The position numbers were made by a program, and so were the translations under genes. The notes under the pieces were generated by a model. It made no database searches. It had not been told where the DNA came from and saw only the letters and a program-made list of their open reading frames with translations. From Plasmodiophora brassicae (Eukaryota): a stretch of DNA of 64,000 nucleotides. Shown here in pieces: positions 1 through 64,000 of the stretch (the stretch's first letter is position 1; each line of letters opens with the position of its first letter). The DNA is taken from NCBI GenBank assembly GCA_036867785.1, contig CP145420.1, positions 930,001-994,000 on the forward strand. The letters are read 5' to 3'.

Positions 1-510
1 ACATTCGGCGGCGATCCACTGGAGTCTCACCGACGTCGTTAACGAAGCCAGGTACGCGATCAGGCTGTTTACGATGACGGCGACAGACCCGAGCAGGAAC
101 ACAAGACCTTGTTATGCATACAGGGTCGGTCAGGTCGCAATGAGGATACCAGTCGCCCCGGCCGCTACCGATAAAGCAGAGTGTCCCAAAGCGCGGTTCG
201 AGAACGCGGCCAAAGTAGAGCAGGCCGAGCATGTTGAACAGGATGTGCAGAATGCCGGCATGGAGGAAGTCGCCCCAGAACAACATGTACCAGTCTGCGG
301 GTCGGGTCAGTTGTCGACGGGGGGACAGAACGTGGACCGCAGGGGCGGACTCGTGACAGGATCGCTGATGAATTGCAGCGGGCACGTTGGCAGGAACAGG
401 TACCATGCCGCCCCAACGTTGACGTTGATGAAGACGATCACTTCCACTGCAGCGATAAGCAAGGTCCCCGCTGGCGGCAGCTGTCGTAACGCGGACGGCG
501 ACGACGCCAT
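1..510 (-). CDS. Rhomboid-family intramembrane protease (5' part; runs off the window start)
   Basis: Spliced minus-strand reading MASSPSALRQLPPAGTLLI... then DWYMLFWGDFLHAGILHILFNMLGLLYFGRVLEPRFG, which carries the rhomboid HxxxxHxxxN motif. Confidence 0.8.
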
Positions 511-679
511 CTCGTCCTTGACCCGACCCTCCCCACGAGGGCCGTCGGTCACAGAATCTGGGCGTACCTCCCGGATCTCACCTCGAGGGGCACGCATGTC
601 GAAGCTCATGTGTGGGTGTATACATTCTACGTACAGTGGGATAAAATAATGAGGAATAGTTCGGAACAGACGGCGTCGT

Positions 680-3600
680 CATCGTTTCAACAGCGACTGG
701 ACTCTGGCGATAAACGAGGCCTGATCGCGCTCGAAACGCTTACGAGCGTCGCCGGGGCTAAACCGGCCATCCGGCCGTGGTCGCTTGACAGGAGGCGGCT
801 GGATAGAACGTCAGGACGGGGCAGAGCGTGCGCGACGAACGGATTACCGATCGGATGATGGCATGTGTAAACGCGAGCAGGGACGACAGTGCCGGTAGCG
901 GCGTCGTACGATAGCATTCGATTTCCGCCAGGCCTGCAGACAGCAACGACGTGATGGCCAGTTCGCAGGCCGACTCAACGTCAGACGTGGTCGGTAACGC
1001 AGACACGATGTCCCGTCCCTTCTGCAGGGAGCCAGCGGGCGTTAATGACGGAACAGGCGCTGCCCATACAGGAGGCCATCGAACGTGCTCGGAAAACGCA
1101 CGGTTGAGCCAGGTGACGACGAATTCCCAGCTTCTCTGCGAATCAATGCGAGAGCGATCGCTGCCTCGCAATGCAGACAGGAGCAATCGCAATGGGGCAA
1201 TAACTGAATGGCGTTGACGTTGCGGCTGAGAGGAGATCAGGGAAGCTTGCCACGCAATACAGTCAGCAAGTTCACTGAGAGACGAGACAACCTTGGCAAG
1301 ACGGCCAAAGTGGCGAACGTCAGGAACGGACCCCACGATAACGGTTGGAATTGCCAGATCATCGCCGCCGATGGATGACAACAGTGAACGGTGGCGTGCA
1401 CGATCACCGTCAGATGAGGGCGACTGAACGAACAGCACGCCCTGGACGCTGGGAACGATTTCACCGCACGTCGATGGAGTGATCAGCACGTGAAGCTTGC
1501 CCTCCTGTAGGAGAATGTCAGAGAGGACGACGACCGCAGCGCACTGGAATACCTCGATCCTGATCCGTTCCTGCTTCTGAAGCTGCAGGAAGGCAAGTGC
1601 ATCTCGACCCAAATCATCTTTGACATGTTCGGGTACGGATACAACGAGATGGAAATAGAACTCGTCATTGTTTCCACGAGCGCTCGCGATGGTGGATGCC
1701 AACGCGTCGTATTGGATAGCGCCAGGGCTTCTAACGATGTTCATACCCTCGATACCGTCAACGACGCCATTCAGGTTAGGAACGCTCACAGGCGCAGGTC
1801 TGATGCGACGAGCAAATAATCAGCATTGGCAGAAGCCGGAATCGTCAATATCGGCAACATACGTTTGGTTCAGCAAGCGCACAAACCTGTCACGGTTCTT
1901 ACGTTCGCGTCGAGCATTCAACGATGCGGTTCGCCAGGTTCCAAACGCCTTATGGAGAACAAAGAGGTCTGCTTTGGCGTTGTCCCGTCGTACCCGCCAG
2001 GCAGCCAGCCGCCATCGGTACAGCCATCGCTTCTGAGCGAATTGCAAAGAGGCACGGGTCAGTGCCTGAAGAATGTGGCGCTCCCGGTGGAACTACAGCC
2101 GTCAGTACAAGTTCGAGCACAGGTCCTAGCAAGACTAACTTTGAGCTGAGCCGAACGGAGATGGGCTTCGCTACGACGGCGTAGAATGACGCGTACTGCC
2201 CCGACCCACATCTGCAGGAACCGTTTCGCACGAGCTGTCGAATGCCACACGTTACCGACGGATACAGAAGACAACTGACACTGCAGAACAAACCTTTTGC
2301 AAATCGGGATAAGGTTTGGGATGCAAGTCGATCCAGTTCGACAATTCGTCTCCTTGCATGCTCGGCAGCAACGCGTTCAGCGTCAGCACGGCGCGCTGCC
2401 TCTTCGCGTGAGCGACGTTCAGCGTCTTCTGCCGCAATGCGAGCGGCTTCAGCTTCCCGTCTCCTTCTTTCGGCCTCTTGTCGTTCAGCAAGGCGTCTGC
2501 TTTCCGCTAGTTCCTGCTCCAGGTCTATAGACGACAATTGTCGGACCTGATCGGCAAGAGGATTCGTACTGGAATCGACAATGACAGCAAGCTTCGAAGG
2601 AGTGGGAGGTCCGATAAGGACACGAGACCTACCAACGCGATGAATTACAAACAGGCCAGCTTCCGCGGAAATCGTAACACGCACCGCTTCCATTCCACTC
2701 GAGGAACCATTTCCGTAGGCGTTGACCGTCGGTGGATTTCGCCGTTATCGACTGTAAGCCCATGGGCTGTGCAGAATTGCACAGCGTCCATATCATCATC
2801 AAAGGCAAGCAGGTCTCTCTGCGCAGCGAGTAAATATGCATTAACATCCGCAGCAAACTTTGGGAACATACCAACGATGCAACTGGATAAGTCGCCGATG
2901 CAGCCAACGAGTTCATGATGATGCAGAGCGAGCGACTCCTGAAATCCCACAAGAAACTGTGAACACAGCATCGCTGCAGGTATGTCGCACTAAGCGAATG
3001 TCAAACATTCCAACGCGCTCAAACACCACGAGTGAACGCCAACCAGGTGCGGAGAAGCTTAAAGAAGCGCGCATACTCCTGCCCGCGAAAACTTGAGGCC
3101 AAGTTTCGCGCCACCTGGTACCAAAGTCACTTGGTGCACTTGCCCGACTTCATTGCAGAACGTCCTACTTTCACTGTCTCTGAAGTTCGGACATGTGCAG
3201 GGAGATTCATAAGATGATCGTTCAGCTTGTTCGCATCCCTCATGTTCAGCAGGATTTGGTAGGAGCAAAACTCGGCCTCAGTAGGGAGCCCTGCTTGATA
3301 TCCACCTCGAAGACGAATGTCCTTGTAGTAATGATTCAGCGACGTTATTGTGTGGGCGATCTGCTGCAGGTTCTGGTATTTTTGAAAATCGTCCTCCTTC
3401 TCTTCGCACCTGAGTCGCACATTGAAGATCGGTCTCTCGCAGAAGCATCACCGACCCATACAGTTCATGGTGCGAAAGAATGAAAAAGCGAGCAATCTGC
3501 TCATGCGCTGTCACAGCAATGGCTTCGCCCTGGTAGTGAACGGTTAACCGGACCTCTGTCGACCAGTGGGCGACATACGAACCTTGTCTTGTAGGGCGAA

Positions 3601-4933
3601 ATCCTTCCGGATAGCACGGAAGCGATCTGGCAGGCGCTCAGTCAACGGCAACGAGGCGGGGCCGGGAATGGACAAGCCGCACCTCGAAAGAAATTGTAGA
3701 CATCGACTTGGGGAGCATCACGAGTGTCCAACAGCTCCGATAGCATGTAGACGATCGTCTTGGCCAACACGGCAGGCGGACGCACCTCAGAAGGCACGGC
3801 AACTGCTGTTCCCGCCGCCGACCGCTGATACTTCTTGATCATCCTGTTGGGATCCGCGCGCCTCGTCGAGCGATTCCAGGCCGATTCGTCGCGAACAGCT
3901 TCGAGCAGGTGGACATCCTGAAGAGGGACCCCGCATATAGTCAGCGACCCCGGGCGACACTGTGTCCCGTAACGCGTTCGAGACCATCTGTTCATCGCGC
4001 CGTCGAATCTCATCCTCGGAGCACATGGTCATCAACGTTCCGACGATGCACGCCGACCCGGGAGCGAAATCGTCCTCCTCGTCCTCCATATGCCCATGGT
4101 CGTCGTCGGCGGCCGCCAGCGGCACGGGCGCCTCGCTCTCCACGTTGGCCGGCTTGAACCGTCTGGATCGTTGCTGCAGCGCTGCACGGCCGCCACACCC
4201 GTCAATATCGTCGAACGCAGCGATGCAATCCAAAGAGCAACCGCACCCTCCATGGTTCCGCCATCCTATCCAACGTCGGTCATTACGACGATATCAATAT
4301 TGGCGCGCGCGAAACCCCCCAAACCGCTGCATCGTCAATCATCGGGCTGCCCACCACGTACGGTATCGAGAACGACGACGGGGCAGCCGATGACGATCTC
4401 GCCGGCGGTGCCCTTGACGAGATCACGGGCGACCCACGACCTTCGGCAACTGGTGGCGATGGATCACGCGCCTTTGCAAACCCAGCACTGTGCTCGCCCG
4501 GGTCACGTTTGCCGTCGCCAACGGCCGACAGATCGTGGCTGAATTTGCATTGGTCGCCTTTGGTGCATGTGCCACTCGCGAAGAATCGACAGACGGTCTT
4601 CGACGAGCCCGGTTCGGCGCTCCCATGTGCAACCGCCGACTCGTCGTGCAGGAACGGACAGGAATCCCCATTCCGGCAGGTTCCTTTCAGAAAGAACACG
4701 CAGGGCTGTCGTGGTTTCGCAGTCGACGACGTCGCCGGCGCCGGATGCTCGTCGACCACGGCGCCGACCGGCGGCGGCGGGTCACTCCTGGGCGCATCGT
4801 TCAAACGGGCACACACACACACACACGCCGTCGTGGCACTGACGCTGACCTGGCCCCGAACACGGACGCGGTCGGCTCGCTCGGCGCCGTCGTCGACGCG
4901 GCTGCCGCGCCTCCGCCCCAGATCGGGAACATC
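680..4933 (-). CDS. SAC3/GANP-family mRNA export factor with two N-terminal CCCH zinc fingers (multi-exon)
   Basis: CCCH fingers CVFFLKGTCRNGDSCPFLH and CRFFASGTCTKGDQCKFSH. SAC3 motifs IVGTLMTMCSEDEIRRR, IKKYQRSAAG..EVRPPAVL, DRFRAIRKD, HEQIARFFILSHHEL and EAEFCSYQILL. Coiled-coil and W-R-rich C-terminal exons follow; the 3' end is approximate. Confidence 0.8.
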
Positions 4934-5345
4934 GCGGGCCACCCGCAGCCGCGCAATGTGCGGACACGACTGTGCCGACCACACCACGTATACCTCTCTA
5001 TCGTCGTATTATTATTATTACACACGAATCGTCACGCGACGAAGAAGCCCATATACAGTAGACGTCGCTGTGGCGCGCTTCGATGCGCAGCTGAAAACAG
5101 GTTCATTATTCTGATGACCGACTGGCCGTATGCCCTTCGATCGTCTGTCTTCAGTCGACTGCTCGCGCCTCGCAGAACCGCCGATAGCGGTCTTATGGAG
5201 GCAGAACGCGTTAGGAGATGTCGCCCATCGGCGTACCCGACAGGGAAAGGGAACATGCAAATTCGTGGCGTCTTCCATGTCATGCACGAGTGCACGCAGT
5301 CATAGAGGGTTGGACAAGCGTCCGGGGCGACGACGTGTTGACGGG

Positions 5346-6046
5346 ATGGGGGCGATCTTCTCCGGTCGTCACAAGTCGCAAGTCCTGGTCGTTGGCCTAG
5401 ACAACAGCGGCAAGTCGAGCGTGATCAATTTCCTGAAGCCCGCCAAGGACAAGGTCGGGGGTGCGCCGTTCGTGTCGGCGTGTCGCGTATCCGACCAGGG
5501 GGTACCGTAGGTGGCCGAGACGCAAGCCACAGTTGGGTTCCAGGTCGAGAACTTCAGGCATGGGCAGACCCAGTTCACCATGTTCGACATGTCGGGCCAG
5601 GGACGCTACAGGAACCTGTGGGAACATTACTACCAGGACGCCCAAGCCATCATCTTCGTCATCGACAGCGCTGACTCCGTTCGCATGTGCGTCGTCGAAG
5701 ACGAGCTGAAAGCGCTCCTCGCCCACAAAGGTGACACGAGACAGAGCCGCGTACGTTCGACTGCCGCCCCTAACCACACCCTCTGCGCTAGATATAGCCA
5801 ACAAGTCAATCCCGATGCTGTTCTTCGCCAACAAAATCGACCTGCCTGACGCGCTGGACGCGAGCGAGATCTCCAAGGCCCTCCAGCTGGAGCGGATCAG
5901 CGATCGGCCATGGACTATCGTGTACGTCAACCGTGTTCCATTTCGGCCTGATCGATTTCACATTTGCCCTCGACAGGAAAAGCAACGCGCTGACCGGCGA
6001 GGGGCTCCACGAGGGCATGAAGTGGCTCGACGAGAAGCTGCGGTAA
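5346..6046 (+). CDS. ARL6: ARF-like small GTPase ARL6/BBS3 (4 exons)
   Basis: MG start, GLDNSGKS P-loop, [21 protein letters not shown] (ARL6-typical), FFANKID and SNALTGEGL; three GT-AG introns. Confidence 0.9.
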
Positions 6047-6123
6047 TGCTCGTGCTTCACAGCCAATACACGCCAGCTGCCCCCATTCGCTTCAAAGTTT
6101 ATACGCGATCCAGAGCCTCCATC

Positions 6124-8000
6124 TAGGCGATCGGTCGATCGTAGTGAACCACGCCGTTCGGAGACGTCACCCAATTGGATGCGCGCGCTTGGTCATGCGA
6201 GTTCCTATTGCCGCGCACGTCGAGCCGCCGCTTTGACGATGACGTTCCCAGGGGTGGCAAACGGATCACCGCTGGCTGATATCACGATCTATAAGACGCC
6301 CAAGGTCGCGTTCAGCGGGCCGCAGCCGGAAGACAATATCGCACCAGTTACGAAGCCGCTGGCGGTCGCCATGGGGGACATGTGCGACCCTATGTAGCAC
6401 GGTCGACCCGAATGCCCTGCGAGATAAGAATCGTCGTGTTGGCCTTCAGCAATGTTATCGGCCAGACGTGTTCGTTTGAGACCATCGACAAGAGCTAACT
6501 CGACGCAGGGGCCTCGGCCATCCTTCATCCTATTTCGCGAACGGCTCGCCAGTGATTGTCAGCTGGGAAGCAGCTTGGGGGTCCCAGGCATTTATATGAA
6601 TATGTAAGATGAGACGCGGGGCGCCCGTACTCGATGGGAGCCGATGATGGTCCTGGATTCCGACCCGCCGCAACAGATATACGATGCCATCGTCGCCTGG
6701 CGTGAACGTCACCGTTTCCCCTGATGTCAACGTCTGGGGACCGGTGTTCTTCTCATGGTACTGTCAGGCATGCCTGCGCTACATACCAGGGACGGTGTTG
6801 ATATCTGCTGGTATGAGCGCCGCCTACTTCTTCGTCTCCACTTGATTCGGATCAACAGAAAGGTCTTCCACAAGTTCCCCAGTCGGGGCCACCGAACATT
6901 TCAACGGCGAGTCTGTTTCTACATGGAAACGCCGAACTGTGCCCAAGCTGTCCTGTCAATTGAGATTATCACAGCGACGCTACTGGGTATCGTTTTGATG
7001 ATTGATGATGGGTGGCCTGGAAGCATCACAGTTCTCCCCGCGCCGCTCGCTCTGTACGTAGTATCTAGAGGAATTCAGTGGATTCGGATTCGCTTGTTCC
7101 ATCCTGTCCGCCCAGGTCTGGACAAGAAGCTATAACGGCGTCACGTCGACGCCTGGGAGCCAATTGTCTTGCTTTCGGCGAGCCTTACAAGGCGACTACC
7201 CGCCAATCACCACCGTAGCATGTTGTCGTTATCGCAGCCGACGAAATCGTGAGCGTTAAAGCCGCGCCCTACAGTTCTAACGCGATGGTGGCGATCGGAG
7301 GCGGGATAACTTTGTTCTTCAGCTGCGTCTGGGTACCCACCGACTACTATTTACGTCGTTGCGGTTCTTCCGCCTACGTGATCAAACGGCTAAGGTCGTG
7401 TCGAAAAAGGCTGTCGGTAATTCGGGCGAGTCAGCGCGGCTCCCGACAAGGTTGTACGACGATTGGGTGTGGACCTTGGGCTGGGGGGTTGGTACCACTG
7501 GACGAAGCCCAGACAGCGTGTTCCTTGTCGCCACTCGCCATGCTCAAACCGGGGCGATTTTTACCAGTAGAGCAAGTGACGTCCGCAGCGGTCAACGTTT
7601 AACAACGTTCGAGTGCCGTCCACCAAAGTCAGCGCGTGTCCCCACTGAACAGCAACGCCGAAAACCTTGTGCCGCGACCCGACCAAAGTATAAACGATGC
7701 TACACCAGGGTCACAAGCTGTAATCAACCGGCTCGCTGTAAAAGCGTCAGAAATGGGGAAGACATATGACGATCTGCCTGCATTTGTTATCAGCACCACC
7801 GTTGGCAGAAATTTCACTGGCGGGCCCCCCGATAAACCTGCTCGTGTTCTGGTGCCCAGCATTTGCTATTCACGTCGGCAGTCGTTTTACTGTATATGAG
7901 GACCCAGTACATCGTCGGCGTCCCCTTCACATACATTTACTGTCACCTTCTTGTCTATGCGCCCAAGAGCAGAGAGCACTTTCCCAAATAGCTGGTTGCC
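6124..8000 (-). CDS. Hypothetical multi-exon protein
   Basis: Successive short minus-strand open segments bounded by GT/AG. No recognisable domain; boundaries uncertain. Confidence 0.3.
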
Positions 8001-8154
8001 AGTGAAAAGAGATTTTCCGGCAACGATATCCCAGCCCGCAAGCGATTGCGTTTCCCACGAACAGTGATCAGCATTCACCGACCGTCGTACGGCCAATACG
8101 AAAACAGAAGATCAGTATTATACGCAATGTGCTGAAATGGAAACGTGTGCAGAT

Positions 8155-10495
8155 TTAGGTTGAAGACTCCACGTCAACAATACGCAACGACTGGTTGGCG
8201 GCAATGTGATCAAGTCGAGTCATCAGCGCTGTCATTGTCAGACGCAGGTCGGCGAACTGCTGCTTGAGAGCAATTTGCTCGTTCAGGATCGTTCTTGTTA
8301 GACCTTGGAATTCGGTGACGCCGTTCTTAGCAAAGCGTAACGTCATACTGATGTTAAATTTCGAAATTACAACGTCGTACCAGGTTGTTAGCCGTCATCT
8401 GGCGTTCTCTAGAACACAATGACTGAAATTCCAGGCGCACGTCCTGGAAACGTGATATCTGGCTCTTCATGGCTTGGACAACGGCCGCTGCAGTCACTAT
8501 CAAAAATGGATGAACAACGTGAAACGCCGCGTAATTACGTTTGCCCTTTGCACCTCCTGTTGATCTGCGCCGATGAGTACGGGACGTCATCGGTTTCGCA
8601 ACGTTGCCGCCAGCGACAACTGGAATGATACCGCTCGTGCTCTGCTTCCCGGCGGTCTCCTAAACAAAATTATCGTAAACACGCTCGAGGAACAATTGCT
8701 GCTGATCGTACGTCTTCAGGCGCCCGAGCGAGTCTTGGCTTCTGGGCGACGCCTTTCCACCACAGCTGGATCAACCGGGCCGACGTTTGCCGCTTCTTCT
8801 CACGAAGGACGGATCGGTTCATCCAGTCGATGACGAACTGCTGGAACGGGGTAGGCGCCAGCCTGTAATGTCATGTCGGCAGTGCTTTCCGTCGGTACAA
8901 CGATGCGCGAACCTGTTCGTCAGCACCGAAACGAGCAACGATGTCGTGACGATGCCCGTCAATGCGGCCACGATGGCCACCACTCGGCCAACGTCGTCAT
9001 AGGGATAAATATCACCTAAACACGTACTTAGAAACGTATTGCGTTCCACTAACGGCCTGGTACCGTATCCCACTGTCGTGGACGTCACAGCAATGAACCT
9101 GACGAGGTAAGCGTAGTGGGTTTGTAGTCGACAAACGTGCAGGCATAAGGCGGATTACCAGAGGCAGTTCGGGTAGAGCGCGAAGACAGACTGCTTGTAA
9201 AGGTTCCTTGATTCGGGCGACAACTGAACCCAGGCGGTGGCGAGAATCGGGGAAGGAGCCGACGTTGTCGAAACCCAGAACTCTCTGCAACAGGTGAGCG
9301 AATTATATCGAAGAGACGGGACACGACACGCGCACCTCTCGACAATATATTCGATGTAGGCCAGCGCGGTGACGAACGTGATGAACACGCCGACGAGCAT
9401 GGAGATCGTATGCGAGTAGAAGTACGTTTTCAGGACAGTCCCAATCAGGACATCGGATTTCTGACCCGGGTTCGCCTGCTCGTACCTGGGGGCGTCCCAT
9501 CAGTGCAGTCACCCGTCAACCGGCAGGCGCACGACGTACTCTGATCGGATCTGTTTCCGGTTGTGGTAAACGGGCGAGAAGTCCCGCAGCAGGCGCACGA
9601 CCAGGTAGAACCGCAGCATCATCATGCCTGGCGCACTCGACATCAGGGCGAAGCGCGGAATCGCAGGCGAATGGGCCCAGTACCGATCACGGTTTTGTGT
9701 CCCATCCCGAAAATGCTTTCAAGACCAGGAATGGGTTGCCTGTTAGCGGACGCGCGGTTGAGCGGCCATGCTATGACGTTGGCAAGCCTGAAATTGGGCG
9801 TACCATAGCGCGATGATGGCTTCGCAGAAGAACGCCATGATGAGGTTCGACTCAACGAAGGCCTCCCAACGACTAGCCATTCTCCATTCGCGCATCTGCA
9901 CGAACGACCTGCAATGGTAGTACAGGACCAGGCGGTGCACTGGACAGATCGGAACATGTCAGAAACGTTTCAAAAGCACAGCGTGTGTTCGCCTTTCTGA
10001 CTGAATACAATGCTGCACCCGATGTTGACGAACTTCATAAATGAACCCGTTGGGCAGTGTGCCGATGAATCCATAAAGACCAACGAATCGTAGTTGAAGC
10101 AGACGTAGCTGTAGGCGGGCAAACTGTCAGACTGCTCCTGATACGATTTGGCGGGTGCCGTACTTGAGCAGGATCATCAGTACAACGCCCAGTACGGACA
10201 GAGACGTCATCTCGATGCTGAGCCTTCTTAGGCGACGATCGGCTTCGTGCTGGAACCCGGCGAGCTCGTAGGGCAGCACGCGCGAGGAACCGCACGTGCA
10301 AAGCGACAGGACGACCCGCATGCAGAACGAGCGTTGAACATAGCGCCCGCTAGGACGACGAAGTCCAGGTTTCGTGACAGCGACCTCCTTCTTGCCTGCC
10401 GTCTTTGACGTCGTCGTGGCAATACGCTGTTGAGGCTGCTGCTCGATGCCTGGTTCGGAAGCGTCGGGGAAGAAAACTTTCGCCGTCCCCGACAT
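8155..10495 (-). CDS. SK/KCNN-like (calcium-activated) potassium channel, multi-exon
   Basis: TM segments SLSVLGVVLMILL and MMMLRFYLVVRLL; pore TTVGYG/DIYP; S6 GRVVAIVAALTGIVTTSLLVSVLTN; post-S6 SARLIQLWWK (CaM-binding-like); C-terminal coiled coil. Confidence 0.8.
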
Positions 10496-12422
10496 CTCGA
10501 GGTGGGCGACGTCGTACCGGAAGACTGGATGATCACACTGCCACCCAGAGACTGTCTGCGCCGCGCCCCGTCGCGTCGTGGTTGCCCAGTCGCGCCCATA
10601 AGCACTGTCTCGCAGTTGTCGTACGAAGCGTCCTCCTGTTAGCCGGAAGCTGTGACATCTCAATGTAAACCCGATCCCAGTTCTAACATCAGCGACGGAC
10701 GCTCGGCTGAGTGCAGGATAATCCATTGACCGTGCTGTACGCCAGGCAGTGATGCAGGTATATATGCAATTGAGGGTACGCCTTGAAGCGGCTCGAGTCG
10801 GGCATCTAACGTGGACCACCTGGAAGTCAGTTGGTTGGGTGTTGCTCGTGGATCACCCCGGCACAATAGTGGGAAATGGAGACGCACCACAAGGTATTGC
10901 ATTGCGCGCGCTGATCCAGCGGCATCTGCAATGTCGTTTGGAGCGGTTGCCCGTCGAACGACGTCCCGGGTCCCGGGGCCAGCGCGCCGTTCCAGGCGCG
11001 CACAACTTTCTCGACGTCATGGAATGCCGTTAGGAAATCGCACGCCGACAGGGATAATGAACTCGATCTCCATGGGCCTTTTGGACATTGGACAAGCGCC
11101 GCCTAGTCGATGATACAGTCCACTGCATGACAGCACTGTGTGATAGGGTCCGTCGTCGTCCACGCTTCTAGGCAGATGGAACAGACGTCGTCAGTCCTGC
11201 AGTGTAGGGTTAGACAAAGCAGTCACAACATGCCGCCTAACCTACAGTGGGACACCGCGTATGGCAGGTGCATCTGTCGTTGGAAGCGGGAGGAAGTACC
11301 CCACTGAGCGGACGCATTCGCCAGAAGAACGTGGCTAACGCCGTTGCTGAGGCTGATCAGGAGGGCGATCAAACGGAAGGTTCGCGCCCCAGTCTTGAAA
11401 CAGCCGGCACGGCTCTGGAACGTGATCATGCGCATGTGCTAATCGATGATCGCTGTTTTTATGCGAAAGCACATCAGGACACGGCTTGATACAAAGGGTC
11501 CACTGTGAATTGAGATTGACTGACAAACAGCGCCGCTATCATCTGTCGAGATGTCGTCTGCCGATACAAGCACCGGTATGTGGTGTCATATGTGAAGTTG
11601 TACGCGGTTGCTGATTTGCTGTCGAAGATTCAGATTTGCAGGCCAGTGGTCCGACGGAAACGGGTCGAGCGAGCCACCGGCCATGAAGAAGAGCAGGCTG
11701 TTTGCAAAACTGATCAAGTCTTCGCTGGCATCCGCAAACGCTGCCACCACTGAGCCGTTCGAATGGGAGCTGTAGCGCTGGATGACTCGATGTCTCTATC
11801 GGATTCTAGCCGGCAGGACGCGTGCCGGTGGCTCGAGCTTAACGGGCACATGTGCCCCCGTATCCAGATGATGGCGCGTCACTACCTGTCAGTCATGTCG
11901 ACATCGATCCCATGTGGGTAAGCGTTCTGCGGAGCCGGTACGACGGTGAGCAAACGTCGCGCTCGCCTCGCCGATTAGTTCGGGTAGATGCATGATACGG
12001 GGTTTCCTGGTTTGTATCGGCTTTGACGGCGTCACTTTTCTTTCTCTCTCGTATTTCGCAAGCATGCCCTAAGGACGACAATTCGTGGCACCCGATACGG
12101 TAGCTAAGGTAACTATGGTTCCATAGTTATCATGCATAGTTGCCTTCTGGAAGGCGAGTACAAGGCAAGATTAAATTTGTCTGGCCACACATTTGGGTGG
12201 AGACGTGGCGCAGAGGAATCAGAGTCTAACCGAGGTCTTCTAAATTATGTACTGACCAGCGTTACGCGCTATGCGTCAGATGCTCGTACCTGAACAATGG
12301 TGCAAAGGACCAATGAGGGCAACAGCCCAGCGGAGCCACTTAATTTGCAAGAGAACAGTGGACTTTTACTTCTCTGCTGCCACGTATGACGACGTGGTTT
12401 GGATCACGGGGCCTCACCTGGG

Positions 12423-13247
12423 CTAGTTCGAACCGTTCCCGTTGTTGGGAGTGCTCATGTTCGAGCCGTTGCCGGGCTGTGGCGGCTCGGGCATCACAAC
12501 CGATGACGGGGGCATGAAGTTCAGGTTCGCCACGTTGGTGTTATTATCACCGTTCCCATTCCATGGCGAGAGCGTCGTTGCCATGTTGCCATTCGTGGTA
12601 TTCGATGACGGCGGCCAGGAGACCGGCGGGAATGTCAGTGCTGGCAGTGCGTTACCGTTGTTGTCCCACGTTCGGTTGGTAAAGTCCATCGGGGCCATCG
12701 TGAAGTTGTACTGTGGAGGTGGTCCGTTAGCAAACGGTGCCGCCGTCTCGTTACTCTCTTGCGATCCATCATCTGGAGCCTGATCCGTCGTGTTTCCCGA
12801 AGGTCCCTCATCCGGCATCTGATGCGTCGCGTTTCCCGAAGGTCCCTCATCCGGCACCTGATCCGTCGCGTTCCCCGACGGTCCCTCATCCGGCACCTGG
12901 TCCGTCGCGTTCCCCGAAGGTCCCTCATCTGACACCTGATCCGTCGCGTTCCCCGACGGTCCCTCATCCGGCACCTGATCCGTTGCGTTCCCCGAAGGTC
13001 CCTCATCCGGCACCTGATCCGTCGCGTTTCCTGAAAGATCCCCATCCGGCACCTGGTCCGTCGCGTTTCCTGAAAGTCCCTCCTCACCATTTCCGGCGCC
13101 CAGTGAATCCGACTGATTGTTCGGCGTCCGCGATGCAGTGACGTTCGTGTCCAGGACTCGAAACGCCGGCCAGGCATGCGCGCCAATCGCGGCGTACGCC
13201 ACCAGGCACACCATCAGGACGCTCGTCATGCGGATACCCATATACAT
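12423..13247 (-). CDS. Secreted low-complexity glycoprotein with 13-aa tandem repeats
   Basis: Single 274-aa ORF with signal-like MTSVLMVCLVAYAAIGAHA, 8 copies of EGPSGNATDQVPD and an N/P-rich tail. Confidence 0.8.
   Translation of the reverse strand: MYMGIRMTSVLMVCLVAYAAIGAHAWPAFRVLDTNVTASRTPNNQSDSLGAGNGEEGLSGNATDQVPDGDLSGNATDQVPDEGPSGNATDQVPDEGPSGNATDQVSDEGPSGNATDQVPDEGPSGNATDQVPDEGPSGNATHQMPDEGPSGNTTDQAPDDGSQESNETAAPFANGPPPQYNFTMAPMDFTNRTWDNNGNALPALTFPPVSWPPSSNTTNGNMATTLSPWNGNGDNNTNVANLNFMPPSSVVMPEPPQPGNGSNMSTPNNGNGSN
12772..13083. repeat. 39-bp coding minisatellite, ~8 units
   Basis: Repeated ggtccctcatccggcacctgatccgtcgcgttccccgaa with few substitutions. Confidence 0.95.
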
Positions 13248-13555
13248 CGTAATCTGATCAGCCTTCCGCCGATCGCTCCGATGAGGGCCGCTCCGCCCAT
13301 GGTCGCCGCGCGATCCGTCAACTATTTCTGGCGCAGCTCAAACGGTGCGGAATCGGCCATTACTGCAGCGTCCTGCTCGACGTTCCGGAAACGACTCCGG
13401 TCAAAGGAACATGGCCGTTTTTTCATCGTGAATTTCGTCGCGTGGGATACTTAGTTCCAGACGCTGAAGGACCGCCGACCGTAGGAACCATCGGCGTATA
13501 TTTATAGCTACGCCTCCAGTCGAGGGCGTCGCCGTCACACACGGTTGCAGTCGCC

Positions 13556-16500
13556 ATGGCGGTGGCTGTCGATGGCGGACCGCAGCGGCAGCGTCGTGGT
13601 CCGCTGATCCTCGTCGTCATCGTCCTACTGGCTTCGGCGATCACAACCGCGGCCCGATACCTGCTGCTGCCGATCCTGCCGCTGCGTGCCGCCGGCGCGT
13701 TCCAGCGATTCGCCCCGCAGCCCCTGACGTCGCGTGATGCCCTGCGACATTGCGTGCCCGGTTTCCTCCTAGGCCTGTTCTGCGTCGCCGTCGCATGCCT
13801 GCCAGCCGTCATCATCGCCGTTGTGGTCCAGATGGCCTTAAACCTGTCACACGTCACGATGTTGTACATTCTGTCGGGCGCTTTACCGGTCCTTACGGTG
13901 TTATACGCAATCGCCGTTCAGTTCGAATCGGCAACGGAATGCCTTTCTCTCCCCAGCGTCGTTCTGCATTCCTTAGCTGCTGCATTTCTGGACCCGGTTT
14001 TGTTCGTGCTCGGAATCGTCGTCGTTGCGTTCCGACGCGACCGCCTCCTCGCCCAGGGATCGCAGTCGATGAACCAGTGGCGATTGTCAGTTGTTGCCCA
14101 ATTTGGATGGTGCATGGCAGATTTGTGTGTGCTGCCTGCTGTTCTGTTCTGCGCCCTGCTGCCTTGGCGGTTCGGGCACCTGTTGGCACAACGCAAAGCA
14201 CATCTAGCGGATGGTCGCGATCTCGATGCGCTTGTCGTTCCACTCGTTCAGGTCCTGCGTCTGTTGAACGACCTTCCGTACCTTGCTGTCGGCATGGTTG
14301 CTGTCGTCACCGTGTACAGGGCACTACCGTTTATCAACGGACTCTGGGATTCGTATAGCGCCCGGGATTACAAGTGGACGTCGTTCAGATCGACATGCCT
14401 GACACATGCTTGGTACGTCATTTGCGACGTTCCTGTTTTCCTATGCGCTGGCATCTGCCTGGTGTTCGTCTGGCGCGTCGTCCTGCTCGTTCGCGAACGC
14501 GATGGCGACATGCGAAAGAGGGTTGTCCATCATGCATTGCTGGCGTTGTGCGATCTTCCCGTCTTCTGCATTGCGCTGCCCGTTGTCCTTCTGACCGTGT
14601 ACCGCGTTCGCAACCTCAAGGCGGGTCCGAAGTCCGGCGACCTGCACCTTTGTATCGTTGCAGAATTCGTCGCATTCCTGATCGACGCCCCGTTCATGAT
14701 CCTGTCGTCAGTGCTAATTGTTTTGCCTTACCGGATCCCGTTGCTGTTCGCTGAAATTCGGCGCTCGACGACGAACTGGAAGGCGCGTCAGGCTGTTCTA
14801 GTTGAGATCAGGGAGACGCTGCTGGATTTGCTGTGTCTAATTCCTGCATTGTTATGTCTGGCGTTTGCATGGCGCCTGCCTGCGTTGCTTCAAAACCTGT
14901 TAAAACCGATACCCGCGTCCCGTCGCAGGACGCTCGTGGGCGTGGGTTCCGTCCTTGGGATATGTGACATTGCCACCGTGATACCTGGCCTTATCCTTCT
15001 TGTGACGGTCTATCGAACGAGGTATGCCTGGAAGCGCATTAACGACCGTCGTCGTGAACCCGGCGGCCCTTTCTCCCCGCATGCTGTCATCTGGAGGAAT
15101 GGTCTGATAGCAACTGTCGAGTTTCCCGTCGCGGTTGCTGGTCTCGGGTTGCTGCTGGCTCTCGCTGTTTGGAGAGTGCCCAGCCTGGCGTCAATCTGGT
15201 CTAATTCAGCAGTGCCTGCGAACAAAAAGCGAGTAGCCTTGGGTAGGCACCTAGTGATCGGCATCCTGGACTGGCTATGCTTGCCGTTGTTCATCGTGTT
15301 GTTTGCCACCGTCTACCGATGGCCAGCGAGAAAGATACGAGCTCTGACCCCTTACGATGGCGCCCCTCCGGACGCCCGTCCTCATCGCGTGTGTGCGCTG
15401 GAATTTCTGCAATTCCTTCTTGATGTCCCCTGTCTGATTCCGGTGCCTGTGTACATCATCTGGCGGTACCGGGCACTCGCCGACGGTTGGCGACGTCATT
15501 CTGGCGACGATGGCAAACGCCGTTGGCATCTTGTCCGTCAGATGTATTTGTCTATCCTTGATGTGATCGCGTTCCTTCCAGCCCTCCTCCTATATGCTGT
15601 GCGTCGTACGCAAATTCGAGATCGCATCGGGATGTTCGCAAGATGGACAACGTCATCGGGTGCCGTCCCAATTGAGCCAAAAGATCCACCTCCCGAATAT
15701 CCTATCGGCAACGTTGCTCCACCCTCGGTCAACCATGCCATTGACGATTCTCGCGAGAGCCCGAGACCCGGACTTGCTGCTGAACCGAGCCCCATTGATG
15801 CCAGGAGCGCTTCAGTAGCCCCCGATCCTGCACCGCTTCCTGATCATGTGGACGTTCCCCTTCCACCGCCCGACTATGCTACTGCTGTCTTGCCAGACGT
15901 CTGGGAAGTCTGGGCTCATAGTCATCGCGTGCACGCCGCCATCGCAAACGAGACATTCGACGGATTGGTTATTTTAGGGCGGTGGATGCTGATCACCATC
16001 CCTCTCACTGTTGCACGTTCAGTTGCCAGGTCGTTGTTGCTGACCGCGTGTTTCGTCGGCTCATGCGTGCTTCGGGTGTCTTGGCGTCGCTGTTTGTTCC
16101 TGTACAGAATTGCCCAGGCTCAAGCTCATGTCCAAGCGCCGGCAGCAATGCCCGCTTCGCAAGTTCAACCATCGGGCAGCAATGGAGGCCATCTTCAATC
16201 GCCAATGGAAATTAGCGGTAGACCTGCAGAACAAGCTGTGTCGTCTGCTGCACGTGTTGGACGGTTAACGACGCGTGCCCAGCTGGTCATAGTCGGTTCC
16301 GAGGTGTGGGAATTACTCCTGGACCTCACGGTCATCCCTTTAGCGCTTATTGTCGTGCTTGAAGTCATTCGCGCCCAGCGCCTATTTGACCTTTTCGTGT
16401 CGAACCTGGACATACCGAATGGAACTCGTCGCTACAGGGTCGTGGCCCTCTTTGCCGATACCGTTCTCGATGTCGTCCTTGTTGCCACCCTCCCTCTCGC

Positions 16501-19500
16501 ATTGTTATTCCCTTGGCGGCTGCATAAACTCGTACGCCGCGCTCCTTACGCTGAGGTATGGATCGTTATGGCTCCAATGGAGTACATTGCTGATTTGCAA
16601 TCATTGCCAGAACCTTTCCGGTGTGGGATTTCGAACACGATTCTTCATGCACATCCGCGATGGCACCTTTGACGTTCCGTTTGCAATCTTATTTATCTTG
16701 CTACTCCCGACATGGCGTTGCCCGATTGTCGTCAAGGTTCGTGTATTTCCAGGTAACCGAATCAGTCCAGTGTATAACGTTTCACGTAGCGGATCTGGGG
16801 ACAACGGAACCGGACAGACTTGCAGGACGTTCGACGAGTCTCTGACAGCAACCGGAACGCTGTCCAGTCGTCACCCGTCGACGTTCGACGCTGCATAGGA
16901 TCCGAGTTCGTTTCGCTTGTGCTCGATATAGTCGCCCTGACGAGCATCGCAATCGTGGTCGTTCTTCCTGGTACGGTGTTGCTTCCACGTCGTGTTACAT
17001 CCTGTTAACCTGTTAGTAACATTCCCAGTTGTGCTTGTTGTGTTGTTCCACGCTGCCACTGCGGTCACGGCTGTCATATTCCTCTTATGCGGATGCCGTC
17101 TCCTGCTCGTATGTCGCGACGTCCGTTTCTGCAGTAAGCCGCCCTGTTGTTCAGTGCTATTGCACACTCACACACACACGTTTGCTCAATGCCTTCTTCA
17201 GATTGGGACGCCGTCCGCGTTCGCTCGGTGCTATACACATCGGCATTACTCGGCGTTCTCGATGCGCCGTGTTTCGTCATGGCTCTGCTCGGGTTAATTA
17301 GCGGGTATCGAACTTCCGAAACGTGGCGCCTTGTCCTGCAGTCGTCCTGGTGCAAAGTCGACCGGCAAAGGCCAGCGCAACGTCATGATCCGAGTCGCGG
17401 TAGGGCTTTCGAGGGTGTACTTGCTGATGAACCACCTGCGTCGGCACCGTCAGTTGCGCCGCCCGGCGACATGCGTCCTGAAGGCTCGCCAGCAGTCGAA
17501 CCTGACCGTGATGAACCACATGCGTCGGCACCGTCAGTTGTGCCGCCCGGTGACATGCGTCCTGAAGGCTCGCCAGCAGTCGGACCTGACCATGGGCAAT
17601 CGCGTCATGCCAGTCAAGAGCCGCCAAACAGCGAATCTCATGATGCTGTTCATGAGGCTCCAGCCGCTATCCAGCAGGGTGCTGCACCCGCGTTGGAACC
17701 CGCGTCGGCAGTCGCTATTGCATGGTCTATCCTTGTGCTCGGGTGCAAAGTCGTTATCGACATCCCTTTCCTCCTTCTCTTCATCCTGTTGATCGTGACC
17801 GGCTGGCGTTCATCAGAAGCGATGAGGCAATACTCCACGAAGAAGGGCAACCTTCCAAGAGCCGCGTTTGCCCTACAGTTCTGCAACCTTGTGATCGATC
17901 TGCCTGTCATATCTGCTGCATTGATCTTGACCTTGTGGGCACATCGAACACGGGGAATGTGGAAAGCCGTCGCCAATGCGCCATCCGCGTCGGACAGACG
18001 GCCAATCATCGGGAAACACATGATCGTTGCGTGTGCTGACGTTCTGGCATTGCCATTTCTGGCCGTTAACATCGTCACGTTATACCGGCTGGAGGGTTTA
18101 CGACTGCGAATCCTGGGCCTGCTGCATTCGGACGGCAGTCTACATGACGAGTTACGACCCCATTGGAACTTCCTCGTCTCGTCTGGTCAGATCGTCGCTG
18201 ACATCCCGCACCTGATCATGGCGGTTATTGTCACGTTTACGTGGCGCTCGCGGTCATTATGGAACGAACTTCTTGCCATACGGCGCGCCAGACGATGCTT
18301 CGAACCAGCGCAGGGTACTGAGCGGCCTCCTCCAGGCTACAGGGAACCGGCGCCTTCCGCACCCAATGTCGACGTTGTCGAATCTGTCGCCGTCGAAATA
18401 CCTTCAGATGCACAACGAGACGTTGCTCCACCGCCCGATCATCTGGCGTTAGACGTCAGTGCGTCACATGACGTTAATCACAGCGTCGAGCCGCCTCCAT
18501 ACGAGAGTCCCGCTCAGCAGGATGACACGAAACAGCTGGCACTTCGCAGCTATCGAGAACCGATACAGCAGGAGTTTGCTGGTACCTGCGTTGATATCCC
18601 GTTTGTTATTGCAGGGGCACTCGCCGCGATTCTACTGCACCGATCGGTCTGCCTCATCCTGGACCTCGGTCGATGCTCATCTGCGAAGGAGCGACGAAAG
18701 GCCGCTGTCTTAAACCTCGCCTTGTTCTTCGTCGACGCGGTCGCTGCGGTCCTGTTCATCGTCCCGATACTGGCAACCGGGTTCCGGCTCCCACGAACGT
18801 GCCGGGATATAGCCAACGTCGCCATGTTCCCACCGGCGCTGTCGCTCGAGGAGAGGGTTCGACCACATGCCGTTATCCTGCGGGAGTGTTGGGCCGCTGT
18901 AGTTGGTACCTCGACTGCCGTCGTGTTCATCGCCATTGCATTGCCCGCAATGGCGCTGTGCCTCTGGAGACTGCCAACGCTAGTGGCTTTCATTCGTGCC
19001 GGCCGTCCACTCATATCGTCCGCGTTCATGATGTGGATGTTTTACGTCCTCGACGTGGTCGCGCTGCTGGAGATGGCGGTCATCTCGTCCCTCGTCGTCA
19101 GGTGTCACTGTTTCTGGTCCGCCTGCCATACCATCGTCCGACAGTTCCGCGAATGGCAGTCCTGCGAGTCCGTTGAGGCTCGTACGGCTTTCGTAGAGCA
19201 GCTGGACGAACGCCAACGCTTCCAGAACGCGCTCAATGATTATTTCGGGACCCACGAAGGGAACGTTCAGTCCGGTGCGTCATTGACTCTTGTCTGGGAC
19301 ATCGTGTCGGAGGAGTTCAGTCGGTCCTTGCTGTCGTAAGTGCCGGCTGTGGAACGGGTGCGCGCGTCCACAGATTGGCTGATACGTTTCGTTGCAGGAT
19401 TCCGTTCATCATCATGCTCCCCTTCAACATCCTGGGGTACGTGCTCCTGCCGCCGTATTACCTCGCGAAGTACCGTGTGGTCAGATGCGCGCGCCAGCTG

Positions 19501-20528
19501 TTTCCAACCATCGACTGACTTGGCTGTATGTGGCAAAGAACGGGCCCAAGCACTGGCAGTCGTATCTCGTCCGGCCGCTTCGCTACGTCATTACACATTG
19601 CCCGGAGCCCCGTTCAATCGGTACGCCCAGATGTTGTGCAACGTGGATGATGGTACTGACTGTGCTGTTAGCTAAGATGGACCGCTTCTTCGCCTACAAT
19701 TTCATCGTGACGCTCCCATGTGTCATCTTCGACATGATCGCCGTTGCCGCTGCTGTACCTCACGTCGCAGTCATTCATGCGTCCTGCTGGACCTTTGCCA
19801 AGGTGAAAGTTCCTCTGGAGCGAGATGCGGCGGAAGCAAATGCTGTCGCGGCTGCTGAACAGCATCCCTTTACTGCCAATACTCTCTTTCAGGCAGTCAT
19901 ATTCCCCGTTCTGGCGGTTCTTGAGGTAGTAATGTACGTTTGTTGCCGTTGGCTGCCTGCTCATTGCGTTCCTTAGTGTTCGTTCGTTGGGTTGCCTGTG
20001 GCAACGTTTTTCCTCACTCGCGCGTACCGCTTTTGTGCTGTCGCCACTGCTGTGCATGCGTCTGTGTGGGCCGTCATCGCCCCTGCTACGATTCAACTTG
20101 CCAACCAGTATCGGGTCGCTCTCCAGCGTCAGGCCGTGTTCGCTCCTTGGCGCCTGTGGGTTGCAATAGGTATCCCTACTGGCCTGTACACCATGTGACG
20201 CGTTCTAATGTCGGCTGCGTGCGATCCAGGACGCGCGAGCTTCCTCTGCGTTCCATGTCGCCTCGTTCTGGACACGGTTGTCCTCGGTCCTCTTCGCGCC
20301 GTCACACGCGTGTGCTGGCGCATCTCACAACAAGGCGGCCTTATTGGAGAACTCGTCGGGGAGATCCTGTTCATGGGCTTCCTGGTCGCCTGGGTCGCCT
20401 GGCCGTTGCTGCTTTTCCTTGCCAACACCATTGCGGGCATCTGTGGCGTCTTCCTGACCCTCGCCCTGGTTGTCACTTCGGTTCGTCCCGTCAAGGAGAG
20501 TTGGGGACCTCCCGTGGATGGGCACTGA
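13556..20528 (+). CDS. Very large polytopic membrane protein made of >20 D-(hydrophobic ~15)-[Y/W]R repeats (multi-exon)
   Basis: Long ORFs 13556-16672 and 17147-19339 plus linking and terminal exons all share the motif, e.g. DLPYLAVGMVAVVTVYR, DAPFMILSSVLIVLPYR, DIPFLLLFILLIVTGWR, DIPHLIMAVIVTFTWR. Confidence 0.75.
17425..17592 (+). repeat. 84-bp coding tandem duplication (DEPPASAPSVAPPGDMRPEGSPAV x2)
   Basis: Two near-identical 28-codon units. Confidence 0.9.
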
Positions 20529-20934
20529 ACCTCTTAGAATCGCGGTTGTGCCAGCTCAGTCGCGGGCCGCCACATTTCGTCATCGTGTGTAAATGGTTAT
20601 TTATTGGTACGTTCGTGCCTGGACGCGTGACTCAAAACGGGTGGGAGAGTGCGAACGGGCGAATACGCTCCGATGCTGCGACGATCAGCCAGGCAGAGCG
20701 TATTTAAGGTCGTCGTCCGGAGCGGTACTGGAAAGGGCGGTGCTAATCGGACAACTGATGTGAAGTCGTTCGGGTTCGTGCCTGCGCTACGATAGCTTGC
20801 ATAGCACCGGAACGCGACGAGGACAATCTCCATTGCGGTGCGTAAGCAAGCCGGCATTCCATCCAGCAGCAGGGTGCCATGATCAGCACGTGGTACAGGC
20901 CAGACACGTGACGTTGTATATTGCGAACCTGGCA

Positions 20935-22101
20935 TCACATTCGCCAGCGGTTGTTGCAGACGGTGCACGTTATGAACGTGGTCATCGGTTCATCGGCGCT
21001 TCGGGTCTGCATCTGGTAGAACGTCGTCTTGCTCTGTTTACAACGCCCGCATTTGAACATGTCGGTCGCGCCCGCATTCCGATTCTACACCACACCGATG
21101 AGTGGCATGGCCCACATTCAGAAAACGTCCATGTCGACAGACCAGGTCGCTGCGGTTCGCATTCTTCGCTTCCTGATGATGTTCCTCCCGAAGGGCCTTC
21201 AGGTCCTTGCTGGCCATCTCCTGGTGCCGACTTAGATCGGATGGCACAACCGCATGAAGCATATCGGCGCGGAACCTTTGGATCCATTTGCGCCAGTTCG
21301 CCAGGATGTATCGCGCCATTGCAGACGTTGTCGCGAAAGTCGGGATTGGATTTGTCTTTCAGGTTGAACATTATGTTCCTGAACTGGTTCTTGTACTCCT
21401 TCTGCGTATTCCCGAAATGCCTATAGAGCCCTGCGCACACGTCCCCCAACGTCAGGTCGAGAATGAATACGACGCTCTTGCATGCCTGATCGTTTACCAT
21501 CCTCTATTTGCAGGACAACAAACATTCTATCATTCTCATCTGCAACAGGACGTTAGCTAAACGGGAAAGAACGAAACCGTCTAGGTACGCAATCGACACA
21601 CCATCCAGGTTGGTGAACGCGGCAAGCAGCATGGATCGGATCTTATCGCGAACCGAATCTCCAGTGCGAAATTCTTCTGCTGAAACGAGTCCTAACGGGG
21701 CGTTCAGGACACGGTGCTGGCGGGATGCGGCGCAGACCATCGTACTGTCGCGGGGAGACGCCAGCGTCGACGCGGGCGACGGTTCCGGAGCAGGCACGGC
21801 AGGTGGCGCTGCGGCAATGGCGCCTTTCCACGTCTTTACGAGCTTGGCAGCAGTGACCCTGATTTTCTCACTACTGTGCTTCCGCAGCTTGCCGACCGTA
21901 ACCCCAACGCCTGTCCTCTACCACCGGCGACTCAATCAGACCAGCTCGGAACCCACCAACATGAGCCACCTTTAGGATGTCCACGTCCACATCCTGCTTT
22001 GACAGGTTCGTAAGCGCGGCGAGTGTCGCTTGCTCGTTGTGGTCGAAGATAGCGGCGCTGAGCTCGCTCTGCAACGTCTCGATCACGTCGGCCTGCTGCA
22101 T
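20935..22101 (-). CDS. TFIIS: Transcription elongation factor S-II (multi-exon)
   Basis: N-terminal [13 protein letters not shown], central [12 protein letters not shown] and EMAS, and C-terminal zinc ribbon [40 protein letters not shown]. Confidence 0.95.
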
Positions 22102-22228
22102 GGTTGCGCAGTCCGCGACTGCAACTTCCTCACAGTCCGCTCATCGCGACGTTCAATGGCATTCGCCAAAGTTTACCCCAGATTGCATTGGTATTAGGGC
22201 ACGTGCCATACATTACAAGGGGGTCGTC

Positions 22229-23551
22229 ATGGAGGACGCCGTGCAGGGCGGTGTTGCCGAGCTGGGCCTCGACAAGAAGGCCGAACGTAACCCGAGTGTC
22301 GCGTAGAATGTGTTAACCAACCGATTCTGACACGTGCTGTAAGGATTCCTGTACGACATTGGTCTGATGGATGCCATTGAATCCGGCCTGTACCGCCTGT
22401 ACGCCGAAGGCATGCCTCGTGACAATGCGTACCTGGTCGTCGCCGACGAGCTTGCTGCCTTCGGGCGCCGATGGAAGTCCCAGAACCTGTTGCCACCGAC
22501 TACCACGGACACCTTCAAGCAGTACTGTGCCTTGCAACCGCCGCCAGCGCATACACAGCGACAACCGTCCCGGTTCGATAGAGACCTACCCGGCGGACCT
22601 GTCGTCCCCACACACGTCATCCAAGAGCGCTTCCGTCGTCGTGCTGCCCGACGTGAGCACAGTGGTCCCGACCCAGTTGCGGCCAGGCATTCATCGCCAC
22701 CGAGGCTGCCGCATGAGGTGGGGAACTCCGAAACTGCCGTCGTCGTTCAACCTGCGCAGTCGCCTCGCGCCAAGTCGACTGCGACGCCGCAGGACACGGT
22801 TACGCCAGCCGCACCGGCGCCGCATCCTGACACCAATGTCGACAACGGTGCATGTAGGCCGTTGACTGAGGAGGAGGCGGTGTTGAAGATTCAGGCGGTG
22901 TCGCGAGGCAAGGCGGCGCGTCGCCTATCCCGCCAGATGCGGGCGGAGGCCACGGTCGCCGCCGGCAAGCGTCGCCGGTCGGTTCAGTTCGCCGATCGCA
23001 AGCAACGCGTCCAGCAACAAATCGAGGGATCGGAACAGGAGCAGGCGAAACGGCAGGTCGAACAGGAGCCCAAGTCGCCGCGGCTTCAGAGCCCAAAGTC
23101 ACCACGGTCGGCCCTAAAATCACGTCACCCTGTACAGGAGCAGGCGCGAGAAGTGGAACAGGACGTGGAGCAAGAGCACGCGCTGCAACGCGAAGAGAAT
23201 CAAAAATTGGATCTGGAACCGAAGGACGAACCAAGGCCCGAGGACCAACAGGATCTTCAGCAGGAGACGCACAGTATGCAGGAGGCGCACGTTGACACTG
23301 GCGACCAACAGGATGGGCCGGGCCCGGACAGCGACGACCACGAACGATCCCTAGATCCAATGACAGCTGGGCCGGACGAACACGTGCCCGTGGTTCTGGA
23401 TCCTCATGAGCTCCAGACGCTGGAACAACATGAAGAGCAGGTGCAGCAGCTTCTAGGCCAACAGGAGCAACCGGAGCGGCAGCTGGGGGGCCATGGTGAG
23501 CCTCAGTACGAACCGAGCGACCCGCTGCAGCAAGACAACAGCGGGCATTAG
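22229..23551 (+). CDS. IQ-motif protein with a possible N-terminal Dpy-30/RIIa-like docking segment and an acidic Q/E-rich tail
   Basis: 394-aa ORF with EEEAVLKIQAVSRGKAARR (IQ) and N-terminal LMDAIESGLYRLYAEGMPRDNAYLVVADEL. A short upstream exon is inferred. Confidence 0.65.
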
Positions 23552-25001
23552 ATTCCAAACCCGCAGGGGAGCCGCTGACCTAAACCGATCACGAACGCAT
23601 TCATGGGTTCTCGTCGTCGCTTCAGTGTTTGACCGTACTCGACATCATGCCTGCCAGGCAAATGGTGATTATCTTCGGGGCTGCTGTTCAGGGACCTATC
23701 TACACTGCAATGCGCTGTCGATGATCGCGAGCGGGGCTTGTGGCCGGTACCTTGTATGCGGTTACAGTATGCCTGCGGCTAGATCACGATTGCCGGGCAG
23801 GCGTACAGGTATTCAGCTCAGACGGATTGCGACGATCGAGGAGGGCACAATTCAGGCGATGCCATCGTCAACGGATCGGCTGCAAGGTCGTGCGAGTGGC
23901 GGCGAAGGGGGACATACTCCTGATATGAGGCTACCAATCGGCTACATATCGCTGGACACATGGCAGCACCTTCGTGCCAGTGCGTTCCAATGCCACAGAG
24001 TGGGGAGTGTGGGGACAGATTGCCGACAAGGTCGTAATTTGTAATCAATCATCTAAATCCGAGCTCACGTAGCGTTGTCGCCAACGTTCCAGGAGAGCCT
24101 GGAACGCAAGGTCGTCGGCATCGAGCACTACCGAATCGTCGTGAGCAGGCTCTGCCTTGGCAGGTGTGAGGTCACTGTCTGCTTTGTCGGGTGCAAAGCT
24201 CTCTGCTTTGTCGGGTGCGCTTTGTAGTGTGATCTGCTGGTCTTGGCCACCGCCGGCAGGCGAAGACGGAGGTGCCCCAGGAGCTGTTCTGCTCACAGCC
24301 AGGTCAGTTGCGAATCGTTGCATTACACTATGCAGGGCATACCCAGGACTGGTAGGGTCGACATGGGTGATCATTGCCTCGAGCTCTCGAATGCGTTTCC
24401 GCAACGCCTCGTTCTGCATACAACATAAGATTAACGCGAATGGGTAGCAGGCGGTGAGCTGGCCGGACCTCTGCCTCGATGTCTCCTGGCGGCGACAGCC
24501 AGGCACCGAACCTGATCAGCGCCCGGCCCAGAACGCGGCACAGATGGGGGCGCCTCGTTGTCGAGCGCGACGTCACTCTCCCGATGCGGTTGCTCATATC
24601 AACAGACGCCCAACGAATTCGTTATGCGGCCGAGATTCACGGGTGGGACCGGTTAGCGGCCGAGGTACCACTGCAGTGTTGAGGATACGCGCGCCGGGGG
24701 GTTGGACGCCACGTTACAGGATGCAGACAGTCAGCGGAAATCTGCCAACCATAACGACTAGCTCGACAGGTTCACTGGTGACACGATAGATGCCATCGCA
24801 CGGCAGCATTGTCGACGTTCTCCAATTGCGCGCCGAATGCGTTGGCAACCACGGCCTAGGTCTTCCCATGCCGCCTCTGTAAGACGCGCACGCGCCGTCG
24901 TGCTGCGCACCTGCCCTGGTGCAGCCCGCTGGCCTAACCGTCAGGGGCATATCGACGATCTCGACAGGAGCCTCTTAACCTTTCGAGAGGGCCTTGCGCC
25001 A
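23255..25001 (+). repeat. Left arm of inverted segmental duplication (partner 31653-33747)
   Basis: Near-identical reverse complement of 32225-33747, with patchier similarity to 31653-31945. Confidence 0.9.
24045..24597 (-). CDS. Hypothetical protein, copy 1 (last exons; may start further upstream near 25.3 kb)
   Basis: NEALRKRIRELEAMITHVDP...WRQRYVSSDLDD*, open and nearly identical in both duplicate copies. Confidence 0.5.
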
Positions 25002-25302
25002 GCGGCCACGGGACGGACCCCCCGTGTTTCGAGGGTGGCCGTGCTGCGATCCGGTCCGAACTCCCGTTCCGCGGAATTGCGCGCGGACGAGGGCGACCGC
25101 GGGCCACTGACGCGCTGCAGGGTGGCTGCGCCCCTCAGGCCTCGAAGTGCCGCCAACCTATCCGCAAGGGCCCTCAATTTCAGAGCCCAGCGCTGCTGCA
25201 GGCGCTTCGCGGCACAACCACAAATGGTACGGTCGCGTGCGTGTGATGGTGACCGGGTGCCGTATTGACCGACACGTGTAGCATCCGTTCCGATCTGTGG
25301 CC

Positions 25303-25629
25303 ATGCCCAGGGACCCGTCGATCGTATCCGCCTGGCCGCTAGTCGCATCCGTGTTCGACAACAACGCGACGCCGCCAGCGGACCCCGTCATCCCGGACCC
25401 GGTCCGGTCGGCGTCGCCCGGTGACGCCCGGCGCAAGCTGGACATCGACGCCCTGACCGAGCAGTACTGGCTCCCGTTCGACAACACGCACCTGGCTATT
25501 AACATGGGCGTTCGCGTCCCGAACCCGTCCGCTGCCCGATCCGCCGAACCGCGTCCGCGCCCTAAATCCGTTGCCGTCATCGGCCACCGACCCAGGCGAT
25601 GTTCCCCACCGGAAACTAGCACCTCATAG
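25303..25629 (+). CDS. Small hypothetical protein
   Basis: ~108-aa ORF with coding-like GC3 bias, divergent from the upstream minus-strand gene. Confidence 0.35.
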   Translation: MPRDPSIVSAWPLVASVFDNNATPPADPVIPDPVRSASPGDARRKLDIDALTEQYWLPFDNTHLAINMGVRVPNPSAARSAEPRPRPKSVAVIGHRPRRCSPPETSTS

Positions 25630-25693
25630 GTAGCCCCGTTGCCAGTCAAGCACAACGTTTGCGTTTTACTGTTCAATAGACACTTCGGAGGCG

Positions 25694-26743
25694 TTATCCT
25701 TGACCAGCGATCCATGTGCAGATGACGTCATACGCGTCTGACGCTTCCCGTTGGTCGAAGAGGTTCGGCACCAGCGGGTAGATGTGGCTGACGCCCCGCC
25801 CGACCCGCAACGTGCCCGCTGGGCAGCGCTTGTGGAACGCAACGATCTGGTCGAGCAGGATCTCGTCGGCGCCGGCGATGGTCAGCGTTCGCGGAAGGCG
25901 GGACACGTCCGCGTATCGAAGCGGCGACACCAGGTGCCGTGTCGAGGCATCGCCGGTGTCGTACGAGGCGATGGCGCGGGTGAGGTACGTCTTGGGCAGC
26001 CAGTCGCGGCCGTCGTTGGCCTGCACAGATGCGTCGTCGGCGAAGTCGGGCGTGCACAGCACGACGGGCGAGATCAGGACGAGGCCGGCGACGGCGACGT
26101 CGCGAAGGAGGAGGCAGGCGCCGATGGCCAGGTTGCCTCCAGCGGAATCACCGGCGATGATCAACTTGGAAGGCGGCAGGTCCAGGGCGCGGCAGACGCT
26201 GACGACCTGCTCGACAGCAACCGGAACGCGATGCTCAGGCGATAACGCGTAGTCGACCGCGACGAACGCGACCGACGTGCTGTGCACCCGGTCCGCCTGG
26301 GTCAGGATCTCGTTGATCGGCACGATGTACTGCAACGTGTCGCCGGTGATGAACCCGCCGCCATGAAGGTACACGATGACCCTGTCGTGGAGCGCAAGCG
26401 GCGTGCGGTGATCCCCGCTCCTGCGAATGATATCGCAAGGGACGCCCGCGATCGTCACCCGCTCCAGGGACGGCAGACCGAGCGAGCGGAAACGGCAGGC
26501 CAGACGAACCAGGAACGCAGCCCACTGTGGAGCGGCGCGAAGCTGGGCAGTGCCCAGACGGGCGTGATCGTGCATGAGGTTGCGAACGAACCGCAGCGCG
26601 AACGACTCGTGCGCACGCAGCGACAGCGACCTGTACGCCGAGTGAATGTCACGTGTGAACAGCATGAGCGTTTGCGCACGGTACCGAAAGCAGGCCAGCA
26701 GGATGGCCCATGCCGCGACGACCCACGCGAGCTGATCCTGCAT
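25694..26743 (-). CDS. Alpha/beta hydrolase, hormone-sensitive-lipase (GDXG) family
   Basis: YLHGGGF, VDYALSPEH, GDSAGGNL nucleophile elbow, EILLDQ and SHIYP; N-terminal hydrophobic anchor; intronless. Confidence 0.9.
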   Translation of the reverse strand: MQDQLAWVVAAWAILLACFRYRAQTLMLFTRDIHSAYRSLSLRAHESFALRFVRNLMHDHARLGTAQLRAAPQWAAFLVRLACRFRSLGLPSLERVTIAGVPCDIIRRSGDHRTPLALHDRVIVYLHGGGFITGDTLQYIVPINEILTQADRVHSTSVAFVAVDYALSPEHRVPVAVEQVVSVCRALDLPPSKLIIAGDSAGGNLAIGACLLLRDVAVAGLVLISPVVLCTPDFADDASVQANDGRDWLPKTYLTRAIASYDTGDASTRHLVSPLRYADVSRLPRTLTIAGADEILLDQIVAFHKRCPAGTLRVGRGVSHIYPLVPNLFDQREASDAYDVICTWIAGQG

Positions 26744-26883
26744 CCGTTCGGCGGCGCCGTGGCGGACAACAACGACAACGCCTTCGAAAATGAGCTCGTT
26801 GACTCAAGGGACGATGCGGGCGCTCGTCGCGCCCGGGTCACAACACATCCCATGCAAACGACCCCGGGATCTGTATTTCGGGT

Positions 26884-28007
26884 TTACGATGACGCGTGGC
26901 CGGCGTCACCGCCCTGACCATCGGAGAACTCCAGAATGGTGCCGAAGAGGAAGTGTTGCACGACCTGTACGGGCGGCAGCGTTAACACCATTGCATAAAA
27001 CGCAGCCAGCGCTTGATTACAGGGAATTTCCCAAGCACCTCTTTCTGGTACATGCGCAACAACCCTGGAGCACGCGTGTCAACCCTCGTCCCCGACCTGA
27101 ACGGGAATCGAATTCGTACCCGAGTTGACCTTCTCCCACGTTGCCACGCCCGAGATGTCGTTCAGAATGGGCGAGTGCTCACCGAACGGCCCCGTCTTCA
27201 TCTGTGCCCAGCCGCGACCGTTAGCACGGGCGCCCGAGCAGACAGCAGGTCGTTCACGGCGGCAACCTTGGTGATGAACTTGACGCAACCCAGGTACAGG
27301 TACTCGTCCGCGTACCTGTCCAAGATCGACTCGGACAGGATCGAGCTCGGCGTGATGTGCGGATCGGGGCCATCGCAGAGCTGCGATGCGCCCCAGTAGA
27401 ACGGAAGGAACTGGTAGTCGTCCAGGCCCCAGACGCCTTTGGAACCGGCCGGTTCCAGCCAGTACACGCTCTGTAGCTTGCGCGTGACCTCCAGGTACGC
27501 GACGAACACGCGCAGCACCAGATTCGCCAGGTCGTCCGGTTGCAGGAAGCCGAGCTTCGCCAGGCAGAACAGCCAGGCGACGAACGTGAGCTCATGGCCC
27601 GTGCCGTAGTCGATCCGGGTCGGATCGCCGAACGACGCGGCCAGGTACGGGACGAGTTCGACGATCGCCGGGTGCATCTCGGCAGGCAGCAGTCCCCTCA
27701 GCAACGCCGGCGCCTGCTCCTCCAGCCTGGCCACCCACGTCCGGAACGCCCTGTTGCCGAAGCGCTGCGCGTTCGGCAACGGCGGGATCTCGTCAACGAC
27801 GCGCGCCAGGTTCCGCAGCACCGCCACGATCCCATCGACGGCCGGCGACGCCGCCGGCGCCGCCGACACCGGCCTGCCGCGAACCGCCTCGTTCAGCGCC
27901 GTGATGAACCCGAACACCTGCCTGTACGCCGGTGACTCGCGGAACAGCGCCAGGCGCGCGTGCAGCGCATCGATGTGCTTCGCCGGCGCCGCGAACGTGT
28001 GGACCAT
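26884..28007 (-). CDS. PTPA: Serine/threonine-protein phosphatase 2A activator (PTPA/RRD1), multi-exon
   Basis: RFGNRAFRTW, SFGDPTRIDYGTGHEL, LEPAGSKGVWGLDDYQFLPF, KTGPFGEHSP, EVLGKFP and VVQHFLFG. Confidence 0.95.
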
Positions 28008-28297
28008 TGCCCTCCACACCCGTCGAATGCGAATCCCCGAATGCGCGCGTTTTCGACGACGACGGGGATGGTGACCACGAGGCGGACCCTTGGGGCCAGG
28101 CAGTAGTGTGGGCCACGCGGACACGCCGCGGATGGAATGTTCTGGAACGTCAGTCGGCACACGACAGGCGCCATATTATTTTCCGCGTTCGTGCCGACGT
28201 GTGCAGCCCCGAGGCCGAGGTGGGGGGCGGTAACGGTAACGGTAACGTTGCTCATTATCGTTTTGGTCCGATGATGCAGCCGGGGGCGGCGTTGTGA

Positions 28298-30732
28298 ATG
28301 GCGGCGGCGGCGGCGGCGGGCAGGTCGTGGATCCCGGTGTCGGATCGGCGGGTGCCGGTCGAGCACGGACGCGTGGTGTCGAGCAGCGCGTGGGAGGATC
28401 GCGGGGTGGTGCTGGGGACGGACCGCGGGCGCGTCCTGTGGCAGCCGGTCGAGTACGGGTTGCTGCTGCGCGGGCCGAAGGTGATCCCTGGATATGGCGC
28501 GTCGCCATCGCCCGTCGTCCAGGTTGAGGTCGTGGGACGTCTGAATGCCGTTCTTGCTCTTAAAGGTGCGATGCTGTGGAATCCGTTGTCGGTGGCGGGC
28601 CTGAGTAAAATGGGACAGATGGCGTTGTTGATGTGTACTCGTTACTGTCAATGACGCACATTGGAAGCGTGCCCGTCGTTGAATCGATGGGGCACGTCAC
28701 CGATGTTGCTTGTTTTGTGACGCGGACGAATGCTGGAGCGGTTGAGGTTTTCGCAGCGACCCAAAGGCAGTTGAACGTTTCGTGCTGCCGTGAGGGGTCG
28801 CTTCACTTCCAGGCGACGGTCCGTGCTGTGGATAGTTCTTTCGTCGCCTACAGTCCCCTTGAACGTGCCCGCTGTTCGCATAGAATCGTGCGCTCTTCGT
28901 TCCTGATGCACCTCTCGCTCTTGCGTGGATTTCTGGGAGGCTTTGCGTCGCGTTTGCTCAAGAGTTTATGCTTCTTGACGTTGACACGGGATCGGTTGAT
29001 TCTCTTTGGTGCCCGGCAACGTCGCCTATCTACGGGTTATCTGCTGACGGGCCAACAGGTATTTCACGCAAGGGCCACCACTATGTGCACTGTTCAGCTC
29101 AACGCACATGGTCCTGTCATCGGCGGACAGGGCCGTTGCGTTTACTATGGGACCACCCGGTACAGAACGCAATCTAGTGCGAATGTTTCTGCCTGATATT
29201 CGACGTAGGACCCGTCGTTCGAGGGCGTGTAGCATGGGGTGTGTCGCGGTATGAAACTGTAATAACCCAAGATGTACCGTTAATCAGTTAACCGATTGAC
29301 AGCCCTCCCCTATCGCTATTCACGAACAAGCTGGAATTGTTTGTGGCTTTCTCTGATCACGTCGGCGTGTTCTCTTCCGCCGATATCTCGAAGCCAGTTG
29401 GCAGGATCAACCTGAAGAACGTTGGGTGTTTCTCGTCCGTGTCGTCATGCGTTGTTGCTTGTGAGGGCTCACGGGTCATCGTGCTTTGCGAAAACCAACA
29501 GCTGTACGCTGTCGCCACTGTTTCACTGAACGCTGCGTTCGATGTTCTTATGGGTGAATACGTAAATAGGGAAAGAAATACCGTTGCAGATGATGGAAGT
29601 CTTGACCGTTTGTTGAGGCCCATATTATCCCACGGATCCGACCATTCCTTGAATCTGTCAGCAACATCATTGTTGGTCGATGTTTCGCGCCGAGCTATCC
29701 CTACGGATGGGCTGCAGTCGTTCTGCCGCCACATCCGTTTGTTTATGGGTAACTTGCGCGGACCCACCTTGTCGCAGCGCTTCGTAACACGAATCTGCAG
29801 ATGCTCTTGCGTACTCTGTGGAGATGGTATTCTGTCAGGCCTTTAAGGACGACATCCTTGAGGATGTCATTGAGGAGCGGCTTTTCGTGGAAGGTGGGCT
29901 ACAGGATTTAATCTTGCCATGCTTCCAAGACAAGGTGACACCATTGTCGAACGCTTCCGGGTCGCTTTGACCAATTAATGTTCAGTTCCGAGCTGAAGAT
30001 GATGCCTTTGGTTCCGTCTGCGGGACGTTGCAAGACTTCGACCTCAACAAGCTTGGCAGCTCTTTGCAGGTCATCCTGGTTCCTCAACGCCCTGGTGACA
30101 GCCAGCATTTGACTGATCTAACAGGTAGACGATCCGCGGTCGTTTTTCTCAGCGTCGTTGGCAACCATGTCCTCATTGACGACGTTACCTTCCCCTGTGG
30201 CCATGCTGACCGCGCTCTCAGGCGCAGGTCAAAGCATACATACAGCCATTCGTGATGCGGGGGTAAACTCGGTGACGACTTTGATCGTATTGCTGGCCCT
30301 CAGCGCCGTTATCGTCAGGACTCGTGCGGGATCCTGGATCTGACTGCGGACGAGTACATCCCTATTCTGATCTACGTCCTCATTCAAACTCGCCCGCCCC
30401 ACATGTTCAGCACCTACATGTACATGTCGTCGTTCATCTCGCAGTCCAGCCTGCGTGGCCATACAGGTCCGTTCGTGCGTCCGCTCCCGTCTGCTCTGGA
30501 CTCATCTGCCACATTGCAGGATACGTATTGACGACTCTCGCAATCGGTCTGTCGTCTCGCCTGTGTCCATATATGATTCCACATTTCTGATGGCCCGTCC
30601 TTAGCGCTCGAACACATGAAACAGCTATCCCTAGAGAAGCAGGGCTCGCTCCTGAGGCGCCCTAGCGACGACGATGTGCTGAACGCTGTCACGGATCGCG
30701 TTCAGGCGGAACACGATGATTATCCTATCTAG
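28298..30732 (+). CDS. CNH-domain (Vps39/TGFBRAP1-like beta-propeller) protein, multi-exon
   Basis: VVLGTDRGRVL, PVVQVEVVGRLNAVLALK/DGVVDVYSL and LCVAFAQEFMLLDVDTGSV resemble CNH propeller blades; the C-terminus was not recognised. Confidence 0.55.
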
Positions 30733-30824
30733 ACTGCTATTTAAACGTATCACTGTTCCAATCGATTGTGCACCCGCACGCGTTGTATGACGAAACGGTT
30801 CCAGCTGGACTCGAGCATGCCTGT

Positions 30825-31101
30825 CTAGTCCCATTTCTGGAATTTCGACGCATACCCAAAGATCGGGTTCTGGTTCTGGGCAATGCGGTACTCCTTCTCC
30901 GCCTCCTTCCACTCCTTCGACATCGTACGTGGCACCGTGCCTAACCACCACATGACCCTCTCAGACTGGGGGCGCTCGCGCCGACACGACGCCAGGACAC
31001 GTACGACGCGGAGTCAGAACGTGCATCATGGTGTACGCGCCGATCGTCGACGCCGTCAGGACGGCTATCACACCGAGCGCCCCCAGATCGTTAGCTCCCA
31101 T
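30825..31101 (-). CDS. COX4: Cytochrome c oxidase subunit IV family (COX4I1 / yeast Cox5-like), ~70 aa, 2 exons
   Basis: One TM (LGVIAVLTASTIGAYTMM) followed by PRTMSKEWKEAEKEYRIAQNQNPIFGYASK, matching the COX4 C-terminal signature PxTxxxEW...NPIxGxxS. Confidence 0.75.
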
Positions 31102-31652
31102 GACGAACCCGATCGGTGTCCCCCCTTTGTTTGCCTTCGACAACTGATTGACGCAATTTTGGAAACCCGCGACTGGCTGTATATATTCGTAGGGACCAAC
31201 AGTGACACTGAGTCGTCCCAGGGCTGCAGTCTGCACACAGTGACGTTTGTCGAATGGCAAGGTTGCGGTTGCAATTCGCAATGCCACGTTTACAGTTGAA
31301 CATGAATAGCGCAGGCGTTCCTATTCACAGAGCTGAAAACTGCCCGCAATGTCAAACGAAACGGTCGCCATTCCGATGGACCCTGTTCCAGATCATCAGC
31401 AGGTCATGGTTGTTCAACGCGGTCAGGTTGAGCAACCCCAGGAGACAATACCAACGTTCGACGGAAGGGGGCCGAAGGCACGCCCCGCGGTCTACCAGGA
31501 ATCGAGCCAGCACTCACGCCGACCTGCTAACGCCCATCAGCGCAAACGCCCAAACGACCGCGTTCAGCGCGTAATACAGCTGTTGCCGGTTTAGTGCACC
31601 TCCACCGCGTACGCGAAACCGCCCTGTATCGCAATTTTCAGATCCGGATCTT

Positions 31653-33747
31653 TGGCGCATGGCCGTCTCGAAAGGTTAAGAGGCTCCTGTCGAGATCGAC
31701 GATATGCCTGACGGTTAGGCCAGCAGGCTGCACCATGGCAGGCAGCACGACGGCGCGTGCACGTCTTGCAGAGGCGGCGTAGCTTAGGCGTTCATCGAGA
31801 CCCGTTACTCGGACAGATCCGAACGTTTAACGTACGCGGTGTTTGTTCGTCAGTTGGGGTTCATGCGGACAGCTGGCCCTGGTCATGGTTGCCAACGCAT
31901 TCGGCCCGCATTCCATGCGATGGCATCTATCGTGTCACCATGGATCTCCGCTCGCTGCCCGGTGGCTGAATTACAACCCGCTTCCCGCGCGATCTTTAGA
32001 AGCGTCCAAAGCGCCCGCACTGGCGCGAGATACAAGCGGTGTCGCCCTGGCCGCAGAACATGAGCGGTCTACTACCGGGGTGCTGGTGCCGTTATGCACG
32101 CCTCCCACAGATGCCGCCTTACGTACCATGCGTTTTCGAAACCTCTGCAACGTCTGAAATTCTACTGAGACCAGCGCAGCGACTGTGCAAGGCCCTTCGT
32201 CACCGCGCCCTGGTGTTCCCTACCAGTCGTTATGGTTGGCAGATTCCCGCGCGCCCGACTGTCTGCCCCCTGTAACGTGGCGTCCACCCCCCGGCGCGCG
32301 TATCCTCAACACTGCAGTGGTACCTCGGCCGCTAACCGGTCCCACCCGTGAATCTCGGCCGCATAACGAATTCGTTGGGCGTCTGTTGATATGAGCAACC
32401 GCATCGGGAGAGTGACGTCGCGCTCGACAACGAGGCGCCCCCATCTGTGCCGCGTTCTGGGCCGGGCGCTGATCAGGTTCGGTGCCTGGCTGTCGCCGCC
32501 AGGAGACATCGAGGCAGAGGTCCGGCCAGCTCACCGCCTGCTACCCATTCGCCTTAATCTTATGTTGTATGCAGAACGAGGCTTTACGGAAACGCATTCG
32601 AGAGCTCGAGGCAATGATCACCCATGTCGACCCTACCAGTCCTGGGTATGCCCTGCATAGTGTAATGCAACGATCCGCAACTGACCTGGCTGTGAGCAGA
32701 ACAGCTCCTGGGGCGCCTCCGTCTTCGCCTGCCGGAGCTGGCCAAGACCAGCAGACCACACTGCAAAGCGCACCCGACAAAGCAGAGAGCTTTGCACCCG
32801 ACAAAGCAGACAGTGACCTCACACCTGCCAAGGCAGAGCCTGCTCACGACGATTCGGTAGTGCTCGATGCCGACGACCTTGCGTTCCAGGCTCTCCTGGA
32901 ACGTTGGCGACAACGCTACGTGAGCTCGGATTTAGATGATTGATTACAAATTACAACCTTGTCGGCAATCTGTCCCCACACTCCCCACTCTGTGGCATTG
33001 GAGCGTTCTGGCACGAAGGTGCTGCCATGTGTCCAGCGATATGTAGCCGATTGGTAGCCTCATATCAGGAGTATGTTCCCATCGCCGCCACTCGCATGGC
33101 CTTGCAGCCGATCCGTTGACGATGGCATCGCCTGAACTGTGCCCTCCTCGATCGCCGCGATCCGCCTGAGCTGAATACCTGTACGCCTGCCCGACAAGCG
33201 TGATCCAGCCGCAGGCATACTGTAATCGCATACAAGGTACCGGCCACAAGCCCCGCTCTCGCGATCATCATCGACAGCGCATTGCAGAGTAGATAGGTCC
33301 CTGAACAGCAGCCCCGAAGATAATCACCAGTTGACTGGCAGGCATGATGTCGAGTACGGTCAAACACTGAAGCGACGACGAGAACCCATGAATGTGTTCG
33401 AGATCGGTTTAGGTCAGCGGTTCCCCTGCGGGTTCGGAATATCATGTCCGCTGTTGTCTTGTTGCAACGTGTCGCCCGGTTCGTACTGGGGCTCACCATG
33501 GGCCCCCAGCTGCTGCTCTGGTTGTTCCTTTTGGCCGAGAAGCTGTTGCACCTGCTCTTCGTGTTGTTCCAGCGTCTGGAGCTCATGAGGATCCAGATCC
33601 ACGGGCACGTGCTCGTCCGGCCCAGCTGTCATTGGATCTAGGGATCGTTCGTGGTCGTCGCTGTCTGGTCCGGCCCATCCTGTTGGTCGCCAGTGCCAAC
33701 GTGCGTCTCCTGCATCGCGCGGGGACTGTGCGTCTCCTGCTGATGAT
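31653..33747 (-). repeat. Right arm of inverted segmental duplication (partner 23255-25001)
   Basis: Contains a second copy of the 24045 gene and the 3' part of the IQ gene, plus ~280 bp (31945-32225) absent from the left arm. Confidence 0.9.
32391..32943 (+). CDS. Hypothetical protein, copy 2
   Basis: The 153-aa ORF differs from 24045-24506 at only about 3 residues. Confidence 0.5.
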
Positions 33748-33793
33748 CATTTCCGTTACGGTGGTCTCCTCCGCAGAGCGTCGAACTGCGCCG

Positions 33794-33956
33794 ATGGAGC
33801 GCGATGTCGACCGTCAGGACGGCGAGGCGGAGCGTTCGCAGCGGGGCACAACTTCACTGATGCGGAATACGTTCAGTTGGCCCGCTCGTGGTTGAACGTG
33901 TCTCAGGACCCTGCAACAGGGACAGGGCGAGGACCATATCTGCCGCGTCACCAGTG

Positions 33957-33993
<37 letters not shown>

Positions 33994-34160
33994 GCGATCG
34001 GCACGTTCTCTGCAGTCCAAATGGAGCACATCCAGCGAGAGGTTTCCAGGTTTGTCGAAAGAGCCGATCATGCCAGGGAAGCCTGTAGCGGCGTTGACTT
34101 TGAGTTGGAGGTCGACATCGGCAGCTGTGAGCTTGCACAGGTACTCTGCTCCAAACCGTG
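33794..34160. mobile_element. Internally deleted PIF/Harbinger remnant (Myb/SANT-like ORF on +, transposase fragment on -)
   Basis: Plus strand gives NFTDAEYVQLARSWLNVSQDPATG (Harbinger Myb-like). Minus strand gives FGAEYLCKLTAADVDLQLKVNAATGFPGMIGSFD..SLDVLH/WTAENVPIA (GFPGMxGSxDxxHW motif). Both are frameshifted. Confidence 0.75.
33959..33992 (+). repeat. Poly-G tract (34 nt)
   Basis: Direct count. Confidence 0.95.
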
Positions 34161-35589
34161 GAACGTTCGCAGCGGAAGAGCAGGGCGGTGCGCGATGTTG
34201 ATCCCGCCTCGCCTATGCAAGACTTCTGCTACCCTGGTAGGCGACGGCGGGCGAGTGATCAGATCTAGTACGCGTAGATTGCTGTGCGCCTCATCGTCAC
34301 GTGATGACACCTACCATGGCGTACGCCCAGACGTTCACGGGGACGTTGGCAGGCGTACAGCACGTCGTCTTGTGGCCATCATGGGTCTACTGGCCCGTGC
34401 CGCTATCGGCGTCGTCGTCGGTGGATCCTCAGGCAGGTGCGACGGGGGAGTCGAAGACTCGTGACGCGCGATGCGGAACACAACGACACGTCTGGTGGCC
34501 GTGCTCGACGAGTCTGGGTGGTGTTGATGGCCGACACTGTCGTCGGGTCGCCTGCTGCACTTTGGCCGATGTCCTCGATGTATACCACCCTCCATCAGCA
34601 CAATTACAAAATCCGATCCCCACCGATGTGGTGCCGCACAACCAGGTCAGCATGGTCTGGAGGCGCATCTTGCCACATTGGCGACAGTGGATGCGAGCCG
34701 TCTGTCAGGAACCTGGTGCCACCATCCTCCGTGCCTGCTGCGATGCCAGGCATGCACGCGAACTGACTGTCAGTCTTTTCGATGCAACCGTCCTGCATCC
34801 AATTCCCGGCCAGTGACAATGAATGACTTGGAGTGGTCGCTGCTCTGGACCGCAGTCGGAGGTTCGGACGATCAGTTATGGAATATTTGACGTTTCCACT
34901 AATCGCTCTATCGATAGTGGGCGTCTCCTTTTCCTGATTTCCGTTATCATCGTCGTGATCCAGATCAGGCTGACTAACCGCCAGTTGGGGGAACTGTTCC
35001 AGCAGTAACATCAAGCGAACGGCCAGCAGCAGCAGGAACTGTTCCAGCAGCAACAGGAGGCGATCGGCCAGCAGCACAGCAGGAACTGTTCCAGCAGCAA
35101 CCGGGTTTATTCGTGTGGGTGGTCACAGATGATGCGCAATCAGGTGGAACGTTTGGTGTTGCAGTTGTTGGTGCAGCTCCTGTTGGAGCGCCTCCTGTTG
35201 TTGCTGGAACCGTTCCTGCTGTGCAGCTGGCCGATCGCCTCCTGTTAAAACGTACCCGGTAATCACAGCTCTGTAAATAATGCACATCTGTCAGCCGGCA
35301 GCAGTACCGGGGGCGTACCACCTCTATTCTGCGTGATCCAGACATCGGATCGGATATTGTCGAGGCTCCTGCTACCAAATGTGCTCGAATAGTGCTAATT
35401 GTCAGTCAATATCGTCGAAGCACTGATTTGTGCAGGTCCGAAGGCGCCGGCCACGCGCATGTATCTGCTCGGTACTGATCCGTCGACGACCCCGGTACTG
35501 GGCCGCCGACGACCCCAGCCCTCATGCTGTTAACGTCGTTGAATTGTTGATCGCAACGGAGACAGTCACGGTCAATTTTGGCCGGCCGT

Positions 35590-35885
35590 CCAAGCAAACG
35601 CCACTCTACAATGTCGTCAAGATGGACCATCCCGCCATTAATGGTCGAGGTGCGGCTGGAGGTCCTGGGCCGGCATCGACCTGGTGACCGGCAACCCGGT
35701 GTTACGTTTGCTGCCATCCGAAATGGTTTCCCTGATACCGTCGAAATGCTGGTCCGCCGCAACGGGATTGACGTTATCGCGGGCAACCCGTTGCTGGAGT
35801 CCGTCCTGGGAGGCCATGTCAGTATTGTGCAGATGCTGGTCAACGATCCCGGGGTCGACGTCAACGCCGAGTCCCGTTGCTGGAG
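35590..35885 (+). pseudogene. Ankyrin-repeat gene fragment
   Basis: AAIRNGFPDTVEMLVRRNGIDV and NPLLESVLGGHVSIVQMLVNDPGVDVNA; truncated by the fold-back at 35892. Confidence 0.7.
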
Positions 35886-35891
35886 GCGCAG

Positions 35892-36255
35892 CTACGCAAG
35901 GGTTCACCATGAACATCGCCGGCAACCTTCAGCTGGTCTCCGCGGCAGCGTTGCTGAGACTGGACTTCCACAAACGGTACAATCATGTTCGACAACGACA
36001 ACCCACTTCTGTTCGGATGCCCGGATTCGTTTCCGGCGTCGTTACCGATTGTGTTCAAAGGCGACATCAAGTCGTACGTCCTGATGGCGCCTTTGAAAGA
36101 AATAGGTAACGACACCGGAAACGAATCCGGGCATCCGAACAGAAACGGGCTGTCGTTGTCGAACATGTACCGTTTGTGGAAGTCCAGTCTCAGCACCGCT
36201 GCCGCGGAGACCAGCTGAAGGTTGCCGGCGATGTTCATGGTGAACCCTTGCGTAG
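35892..36255. repeat. 364-bp fold-back (long inverted repeat) of transposase sequence
   Basis: ctacgcaagggttcaccatgaac... pairs with ...gttcatggtgaacccttgcgtag; centre near 36075; few mismatches and one 4-nt indel. Confidence 0.95.
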
Positions 36256-37480
36256 ATGTCAGGGTCGACTTCATCCTCTTAATCCATCGTTCCATCGGAT
36301 AAGTCCACACGAACCCAGAAATCGGGCCCCATTGGCGAATGACTTCCGGAAGGTGGATCAGCGAATGCATCTGCACGCACAGTGTGACAATCAGTATGTA
36401 GATATTAAGATACTGATAAACGGGGCTCGTACCGATATCGTCAAACCGTTTCCGAACCTCACCGCAAGACGTCGGCGCCGTCAATGCCAGACGTCACCGC
36501 GATAGGGTACTCGTTGAAGCGCAGCGCCTCCAGCATGAACGGACCATACGTATCTCCGAAATAACGGCCATCTGTCCAGTCGCGAAGACTGTCGGACGAC
36601 CGAATTCCCAGAAGAATATTTCGATGACGTTCGATTTCCGATCGAATGATGCCAAACATATGCGCCGACCGAAACAGCGACTGGAGAAACAGGATGCGGG
36701 AAAAGCAGAAGAACCGTTCGGACTGGTTCGAACAACAATCCCAGTCCGGTGGGGAATCACACTCTGGCCACAGGAGACCGTTGCAGCATACGCGATACTC
36801 GAGGAACGGTATCGAGACGCGCGAATCCGACAGATAGGAGCGTAGCTGGGCAAGGGTGGTGATCTCCCCAGAACGTTGAAGCGGAAGCACAGGATCGGCG
36901 TACAAACACTCTCCAAGGTCGTCCACAGGACAGCCCTTACTGGCAGCGTATTCCTTGAACTGTCAGAATTAGAGACAAATATACCGTTTGTCAGACGCGG
37001 TGCTTACGAATCGGGTATACTCCGTCTGGCGTCTTATGTCATCTTTTGTTAGCCTCTCCAATGAACGACTTAGCGACGCCTGCGTACGCTGACCGCGGGC
37101 AAACTCGTCCAGGCATTCCACCGCACGTATAGAGGACGGATCCACCTTCAGCGGAGCCAATCGCTTCGGAATCTCCTCTTTGAGGAACTAAGATTATAAC
37201 CCGAGTTCATTACGGTACTTCTGCTGGAATTCCATCGACCGGATGTCGTCGGCAGACATCCCTGCAACGTCTTCTAATAAGCCCGCCGTAAAGTCGAAGT
37301 CGACTGATGGGGGACCATCAGGGGGTCAGTATACAGCCATAGTTGGTCTATCCCGACGACCCATTTCGTCAGGGATGCCCCCACCATGGCGCGGGTTCAG
37401 AATAGGATCGTTCCTCGCATCGGCAGCAAGAAAACCTTCTCGAGGAAATGCAAGAATGATCGGGTTAGCATCCGCCATGG
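36084..37480 (-). pseudogene. CACTA/EnSpm-type transposase pseudogene
   Basis: QMHSLIHLPEVIRQWGPISGFVWTYPMERWIKRMK (DUF4218-like), DWTDGRYF and SGIDGADV (Tnp2-like), and YRVCCNG; stops and an internal deletion are present. Confidence 0.75.
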
Positions 37481-38457
37481 CATCCAACCGTACGTACGAG
37501 AGTCAGCCCAGACAACCTGGTCGAAGCGAGGTGCGCTAGGTCGTCGCGTCGCACACACAATCGAACACGGCCGATCCGCAGCCCCAAACCATGTTTTGAG
37601 CGAGCTTTGAAAAACCGGTCAGGAAATCAAAAGGAAATCAAACCGCAGGCGGAAGCGGGCGCGGAGCGCCCGCTATCGCCCTTCCTTTTCAACCGCACGG
37701 CAATCAAATGTCGAACCTGGTGTCAGGCGATGCGAACTCGCTGAAGGCATTCCCCATCGCTGGCTGCTTTGACGAAGTGCTCCCGACGACACCGCGGTAT
37801 ATAGAGTATGTTAATCAAAGGTACACTTTATCGATTTCGGCCGTTCAATGACCATCAAAGCGGCGGTTAAGTGCAACCGGTCACTGGTTGTTCACCCGGA
37901 ACACCACTTCCGGTTATACTTCCCATTGCATTCATCGTTGCCGCAAACTTTGCAATTGGTCTTGGGCTTACGAACTCGTTTCGGTTCGTCTGGGTCGCGA
38001 ACCGGGGCCGACAGGCGACGCTTTGAGGCACTTGATGGCGCTACGTCCAGCAGCACCGCTTCAACTGCCGGAGCTGAGGAGGGCGCCAGGCGGATATCGA
38101 GGCTTGCATGATGTGCAGGCTGCGGGACAGGGACAGTCGTAACTATCTCAGATGGCTGGTTAGGAACAGGCGGGGCAATCGTTTGCGGGACTGGAACAGG
38201 CGAGGCAATCGTTTGCGGGACAGGAACAGGCGGGACCTGGCGTTGGACAGGCGCTGCTGCTGACGGGAACAACAACGTTGACGGCGGGATGCGGTTTGAT
38301 GTGCGGACGGAGCGTGTGCTCTCTCGGGTAGTGACCGACGCTGAGGTCCTGTTATTCGATTTCCTCCAGTTCGTATAATACCGTTGAAGTTGTGTTGCAG
38401 TCTTGCGGAAGACGGAAACGCCGTCCGCTTTCGTCCGGAAGACCTCAACAATAGCAG

Positions 38458-41400
38458 TGTTCATCCAGAGTACCAGTACTCAGATGATGCTGCTCAGATG
38501 CTGCTGCCACCCGGTCACATGATCATGACCGTACTCGACCCCGCAGCGGCCCTTGCTGTGACGATCCTGTCCAAATACATCAGTTCGTTATATCACCAGG
38601 CGCCGACTCTTGCGACCGACCGCCCCCGTAGTGGGCAGCGGCGGCGTTAGCACAGAAGCTTCTTGCGCAAAGAGCCCCAAGCAAACGAACTCACTTAATG
38701 GCAGGAGGTGGCCGCAGAACGCCCGTTCGTCTACAGATGGAGGACGACGCCAGGACCAACTCCGACGCCGAGGCCAAGGAGCATGAATCGTCGACAGATG
38801 ACGAAATCGATCGAGGGCTTCAGTCAACAAACCTGCACGGTAAGAGCCCGATCTTTATGCCTTTGAAACCGCCCATCCTACGTACCCTGAGCCTTACGGC
38901 CAAGGACGGAATTAACGATTTCCTCAAGAAATATAGGAAACACGTCGAGATCGTTAACGAGCGCCGACTGATCTACAAGGAGGATATTCATCCGCCAACG
39001 GTGAAGTCATGCATTACCGAGGACGTCCTCAAAGGGATGTCGAAATATCGCCTACGTCAACCCGCCAGCACGATCACGGATGGCGACATCATGAGCTACT
39101 TGAGGTCAGTCCAACGCAGGGAGGCTGATGTCGAGAGTTCGACAGACATCAAGGCGCTTCTCACGAAGACAGTGGTCATGAACCTGTCAATCAAGAGTAT
39201 TGAGGAACGTGTCACGTCTTTCTTCGCCAAGTTCGATGAGCTAATCGACGACTATGGGCTACAAGACACATACGCCAAAGGAACGAAAGGAACCAAGCGC
39301 AAGATCAAGGTATTACGCGGAGGTATCCGTCCCACTGACCTTGCGGTTCTAGTCGAACGCGCGATCGAGTTCGGAGGGTGCAGGGACGCTGAGAAGGACG
39401 AGCTCAAATTCTTCGACCTCGTCGACCGTCTTGCCAAAGAGCAGGACAAACACTTCCGGCTGCAAGCTGAGAAGAAGAAGTCTCCAGCGCAGACCGTGTC
39501 CCCACCTGCAGGTAAGAAAGGTAAGGACGTTGTTGCTCCGAATAGGAATGGCGGCAAGCACCCGACAAATTCGATCGGACTCAAGACAGCTCAATCGTCC
39601 ACATCGCAAACGAAAGATGAATCGAGGGACATCCCCGAGCACATCCGAAAACGCTTCGAAGGTAAGGATCCTCCAAAGGCAGGTTGCCTAATCTGCAAGG
39701 AGCAGCACTGGGTCCAAGTGTGCCCGAAGGCAACACAAGGAGAACGCAAAGCTGCCATTGAAAAGTTCCAGAAAGAGCGCAAAGAGAAGGAGGAGAGTAA
39801 GGGCAACGCAGACGCGGCAAAGCGCATGGGCCCGCCGTCGCTGTCAACACCGTCCCCTATGAGACTTCGCTTCCAGAACTCGCTCGACCTTCCATTCGAA
39901 GCCGATAGTGGTGCGACGAAGACCGTCATTTCGCAATCGCAACTGCTACGGATTCAAGCCATCCAGCATGTCCCAGTCAAAGTGTTCGACCATCCAACGG
40001 AGGCGAAACTTGCAACGATCGGGGCTACGACAACAATTGTCGCCACAGCGATCGTGGACATCACCATTGTCCCACCTTCCCATGGCAAACCTGCACATCT
40101 ACGCGGGCGGGAAATCAACGTATGTCGCGAAGACCTATCTGATGACATTGTCCTTTTAGGAGCCCCGGAACTGGACGCGTTGGGTATCAATCCAGCTACA
40201 CAACTGAAGGAGATGTTAATCGAGGCAAATGGTCCTATCATCATCGAAGCGGATCCGACCCCGGAACGTCACGCCCCAGGTGGTCAAGGGATCACGATGA
40301 GAGCGGTAAGACACCCGGAGGTAAGTGGAACAACTCGCGATCATGAGCCCCAATTGGACACCAATGATCCGGGTGACGACTATGATGTCGAAATCGGAGA
40401 ACACTCCGATACAGACGTGGACAGGGCAATAGACCGGATGATACAACGTGCAACTGACTCCGGTTTCCCTAACGATCAAGTCCCGCGTCTACGCACAACT
40501 GTCAATCGACACAAAGACATATGGCGAACGAAGCTTGGCCGTGATCCACCTGCGAAAGTAAGTCCACTGAAACTACACTTCAAAGCAGATGCTCGTCCTG
40601 TTCGTTGCCGAACACGAAGGTATACCCTCGAACATCAAAAATTCATGGATGATCACGTAGGAACCTTGGCGGAAAACGATTTTGTGTACCGCAATCCGCA
40701 CAGCAGGTACGCGTCGCCGTGTCTGGTCGTCGACAAGAAGGACACGGAGGTTCGCGGCCATCGGCTGACCGTCGACATCAATGAAGCCGTCAACAAACAG
40801 ACCGAACGCATTGCATGGCCGATGCCTCACATCGACATCATCCTGACCTACCTACGTTCCGCGACCATCTTCATGCTGTTCGATGCCTTTAAAGGCTATT
40901 GGCAATTTCCGTTGCACCCTGATTCGCAGGAGGCCTGCTCGTTCATGACGCACATCGCCACGTTTACACCCAGGCGCATCATCCAGGGAATCGCTGATTG
41001 CGTGTTTGCGTTCCAGGCGGGAATGCAACAGGTGTTGGGGAAACTTCTATATATCTGCGCCCTACTCTGGATCGACGATATCCTCGGCTACGTATCTGGA
41101 TTCGGAGCCTACATGGACACACTCGAATCTCTTCTCAACGCTTTCGACGAGTTTGGAGTTAAACTCAACCCTGATCGCTGCCAGTTATATCTCACTTCAG
41201 TGACATGGTGCGGTCGCGTTATATCCGCTGATGGAGTGTCGTTCGATCGCTCGTATCTCAACGCCTTGCACGATCTATCAACTCCTATCACGGCTGCTGA
41301 TCTCCAACAGTTCCTCTCGGGCCTCAATTGGGTCCGTTCTGTTATCCCTCAATTCGCGGCACATGTTCATCCGCTACAGGATCTACTTCTGTCCGCTTCT

Positions 41401-43793
41401 CGTTCTGTCAGCAGTCTGAAGAAATCACACCTACGTCGAGTTCGTTTAGCCGACATCGGCTGGACCACTGACCATCTCACCAGTTTCAATTCTCTGAAGC
41501 ATCGTCTATCGGAGGCCATGACGCTGGCGCACCCCAAGGACGAATGGATCATGTGTCTCTTTCCGGATGCGAGTGACCGTTTCTGGTCTGTTTTCCTGTC
41601 GCAGATCCCTCCGGAAGATATTGATCTTCCGTACGGTGAGCAACACCACGAACCTTTGTCGTTCATCTCGGGGACATTCCGTGGTTCTCAATTGAAGTGG
41701 GCGACCATTGAGAAGGAGGCCTACGCCATCATCGAAGGCTGCTATCGCCTCAGACACTTCATATCTATGTCAAAGTTGGCACTTCGAATCTTCACGGACC
41801 ACCGTAATCTGGTTTTCATTCTGAACCCAGCCTCGGTTGCACGAATTAGTCGGACGACCGGCGATCGCTTGGAGCGCTGGCGACTTCAGATTATCGACCT
41901 AGATTTTCACATTGAGCACATTGCTGGGGAGGACAACCTTTGGGCCGACCTCGCCACGCGTTGGGGCGTCGCCCTGCAACCACTGTCCTCATTTTCCCCT
42001 CCCTCGTTCCGTTCTATTCGTCATATGGCAATTAATCTTGACTTCGACGATTACAAGATGACCGATGAGTTTATCTGGCCGTCTGTCGACGAGATTAGTA
42101 ACGCTCAGACCGACTACATTCGCCAACACGACCTATCTGCCGTTTCTGATATTCTCCAACTCGAAGGGGACATGTCTCTCCACCTTAGCCCGGAATCTGG
42201 CTGGCGTACTCCAGACAATCAACTCTGGGTACCATCACATGCACTGCAGCTACGCATCGCAGTGATTTCACATATGGGACTGTCTGGTCATCAACTTGCT
42301 GCATCGACTATTTCGAGCATCGCGCAACTCTTCTGGTGGCCTGATCTCGATTCCTTTGTTCGTGCATTTGTGGACAAATGCTTACACTGCCTACGCAACA
42401 AAGATTCGATGATCCCCCGACCTTATGGCACGGCTATGCATGCGGACAAGCCCAATAAGGTCATCCACTATGACTTTCTGTTCTTATCCAAACCTCGTCC
42501 AGGCGATTCTCATCAACTTCGTTATGTTCTGGTTCTGAAGGACGACGCTACAGCATTCGTCGAGTTAATTCCTTGTCAATTCGCGGATCACAGCGTTGTC
42601 GCCGAATCTCTTCTGGATTGGTTCAAACGTTTCGGCATTGTTTTCCAACATGTCTCTGACCGCGGCACACACTTCAAAAACGCGGTTATCGCCGAGCTTA
42701 ATAGCCGGTTACACTGCAACCATCATTTCACAACTGCCTACACACCTTGGGCGAACGGCACGGTTGAGGTTGTCAACAAGCGGCTTCTCTTTCTGCTGAA
42801 GTCCCTCCTCTCCGAGCTAAATCTTCCATTCCAGGATTGGCCGTATGTCCTTCCGCTGATCAACATGACGGTAAATCACACTGTTCGATCAAGTGTGGGC
42901 TACGCGCCTGTCACGATGTTTACGGGTTTGCCACCCTCGACACCTATCTCGATTATCTTCAACAAACGCATCGACGCGGTTATCGACGTACCGTTGACCC
43001 CTGACCGTCTCAAGGAAATGACGACGGAACTTATCGATTCTCTCGAGGACATGCACAAAGAAGTGGCACGTACACGCACCCATCTACGTGATCTCAAGCA
43101 ACGCGCCCGGCGTCGCCGACGCAATGTTCGCGAGATCAACTTCACGACGGGCGACTATGTTCTCGTGGCCAACCATGGCAAGCACTCCAAGTCCGAGTAC
43201 AACTGGACTGGACCTGCCCAGATTATCGACACCATCAACGACTGGGTGTATCGAGTTCGAGATCTCTTGACTGATCATATCTCAGATGTACACGCCCAGC
43301 GCTTAATGTTCTATGCAGATGCGCACTTGAATGTCACCTCTTCCCTGAAGCACAACATCGCGCTCACCGGCGTGGCTTACCAAGTCAACGCAGTCGAGGA
43401 CATTCGAGTCAATTCTACGTCAGGTGACACTGAACTACTGATCAACTGGATCGGATTCGATGCCACCGACAATTCATGGGAACCTTACTCGGTCATGGCG
43501 GCCGATGTTCCTGATATCGTCAGGGCCTTCCTCGAACGACAAGCCGAAGGAGACCCGCTCTGCTCACGACTGTTAGCAGATTTCTAACACGGGGAGTGTT
43601 CATCCAGAGTACCAGTACTCAGATGATGCTGCTCAGATGCTGCTGCCACCCGGTCACATGATCATGACCGTACTCGACCCCGCAGCGGCCCTTGCTGTGA
43701 CGATCCTGTCCAAATACATCAGTTCGTTATATCACCAGGCGCCGACTCTTGCGACCGACCGCCCCCGTAGTGGGCAGCGGCGGCGTTAGCACA
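38458..43793 (+). mobile_element. Full-length Ty3/Gypsy LTR retrotransposon with chromodomain
   Basis: 197-bp LTRs (38458-38654 and 43597-43793; TG...CA; identical by eye), 5-bp TSD AGCAG, and a purine run just before the 3' LTR. Confidence 0.97.
38698..43587 (+). CDS. Gag-Pol polyprotein (CCHC, protease, RT, RNase H, integrase, chromodomain), 1629 aa
   Basis: CLICKEQHWVQVC; ADSGA; DAFKGYWQ..LWIDDIL; FPDASD..IEKEAYAI..FTDHRNL; HHCC and SDRGTHF..NGTVE integrase; LINWIGFDATDNSWEP chromodomain. Confidence 0.97.
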   Translation: MAGGGRRTPVRLQMEDDARTNSDAEAKEHESSTDDEIDRGLQSTNLHGKSPIFMPLKPPILRTLSLTAKDGINDFLKKYRKHVEIVNERRLIYKEDIHPPTVKSCITEDVLKGMSKYRLRQPASTITDGDIMSYLRSVQRREADVESSTDIKALLTKTVVMNLSIKSIEERVTSFFAKFDELIDDYGLQDTYAKGTKGTKRKIKVLRGGIRPTDLAVLVERAIEFGGCRDAEKDELKFFDLVDRLAKEQDKHFRLQAEKKKSPAQTVSPPAGKKGKDVVAPNRNGGKHPTNSIGLKTAQSSTSQTKDESRDIPEHIRKRFEGKDPPKAGCLICKEQHWVQVCPKATQGERKAAIEKFQKERKEKEESKGNADAAKRMGPPSLSTPSPMRLRFQNSLDLPFEADSGATKTVISQSQLLRIQAIQHVPVKVFDHPTEAKLATIGATTTIVATAIVDITIVPPSHGKPAHLRGREINVCREDLSDDIVLLGAPELDALGINPATQLKEMLIEANGPIIIEADPTPERHAPGGQGITMRAVRHPEVSGTTRDHEPQLDTNDPGDDYDVEIGEHSDTDVDRAIDRMIQRATDSGFPNDQVPRLRTTVNRHKDIWRTKLGRDPPAKVSPLKLHFKADARPVRCRTRRYTLEHQKFMDDHVGTLAENDFVYRNPHSRYASPCLVVDKKDTEVRGHRLTVDINEAVNKQTERIAWPMPHIDIILTYLRSATIFMLFDAFKGYWQFPLHPDSQEACSFMTHIATFTPRRIIQGIADCVFAFQAGMQQVLGKLLYICALLWIDDILGYVSGFGAYMDTLESLLNAFDEFGVKLNPDRCQLYLTSVTWCGRVISADGVSFDRSYLNALHDLSTPITAADLQQFLSGLNWVRSVIPQFAAHVHPLQDLLLSASRSVSSLKKSHLRRVRLADIGWTTDHLTSFNSLKHRLSEAMTLAHPKDEWIMCLFPDASDRFWSVFLSQIPPEDIDLPYGEQHHEPLSFISGTFRGSQLKWATIEKEAYAIIEGCYRLRHFISMSKLALRIFTDHRNLVFILNPASVARISRTTGDRLERWRLQIIDLDFHIEHIAGEDNLWADLATRWGVALQPLSSFSPPSFRSIRHMAINLDFDDYKMTDEFIWPSVDEISNAQTDYIRQHDLSAVSDILQLEGDMSLHLSPESGWRTPDNQLWVPSHALQLRIAVISHMGLSGHQLAASTISSIAQLFWWPDLDSFVRAFVDKCLHCLRNKDSMIPRPYGTAMHADKPNKVIHYDFLFLSKPRPGDSHQLRYVLVLKDDATAFVELIPCQFADHSVVAESLLDWFKRFGIVFQHVSDRGTHFKNAVIAELNSRLHCNHHFTTAYTPWANGTVEVVNKRLLFLLKSLLSELNLPFQDWPYVLPLINMTVNHTVRSSVGYAPVTMFTGLPPSTPISIIFNKRIDAVIDVPLTPDRLKEMTTELIDSLEDMHKEVARTRTHLRDLKQRARRRRRNVREINFTTGDYVLVANHGKHSKSEYNWTGPAQIIDTINDWVYRVRDLLTDHISDVHAQRLMFYADAHLNVTSSLKHNIALTGVAYQVNAVEDIRVNSTSGDTELLINWIGFDATDNSWEPYSVMAADVPDIVRAFLERQAEGDPLCSRLLADF

Positions 43794-46700
43794 AGCAGTA
43801 AAATCTTTGCCGCACTGGCGCATTGCCTCGTCGAACAGCTTGAACTCTTCGGGTAGGTGCATTGGCATGATTGGAATTGCCATACCGAAGCGTTTGGCGG
43901 CGAAAGCATAGCATCCCGTCAGTTGTCGGGTTGACTGAGGACCGTTTTCGGCATCGGAGCGTTTGATCAGCCTGCACAGGCCAAATTGTTCGCCCGTCGC
44001 TGAGAACGACTTCAACGGGTGCCAGTTCTCGTACACGAGACGTGATGAAACAGACAACGCCAACTCCTGTACAAGTTCGATATTCCATACATCGTAGTGG
44101 CCAAAGAATGGCACGTCAGCACGATGTCGAACGCTGGCCCGCATCAACTGGCGATGACGCTTCTCGGCTAGAATAGCATCTGCTAATTCCAGGGAAGCGC
44201 CGAAGGAACCCATGGAACGGTAGAGGTCCCGATGATACCCGCCTTCAAGGGAATTCGTTCCCCGCGAACAATGATATACGGGTAGGCCCAACTCGTCAAC
44301 CGCAACTTCGGTATAGAACTGGAATCCCGGCGGGTCGCTGAGACACCCTTTCCTGACGTGCACCCTCATTGCCTAGCATGCGTTGACAATATTAGTCGGA
44401 TAAACCAAAGCGTTAGTAAGACAACCAAGGTATCTGACCTCGATCTTCTTCAGACCCGCTTCGGTTAACAGCGGTTCGTTGGTCATTGGGTCCTTCGCGG
44501 AACGATATGCGTCGACCACTGCCTGTACCGCTTCGTCCATCTCGACAGGACGTCGCGTTGCGCGCTTGATCCGGGCGCGCGCCCACCGAGAATTATGGAC
44601 GAAAGCTTCGAAATCGTCCGGGAGCTGACCTGTTTCTTCAAGTTTCCTCCTGACCATTGCTTTGTCTTCTGGATCGACAACCAGAATGGCATCGCGCATT
44701 GCGGCCAGGAACGCGGGTTGGTACGCGTTCGTCGCCTTCACGGGAAGGTCGTTTAGCCAGTGGAATATATCTTTCAAGACAACAACGTCGTCGGATTGCG
44801 ACTCCAATGGCAGACACTCGCGAGCCCTGCGAATTGACTCCAGGCGCACTGGCAGGCGCACAGGAAGCTCCTTGATCGTTTGAAATGCTGGCAACCCGTT
44901 TCGAGTGGCAATACGGAGTCCAGGGGCTGACAGTTCGTCCACTTCAACAAGCAGGACATGTTGTGAGGCCCTCGCATCACGGGACGTTCCGCTGTTTTCG
45001 ACAATGGTCCCGGAGGCGACGCGTTTGCTGTTTCCAATAACGATATCGACGCGAAGGCCCGGGGCAGCGTCACTGACGGGAATAGGGGTCGAGCAATCCT
45101 GGAATCGGCTGAAGTACTGGTACAGCGCCAACCCAGCGAACGCATCGCGGTTCGCGTAACGGATCTGGGCGGGTGACAACGGACCCGACCAGTGTTCCGA
45201 CACACGGATGTGTGCCGGTTTTTCCAATGCAACGTGGAACACCAACGACATCAGCCGCTCCAACGACAGCTTGGACGTGGATAATTTCCCACGTCGCTTT
45301 CCCAGAACAGCGACGTCGACGCAGTTATTCAGGGGCACGCCGAAGTCTTTGAACAGTTTTGCAGCATCATGCTGGATCTGCCTGCCCACTTTGGCAATAC
45401 GGGCGTCCGAGAGTAATGTGCGCAGTGCTCTTGGAAGATTCGTCATCCCGTCTGATACCTGTACAAGGTACATCTCCCCGTTCGTCATTGCCATTTGGAT
45501 CGTCCGCACACGAGAACGGGAAGAGACGAAGCGGCCGCCCACCCGGGACATGACAACGTCCCACTCCTGATCATACCCGATCACGCGATTGTCGGGTGCC
45601 TCGGAAAGAAGTGTGCGGTAAACAGCGTCCAGAACGTCGTTGATTTCAGACGGTGTCGACAGAACGCGACCGTCGCTGGGTGGCCATGAAAAAGACGGGA
45701 CTGAGTCAGGCAGATCGCGAGCACGCTGCCGAGCAGAGATGGACCGTAAAGAGACAAGCTGATCGGTTGCCCCGGTCACAGCTGTAACAAAACTGGCGAC
45801 TGCAGCAGCAAATTCGACAGCCTGCGATGAACGCGAAGATTCCTCAAGAATCCGTTGAGCGCAAACGTTGGTGGCCCGTGTCACGCTCTCAATGACCCCA
45901 TCAAACAGTCGTTCGCAAGTGGTGTCGTCGATATCCACATCCTCGTTTTCAATGGTCTCGAGAAGACACCTCTGAGCAGCAATACGAACGGCGCCCAACG
46001 CAACCACTTCTATTTCGATCAGACTGCGATGAACAACGACGGGGAGCTCGTGGAACAAGTTCTCGCGAATAGAGCGCAGAATGGCGCCCAGGTTGGAACA
46101 AAGTGCTTTTCCCAGAGAGAGCGCACGGAGAAAGTGCTTAAACTCGACGAAAAGGCTGGCATCCTGGCAGCATCTATCGGAAACGAAAAGAGACGGTTCC
46201 GTCAAGTCATTCAACAGAATACGCTTCATGAAGCCGCGCAAAGCTGGCAACAACTCGGCAAGGCTGGCCCCGAACGTCAGCATTTGAAGAACGGGCTCTT
46301 CAAATTCGTTGCAACAGGTGAACAACGCCTCAACAAGTTTCTCGCCGTTGAAACGACGAATCAATTTGGGGATTTTAAAGGAATGATCCAGTTTCAAAAT
46401 CCGACCACTGACGGTCTGCATGAGAAGGTCCATGAGCGGTCGTACCTGTCCGTGGAACTTCACCAAACAGTATTTGAGATACGAAGGTGATGGAACGAAA
46501 CCGTTATAACGGTCGGGGTCAGCAAAGGAAGAAAACTGAGGGGGAGAATTACCCATTTCTCTGGTGAAAGAGTACCCAATCCCCTTCATGCAGTGTTGAA
46601 GAGACCCGAACCACTGGATCTGGGAACGGGAGTACCTGGCAGTATGCCATTCCAGAAGCATGCGATGGTACCCCTCAATGGAAACGCCCTGTTCAGTCAG

Positions 46701-48540
46701 CGACCGCATCTCCTCGATAACAGAATAATCGACCGCACTGCGATGCGTGAGAAACGCAGGAAACTGAACACGAATAAACTCGGGCAGTTGAGCGAGAAAG
46801 CCTTCGTGATAAGCACTGAAAGTATACGAAGGCGCTTTGGTACCCTTGCAACGAGTGCATCGGTACGTCCGCCCAACGATGAAGTAGCATGAATCGCGCG
46901 TGATGACACGTCGACCAGCTGTCCACGAATGGTGGACGACATTGTAGTCACCAGGCTTGGCCTGTCGTGCAGACCGTCTCTGACGACAATGAGGACAATG
47001 AATTGGGATATCGGAGGCCATTGTCTCCGGATCCCACACAATCACGTCGTAGAGGTAGAATCGATTCGGATCCAGGTCATCGACGAACACCTGACGCACG
47101 GCCGCTGAACCAAAACGGACCCAAAACTGTCCCGAACGAACAAGCGTGAGGATGGAGCTGTCAACGCTCTTTACGTTCTCTAGGACAGCGTCCAGGACCT
47201 TCCGCATTACAGGCGATGCGGCATCACCTTTCTTGCCCTTATTCCCGTGACTCATACCTGTTCCATTTCAGCGACATTTTGACATACCAGTAGGATAGCA
47301 ACGGCAGACCTGTGGATGACGATCTCTCATTTGGATACGAGTCCGGATCATCGCCGGCATCGTCCTCGTTATCAGAGTTATCGACAGGCGATCCAGTGCT
47401 GGTAAAACGGTCGAAAGTGTCATCGTCGTCGACTCCGTCATCGCCATTCGATACAATTGTAGGCTTAGCGAATCGCTGAAGCTGGCGTTCAAGCCAGTCA
47501 GTGCCCTTTGTAAGAAGGGGTGACGGATCAGTAGTTGATGCTGCAATATCGCTGGAGTCGGGCATGGATGCAGTGGTGGACGATAAAGAACTATTTGACG
47601 ATGATCGCTGGCGCCCGATAAGGACTGGAGCCAGAGCTGCTTGGAGAGCAGCAATGCTTTGTCCATGCCGCAGCGCGTTCCTCAATTGACGAGGAGCTGG
47701 ATTATTCTCCGGAGGATCCGCAGCATCATGCTCGCGATCGACCGGATTCGGAATGCATTCGTCAGGATTCGGTCGACTGGGATCAACCGGTTCAGCTAAG
47801 ATGAATAATATAGGTTAGTCCCGGAGACGGCAACTCCTGTCCGAGTGATTACACATTGTTGGCCGGATCGACATAGAGGGCGATCTCTCAGGTTGACCCG
47901 ATGTCAAACCAAAGACAAGTGGTGGTTGAGGAACGAGGGACCCGGTTGGCGGTGCCAGAGGTTGCTCTACAGGGCTGGATGCCGTATTCCCAACCATTCC
48001 GCCTGCTGGTTTTCATCAGAAAAGGCATGTGTCCAGATCGAATACTGGTAACCTGTTGCAACATCGCGCTGCGACTGTTCGCGAGACACTTCGACGGCTG
48101 TGTCGGACGGCCCTCGCCGAAAATATGCAGCAATAGACGGCTGCTTCGGCTCTTGTTGAGGTAGAGATTTACTCGACTTGTTCTTTGATCCTGGCTTGCG
48201 TCCCGCTCCAGGGCGATAACCGCCGCGACCACCCATCCTGCAACCGTTTGCCCGCGTCAGAGATCGCCAGCAGCTGCAAGGAAATGCGGAAACGTGTAGC
48301 AAAAAAAACACTGGTGTCTGTAGTCAAAAGTTTCTGCAACTTCTGGAAAAGTTTCTGCAACTTCTGGAAACCCGCCGCAAATGTGCCAAAAAAGGGGGGG
48401 AATCCGACGATGTCCGAGAGTCAAGAGCCATTGTCCGAGAGTCAAGCACCAGTGGGAACTCACTCCGCGCACTGCGTGAGAGCCGTCGGCGACGACTGAT
48501 GGCAAAAAATGCGGAAGTCCGTCAACCTGACGTCACACGT

Positions 48541-48805
48541 TTTGGCGCGATGGACCAGTTGGCCACTATTACGGCACTCCAGAAATCACACCAAAACGCA
48601 TAGAAATCTTAAAAGCACATAGATTTAGATGTAAAATCGCTTAGGCAAGTTTCTGAGCCAATGCAAACTGGATTAAAAGCTGTTGACAGTTTAATTCCTA
48701 TCGGACGTGGCAGGGGTCGCACCTATTGTTAGCTCCTGGAATCGGCACTTTCACCGCCACTCGGGTAGGTCAGGGCACTGATTCGGCACTTCTATTTTTC
48801 CAGTG
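48541..48805. mobile_element. CACTG-family terminal/subterminal remnant (one end only)
   Basis: Ends ggcacttctatttttccagtg, the same TIR as 56295-56315, and aligns with 56161-56315. Confidence 0.85.
48583..48713 (+). pseudogene. atp1: Organelle-type ATP synthase alpha fragment (probable NUMT)
   Basis: AT-rich 131-bp insert absent from the homologous terminus at 56161-56315; reads RQVSEPMQTGLKAVDSLIPIGRG. Confidence 0.8.
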
Positions 48806-49140
48806 GTTGCTGAGACTGGACTTCACAAACGGTACATGTTCGACAAGGACAACCCATTTCTGTTCGGATGCCCGGATTCGTTTCAGGTGTCGTTACCGAT
48901 TGTGTTCAAAGGCGACATCAAGCCGTACGTCCTGAAGGATATGGAGCGTGCGTGGCTGCATGCGACACTGATCGACGAGGAGCAGCGGCCCAGCATATGG
49001 AACCATCTCTGGAGGCGCAAGTACGTGCTCCTCGTCAAGCAGTTTCAGCGTTCCACCGGCATTCAGATTTCGTCCTATCATCACGTCAAGCGCCAGCTGT
49101 CGAACTTTGACGCGTTTTGTCAGACTGGGGACATTCAGCG
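48806..49140 (+). pseudogene. Third fragment of the CACTA-type transposase (C-terminal continuation)
   Basis: 48806-48935 matches 35950-36084 and then continues LKDMERAWLHATLIDEEQ. Confidence 0.7.
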
Positions 49141-49289
49141 GCAGTACCCAGGTCTATGCCTTCCAAGTCGCCTGGATTGCTGCGGCCGTCTTCTAATTGG
49201 TACGTGCGTTGTATGAAGGATGCTGCTGTTAATCGGATTGAACCGATCTAAATCTTAGGTGCGTGTCTCTTCCGAACGCAGGATGCTTA

Positions 49290-49423
49290 TCCACACCACT
49301 AAACCGAGTGACGTGAACGGGCCCGTAACCTGCAAGGGGTTGCGCTCAACGGGGTTGGTGGAGACTGGAGGGGGCTGCACCTAGGAGGGAGCGGGCGAAG
49401 CGCAGCGAGCCCCGAACGACTAG
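49290..49423 (+). mobile_element. Putative non-autonomous mini-Helitron
   Basis: A|TC start, GC hairpin gggcgaagcgcagcgagccc about 8 nt before a CTAG|T end, no TSD. Confidence 0.5.
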
Positions 49424-49597
49424 TACCTCCTACCCGAAGTCGAGCAATTGTAACTTCTTGATGAACTTCATTGATGACGGCCTCTACCTTGGAACAGCCA
49501 CGATGTTCTGCGGTGCGGAATACGGCCACAGCGAACCGCATGGTTGTATGTACCCGGGGACCGCTCAGCGCGTACGCTTCGAGTCGCAGTACCTGTG

Positions 49598-50321
49598 TTA
49601 TCTGGAAAGCAGCGGCGCCCGTACGAAGCCCAGATCGCGCCTGAGCTCGTCGACGTCACGGTCGAAGTGACGCTCGAACTCGACGGCCAGCATGAATTGC
49701 GACGACAGACTGCAGCGGACCGCCCAGGGGAAGAACGTGGTCAGCAGGGCGCGCTGCTCGGCGAACGGCAGCCGTACGGGACCGACGAGCGCCGCCAGCG
49801 CCGTCATCGGCAACCCGGTCTGAAGCAATTCAAACCACTACGAGGCCATAGTCAGCGGAACGACGGTCCTGCAATACAATACAACGAAGGACCTTCTGGC
49901 TGACTTCGCCGAGGACCGTGGGCGGGAGCCCGCTGAGGACGTGCACGAAGTCGTGCGTCTGGCGGTAACGTTGCAGGATGAACGCGTGATCGGGATTGTC
50001 GACGAACCGGACCGGCGACCGCTCGTCGGCGTGGAACCCGTACGTGTCCATGAACCGAGCGTACTGCCTGCCGAACGTCGTGTCGGGGAGCGCGCGAAGC
50101 GCCTCCATGTCGACGGTCGACGCGTCGACGGCCGGGCGGTCGCGCAGCAGGCGCCGCCCCGGTTCCGACCGGCGCATCCGGGCGAGCAGCGCGTCGAGCA
50201 GGACGGGCGGCGCCGTCGTGTCGCCGAGCAGGGCGACCAGGTCGCCGCGGTGCGGGTCGAGCAGCGCGCCGACCGCGGCGCCCGCCGCCACCAACGCCCG
50301 ACGTGCACCCGACAACATCAT
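49598..50321 (-). CDS. COQ4: Ubiquinone biosynthesis protein COQ4 (2 exons)
   Basis: DPHRGDLVALLGDTT, GRRLLRDRP, QRYRQTHDFVHVLSGLPPTVLGE (HDxxH..E) and WFELLQTGLPM. Confidence 0.95.
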
Positions 50322-50691
50322 GATCGCTATGGCGTATTTTTAGACGCCCACCCAGTCCAAACCGCCACTCGGTGATCTCTGAACTGCATTCCGCAAGCCG
50401 AACTCGGTGTGCGCCCCTCACGTTCCACACTGGGCGGACGCCTCGACGCTGCCCCCCCCCCCCCGCCTGGTGATAACGGGGCAGGGATGTGAAGGGGCCA
50501 ACAGCAACGGCGAAGACGCGGCCGGAAGCCACCGGCTGCAGGCCGCCCGCGATCTTTATTCCGCGTGCGCTGTTTCGATACCGAAATAGATTTGCGCAGG
50601 CGGGAACGCGGCACGCGCGCGCATTGACTTTGACTGACCGTGCTGCACAAGTTTTCCACTGCATTGTCGTCCACGAGGCGCGCGAACCGCG

Positions 50692-51015
50692 ATGCGCGCC
50701 GTCGTACTGCGACTCGTGTGCCTCGTCATCGTGATCGGCGGCGGTGCCCGTTGTGCCGGCGGGTCGTTGTCATCACCGGACAAGTGTGTGTGCCGTTGCG
50801 GGTATTCGAACCCGGACCGGGTCCTGAACCTCCCGCTGGCGCAGTGCACGGTGGACGCCTGCCGGCAGCGTTACGCGGGCTGCCTGGGCCAGGCGGTGCA
50901 CGTCGAGGCCGCCGCCGTCAGCTCGATTCGGTCGTCGAACACGGAGTCGCCCGCGTTGACCGTCATGCACTTTGTCAGCGTCTGCGCGACGCTCCTATTC
51001 GCGTTCATGCTCTAG
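50692..51015 (+). CDS. Small Cys-rich secreted or GPI/membrane-anchored protein
   Basis: N-terminal signal-like segment, CVCRC..C....C......C core, S-rich spacer and hydrophobic C-terminus. Confidence 0.6.
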   Translation: MRAVVLRLVCLVIVIGGGARCAGGSLSSPDKCVCRCGYSNPDRVLNLPLAQCTVDACRQRYAGCLGQAVHVEAAAVSSIRSSNTESPALTVMHFVSVCATLLFAFML

Positions 51016-51116
51016 CTGGCATGCCGGTAATATACGACGTACGTGCGGACGAGGGTACGCGAATGCGACGCTTTCGATGCATTATAACGTCCGGCGGGAT
51101 GGACTGGGGGACGTCG

Positions 51117-51635
51117 TCACAGCGTCCGCTTGACGCCCAGTCGTCGGAAGGTCAGGGCCATCTTGGACTTTGTCGGGCCGAACGATCCGATACGTCGCTC
51201 CTTCGGGTCGAACGGCTGCTCGGCGAGCTTGACAGTGAGGTGCGAGCGGCGCTTGACGCGCTTGCCGACGCGGCCGCGGCCGTGGAACATGAGCATGCGC
51301 GTGCACTGGCCGCGCCCGACGACGGCCTCCTTGACGAACAGCCGGTCCAGCGCCATGCCGTGATTGTTGATGGCGTTGTTGACCGCGTTCTGGATGCACT
51401 TCTGGACGACGGTCGACTTGCGCCTCTCGCACAGCTGCATCTGGATGATCGCCTCGCTGGCCGACAGCCCCCGCACGAGCCGGACGATCTCGTTCAGCTT
51501 CTTCGGGCTGACCTTGATGTTCCGGTGCCTAGCGTGCGCCAGCGCCGACGCGCTCGGCAGCGCCAGCGACGTTGACGACGACGACGGCGCTGCGGTCGCC
51601 AGCCCACGGACCGCCCATCGCAGCAGCGACAACAT
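51117..51635 (-). CDS. MRPL22: Mitochondrial ribosomal protein uL22
   Basis: Presequence-like N-terminus, SPKKLNEIVRLVRG, NAVNNA and HGRGR...SHLTVKL. Confidence 0.9.
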   Translation of the reverse strand: MLSLLRWAVRGLATAAPSSSSTSLALPSASALAHARHRNIKVSPKKLNEIVRLVRGLSASEAIIQMQLCERRKSTVVQKCIQNAVNNAINNHGMALDRLFVKEAVVGRGQCTRMLMFHGRGRVGKRVKRRSHLTVKLAEQPFDPKERRIGSFGPTKSKMALTFRRLGVKRTL

Positions 51636-51876
51636 CGGTCGACGACGCGGTCTCCCTCCCACGGACACAGTTTCGGCGAATCGTTGACCCGGACAGGTGG
51701 TGGTACGTGGTGCTATACCACCGCCGCTGTTAACTAGTACAGGCATGATACAGCGAACGTTGCAGGATCGTGTCCACATCTATCCGTCTATTACGACGGT
51801 TCACCCGCCGATGCCGATTCCCCGACGTGACAGTTCGCAACGCGACGCGCGGCGACAGGGTCGCTGAGCGTTATCG

Positions 51877-53293
51877 TCAATCCTTCTGTATCATAACGGT
51901 GGCCTTGCGTCTGCGCAGGGCGGCGCGTCGGGCAGCAATAGCAGCACGATGTGCAGAGGGCGGTTTCGGGGCCTGGTTCTGCACCCGCTCGTCGGCGTAA
52001 TAGTTCGCCCACGGGCCGCCCGTCTTTGAATAGTAGTCCATCGGATGCGGGCGCAGGTGTCTGACGCTGCTTAGCGCCTGGACCGCCTCGTACGACGATA
52101 GCAGCGGTTTCGCGAACGCCGATCCCCAGTCGATCGATAACCTCGGGCTAGCAGCGCCATGTGTCAGACCGAGCACGCGCCCACTGGGCAACTCCACGTC
52201 GTACCATGCGATTTGCACCCAGGCGTCAACGTCGGCGAATAAGGCCAGCTTGTCTGGAAAGATCTCCGACAGCAGCACCATGGTGTACGGCAAGTGCCGC
52301 TCTTTGAGCATCGACTCGACGCGTTCCAGGATCTGGATGTTGCCCTGGCGGCCGAGCGTGCCGAGGATAATCCCCCAGGATTTCGCGTGTACCGCTTCGT
52401 TAACGGCCAGTTGCCGAGCTGTCATCAGACGGTCGTGCGCGAAGGCCTCTCGCGTCAACCGCTTCCCGTATGGGTCGTAACGGTACGCGTCCAGCCACGG
52501 GTTCGCCATCATCATTGATTCCAGGTGGAACCTGCCATCGGCGACGAAGACCAGGGCGTCACAGGTGCCTTCGGCAAGGCTGGGGGCAGTGCACCCGAGC
52601 ACCTCGCCACGAGACAGTGGACGGCATTGTGGCACAAGGGCCCGGTCACCGAGTGCTTGCGAGGCAGCAGCGATCGCCGATTCGAACTGGATCGTCCCCG
52701 CCAGGCAAATACGGGATGACGGGTCAAATGAGGCGTCAACAGTATCGACTGAGAGCGTGCGCGCGTCAGAGCAGGCAATCACGGCGAACGGACGCGCGGA
52801 CCAAGGTGATTGACGTCGATTTGGATATCGACAAAGACGTACAGGCACGGTATCCTGGACGTCGATATCGGGACCAGGCATGAATGCCCGTAGTGGACGA
52901 GCAGGTCGGTTTGCAACGCGGCCGCCGTATAGTCGTCGATGCAGCATGCCCCGTACGTGACATCGCCCAGAACAATGACGTCGTCCACGCTGGTGAAGGT
53001 CGTCAACAGGTCCCCTAGCGTCAGAGTTATACAATGGCTGCGGTACGTACGGAGCATGCCCCGTTACCGATAGTGCAAGCGTACGCGAGCAGCCCCTCTG
53101 GAAACTGCAATGCGACGCATCGAACATTGTCCTGCAGGCATCGCCGGACCGTCTTCTCGATCTCGAACTCGTAGTTGGACGGCAAGCATTCAGCGACCAA
53201 TTCCGCCAGCTTCCGTCTGATTTCCGCGGGCAGAATCCGGTCACCCTCAATGCCGGCCCGGCGTGTGTAGCGCCGGACAGCGTTCAGTGCCAT
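51877..53293 (-). CDS. DPH1: Diphthamide biosynthesis protein 1 (multi-exon)
   Basis: [64 protein letters not shown] and PRLSIDWG. Confidence 0.95.
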
Positions 53294-53647
53294 CGCGCGC
53301 TGCAGCTCCCAGTGCGAATACTCCGTGGCCACACGGCCAGCGCGAGAACTGCGCACCACCATCCCCGAGAGCGTTTCAGTGCAGACTAGCTGCCCGGGCG
53401 ACTGGCCATCGCTGTCGACCCGGCGACGCATCCCAGCGACGCCGGGCGTCGTCCAGCTTTTATTCTTCACGAATAAATAGAGAATTTCCTAAAGCCCTGT
53501 AACAACACCTAGTGTGTCATTGTGTACCGTCAAGGGTCTGCAGACGCGGGACAACAGTATGGATTTAATTGTGTTTCGCTCGTCGTCGAAGTGCACCAGC
53601 CCGTAACGACGGCGGTTGCAGACTCGAAACAGGAACAGGAACAGCGC

Positions 53648-54446
53648 TAGGGATGGGCACTTAGCCGGCTAATTTTCCGCTAGCCGGCTAGCCGACGTTG
53701 GCGGCTAGCCGGCTAAAACACCGTTTAGTCCGCATCGCCGTGGCGGACTACATTCTATCGGGTTACCGGCTTGCGTTCCGCGTTCTTATCTTCTCTGTGT
53801 GGATAGCGCCCTGATTCTGTTGCCGTCCAGTGTGGTTAACGACGGCGGCGTATACAGCACTGACGACGCTGGCACTGGATCCTGCGATTCCGAAGCAAGA
53901 TCACGAAATTGCTGCGTTTTCGATTCAGTTTCGCAATATTCTTCACCAACAGTACGGCATCCTGGGAGTTAAAGACACTTCGATGTCATCCGCGTTAAAG
54001 AACAAAACTCGTGCTCTTCTTGTCGCTGCTCGTCGCGATCGGGTGCGAGGTCCACTTTCAGAACATGAGGAGGAAAAGGATGATATCTCCAAAGAGATTG
54101 ACGATTACTTCCAGTTCACTCAGTCTGGTGATGAGTCGTATGACGATGCCGTTGCTTGGTGGGCCGCCATCGGTCGCAAGCGGTTCCCGCGGCTATCGCT
54201 GCTCGCCCGTGATACGTTGGTTCATCAGTTCCATCGGAGTCGGCGTTCTGGGATAGCGGCGATATTGCTACAGCTGACCGTTCGCGTCTATCTGATCGTT
54301 CGTTGGAAGTTACAATGAAGCTGCGATCCTGGAAGCGCCTGTTCAAAGAGCTGAAGATTCAATAAATTAGCCGGCTAATTATCCCGCTAGCCGGCTCCCA
54401 AAAATTTTTAGCCGGCTAGCCGTTAGCCGCGCCGTGAACATCCCTA
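53648..54446 (+). mobile_element. Non-autonomous hAT element with dimerisation-domain remnant
   Basis: TIRs TAGGGATGGGCAC / GTGAACATCCCTA, many TAGCCGGCTA subterminal motifs, and EIDDYF..AWW..RFPRLSLLARD / SSVPSESAF..RSRLS. Confidence 0.9.
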
Positions 54447-54535
54447 CGCGCAGCCATACCTGTCGGGGACGGTTGGGGTCGCGGCGCTGTAACAGCGCCG
54501 CGACCCCAACCGTCCCCAACAGGTATGGCTGCGCG
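54447..54535. repeat. 89-bp palindrome abutting the hAT right end
   Basis: 44-bp arms, one mismatch, 1-nt spacer. Confidence 0.95.
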
Positions 54536-54581
54536 CTATAATATCAAAAAACTGTTCGCGAACATTATCAGCAAAAATCTA

Positions 54582-56315
54582 CACTGGAAAAATAGAAGTG
54601 CCAAATTAGTGCCATCCCGTGGATTAGCCCGTCGGCCCTTTATTGGCACTTGACGACACCAAATTGGCACTTGGTAGTGCCAATTTGGTGCCAATTTCGG
54701 GCCCCGATTTTCCAAAAATCCTCTCAACGGACGTCCTTCCAAAAAACGTCATACGATTTTTGCTCTCCCTACCGGTATAGTAATAGAATGGAATGGTTCC
54801 CCAGTTATTGAGACACTATCGTATTTGGTATTTCAACGAATGGTTTATTGTAACTGTTCCTTGATGGGCGCCGATCCGCGACCCGCCATTGACCGCGACG
54901 TCAACGTGCCGTCAGGATCGATCGGCAAGTGGAACAAGTTTTGTACGTTGCATGTCCGCCACCCTCGTACATCATCGTGTTCTATAACCTGCATCCGTGA
55001 TCAGATGATGCAACTGGATGCCAACAACAACGGCCATACCTTTCAACGCGCCTGGCCGCAACGCCGCCTAAATTCATACATAACACAATGAGGGAACACA
55101 TGATGTTAACGTTGCCGTTGCGTACCATTGTGGCCAGCTGGATGCGAAGGCACCCCTTGATGCTGGGCCTGCAGCCAAACGCATTATAAATAATGGCGAC
55201 GTCAAAACCATCGAATACGTACCGCGTCCCGCAGCGACCTATGGCGAAGACGGGCACCTAGTTCGTCGTCCGGACAAACTCGTTTGGGATCTCCGCCAGC
55301 AAACGCGATCACATGACCGTCTTGTACTGCGCATCATAAAGACCGTTAGCGACTAAACCCCAGAGACAGAAATGCTCGACGTACGTGAAAGATTTTGAAT
55401 ACGGCATTGCACTGCGAACGCTCATCAGCTGCAGCCGGCGAGTTCCGGTGACGAGCCTGATCATCTTCCGGTGAAGTGCCAATCTATAATGTATGTTGAC
55501 TTGGACAAATTATCAGATAATTATAAAGTGGAACACCAAATAATTCACATACGCTGGCGAGTGTCAGCCATCATCGGCGGGCAAGCCCAATTGCACGGCC
55601 ACTCCGACGGGATCCTCTGGAGCAGACGGCGTTCTTACCGGGACAGTTCCGCTCCAGCTGCTCAGACGTGTTGACACTAATACACGAGGGTAGTGAGCGT
55701 CCTTGATTTCGGATACGCACACGCATACAGGAGCAATACCTGGAGTAGACACGAGAAACCAGGTACACTGCAGGCCTTATCGTGCAAACCGTTCGTACAC
55801 GGCCATGCCTGCAACGATACGGATACGTCTGCCGACGAATCCATTTGAAGAATGAGGACGCGGGTGCCAATTCGTCGTCGATGTCGAAGCCCGGATCGGA
55901 ATCCGGATTGCGCGCCTTCCCGTTAGTGTGTGGTGGAGGTGCAGCGTCGGGCCCGCATTCGGCAATGTGTGGTGGAGAGGCACCGTCGGGACGGAAAAGA
56001 AAGGTGCGTTGGTGAGAATTACCGAGCCGTCACCTCGAAAGGCGTGTCAGCTCAGGTGGCACCGTGCAGTCGCCGGCTGCTCGCAAAAAAGCCCAGCTCA
56101 GGTGGCACCGTGCAGTCGCCGGCTGCTCGCAAAAACGCCCATCATCCTGGCATCCCAATTTTTGGCACGATGGACCAGATGGCACCATTTCGGCACTCCA
56201 GGTGTCGCACCGGCTCCTCATCGGCACTTGCCTATTGTTGGCCCCTGGAATTGGCACTTCAATCGGCACTCAGGGAACGTCCGGGCACCAATTCGGCACT
56301 TCTATTTTTCCAGTG
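54582..56315. mobile_element. Complete non-autonomous CACTA-superfamily (CACTG) element, 1734 bp
   Basis: Perfect 21-bp TIR CACTGGAAAAATAGAAGTGCC, 3-bp TSD CTA, GGCAC/GTGCC subterminal repeats, and an internal ~46-bp tandem duplication at 56048-56135. Confidence 0.93.
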
Positions 56316-58326
56316 CTACGGCTGAGGGCGGGTGCATGTTGGCGATAACGTCGTTGAGAACTATCAGCAGTGGATCCCAATTGTTGCCAATCCGGCCCTG
56401 GACGCCGAAATAAAGCATATATATGAGCAACCGTCTTTCTTGCAGCGACGAGAAACCAATCGCCTACGAGGATCGTCGTGTCCTCTAGAAGTCCAACCAG
56501 CGTTATCAAAATATAGCCACGCGTAAATCGAGGCAAGTACCGGCGGGCGGGGCGGCGGGACGTGACGCGACATAGACGGCCAGGGCAGCGTCGCGGGCAC
56601 GCTCGGCGGCGGCGGCGACGCGTTCCAACCCGGGCAGGCGCGGGTCCTCCGGGTTGGCGAGGTGCGCATCCAGGACGGTCCGGTTGGCGGCCGCGGCGTC
56701 GGCGTCGCGCTGCTTGAACACGGCGAACGCGGCGTTCGCATCCGACATGGCGAGAGACGATCCGAGCAGGCGCTCATAAATTCGGGCTGCTCCACCACTG
56801 ATGTAACTGAGTGTCGTGAGCCCCGCGGCCCCGCAGGAGCCCCGCAGGACGCCCATTTACATATACTTAAAGTAATGACACGGCGCACTGCCGTACGGCA
56901 TCCGTGGCGCACCCATGATAAAGATTACTCTGTTATTGTCCTGCCTGAGCTCACTTGTCCCTGTGCTTCAATTAACCTCGCTTGGAAACGAAACCGCCGG
57001 TGCGATCGCACATCCAGACCCCGTGCCCATGGAGCCACTGAAAGATGATTGAGTTCCATTCGATGGTGTTCTCCGACCATCCTGGTCGCAGGCCGAACCC
57101 GTCGCCGATGTTCGCCACCCGGCCGCCCCCGGCGTCGTCTCCCGCACGACGACGCTGCCCGCGATCCCAGAGTCGACCGAGTAGGGGGCCGGGGGCCCCC
57201 CTACCCGCCCGACAATGAGGACATCGTTCGACCATCGTACCAAGGTAGTCTTCGGCAAAACCGTCGCCCATGTCTGTTCTGTGGAGCGCTCCATGTTCAA
57301 TGTGACCGGCGGAACTGCCATCAGCCATGCCTGGGTGGAGGCTAATAATAGTGACCGCGCACTTCTACTATGGTAAATGTTTGCCGCTGTCGCGTGCATG
57401 GTTTGCCACCCAGAATAGAATGTGTGCCATCCGTTGACAAGGTAGGATTTGTATGGGCGGACGCTGAACTTTTTTAGTATAAGAGATGATCCCGGCCAAG
57501 AGTAGAAATCGAACCGTAACTGTGCTGTCGTCGTCTTCCGACAGCGGTTCCTGCGGTGAGTGCAACCGCCAGAAACCGCTCGACACTACCGTCTACCGAT
57601 GAGTGAGTTCTGACCACATTCCGCCTGTCGCCTCTAACTTGTACTCCCCGCCGATGGACTGAACCTGGTCCGTCAGCGCTGGCAGGCTTGTTTCCATCGA
57701 CAACTCGCTGGCGGTGTCCACCTCGGTTTCCTGATGGCCAAACCATAACTGGCGGGAGTCGATCCATGGATCCATGGCTCCACATCAGTGGGCAGCTAGC
57801 GCAATTCGGCGTAATGGAGCAGAATCGTGTCGCCTGGCCATTGCTTCCTAATATGTAGCTTCAAGGCGGTGTCGTCCGCGGGCGATCACCACTGTGCGCT
57901 AGCAGACATATTATGGTTCCTTGAGCTTCGGCGTCCTTGTTTGAGTCCGAGGTGCACGGTCCAGATGCCGTCGGTCGGTGTGACGGCGAATTCTGAAGCG
58001 GGTGGGCGTGTAGGCGTATGTCGAGGTAGGACAAAGTGATCGCTGTAGTCGCCTGTCGACTGTCGAAGAAACTGAAACCGTCATCGAGACGCCAAAGATA
58101 GACCCCCCCCCCGTCGCGCCGGTAGAATTGCCACTGCGTTTTGAACTGAACGGGGCACTGGAGGACTGCATGTCCGCACACCGCAGCAGCAAACTGCGCA
58201 GCCAGGTGCATTCCAGCGAGCATCACGAGTGGGTCAGGACGGAGGTATGATCGCATGGCTGAAATACACATCGGAATGGGTATTGAGTCGGCACCATGCG
58301 CATCAGACATCACCGATCCAATTAAC

Positions 58327-59291
58327 ATGCTCATGTTCCCACGCTATGCCTGCCGCCTCACACCTGCCACACTTTCAGGTCTGTTGATCGCCCTCTGCAG
58401 CGGATTCGGCAGCGTCCAAGCCAAGTACAGCTACGACATTGCCACCAAATACGATATTGGGGACAGTGATTCCCCCCGTTATGAACTCATTGGTACTGTT
58501 TCGAACACAAGCATCCGCCTGCACGCACCGGGCTTGCTAATCCAGCTCCCGCGCGATCCTGTATTCATCAACGTCGCCTGTTTTCCTCCTGACGTTGTCC
58601 ACCCTCACGATTTGGCTCTGATTGTAAAGTTCTTGAATGAAGTGACGACCGTGCACGGTCGCGTGGTACGCCAGCGTCACTACTGCCTCTAACGGATTCT
58701 GGCTACTGACGATTACGCGCGCGCGTGTGTTTCTGCAACAGGACGTCCTTCGTGCCCGCCTGTGGGTCTGGGACAATCTCGCAACGAGATATCCTGTCGA
58801 GAATCAGCGGCTCCTCGTAACCGCACAGATCATTGGGATGAAGGCGGCTATTTTGGCGATGGGGCTTGCCTTGCCGTTATCGCAATCGACCGGGCGTCCT
58901 GTCCTGCATGATGGCGAATCGTAACGTTGATAATCGTGGTGTTGTACGCTGGAACGGATTCATCTAAGTTAGCCTTACGTGCAGGTCCATGTGTGGCCTC
59001 TGCAACTACTGGTGCGACAACGCAGGTCGTTACCCGGTCCGACGGTTCAACGGCTGCAACCACCTCGTCCACTTGGAGTGTGTCCGTTCGGCTCCGCGAC
59101 GTTGGAATCCTCTCGGTAAGTACTCGCGAGTGAAACGGGCCTGCCCAAGCTGCCAGCGGAACGTCCCGCCTCCGCACGAGGAGCGCCCTTCCGGAGGTCT
59201 ACACGCCATCACTCTCGATGAGATTCCGGATGCTGACGTCGACCTCGTTGTGGAATCCTGGACCGATTACGTGGAGACGTATTGGCCGTGA
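58327..59291 (+). CDS. Signal-peptide-bearing RING-H2 protein (candidate secreted E3 ligase), ~3 exons
   Basis: TLSGLLIALCSGFGSVQA|K signal-like start; last exon CGLC..CNHLVHLEC..CPSC. Joining of the exons is inferred. Confidence 0.65.
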
Positions 59292-60479
59292 ACCCTACGC
59301 CTGGATCGGCGAGCACCACTGCATACGTACACGTACGTAGCGAAGTCGTTGTCTCGAGTGTCGTTACGCGAAGTACGTAGCGAAGTCGTTGTCTTGCAGC
59401 TGTCGTTAGCCGTCATCGGCGGCCGATCTCGTGGGTCGCCCCACTATGGACGCAGGAGCGCTCGCTCCCGACATCGATGGTGTTCTTCGGCGCCTTCAGG
59501 ATACCAGTCGATTCGTGTTCCGATTAGTTGGGGTTGGTCGTCTTACAGGACACGGTCCAAGACTGGTGCTCGACGAGGTTGGTGGACGCGGAAATCATAC
59601 TTGGCTCGGGAGAGAAATGGTCGGGGTTACATGATGGAACTGGTGTATTGGTAGGCGTGGCGACCGACCGGGATTTCAGCCACGCCGGGAGGCGTTTCCC
59701 TGCGGACGCACAGGGCAGGACTGCGACATGGCCAGCCACCCCGCAGTAAAGGCATAGGCCTTCGCGACGACGGCGATCTTTCTCGTCTTGGGTTAAGGGC
59801 GCGCGGGGCCACCGCCGATCGCGGCGTCGATAACCATGGGATCCCCAACCGCGGCGGCCGGGGCTGGGGGAGGAGTGGACGGCACTGCGGCGGCGCCGGC
59901 TGAGGCAGCAGGGACAGGAACGAGGGCGGTGGTCGATCGGTGCTCAGCCAGGCGGTTGTCACACCGGATTGCCTGTATGACAAGCTCGTCAAGCGTCTCG
60001 GCGACGGGCAGGGACAGGACAGGCCGGCGCGGAACATGTGTCGGCAAGCTGAGTCGTTGAACCCGGCGTCCGCCGCCAGGTTCTGGAATTCTGTGGCGAA
60101 GCGGGCGACGGTGCCTCGGCCCTGGCGAAATTGCTGTAGCTTCCGTGCCGCGGTCTCGACTTGATGAGGGTCGCCGAACCTGCTCTTTGCGGAGACGAAG
60201 GCGCTGAAGTCCTTCATCAGGTCGTCATTCCGCTCGAACAGTGGGTTAAACCACTTTAGGGCGTCGCCACCCAACAGTTGGCCCACCAACGCGACCTTCT
60301 GAGCGTCTGTCGCGTATGTGTTGGGCTGCTGGGTGATAACCAGTTTGACCTGGTTAAGGAAACCGCGAAGTTCGCCCCGGCCGCGCGCCGTTGTATGTAG
60401 GCGGAAGCTTGACCTTGGGCTCGGGAGCATGAGGTTGTGAGACCGTTCGCTGTTGTAGGGAGGCCTGAGCCTGCGTCAG

Positions 60480-60660
60480 TTTTTGTTGCTGTTGCAGCAG
60501 TTGGTCGTGCTGTTGCTGCAGTAGCTGCTGCAGCAGTTGGTCGTGCTGTTGCTACAGTAGCTGCTTCAGCGCAGCAGTTGTCGTGCTGTTGCTGCAGTAG
60601 CTGCTTCAGCGCAGCAGTTGTCGTGCTGTTGCTGCAGTAGCTGCTGCTGCTGTTGTTGCA
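60480..60660. repeat. 36-40-bp CAG-rich tandem repeats in the gag 5' region
   Basis: Repeated gcagcagttg(g)tcgtgctgttgctgcagtagctgct. Confidence 0.85.
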
Positions 60661-61066
60661 GGATCTGGATCTGGGAGTTAAGGCCTGTAACGAGCTGGTT
60701 CCAGTCTTCCGCCATTGCGGGCGAGGAGAGAGACAGAGACGGAACGCGGGCGGTCACGACGCGAGCTGGATCACGAGGGACTTCGGACACTGGGACAGGA
60801 ACAGGGACAGGAACAGGGACAGGGACAGGAACACAGGGACAGGTACAGGGGCAAGGGTAGGCTTGGGATGGGCCCAAAACCAATCCTGTACCTGTCCCTG
60901 TTCCTGTCCATGTCCCTGTTCCTGGCCCATAACCAGTTGAGACACGGGACACGCGAACTCAAGCAGGACAATAACAGAATGACTTTAGTAGTCCGTGAAC
61001 TGCCATGGCAGCACCGTGAGAATGTCCGGAATGTCCGCAAAGCCAGATAGGTCAGTCAGCTACGAC

Positions 61067-61140
61067 CTCCGCCACGGACTCCGCCACGGACTCCGCCACA
61101 GACTCCGCCACGGACTCCGCCACGGACTCTGCCACGGACT
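61067..61140. repeat. 12-bp tandem repeat CTCCGCCACGGA x6
   Basis: Direct inspection. Confidence 0.9.
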
Positions 61141-62139
61141 GCGAACTCGAGGTCGCAACAGTGTCCTGATTATTCGGGTGGTGGCGTTCGGACGAGCGTC
61201 ACTGTGTCGCACGAACGCGGGCGGACGAAAGTATGATCGCGGCCTGTTGACAGAATTGACATGATAGTGAATTGTCACCAATACACAGCAGACGGCGCTA
61301 CCCTGGACGTTACCGCAAACAACAGGAACGTGCCGTCGATCCACCGGGCGCATCCCCCAGCGCCATGTCTGGCATACAAAGCCAGAATCGTTAGCGGTCG
61401 TGCGGCCTGCCATTTTAGGACTCATCAACGCTCGGCCCATTGGCGAGTACTACTACAACTTCGTTGGCCCGAAATCGTTGGCACGGTTACGGCCGAAAGA
61501 TTCGACATGCCCGCTCTTGTTTTACGCTGCCGCCCAACTCGTTGGATACCAACGTCGCCCCTCGTCGAGGACATCGGCCTGGGCAACCGAGCCTTCATCA
61601 CGAGATTCATGAATGAAGTGTCGGTGGTTGTAGACATCCTTTGCCTCTAGCCGGAAAGCGACTGCTGATGGTTACGTAATCGTGCCTGTGCAACAGGGAG
61701 ACAGACATATCGTAAGGAGTGTCGATGGAGCAGTGTCTGCTGGCACAACCGGCCGAACTGATCGTCCCGCGCGTAGCTAGGCTTGAACCAATCCGGGAAA
61801 AGGAGGCCGTATGCATGTCACTGTTAACGGTCTGTTGCACCCGCGCAAGCCGCATGTCGGACCCGCCTCGGGCGATGAAGACTATGCTAGAATGTTGACC
61901 TTGATGACACTCCTGGCCGCGCTGCGTTCTGTCATCGTAGCCCCAGAATCATCGACATGAACTTGATCAGCCCAGTCCTGATCCTGCGCGCCATGTTATC
62001 AGTAGAGCAGTCGTAAGCGCGCTGTCTACGTTGAGCATTCAGACAGCGTGCAAGGAAATGGGCCAAACAGGCATTTTAGGTAGGTCGGTGAGCAACAATG
62101 CCCATTGATAATGAAAGCGGGAAAGATCAGGAGGCATCG

Positions 62140-64000
62140 TCAGATTTCAGCAATGGGGACAGCAATTGGAGCAGAGCGTTTCGGAGATTGTCCAAGGGCA
62201 AGAATCGCCTGCATCAGCCGGTCGAAATCGACAGATCCTAACCCAGTGACAGGGTCGAACCCCTTCGTGGCAGTGAATCCAAATTTGCAGCAGCTTAGGC
62301 CGTCTCCAGCAACGCAACGATTGTTCCCCTTGACAACATCTTTGAAAACGCCATTCGCACCGCTCAGCTTGTACAGAAGCGGGTTGACGAACCCGACAGG
62401 GGGGCGACCCAATGACAAGAGCCGCCCGTTGACAAGGGACAGCATGCCGGCAAACACAGGAGCCGAGGCACTGGTTCCCGACTCAGCAGTGAACTGCCCC
62501 CCGTCGACGATGATGTAATTGTATCCCAACAAAGAGACATCAGGGTAGGCGCGGCCTGGGACGCTCGCAGTTATTATCCATAGCTTAGCATGACCGCCTG
62601 CCTGCGTAGCTTTACCTTCGCGGCTGTACATGTAATGAGGAGGCAAATCAGCAGGATCCGAGTTCGTGAAAAAGTCGTTGATCGCTGCATCCTGGTAGTG
62701 TGGCCTTTTGAATACAGTACTGAAACCGCCCCCTGATGTCACGATTCCTCCTGTACGGATAAACACATGAGCGCCAGCGAGTCTGATAACGGAACGGCGA
62801 CGCACCGGTGTCGCTGGAACAAGCAACCTCTTCGCGACCAGATTCGGGGCCTTGTGTTGCTCCGACCTGACCACGATAATTCAGTACAGCGTAAGCAACT
62901 CCCTAATCACACATCCGTTACAGAAACAACGTAAGGGGAGGAAGCTGGGAATGACGGTGAGAATCCGCACTTGTCGAGATCGGATCGAGCGTCAAAGTTG
63001 GCGACGCCGTCATCTCCGGACTACATTGACGATTAACTGCCGCAAGACATCCACCGACGAGCCACGAGACTCACGCTGACAACGACAGTAATACCACGGA
63101 TGCCCAACTTCTGAATCTCTTCATCGAAACGACGCATCACCGCAGGATCCTCCTCAGGGTCACCGTAGCTGGCCAATGTTCAGCCAGTTGCGAAGCGCTT
63201 TAGTTCGCAGGTCATATACCTGATCGAGTGCACAAGTGGTGCCGAAGAATCGTTGGAAACGGCAATCGCCCAATCAAGGAACGGTTCTACCTCGCCGACC
63301 ATGCTCCCTATTGACACCGTTTCTGAATTTTCAACTTGATCGAAATACGCAACCGGTTCCTACGTACAGTAGGTAGTCGGGCCATCTGACATAGCGAGCA
63401 TGTACTGGACATCAAGATTGGCTAAGGAAACGCGTCAGCGACATCGAGAAAGGTTGGCATCCCCTCAAAACCTTCTCCACACTGATCCGGATGATCATTG
63501 CAGGCGTCCTCCTGGTTCGGACCGATCACGTCGACAATGTCGCTCTTAGGCAAGCCGAACTCATTTTGGAACTGGTGCAGATCGTTTGGACTGTAACTCT
63601 GCCCGAGACTCTCGAACAAAGCCTGCGTTGCACGTTGATCTTCCACGTGGTTCGACTTGACGTTGTAGACTTTGTTGATCAGGTCAGGCGTGACGTATCC
63701 CTGGACTTTACGACCGGCTTTGGTCCGAACCCCTGGACGCTGGGGAACATGGTGCTTCACCGACACAAAATCAACGTGCATGGCGATCGGTGGAGGGAGT
63801 TTCGCCGACGTCCCCGTCAGTTTCAGGATCGAATGGGCCAGCGGTACAGGCACGGAACGAGCAACAACGAACTCCCCATTAACGGTCATGTCGATTTGTT
63901 TCTCCAGGCCGCGCGACCGCAGGAAGGCAGTAATGGAATCCAATGCGGCATCGTTCCTGGTCAGCCGCGCGAGCTGGTCCAGCGTCAAGTACTGCCCATA
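62140..64000 (-). CDS. Sedolisin / tripeptidyl-peptidase (S53) serine protease; 5' end outside the window
   Basis: Prodomain YLTLDQLARL, NLDVQY, SGGGFS, GRAYPDVS, SGTSASAPVFAG and GFDPVTGLGS. Confidence 0.93.

What the first reader, a model, noticed from the sequence alone, without database searches (positions are those of the whole stretch)
45100..45600. Intact WRN/DnaQ-like DEDDy exonuclease inserted inside a KDZ transposase core
Seen: between the transposase motifs VSDRCCQD and VLKDIFHW the ORF carries IGYDQEWD (ExoI D-E), IQHDAAKL (ExoII D) and IRYANRD (ExoIII YxxxD), so all DEDDy residues are present and in frame. Known: KDZ transposases take up accessory domains, and similar fusions may already exist in fungal elements. 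Inference: this protist element encodes its own 3'-5' nuclease, possibly for trimming transposon ends, donor-site repair or degrading silencing small RNAs.
Basis: partly seen in the sequence, partly recalled or inferred. Interest (0 to 1): 0.75.

Follow-up and report, generated by a model that had tools for sequence, protein, structure and literature searches.

The report
Transposase with a built-in WRN-like exonuclease
A clubroot-pathogen gene encodes a transposase-like enzyme with an intact DNA-trimming exonuclease nested inside its catalytic core; the design is shared by a large family in fungi and their relatives that I found described in no paper, and it is probably not a KDZ element.

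Summary
All five motifs lie in one open frame on the minus strand. The stretch 45108-45593 is a WRN-type DEDDy 3'-5' exonuclease (Pfam 1.2e-12; mouse WRN exonuclease Z 27.1, rmsd 1.9 A).

It sits between the conserved second aspartate (D344) and a DxxH motif (D813/H816) of an RNase H-fold DDE core.

The organism is Plasmodiophora brassicae. The gene has five exons and appears transcribed and spliced. In this assembly a young LTR retrotransposon (38458-43793, identical LTRs, TSD AGCAG) interrupts it. Two other assemblies and two sequencing runs carry the uninterrupted allele.

The nested design defines a large family:
- 245 cluster representatives at E<=1e-30.
- Order core-N, exonuclease, core-C in 101 of 101 testable proteins.
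- All five exonuclease residues kept in 94 of 106, and the D-D-E triad in 94 of 106.
- Named members come from chytrid, mucoromycete, agaric and aphelid genomes.

"KDZ" is not supported. No KDZ profile matched any scanned protein. The closest solved structure is the IS256-family transposase ISCth4, the bacterial counterpart of Mutator-like elements.

Mobility in P. brassicae is not shown: no terminal repeats or duplications were found, and copy number is unresolved. The exonuclease's role, most likely DNA-end processing during transposition, is inferred. I found no paper describing the fusion.

The parts
37892..48330 (-). Whole transcription unit of the exonuclease-bearing transposase-like gene. 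ATG at 48236, stop codon 37892-37894, interrupted in this assembly by the LTR retrotransposon 38458-43793.
   Evidence: ORFs. Spliced contigs reach from 43765 to 48330. The CDS from the ATG is open for 1407 codons up to the insertion and continues in frame for 186 codons beyond it. The uninterrupted junction DFTA|IVEVF is present in P0188 and P0189.
48006..48052 (-). Intron 1 (47 nt; an alternative joint skips 48002-48051)
   Evidence: Joints in X13 and X14, variant in X9; GT..AG ends
47796..47852 (-). Intron 2 (57 nt)
   Evidence: Joints in X9, X13 and X14; GT..AG ends
47256..47307 (-). Intron 3 (52 nt; cut ambiguous by 2 nt)
   Evidence: Joints in X9, X13 and X14; sequence
44372..44437 (-). 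Intron 4 (66 nt, in frame, holds the TAG that ends the 964-codon ORF; cut ambiguous by 1 nt)
   Evidence: Sequence gt..tactaac..ag; joints in X9, X13 and X14; NCBI model P0004 reads KKIE|AMRVHV
46527..47075 (-). DUF6729 region: N-terminal zinc-ribbon-like (CPHC...CTRC) and helical part
   Evidence: Pfam PF20499, E 4.5e-18; coordinates checked
46176..46400 (-). First half of the RNase H-fold core: strands b1-b3, helix a1, strand b4, with D274 (46386-46388) and D344 (46176-46178)
   Evidence: Secondary structure of the model. D274 is kept in 100 of 106 and D344 in 104 of 106 relatives. Structural matches.
45717..46172 (-). Helical linker of about 150 residues, found only in the two P. brassicae paralogues
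   Evidence: Only 2 of 150 representatives match this piece; long helices with pLDDT about 60-67
45099..45704 (-). WRN-type DEDDy 3'-5' exonuclease domain (Pfam core 45108-45593)
   Evidence: catalytic codons
44826..45053 (-). Small all-beta domain after the exonuclease, part of the inserted module, fold not identified
   Evidence: Strands 719-794 in the model; the family consensus continues through this stretch
44124..44783 (-). Second half of the core: b5, DxxH (D813 44769-44771, H816 44760-44762), helical domain, RGTNxxEGG helix with E966 (44244-44246); spans intron 4
   Evidence: D813 is kept in 103, H816 in 105 and E966 in 100 of 106 relatives.
37901..37954 (-). C-terminal cysteine cluster CKVCGNDECNGKYNRKWC, cut off from the rest of the gene by the retrotransposon in this assembly
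   Evidence: the family consensus ends CxxxxxxGxxxxxxC
38458..43793 (+). Ty3/gypsy-type LTR retrotransposon with chromodomain, inserted in the last exon. LTRs 38458-38654 and 43597-43793; target-site duplication AGCAG at 38453-38457 and 43794-43798.
   Evidence: LTRs 197 of 197 nt identical. Pfam RVT_1, RNase H, rve and Chromo. Empty-site joint 38452->43794 in X4 and X13.

Best explanation
The window holds the P. brassicae copy of an undescribed family of transposase-type proteins.

Shown:
- An RNase H-fold DDE catalytic core (D274, D344, E966, plus D813xxH816) is interrupted between strand b4 and strand b5.
- The inserted module is a complete WRN-type DEDDy 3'-5' exonuclease followed by a small beta domain.
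- An N-terminal zinc-ribbon/helical part (DUF6729) and a C-terminal cysteine cluster frame the core.
- The closest solved structure to the core is the IS256-family transposase ISCth4.
- The gene appears transcribed and spliced.
- In this assembly it is truncated by a very recent, polymorphic LTR-retrotransposon insertion.

Inferred:
- The protein is, or recently was, the transposase of a DNA transposon whose fold is nearest to IS256/Mutator-type enzymes and not KDZ.
- The exonuclease emerges about 12-20 residues after the second catalytic aspartate in relatives without the linker, and its active site is kept as well as the DDE triad. I therefore infer that it works on the same DNA ends as the transposase.
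- Candidate tasks are trimming 3' ends of the excised element, or of the donor flanks after cleavage and hairpin opening, so that ends can be joined or integrated.
For: Exonuclease:
- Pfam 1.2e-12.
- WRN 1.1e-16 and EXD2 1.8e-15 by sequence.
- Family profile against WRN 3.4e-49.
- Foldseek WRN 3.5e-11, TM 0.84; Z 27.1.

Nested design is the rule in the family:
- 245 representatives at E<=1e-30.
- 140 of the top 150 have the exonuclease and 111 of 150 have N + exonuclease + C.
- The order core-N < exonuclease < core-C holds in 101 of 101 single-copy cases, with 3 multi-copy rows set aside.
- Pfam finds the exonuclease in 34 of 34 and in 43 of 45. The 2 without it are the exonuclease-less P0168 and P0072.

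Conservation: all five DEDDy residues in 94 of 106, D-D-E in 94 of 106, both sets in 85 of 106.

Core fold:
- The model of P0004 has pLDDT 84.6 and the order b1-b2-b3-a1-b4 / insert / b5.
- ISCth4 6xg8_A scores Z 11.3 with 328 of 401 residues aligned across model residues 53-1011.
- The exonuclease-less natural homologue P0168 has ISCth4 at rank 1 (Z 10.8, 317 aligned), and 29 of the 30 top-ranked chains are DDE integrases or transposases.
- ISCth4 is the only Foldseek entry with a hit at E<=1e-3.
- Language-model leads point to Mutator, Transposase_mut and MULE and never to KDZ (weak).

Transposon-like traits:
- OTU and Ulp1 protease add-ons.
- Three tandem units in one chytrid gene model.
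- Two proteins in one >90%-identity cluster on different contigs of Mycena pura.
- One identical protein seen on 10 contigs.

Expression: contigs of 4259 and 4341 nt lack all four GT-AG introns and have 0 mismatches, in runs of three studies.
Against: - No sequence profile of any transposase family matches. MULE matched 1 of 45 members at E 0.14, and KDZ_trans and Transposase_mut matched 0 of 45. The family profile found no transposase in the PDB at E<=10.
- The margin of ISCth4 over retroviral integrases is only about 1 Z unit (10.8 against 9.6). It stands out mainly by aligned length. No KDZ structure appeared in the lists, and I know of none solved, so a KDZ-like fold cannot be excluded by structure.
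- No terminal inverted repeats or target-site duplications were found near the gene ends.
- The protein collection holds one protein of more than 90% identity from each of three P. brassicae records and one paralogue at 43-47% identity.
- The about 5-fold depth step in run X4 cannot be read as copy number.
- The role of the exonuclease is pure inference. Its nearest characterised relatives include small-RNA trimmers (Mut-7/Nibbler, 1e-21).
Confidence: 0.6

Rival explanations
1. It is a KDZ (Kyakuja-Dileera-Zisupton) transposase that took up an exonuclease.
For: The general layout resembles what I recall of KDZ proteins: an N-terminal cysteine-rich part, D...D...H...E motifs, and fungal hosts including Agaricomycetes. 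KDZ elements carry accessory genes (passages of PMC12730594). No KDZ structure appeared in the search lists, and I know of none solved, so structure searches cannot exclude it.
Against: No KDZ_trans or CxC domain hit in the window's protein at E<=0.1, in 34 relatives at E<=1e-3, in 10 at E<=0.01, or in 45 at a nominal E<=10. The best structural and language-model neighbours are IS256/Mutator-type. PMC12730594 contains the word 'exonuclease' 0 times.
Confidence: 0.1
2. In P. brassicae the gene is a domesticated, immobile host gene (a transposase-derived nuclease) and not an active transposon.
For: One protein of more than 90% identity from each of three P. brassicae records, two of them on contigs of about 1.25 Mb. 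Spliced transcripts in three studies. No terminal repeats or duplications found. Both catalytic sets are intact.
Against: The gene tolerates a polymorphic retrotransposon insertion that removes 186 C-terminal codons. Run X4 holds variant contigs with 1-nt indels at 46427 and 46503, and four contigs that diverge after 48484. These hint at extra, decaying copies. The family elsewhere shows near-identical copies and protease add-ons typical of mobile elements.
Confidence: 0.25
3. The exonuclease acts on RNA, for example degrading or trimming small silencing RNAs aimed at the element, and not on transposon DNA ends.
For: The family profile also matches the small-RNA exonucleases Mut-7/Nibbler (1e-21; Z 17.4-17.9).
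Against: WRN and EXD2, which I recall as DNA exonucleases, are much closer (3.4e-49 and 7.9e-35; Z 27.1). The domain is nested next to the DDE site in 101 of 101 proteins, not encoded as a free ORF or a terminal domain. That position fits a coupled DNA reaction better.
Confidence: 0.12
4. The fusion is an artefact: two neighbouring genes, or an exonuclease gene that landed inside a dead transposase, read through by chance.
For: None beyond the a priori possibility.
Against: One uninterrupted 964-codon frame. Single spliced contigs cover the whole unit with 0 mismatches. The same order is found in 101 of 101 relatives from distant taxa. The single-chain model is confident (pTM 0.72).
Confidence: 0.01

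Closest known systems
IS256-family transposase ISCth4 (PDB 6xg8, 6xgw) and, by extension, eukaryotic Mutator-like (MULE) transposases
   Same: Best structural match of the non-exonuclease parts: Z 10.8-11.3, 317-328 of 401 residues aligned, and the only Foldseek entry with a hit at E<=1e-3. It has D, D, E on an RNase H fold, with a [C/D]xxH-type motif (here D813xxH816) between the second D and E. That motif definition is recalled from Yuan and Wessler 2011 and was not read here. The pairing of MULE with IS256-like elements is stated in PMC5718144 (passage).
   Different: No sequence-profile match to MULE or Transposase_mut. It carries a 3'-5' exonuclease plus a beta domain between b4 and b5. 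The N-terminal DUF6729 part and the C-terminal cysteine cluster are its own. Termini and duplications are unknown.
WRN exonuclease domain, EXD2, Mut-7/Nibbler (DEDDy, Pfam DNA_pol_A_exo1)
   Same: Fold (Z 27.1, rmsd 1.9 A, 32% identity to mouse WRN exonuclease) and all five catalytic residues.
   Different: It is not joined to a RecQ helicase, a membrane anchor or a MUT7-C domain. It is nested inside another RNase H-fold enzyme. Its substrate is unknown.
KDZ (Kyakuja-Dileera-Zisupton) transposases
   Same: Fungal DDE transposases that recruit accessory enzymes such as TET/JBP dioxygenases (PMC12730594, passages).
   Different: No KDZ or CxC profile match. In the passages read, KDZ accessory enzymes are separate genes, not domains nested in the core. 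No exonuclease is mentioned in that paper.
Transposases with a domain inserted in the RNase H fold (Hermes/hAT all-alpha domain; P element GTP-binding domain; RAG1/Transib)
   Same: [quoted passage not shown] The Hermes insert is mentioned in PMC3985635 (passage). Hermes, P element, RAG1 and Transib appear among the structural matches.
   Different: Those inserts are not nucleases. As I recall, they sit after b5. Here the extra enzyme sits before b5, and the usual position after b5 holds a helical domain. This placement is my reading of the secondary structure.
Rotifer LTR retrotransposons whose ORF3 derives from a DEDDy exonuclease
   Same: A mobile element that carries a DEDDy exonuclease (PMC5718144, passage).
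   Different: That case is a separate ORF of a retroelement, not a domain nested in a DNA transposase.

Membership tests
DEDDy 3'-5' exonuclease (Pfam DNA_pol_A_exo1, WRN-like subgroup) | Profile match above the curated cut-off | tested here: met
   48.5 bits against a cut-off of 23.6, E 1.2e-12
DEDDy 3'-5' exonuclease (Pfam DNA_pol_A_exo1, WRN-like subgroup) | Exo I D-x-E, Exo II D, Exo III Y-x3-D all present | tested here: met
   D546, E548, D614, Y684, D688 align with the WRN motifs. All five are kept in 94 of 106 relatives.
DEDDy 3'-5' exonuclease (Pfam DNA_pol_A_exo1, WRN-like subgroup) | Fold of the solved members | tested here: met
   2e6l Z 27.1, rmsd 1.9 A, 185 of 186 residues; Foldseek TM 0.84
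DEDDy 3'-5' exonuclease (Pfam DNA_pol_A_exo1, WRN-like subgroup) | 3'-5' exonuclease activity | not testable with these tools
   Needs an enzyme assay
DDE transposase/integrase (RNase H-like fold) | b1-b2-b3-a1-b4...b5 core with acidic residues on b1, after b4, and on a later helix | tested here: met
   Model secondary structure with D274 in b1, D344 after b4 and E966 in helix 963-977. Kept in 100, 104 and 100 of 106 relatives.
DDE transposase/integrase (RNase H-like fold) | Structural similarity to solved DDE enzymes | tested here: met
   In the exonuclease-less homologue, 29 of the 30 top-ranked chains are DDE transposases or integrases, Z 6.7-10.8
IS256 / Mutator-like (MULE) transposases | Match to Pfam MULE, Transposase_mut or Mutator profiles | tested here: not met
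   MULE matched 1 of 45 members at E 0.14; Transposase_mut and Mutator matched 0 of 45. I therefore do not file it as a member. Only the fold is nearest.
IS256 / Mutator-like (MULE) transposases | Closest solved structure is a family member | tested here: met
   ISCth4 is first by VIA-align (Z 10.8, 317 aligned) and by Foldseek (7.6e-4). The margin in Z is about 1.
IS256 / Mutator-like (MULE) transposases | Terminal inverted repeats and target-site duplications of about 8-11 bp (lengths recalled) | tested here: inconclusive
   No inverted repeat near the gene ends. The only long inverted repeat, 36067-36201 against 48801-48935, is a dispersed unit also present in direct orientation.
KDZ transposases | Match to the Pfam KDZ_trans profile (family name recalled) | tested here: not met
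   No hit at E<=0.1, in 34 relatives at E<=1e-3, in 10 at E<=0.01, or in 45 at a nominal E<=10. No positive control with a true KDZ protein could be run.
KDZ transposases | Associated CxC zinc-cluster domains (names recalled) | tested here: not met
   None reported. The N-terminal cysteine pairs fall in DUF6729.
KDZ transposases | 7-8 bp target-site duplications (PMC12730594, passages) | tested here: inconclusive
   Element ends were not found
Mobile DNA transposon (any superfamily) | Several copies at different loci with shared ends | tested here: inconclusive
   No genome is held. There is one copy in the 64-kb window. The depth step and variant contigs in X4 are ambiguous. Two proteins of one >90%-identity cluster lie on different contigs in other species.

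The most novel reading that the evidence does not exclude
The DUF6729-exonuclease proteins are the transposases of a distinct, so far unnamed superfamily of eukaryotic DNA transposons, spread over fungi, aphelids and a rhizarian. Their transposition chemistry depends on a built-in 3'-5' exonuclease. One RNase H-fold enzyme nested in another would then replace or complement second-strand cleavage, hairpin opening or host end-repair. That would be a new route of cut-and-paste or copy-out transposition.
Probability: 0.25. Interest if true: 0.85.

Novelty: new variant of a known kind. Interest (0 to 1): 0.62.

Why it matters
As far as I recall, DDE transposases rely on host factors to tidy the DNA ends they make. 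A transposase that carries its own proofreading-type exonuclease next to its active site would be a self-contained end-processing machine. The exonuclease is conserved as well as the DDE triad across hundreds of lineages.

It offers a direct handle on how excision footprints and integration-ready ends are made. It also explains a large block of fungal proteins now labelled only '3'-5' exonuclease' or 'DUF6729'. These labels could mislead counts of WRN-like repair genes.

For P. brassicae it adds a polymorphic retrotransposon insertion usable as an isolate marker.

Tried and rejected
- **Own genome:** not held, so no copy census was possible.
- **Word-based protein search:** found only 2 proteins. 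The full HMMER search was needed.
- **Metagenome loci:** Two single-protein scans found no relative, so no foreign element ends could be studied.
- **Earlier findings of this scan:** nothing, in 3 look-ups.
- **Terminal repeats:** general repeat search, flank-against-flank blastn and a sensitive search next to the gene ends gave nothing convincing. The 135-nt unit (35950-36084 direct, 36067-36201 inverted, 48801-48935) is a dispersed, coding-like repeat, and I rejected it as a TIR.
- **X4 joint 37627->48401:** its 35 'between' letters look like a diverged continuation of the left flank, and the shorter side is only 29 nt. I rejected it as an empty site of the whole element.
- **X4 depth:** 82-88 on 36511-37611 against 386-467 on the gene. 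I did not use it as copy number, because no single-copy gene was laid beside it.
- **RNA holders:** the run search listed no holder on record as RNA. The RNA nature of X9, X13 and X14 is inferred from their intron-less contigs.
- **Profile against PDB sequences:** no transposase at E<=10.
- **Pfam at a nominal E<=10:** no recurrent transposase family.
- **Language-model look-alikes:** scores of 0.76-0.83 are leads only.
- **The whole-protein structure search:** filled by exonucleases. I then folded the natural exonuclease-less homologue.
- **dN/dS:** not attempted. The paralogues are only 43-47% identical in protein, so synonymous sites are saturated.
- **Literature:** 'DUF6729' gave 0 papers. 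'KDZ + transposase + exonuclease' gave 2 papers; one I read in passages without finding the fusion, the other I judged irrelevant from its title and abstract. 'transposase + WRN exonuclease + transposon' gave 2, neither on the fusion. 'Mutator-like + exonuclease domain + transposase' gave 0. 'PF01612 + transposon' gave 3, none on it. Supplements of PMC12730594 were not opened. Repbase cannot be searched here.
Full report
**1. What is at the coordinates**

The minus strand carries a 964-codon stop-to-stop frame, 44373-47267.
- VSDRCCQD at 46161-46184
- IGYDQEWD at 45558-45581
- IQHDAAKL at 45354-45377
- IRYANRD at 45144-45164
- VLKDIFHW at 44757-44780

Pfam finds DUF6729 at residues 65-247 (E 4.5e-18) and the 3'-5' exonuclease family DNA_pol_A_exo1 at residues 559-720 (E 1.2e-12), which is window 45108-45593. 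Against PDB sequences the best matches are the mouse and human WRN exonuclease domains (1.1e-16, 1.3e-14) and EXD2 (1.8e-15). The printed alignment puts the window's D-x-E, D and Y-x3-D on the WRN motifs.

**2. Gene model and organism**

A protein 99% identical is annotated in Plasmodiophora brassicae (P0004), a rhizarian.

The TAG that ends the long frame lies in a 66-nt in-frame intron with a tactaac box. P0004 splices it out.

Contigs from four public runs were laid on 36500-49500. In X9, X13 and X14 (three studies) contigs lack four short GT-AG introns: 48006-48052, 47796-47852, 47256-47307 and 44372-44437. In X9 and X14 single contigs of 4341 and 4259 nt span the unit from about 43765 up to 48330 and 48246 with 0 mismatches. 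X4 does not show these joints. I take this as transcription and splicing. The runs are not on record as RNA, so this is an inference from the intron-less contigs.

With these introns the CDS from the ATG at 48236 is open for 1407 codons.

**3. A retrotransposon interrupts the gene in this assembly only**

A Ty3/gypsy-type element with reverse transcriptase, RNase H, integrase and chromodomain lies at 38458-43793. Its 197-nt LTRs are 197 of 197 identical, and a 5-bp duplication AGCAG flanks it.

The host frame reaches the insertion at a codon boundary. It continues in the same frame beyond it for 186 codons, ending in CKVCGNDECNGKYNRKWC.

The uninterrupted form exists:
- A contig in X4 (depth 436) and one in X13 (depth 3.8) join 38452 to 43794.
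- Two P. brassicae proteins from other records, P0188 and P0189, read ...DFTA|IVEVF... across the site.

The intact protein would have 1407 + 186 = 1593 residues.

**4. The nested design defines a large family**

A full HMMER search of 1.84 billion representatives gave 3668 hits at E<=1e-3, 1372 at <=1e-10 and 245 at <=1e-30.
- Of the best 150, 140 hold the exonuclease piece and 111 hold N part + exonuclease + C part.
- Using only the core halves, 101 of 101 single-copy proteins have the order core-N < exonuclease < core-C. Three multi-copy rows were set aside.
- Pfam finds the exonuclease in 34 of 34 and DUF6729 in 32 of 34 of the top hits. OTU is added in one and a Ulp1 protease in another.

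I looked up 30 representatives for names. The named ones come from:
- P. brassicae: this gene, and a paralogue at 43-47% identity
- a chytrid (Podochytrium)
- Mucoromycota (Phascolomyces, Apophysomyces)
- Agaricomycetes (three Mycena species, Marasmius, Lentinula)
- aphelids (Amoeboaphelidium, Paraphelidium)

The rest are unnamed metagenome or run assemblies.

In an alignment of 106 members the columns conserved at 90% or more include D274, N300, D344, then D546, E548, D614, Y684, D688, then D813, H816, H827 ... R960, G961, T962, E966, H970. Counted per protein, all five exonuclease residues are kept in 94 of 106, the D-D-E triad in 94 of 106, and both sets in 85 of 106. Most failures are gaps at truncated ends.

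**5. What the flanks are**

The AlphaFold model of P0004 was built with 64 aligned relatives and has mean pLDDT 84.6 and pTM 0.72. Its elements, in order:
- b1 (270-276, with D274), b2, b3, helix a1, b4 (340-343, followed by D344)
- a helical linker, 346-497 (pLDDT about 60-67), found only in the two P. brassicae paralogues
- the exonuclease, 514-700
- a small all-beta domain, 719-794
- b5 (809-812), directly followed by D813xxH816
- a helical domain and a beta hairpin
- a helix carrying E966

In the whole-model searches exonucleases fill the lists (WRN Z 27.1). The first non-exonuclease match is the IS256-family transposase ISCth4: Z 11.3, rmsd 5.9 A, 328 of 401 residues aligned over model residues 53-1011.

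Two Apophysomyces lineages lack the exonuclease naturally. In the P0063/P0168 cluster the sequence reads ...TDNVQGDQKFLQE|DIFH..., and P0072 has the same kind of junction.

The model of P0168 (pLDDT 77.7, pTM 0.80) gives:
- ISCth4 at rank 1 (Z 10.8, 317 residues aligned).
- After it, 29 of the 30 top-ranked chains are DDE integrases or transposases. They include PFV and RSV integrases (9.6, 9.2), Hermes (8.5), TnsB and IstA (8.4), Mos1 (7.9), MuA (7.8), P element (7.7) and Tn5 (7.0). RAG1 (6.2) and Transib (6.1) follow at ranks 32-33.
- By Foldseek, ISCth4 is the only entry with a hit at E<=1e-3: best chain 7.6e-4, four further chains up to 7.7e-3, next entry 0.08.

The flanks therefore form a DDE RNase H-fold core whose nearest solved relative is IS256-like. 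A review pairs IS256-like elements with eukaryotic MULEs (PMC5718144, passage).

**6. KDZ test**

No KDZ_trans or CxC family appears in any Pfam scan:
- the window's protein at E<=0.1
- 34 relatives at E<=1e-3
- 10 relatives at E<=0.01
- 45 members at a nominal E<=10, where MULE appears once at 0.14

Language-model look-alikes of the C half and of the exonuclease-less core name Mutator, Transposase_mut, MULE, ISL3 and IS66 clusters, never KDZ. Their scores are 0.76-0.83, so they are leads only.

I could not run a positive control with a true KDZ protein, nor a profile-profile comparison. No KDZ structure appeared in the search lists. KDZ is therefore unlikely but not excluded. Because MULE and IS256 profiles also fail, I do not file the family in the Mutator superfamily. 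I say only that its fold is nearest to IS256-like enzymes.

**7. Is it a transposon here?**

Not shown.
- The window has one copy and no genome is held.
- No inverted repeats or duplications frame the gene.
- The protein collection holds one protein of more than 90% identity from each of three P. brassicae records.

Hints of further copies come from X4: variant contigs with 1-nt indels at 46427 and 46503, four contigs that diverge after 48484, and contig depths of 386-467 on the gene against 82-88 on 36511-37611. Without a single-copy gene laid beside it, none of this gives a copy number.

Elsewhere the family shows traits of mobile elements:
- protease add-ons
- three tandem units in one chytrid gene model
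- two proteins of one >90%-identity cluster on different contigs in Mycena pura
- one identical protein seen on 10 contigs

**8. Mechanism (inferred)**

Three facts bear on the mechanism:
- The exonuclease leaves the core a few residues after the second catalytic aspartate and returns just before b5.
- It is present in nearly all members.
- Its active site is kept as often as the DDE triad.

Its closest relatives are WRN and EXD2 (3.4e-49 and 7.9e-35 for the family profile), which I recall as DNA-end exonucleases.

I therefore favour a coupled reaction on the DNA ends made by the transposase. This would be trimming of 3' ends of the element, or of donor flanks, to allow joining or integration (about 0.4-0.5). 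A role on small RNAs, as for Mut-7/Nibbler (1e-21), is the main alternative (about 0.12).

As I recall, Hermes, P element and RAG1/Transib carry non-nuclease inserts after b5. Here that place holds the helical domain 814-962, and the exonuclease occupies a second site before b5. This is my reading.

**9. Novelty**

Databases already hold the proteins under automatic names ('3'-5' exonuclease', 'DUF6729 domain-containing protein', 'ribonuclease D', 'SANT domain-containing protein').

In the searchable library I found no description of the fusion:
- 'DUF6729' gave 0 papers.
- Four further word searches gave nothing on it.
- PMC12730594, on fungal transposons that carry TET/JBP genes, has 0 occurrences of 'exonuclease' (passages only, supplements not opened).
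- The nearest precedent in print that I saw is a DEDDy exonuclease as a separate ORF3 of rotifer retroelements (PMC5718144, passage).

Repbase and subscription journals could not be searched.

I rate it a new variant of a known kind: a DDE transposase family with a nested second nuclease.

Noticed in passing
window 38458-43793 (+): Complete Ty3/gypsy-type chromodomain retrotransposon: one 1651-codon ORF, 197-nt LTRs 100% identical, TSD AGCAG. It is absent from this site in two other P. brassicae records and in two runs. Summed contig depth in the runs is several-fold to about ten-fold that of the host gene, which suggests a multi-copy, recently active element.
   Followed up: partly
window 35950-36201 and 48801-48935; also 48722-48805 against 56231-56315 and 54582-54613: A 135-nt unit forms a near-perfect palindrome at 35950-36201 and recurs at 48801-48935. 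It lies inside ORFs that read alike (HKRYMFD..PFLFGCPDSF). The ORF 35861-36493 (-) has a weak DUF4218 match (E 5.9e-4, below the cut-off). It may be a remnant of another transposon family.
   Followed up: partly
window 48326-48367 and 48411-48452: Two pairs of 21-nt tandem repeats lie just upstream of the gene's ATG, around the 5' end of the longest transcript contig (48330). They could be promoter or subterminal binding sites.
   Followed up: no
window 44826-45053 (-), P0004 residues 719-794: A small all-beta domain follows the exonuclease. The family consensus continues through it. Its fold was not identified, because exonuclease matches filled the structure search.
   Followed up: no
window 45717-46172 (-), P0004 residues 346-497: A helical insert of about 150 residues lies between the second catalytic aspartate and the exonuclease. 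It is found only in the two P. brassicae paralogues (2 of 150 representatives) and has pLDDT about 60-67.
   Followed up: partly
window 36500-37611 against 37746-48153, run X4: Contig depths step from 82-88 to 386-467 between 37611 and 37746. A joint 37627->48401 with 35 foreign letters is also seen. This is either extra copies of the gene unit or a polymorphic left flank. It is unexplained.
   Followed up: partly
window 59627-60475 (-): ORF with Retrotrans_gag and Ty3 capsid matches (E 1.3e-12): another retrotransposon fragment in the window.
   Followed up: no
window 13508-16672 (+) and 17138-19339 (+): Two long ORFs (1054 and 733 codons) without any Pfam match at E<=0.01.
   Followed up: no
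P0189 (P. brassicae, 1743 aa) against window 35861-37187 (-): One deposited gene model runs on from the transposase-like gene into the downstream ORFs, including the DUF4218-like one. This may be why the protein is named 'SANT domain-containing'. It is probably a merged model.
   Followed up: no
P0007 (Podochytrium sp., 3352 aa): One gene model holds three tandem units of OTU protease + DUF6729 + exonuclease. This looks like tandem or nested copies of an element with an OTU add-on.
   Followed up: no
P0063, P0168, P0072 (Apophysomyces): Natural relatives in which the exonuclease module is missing between ...FLQE and DIFH.... P0072 also has the DxxH aspartate changed to glycine and a shortened stretch after the E motif. 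These are either decaying copies or gene-model artefacts.
   Followed up: partly
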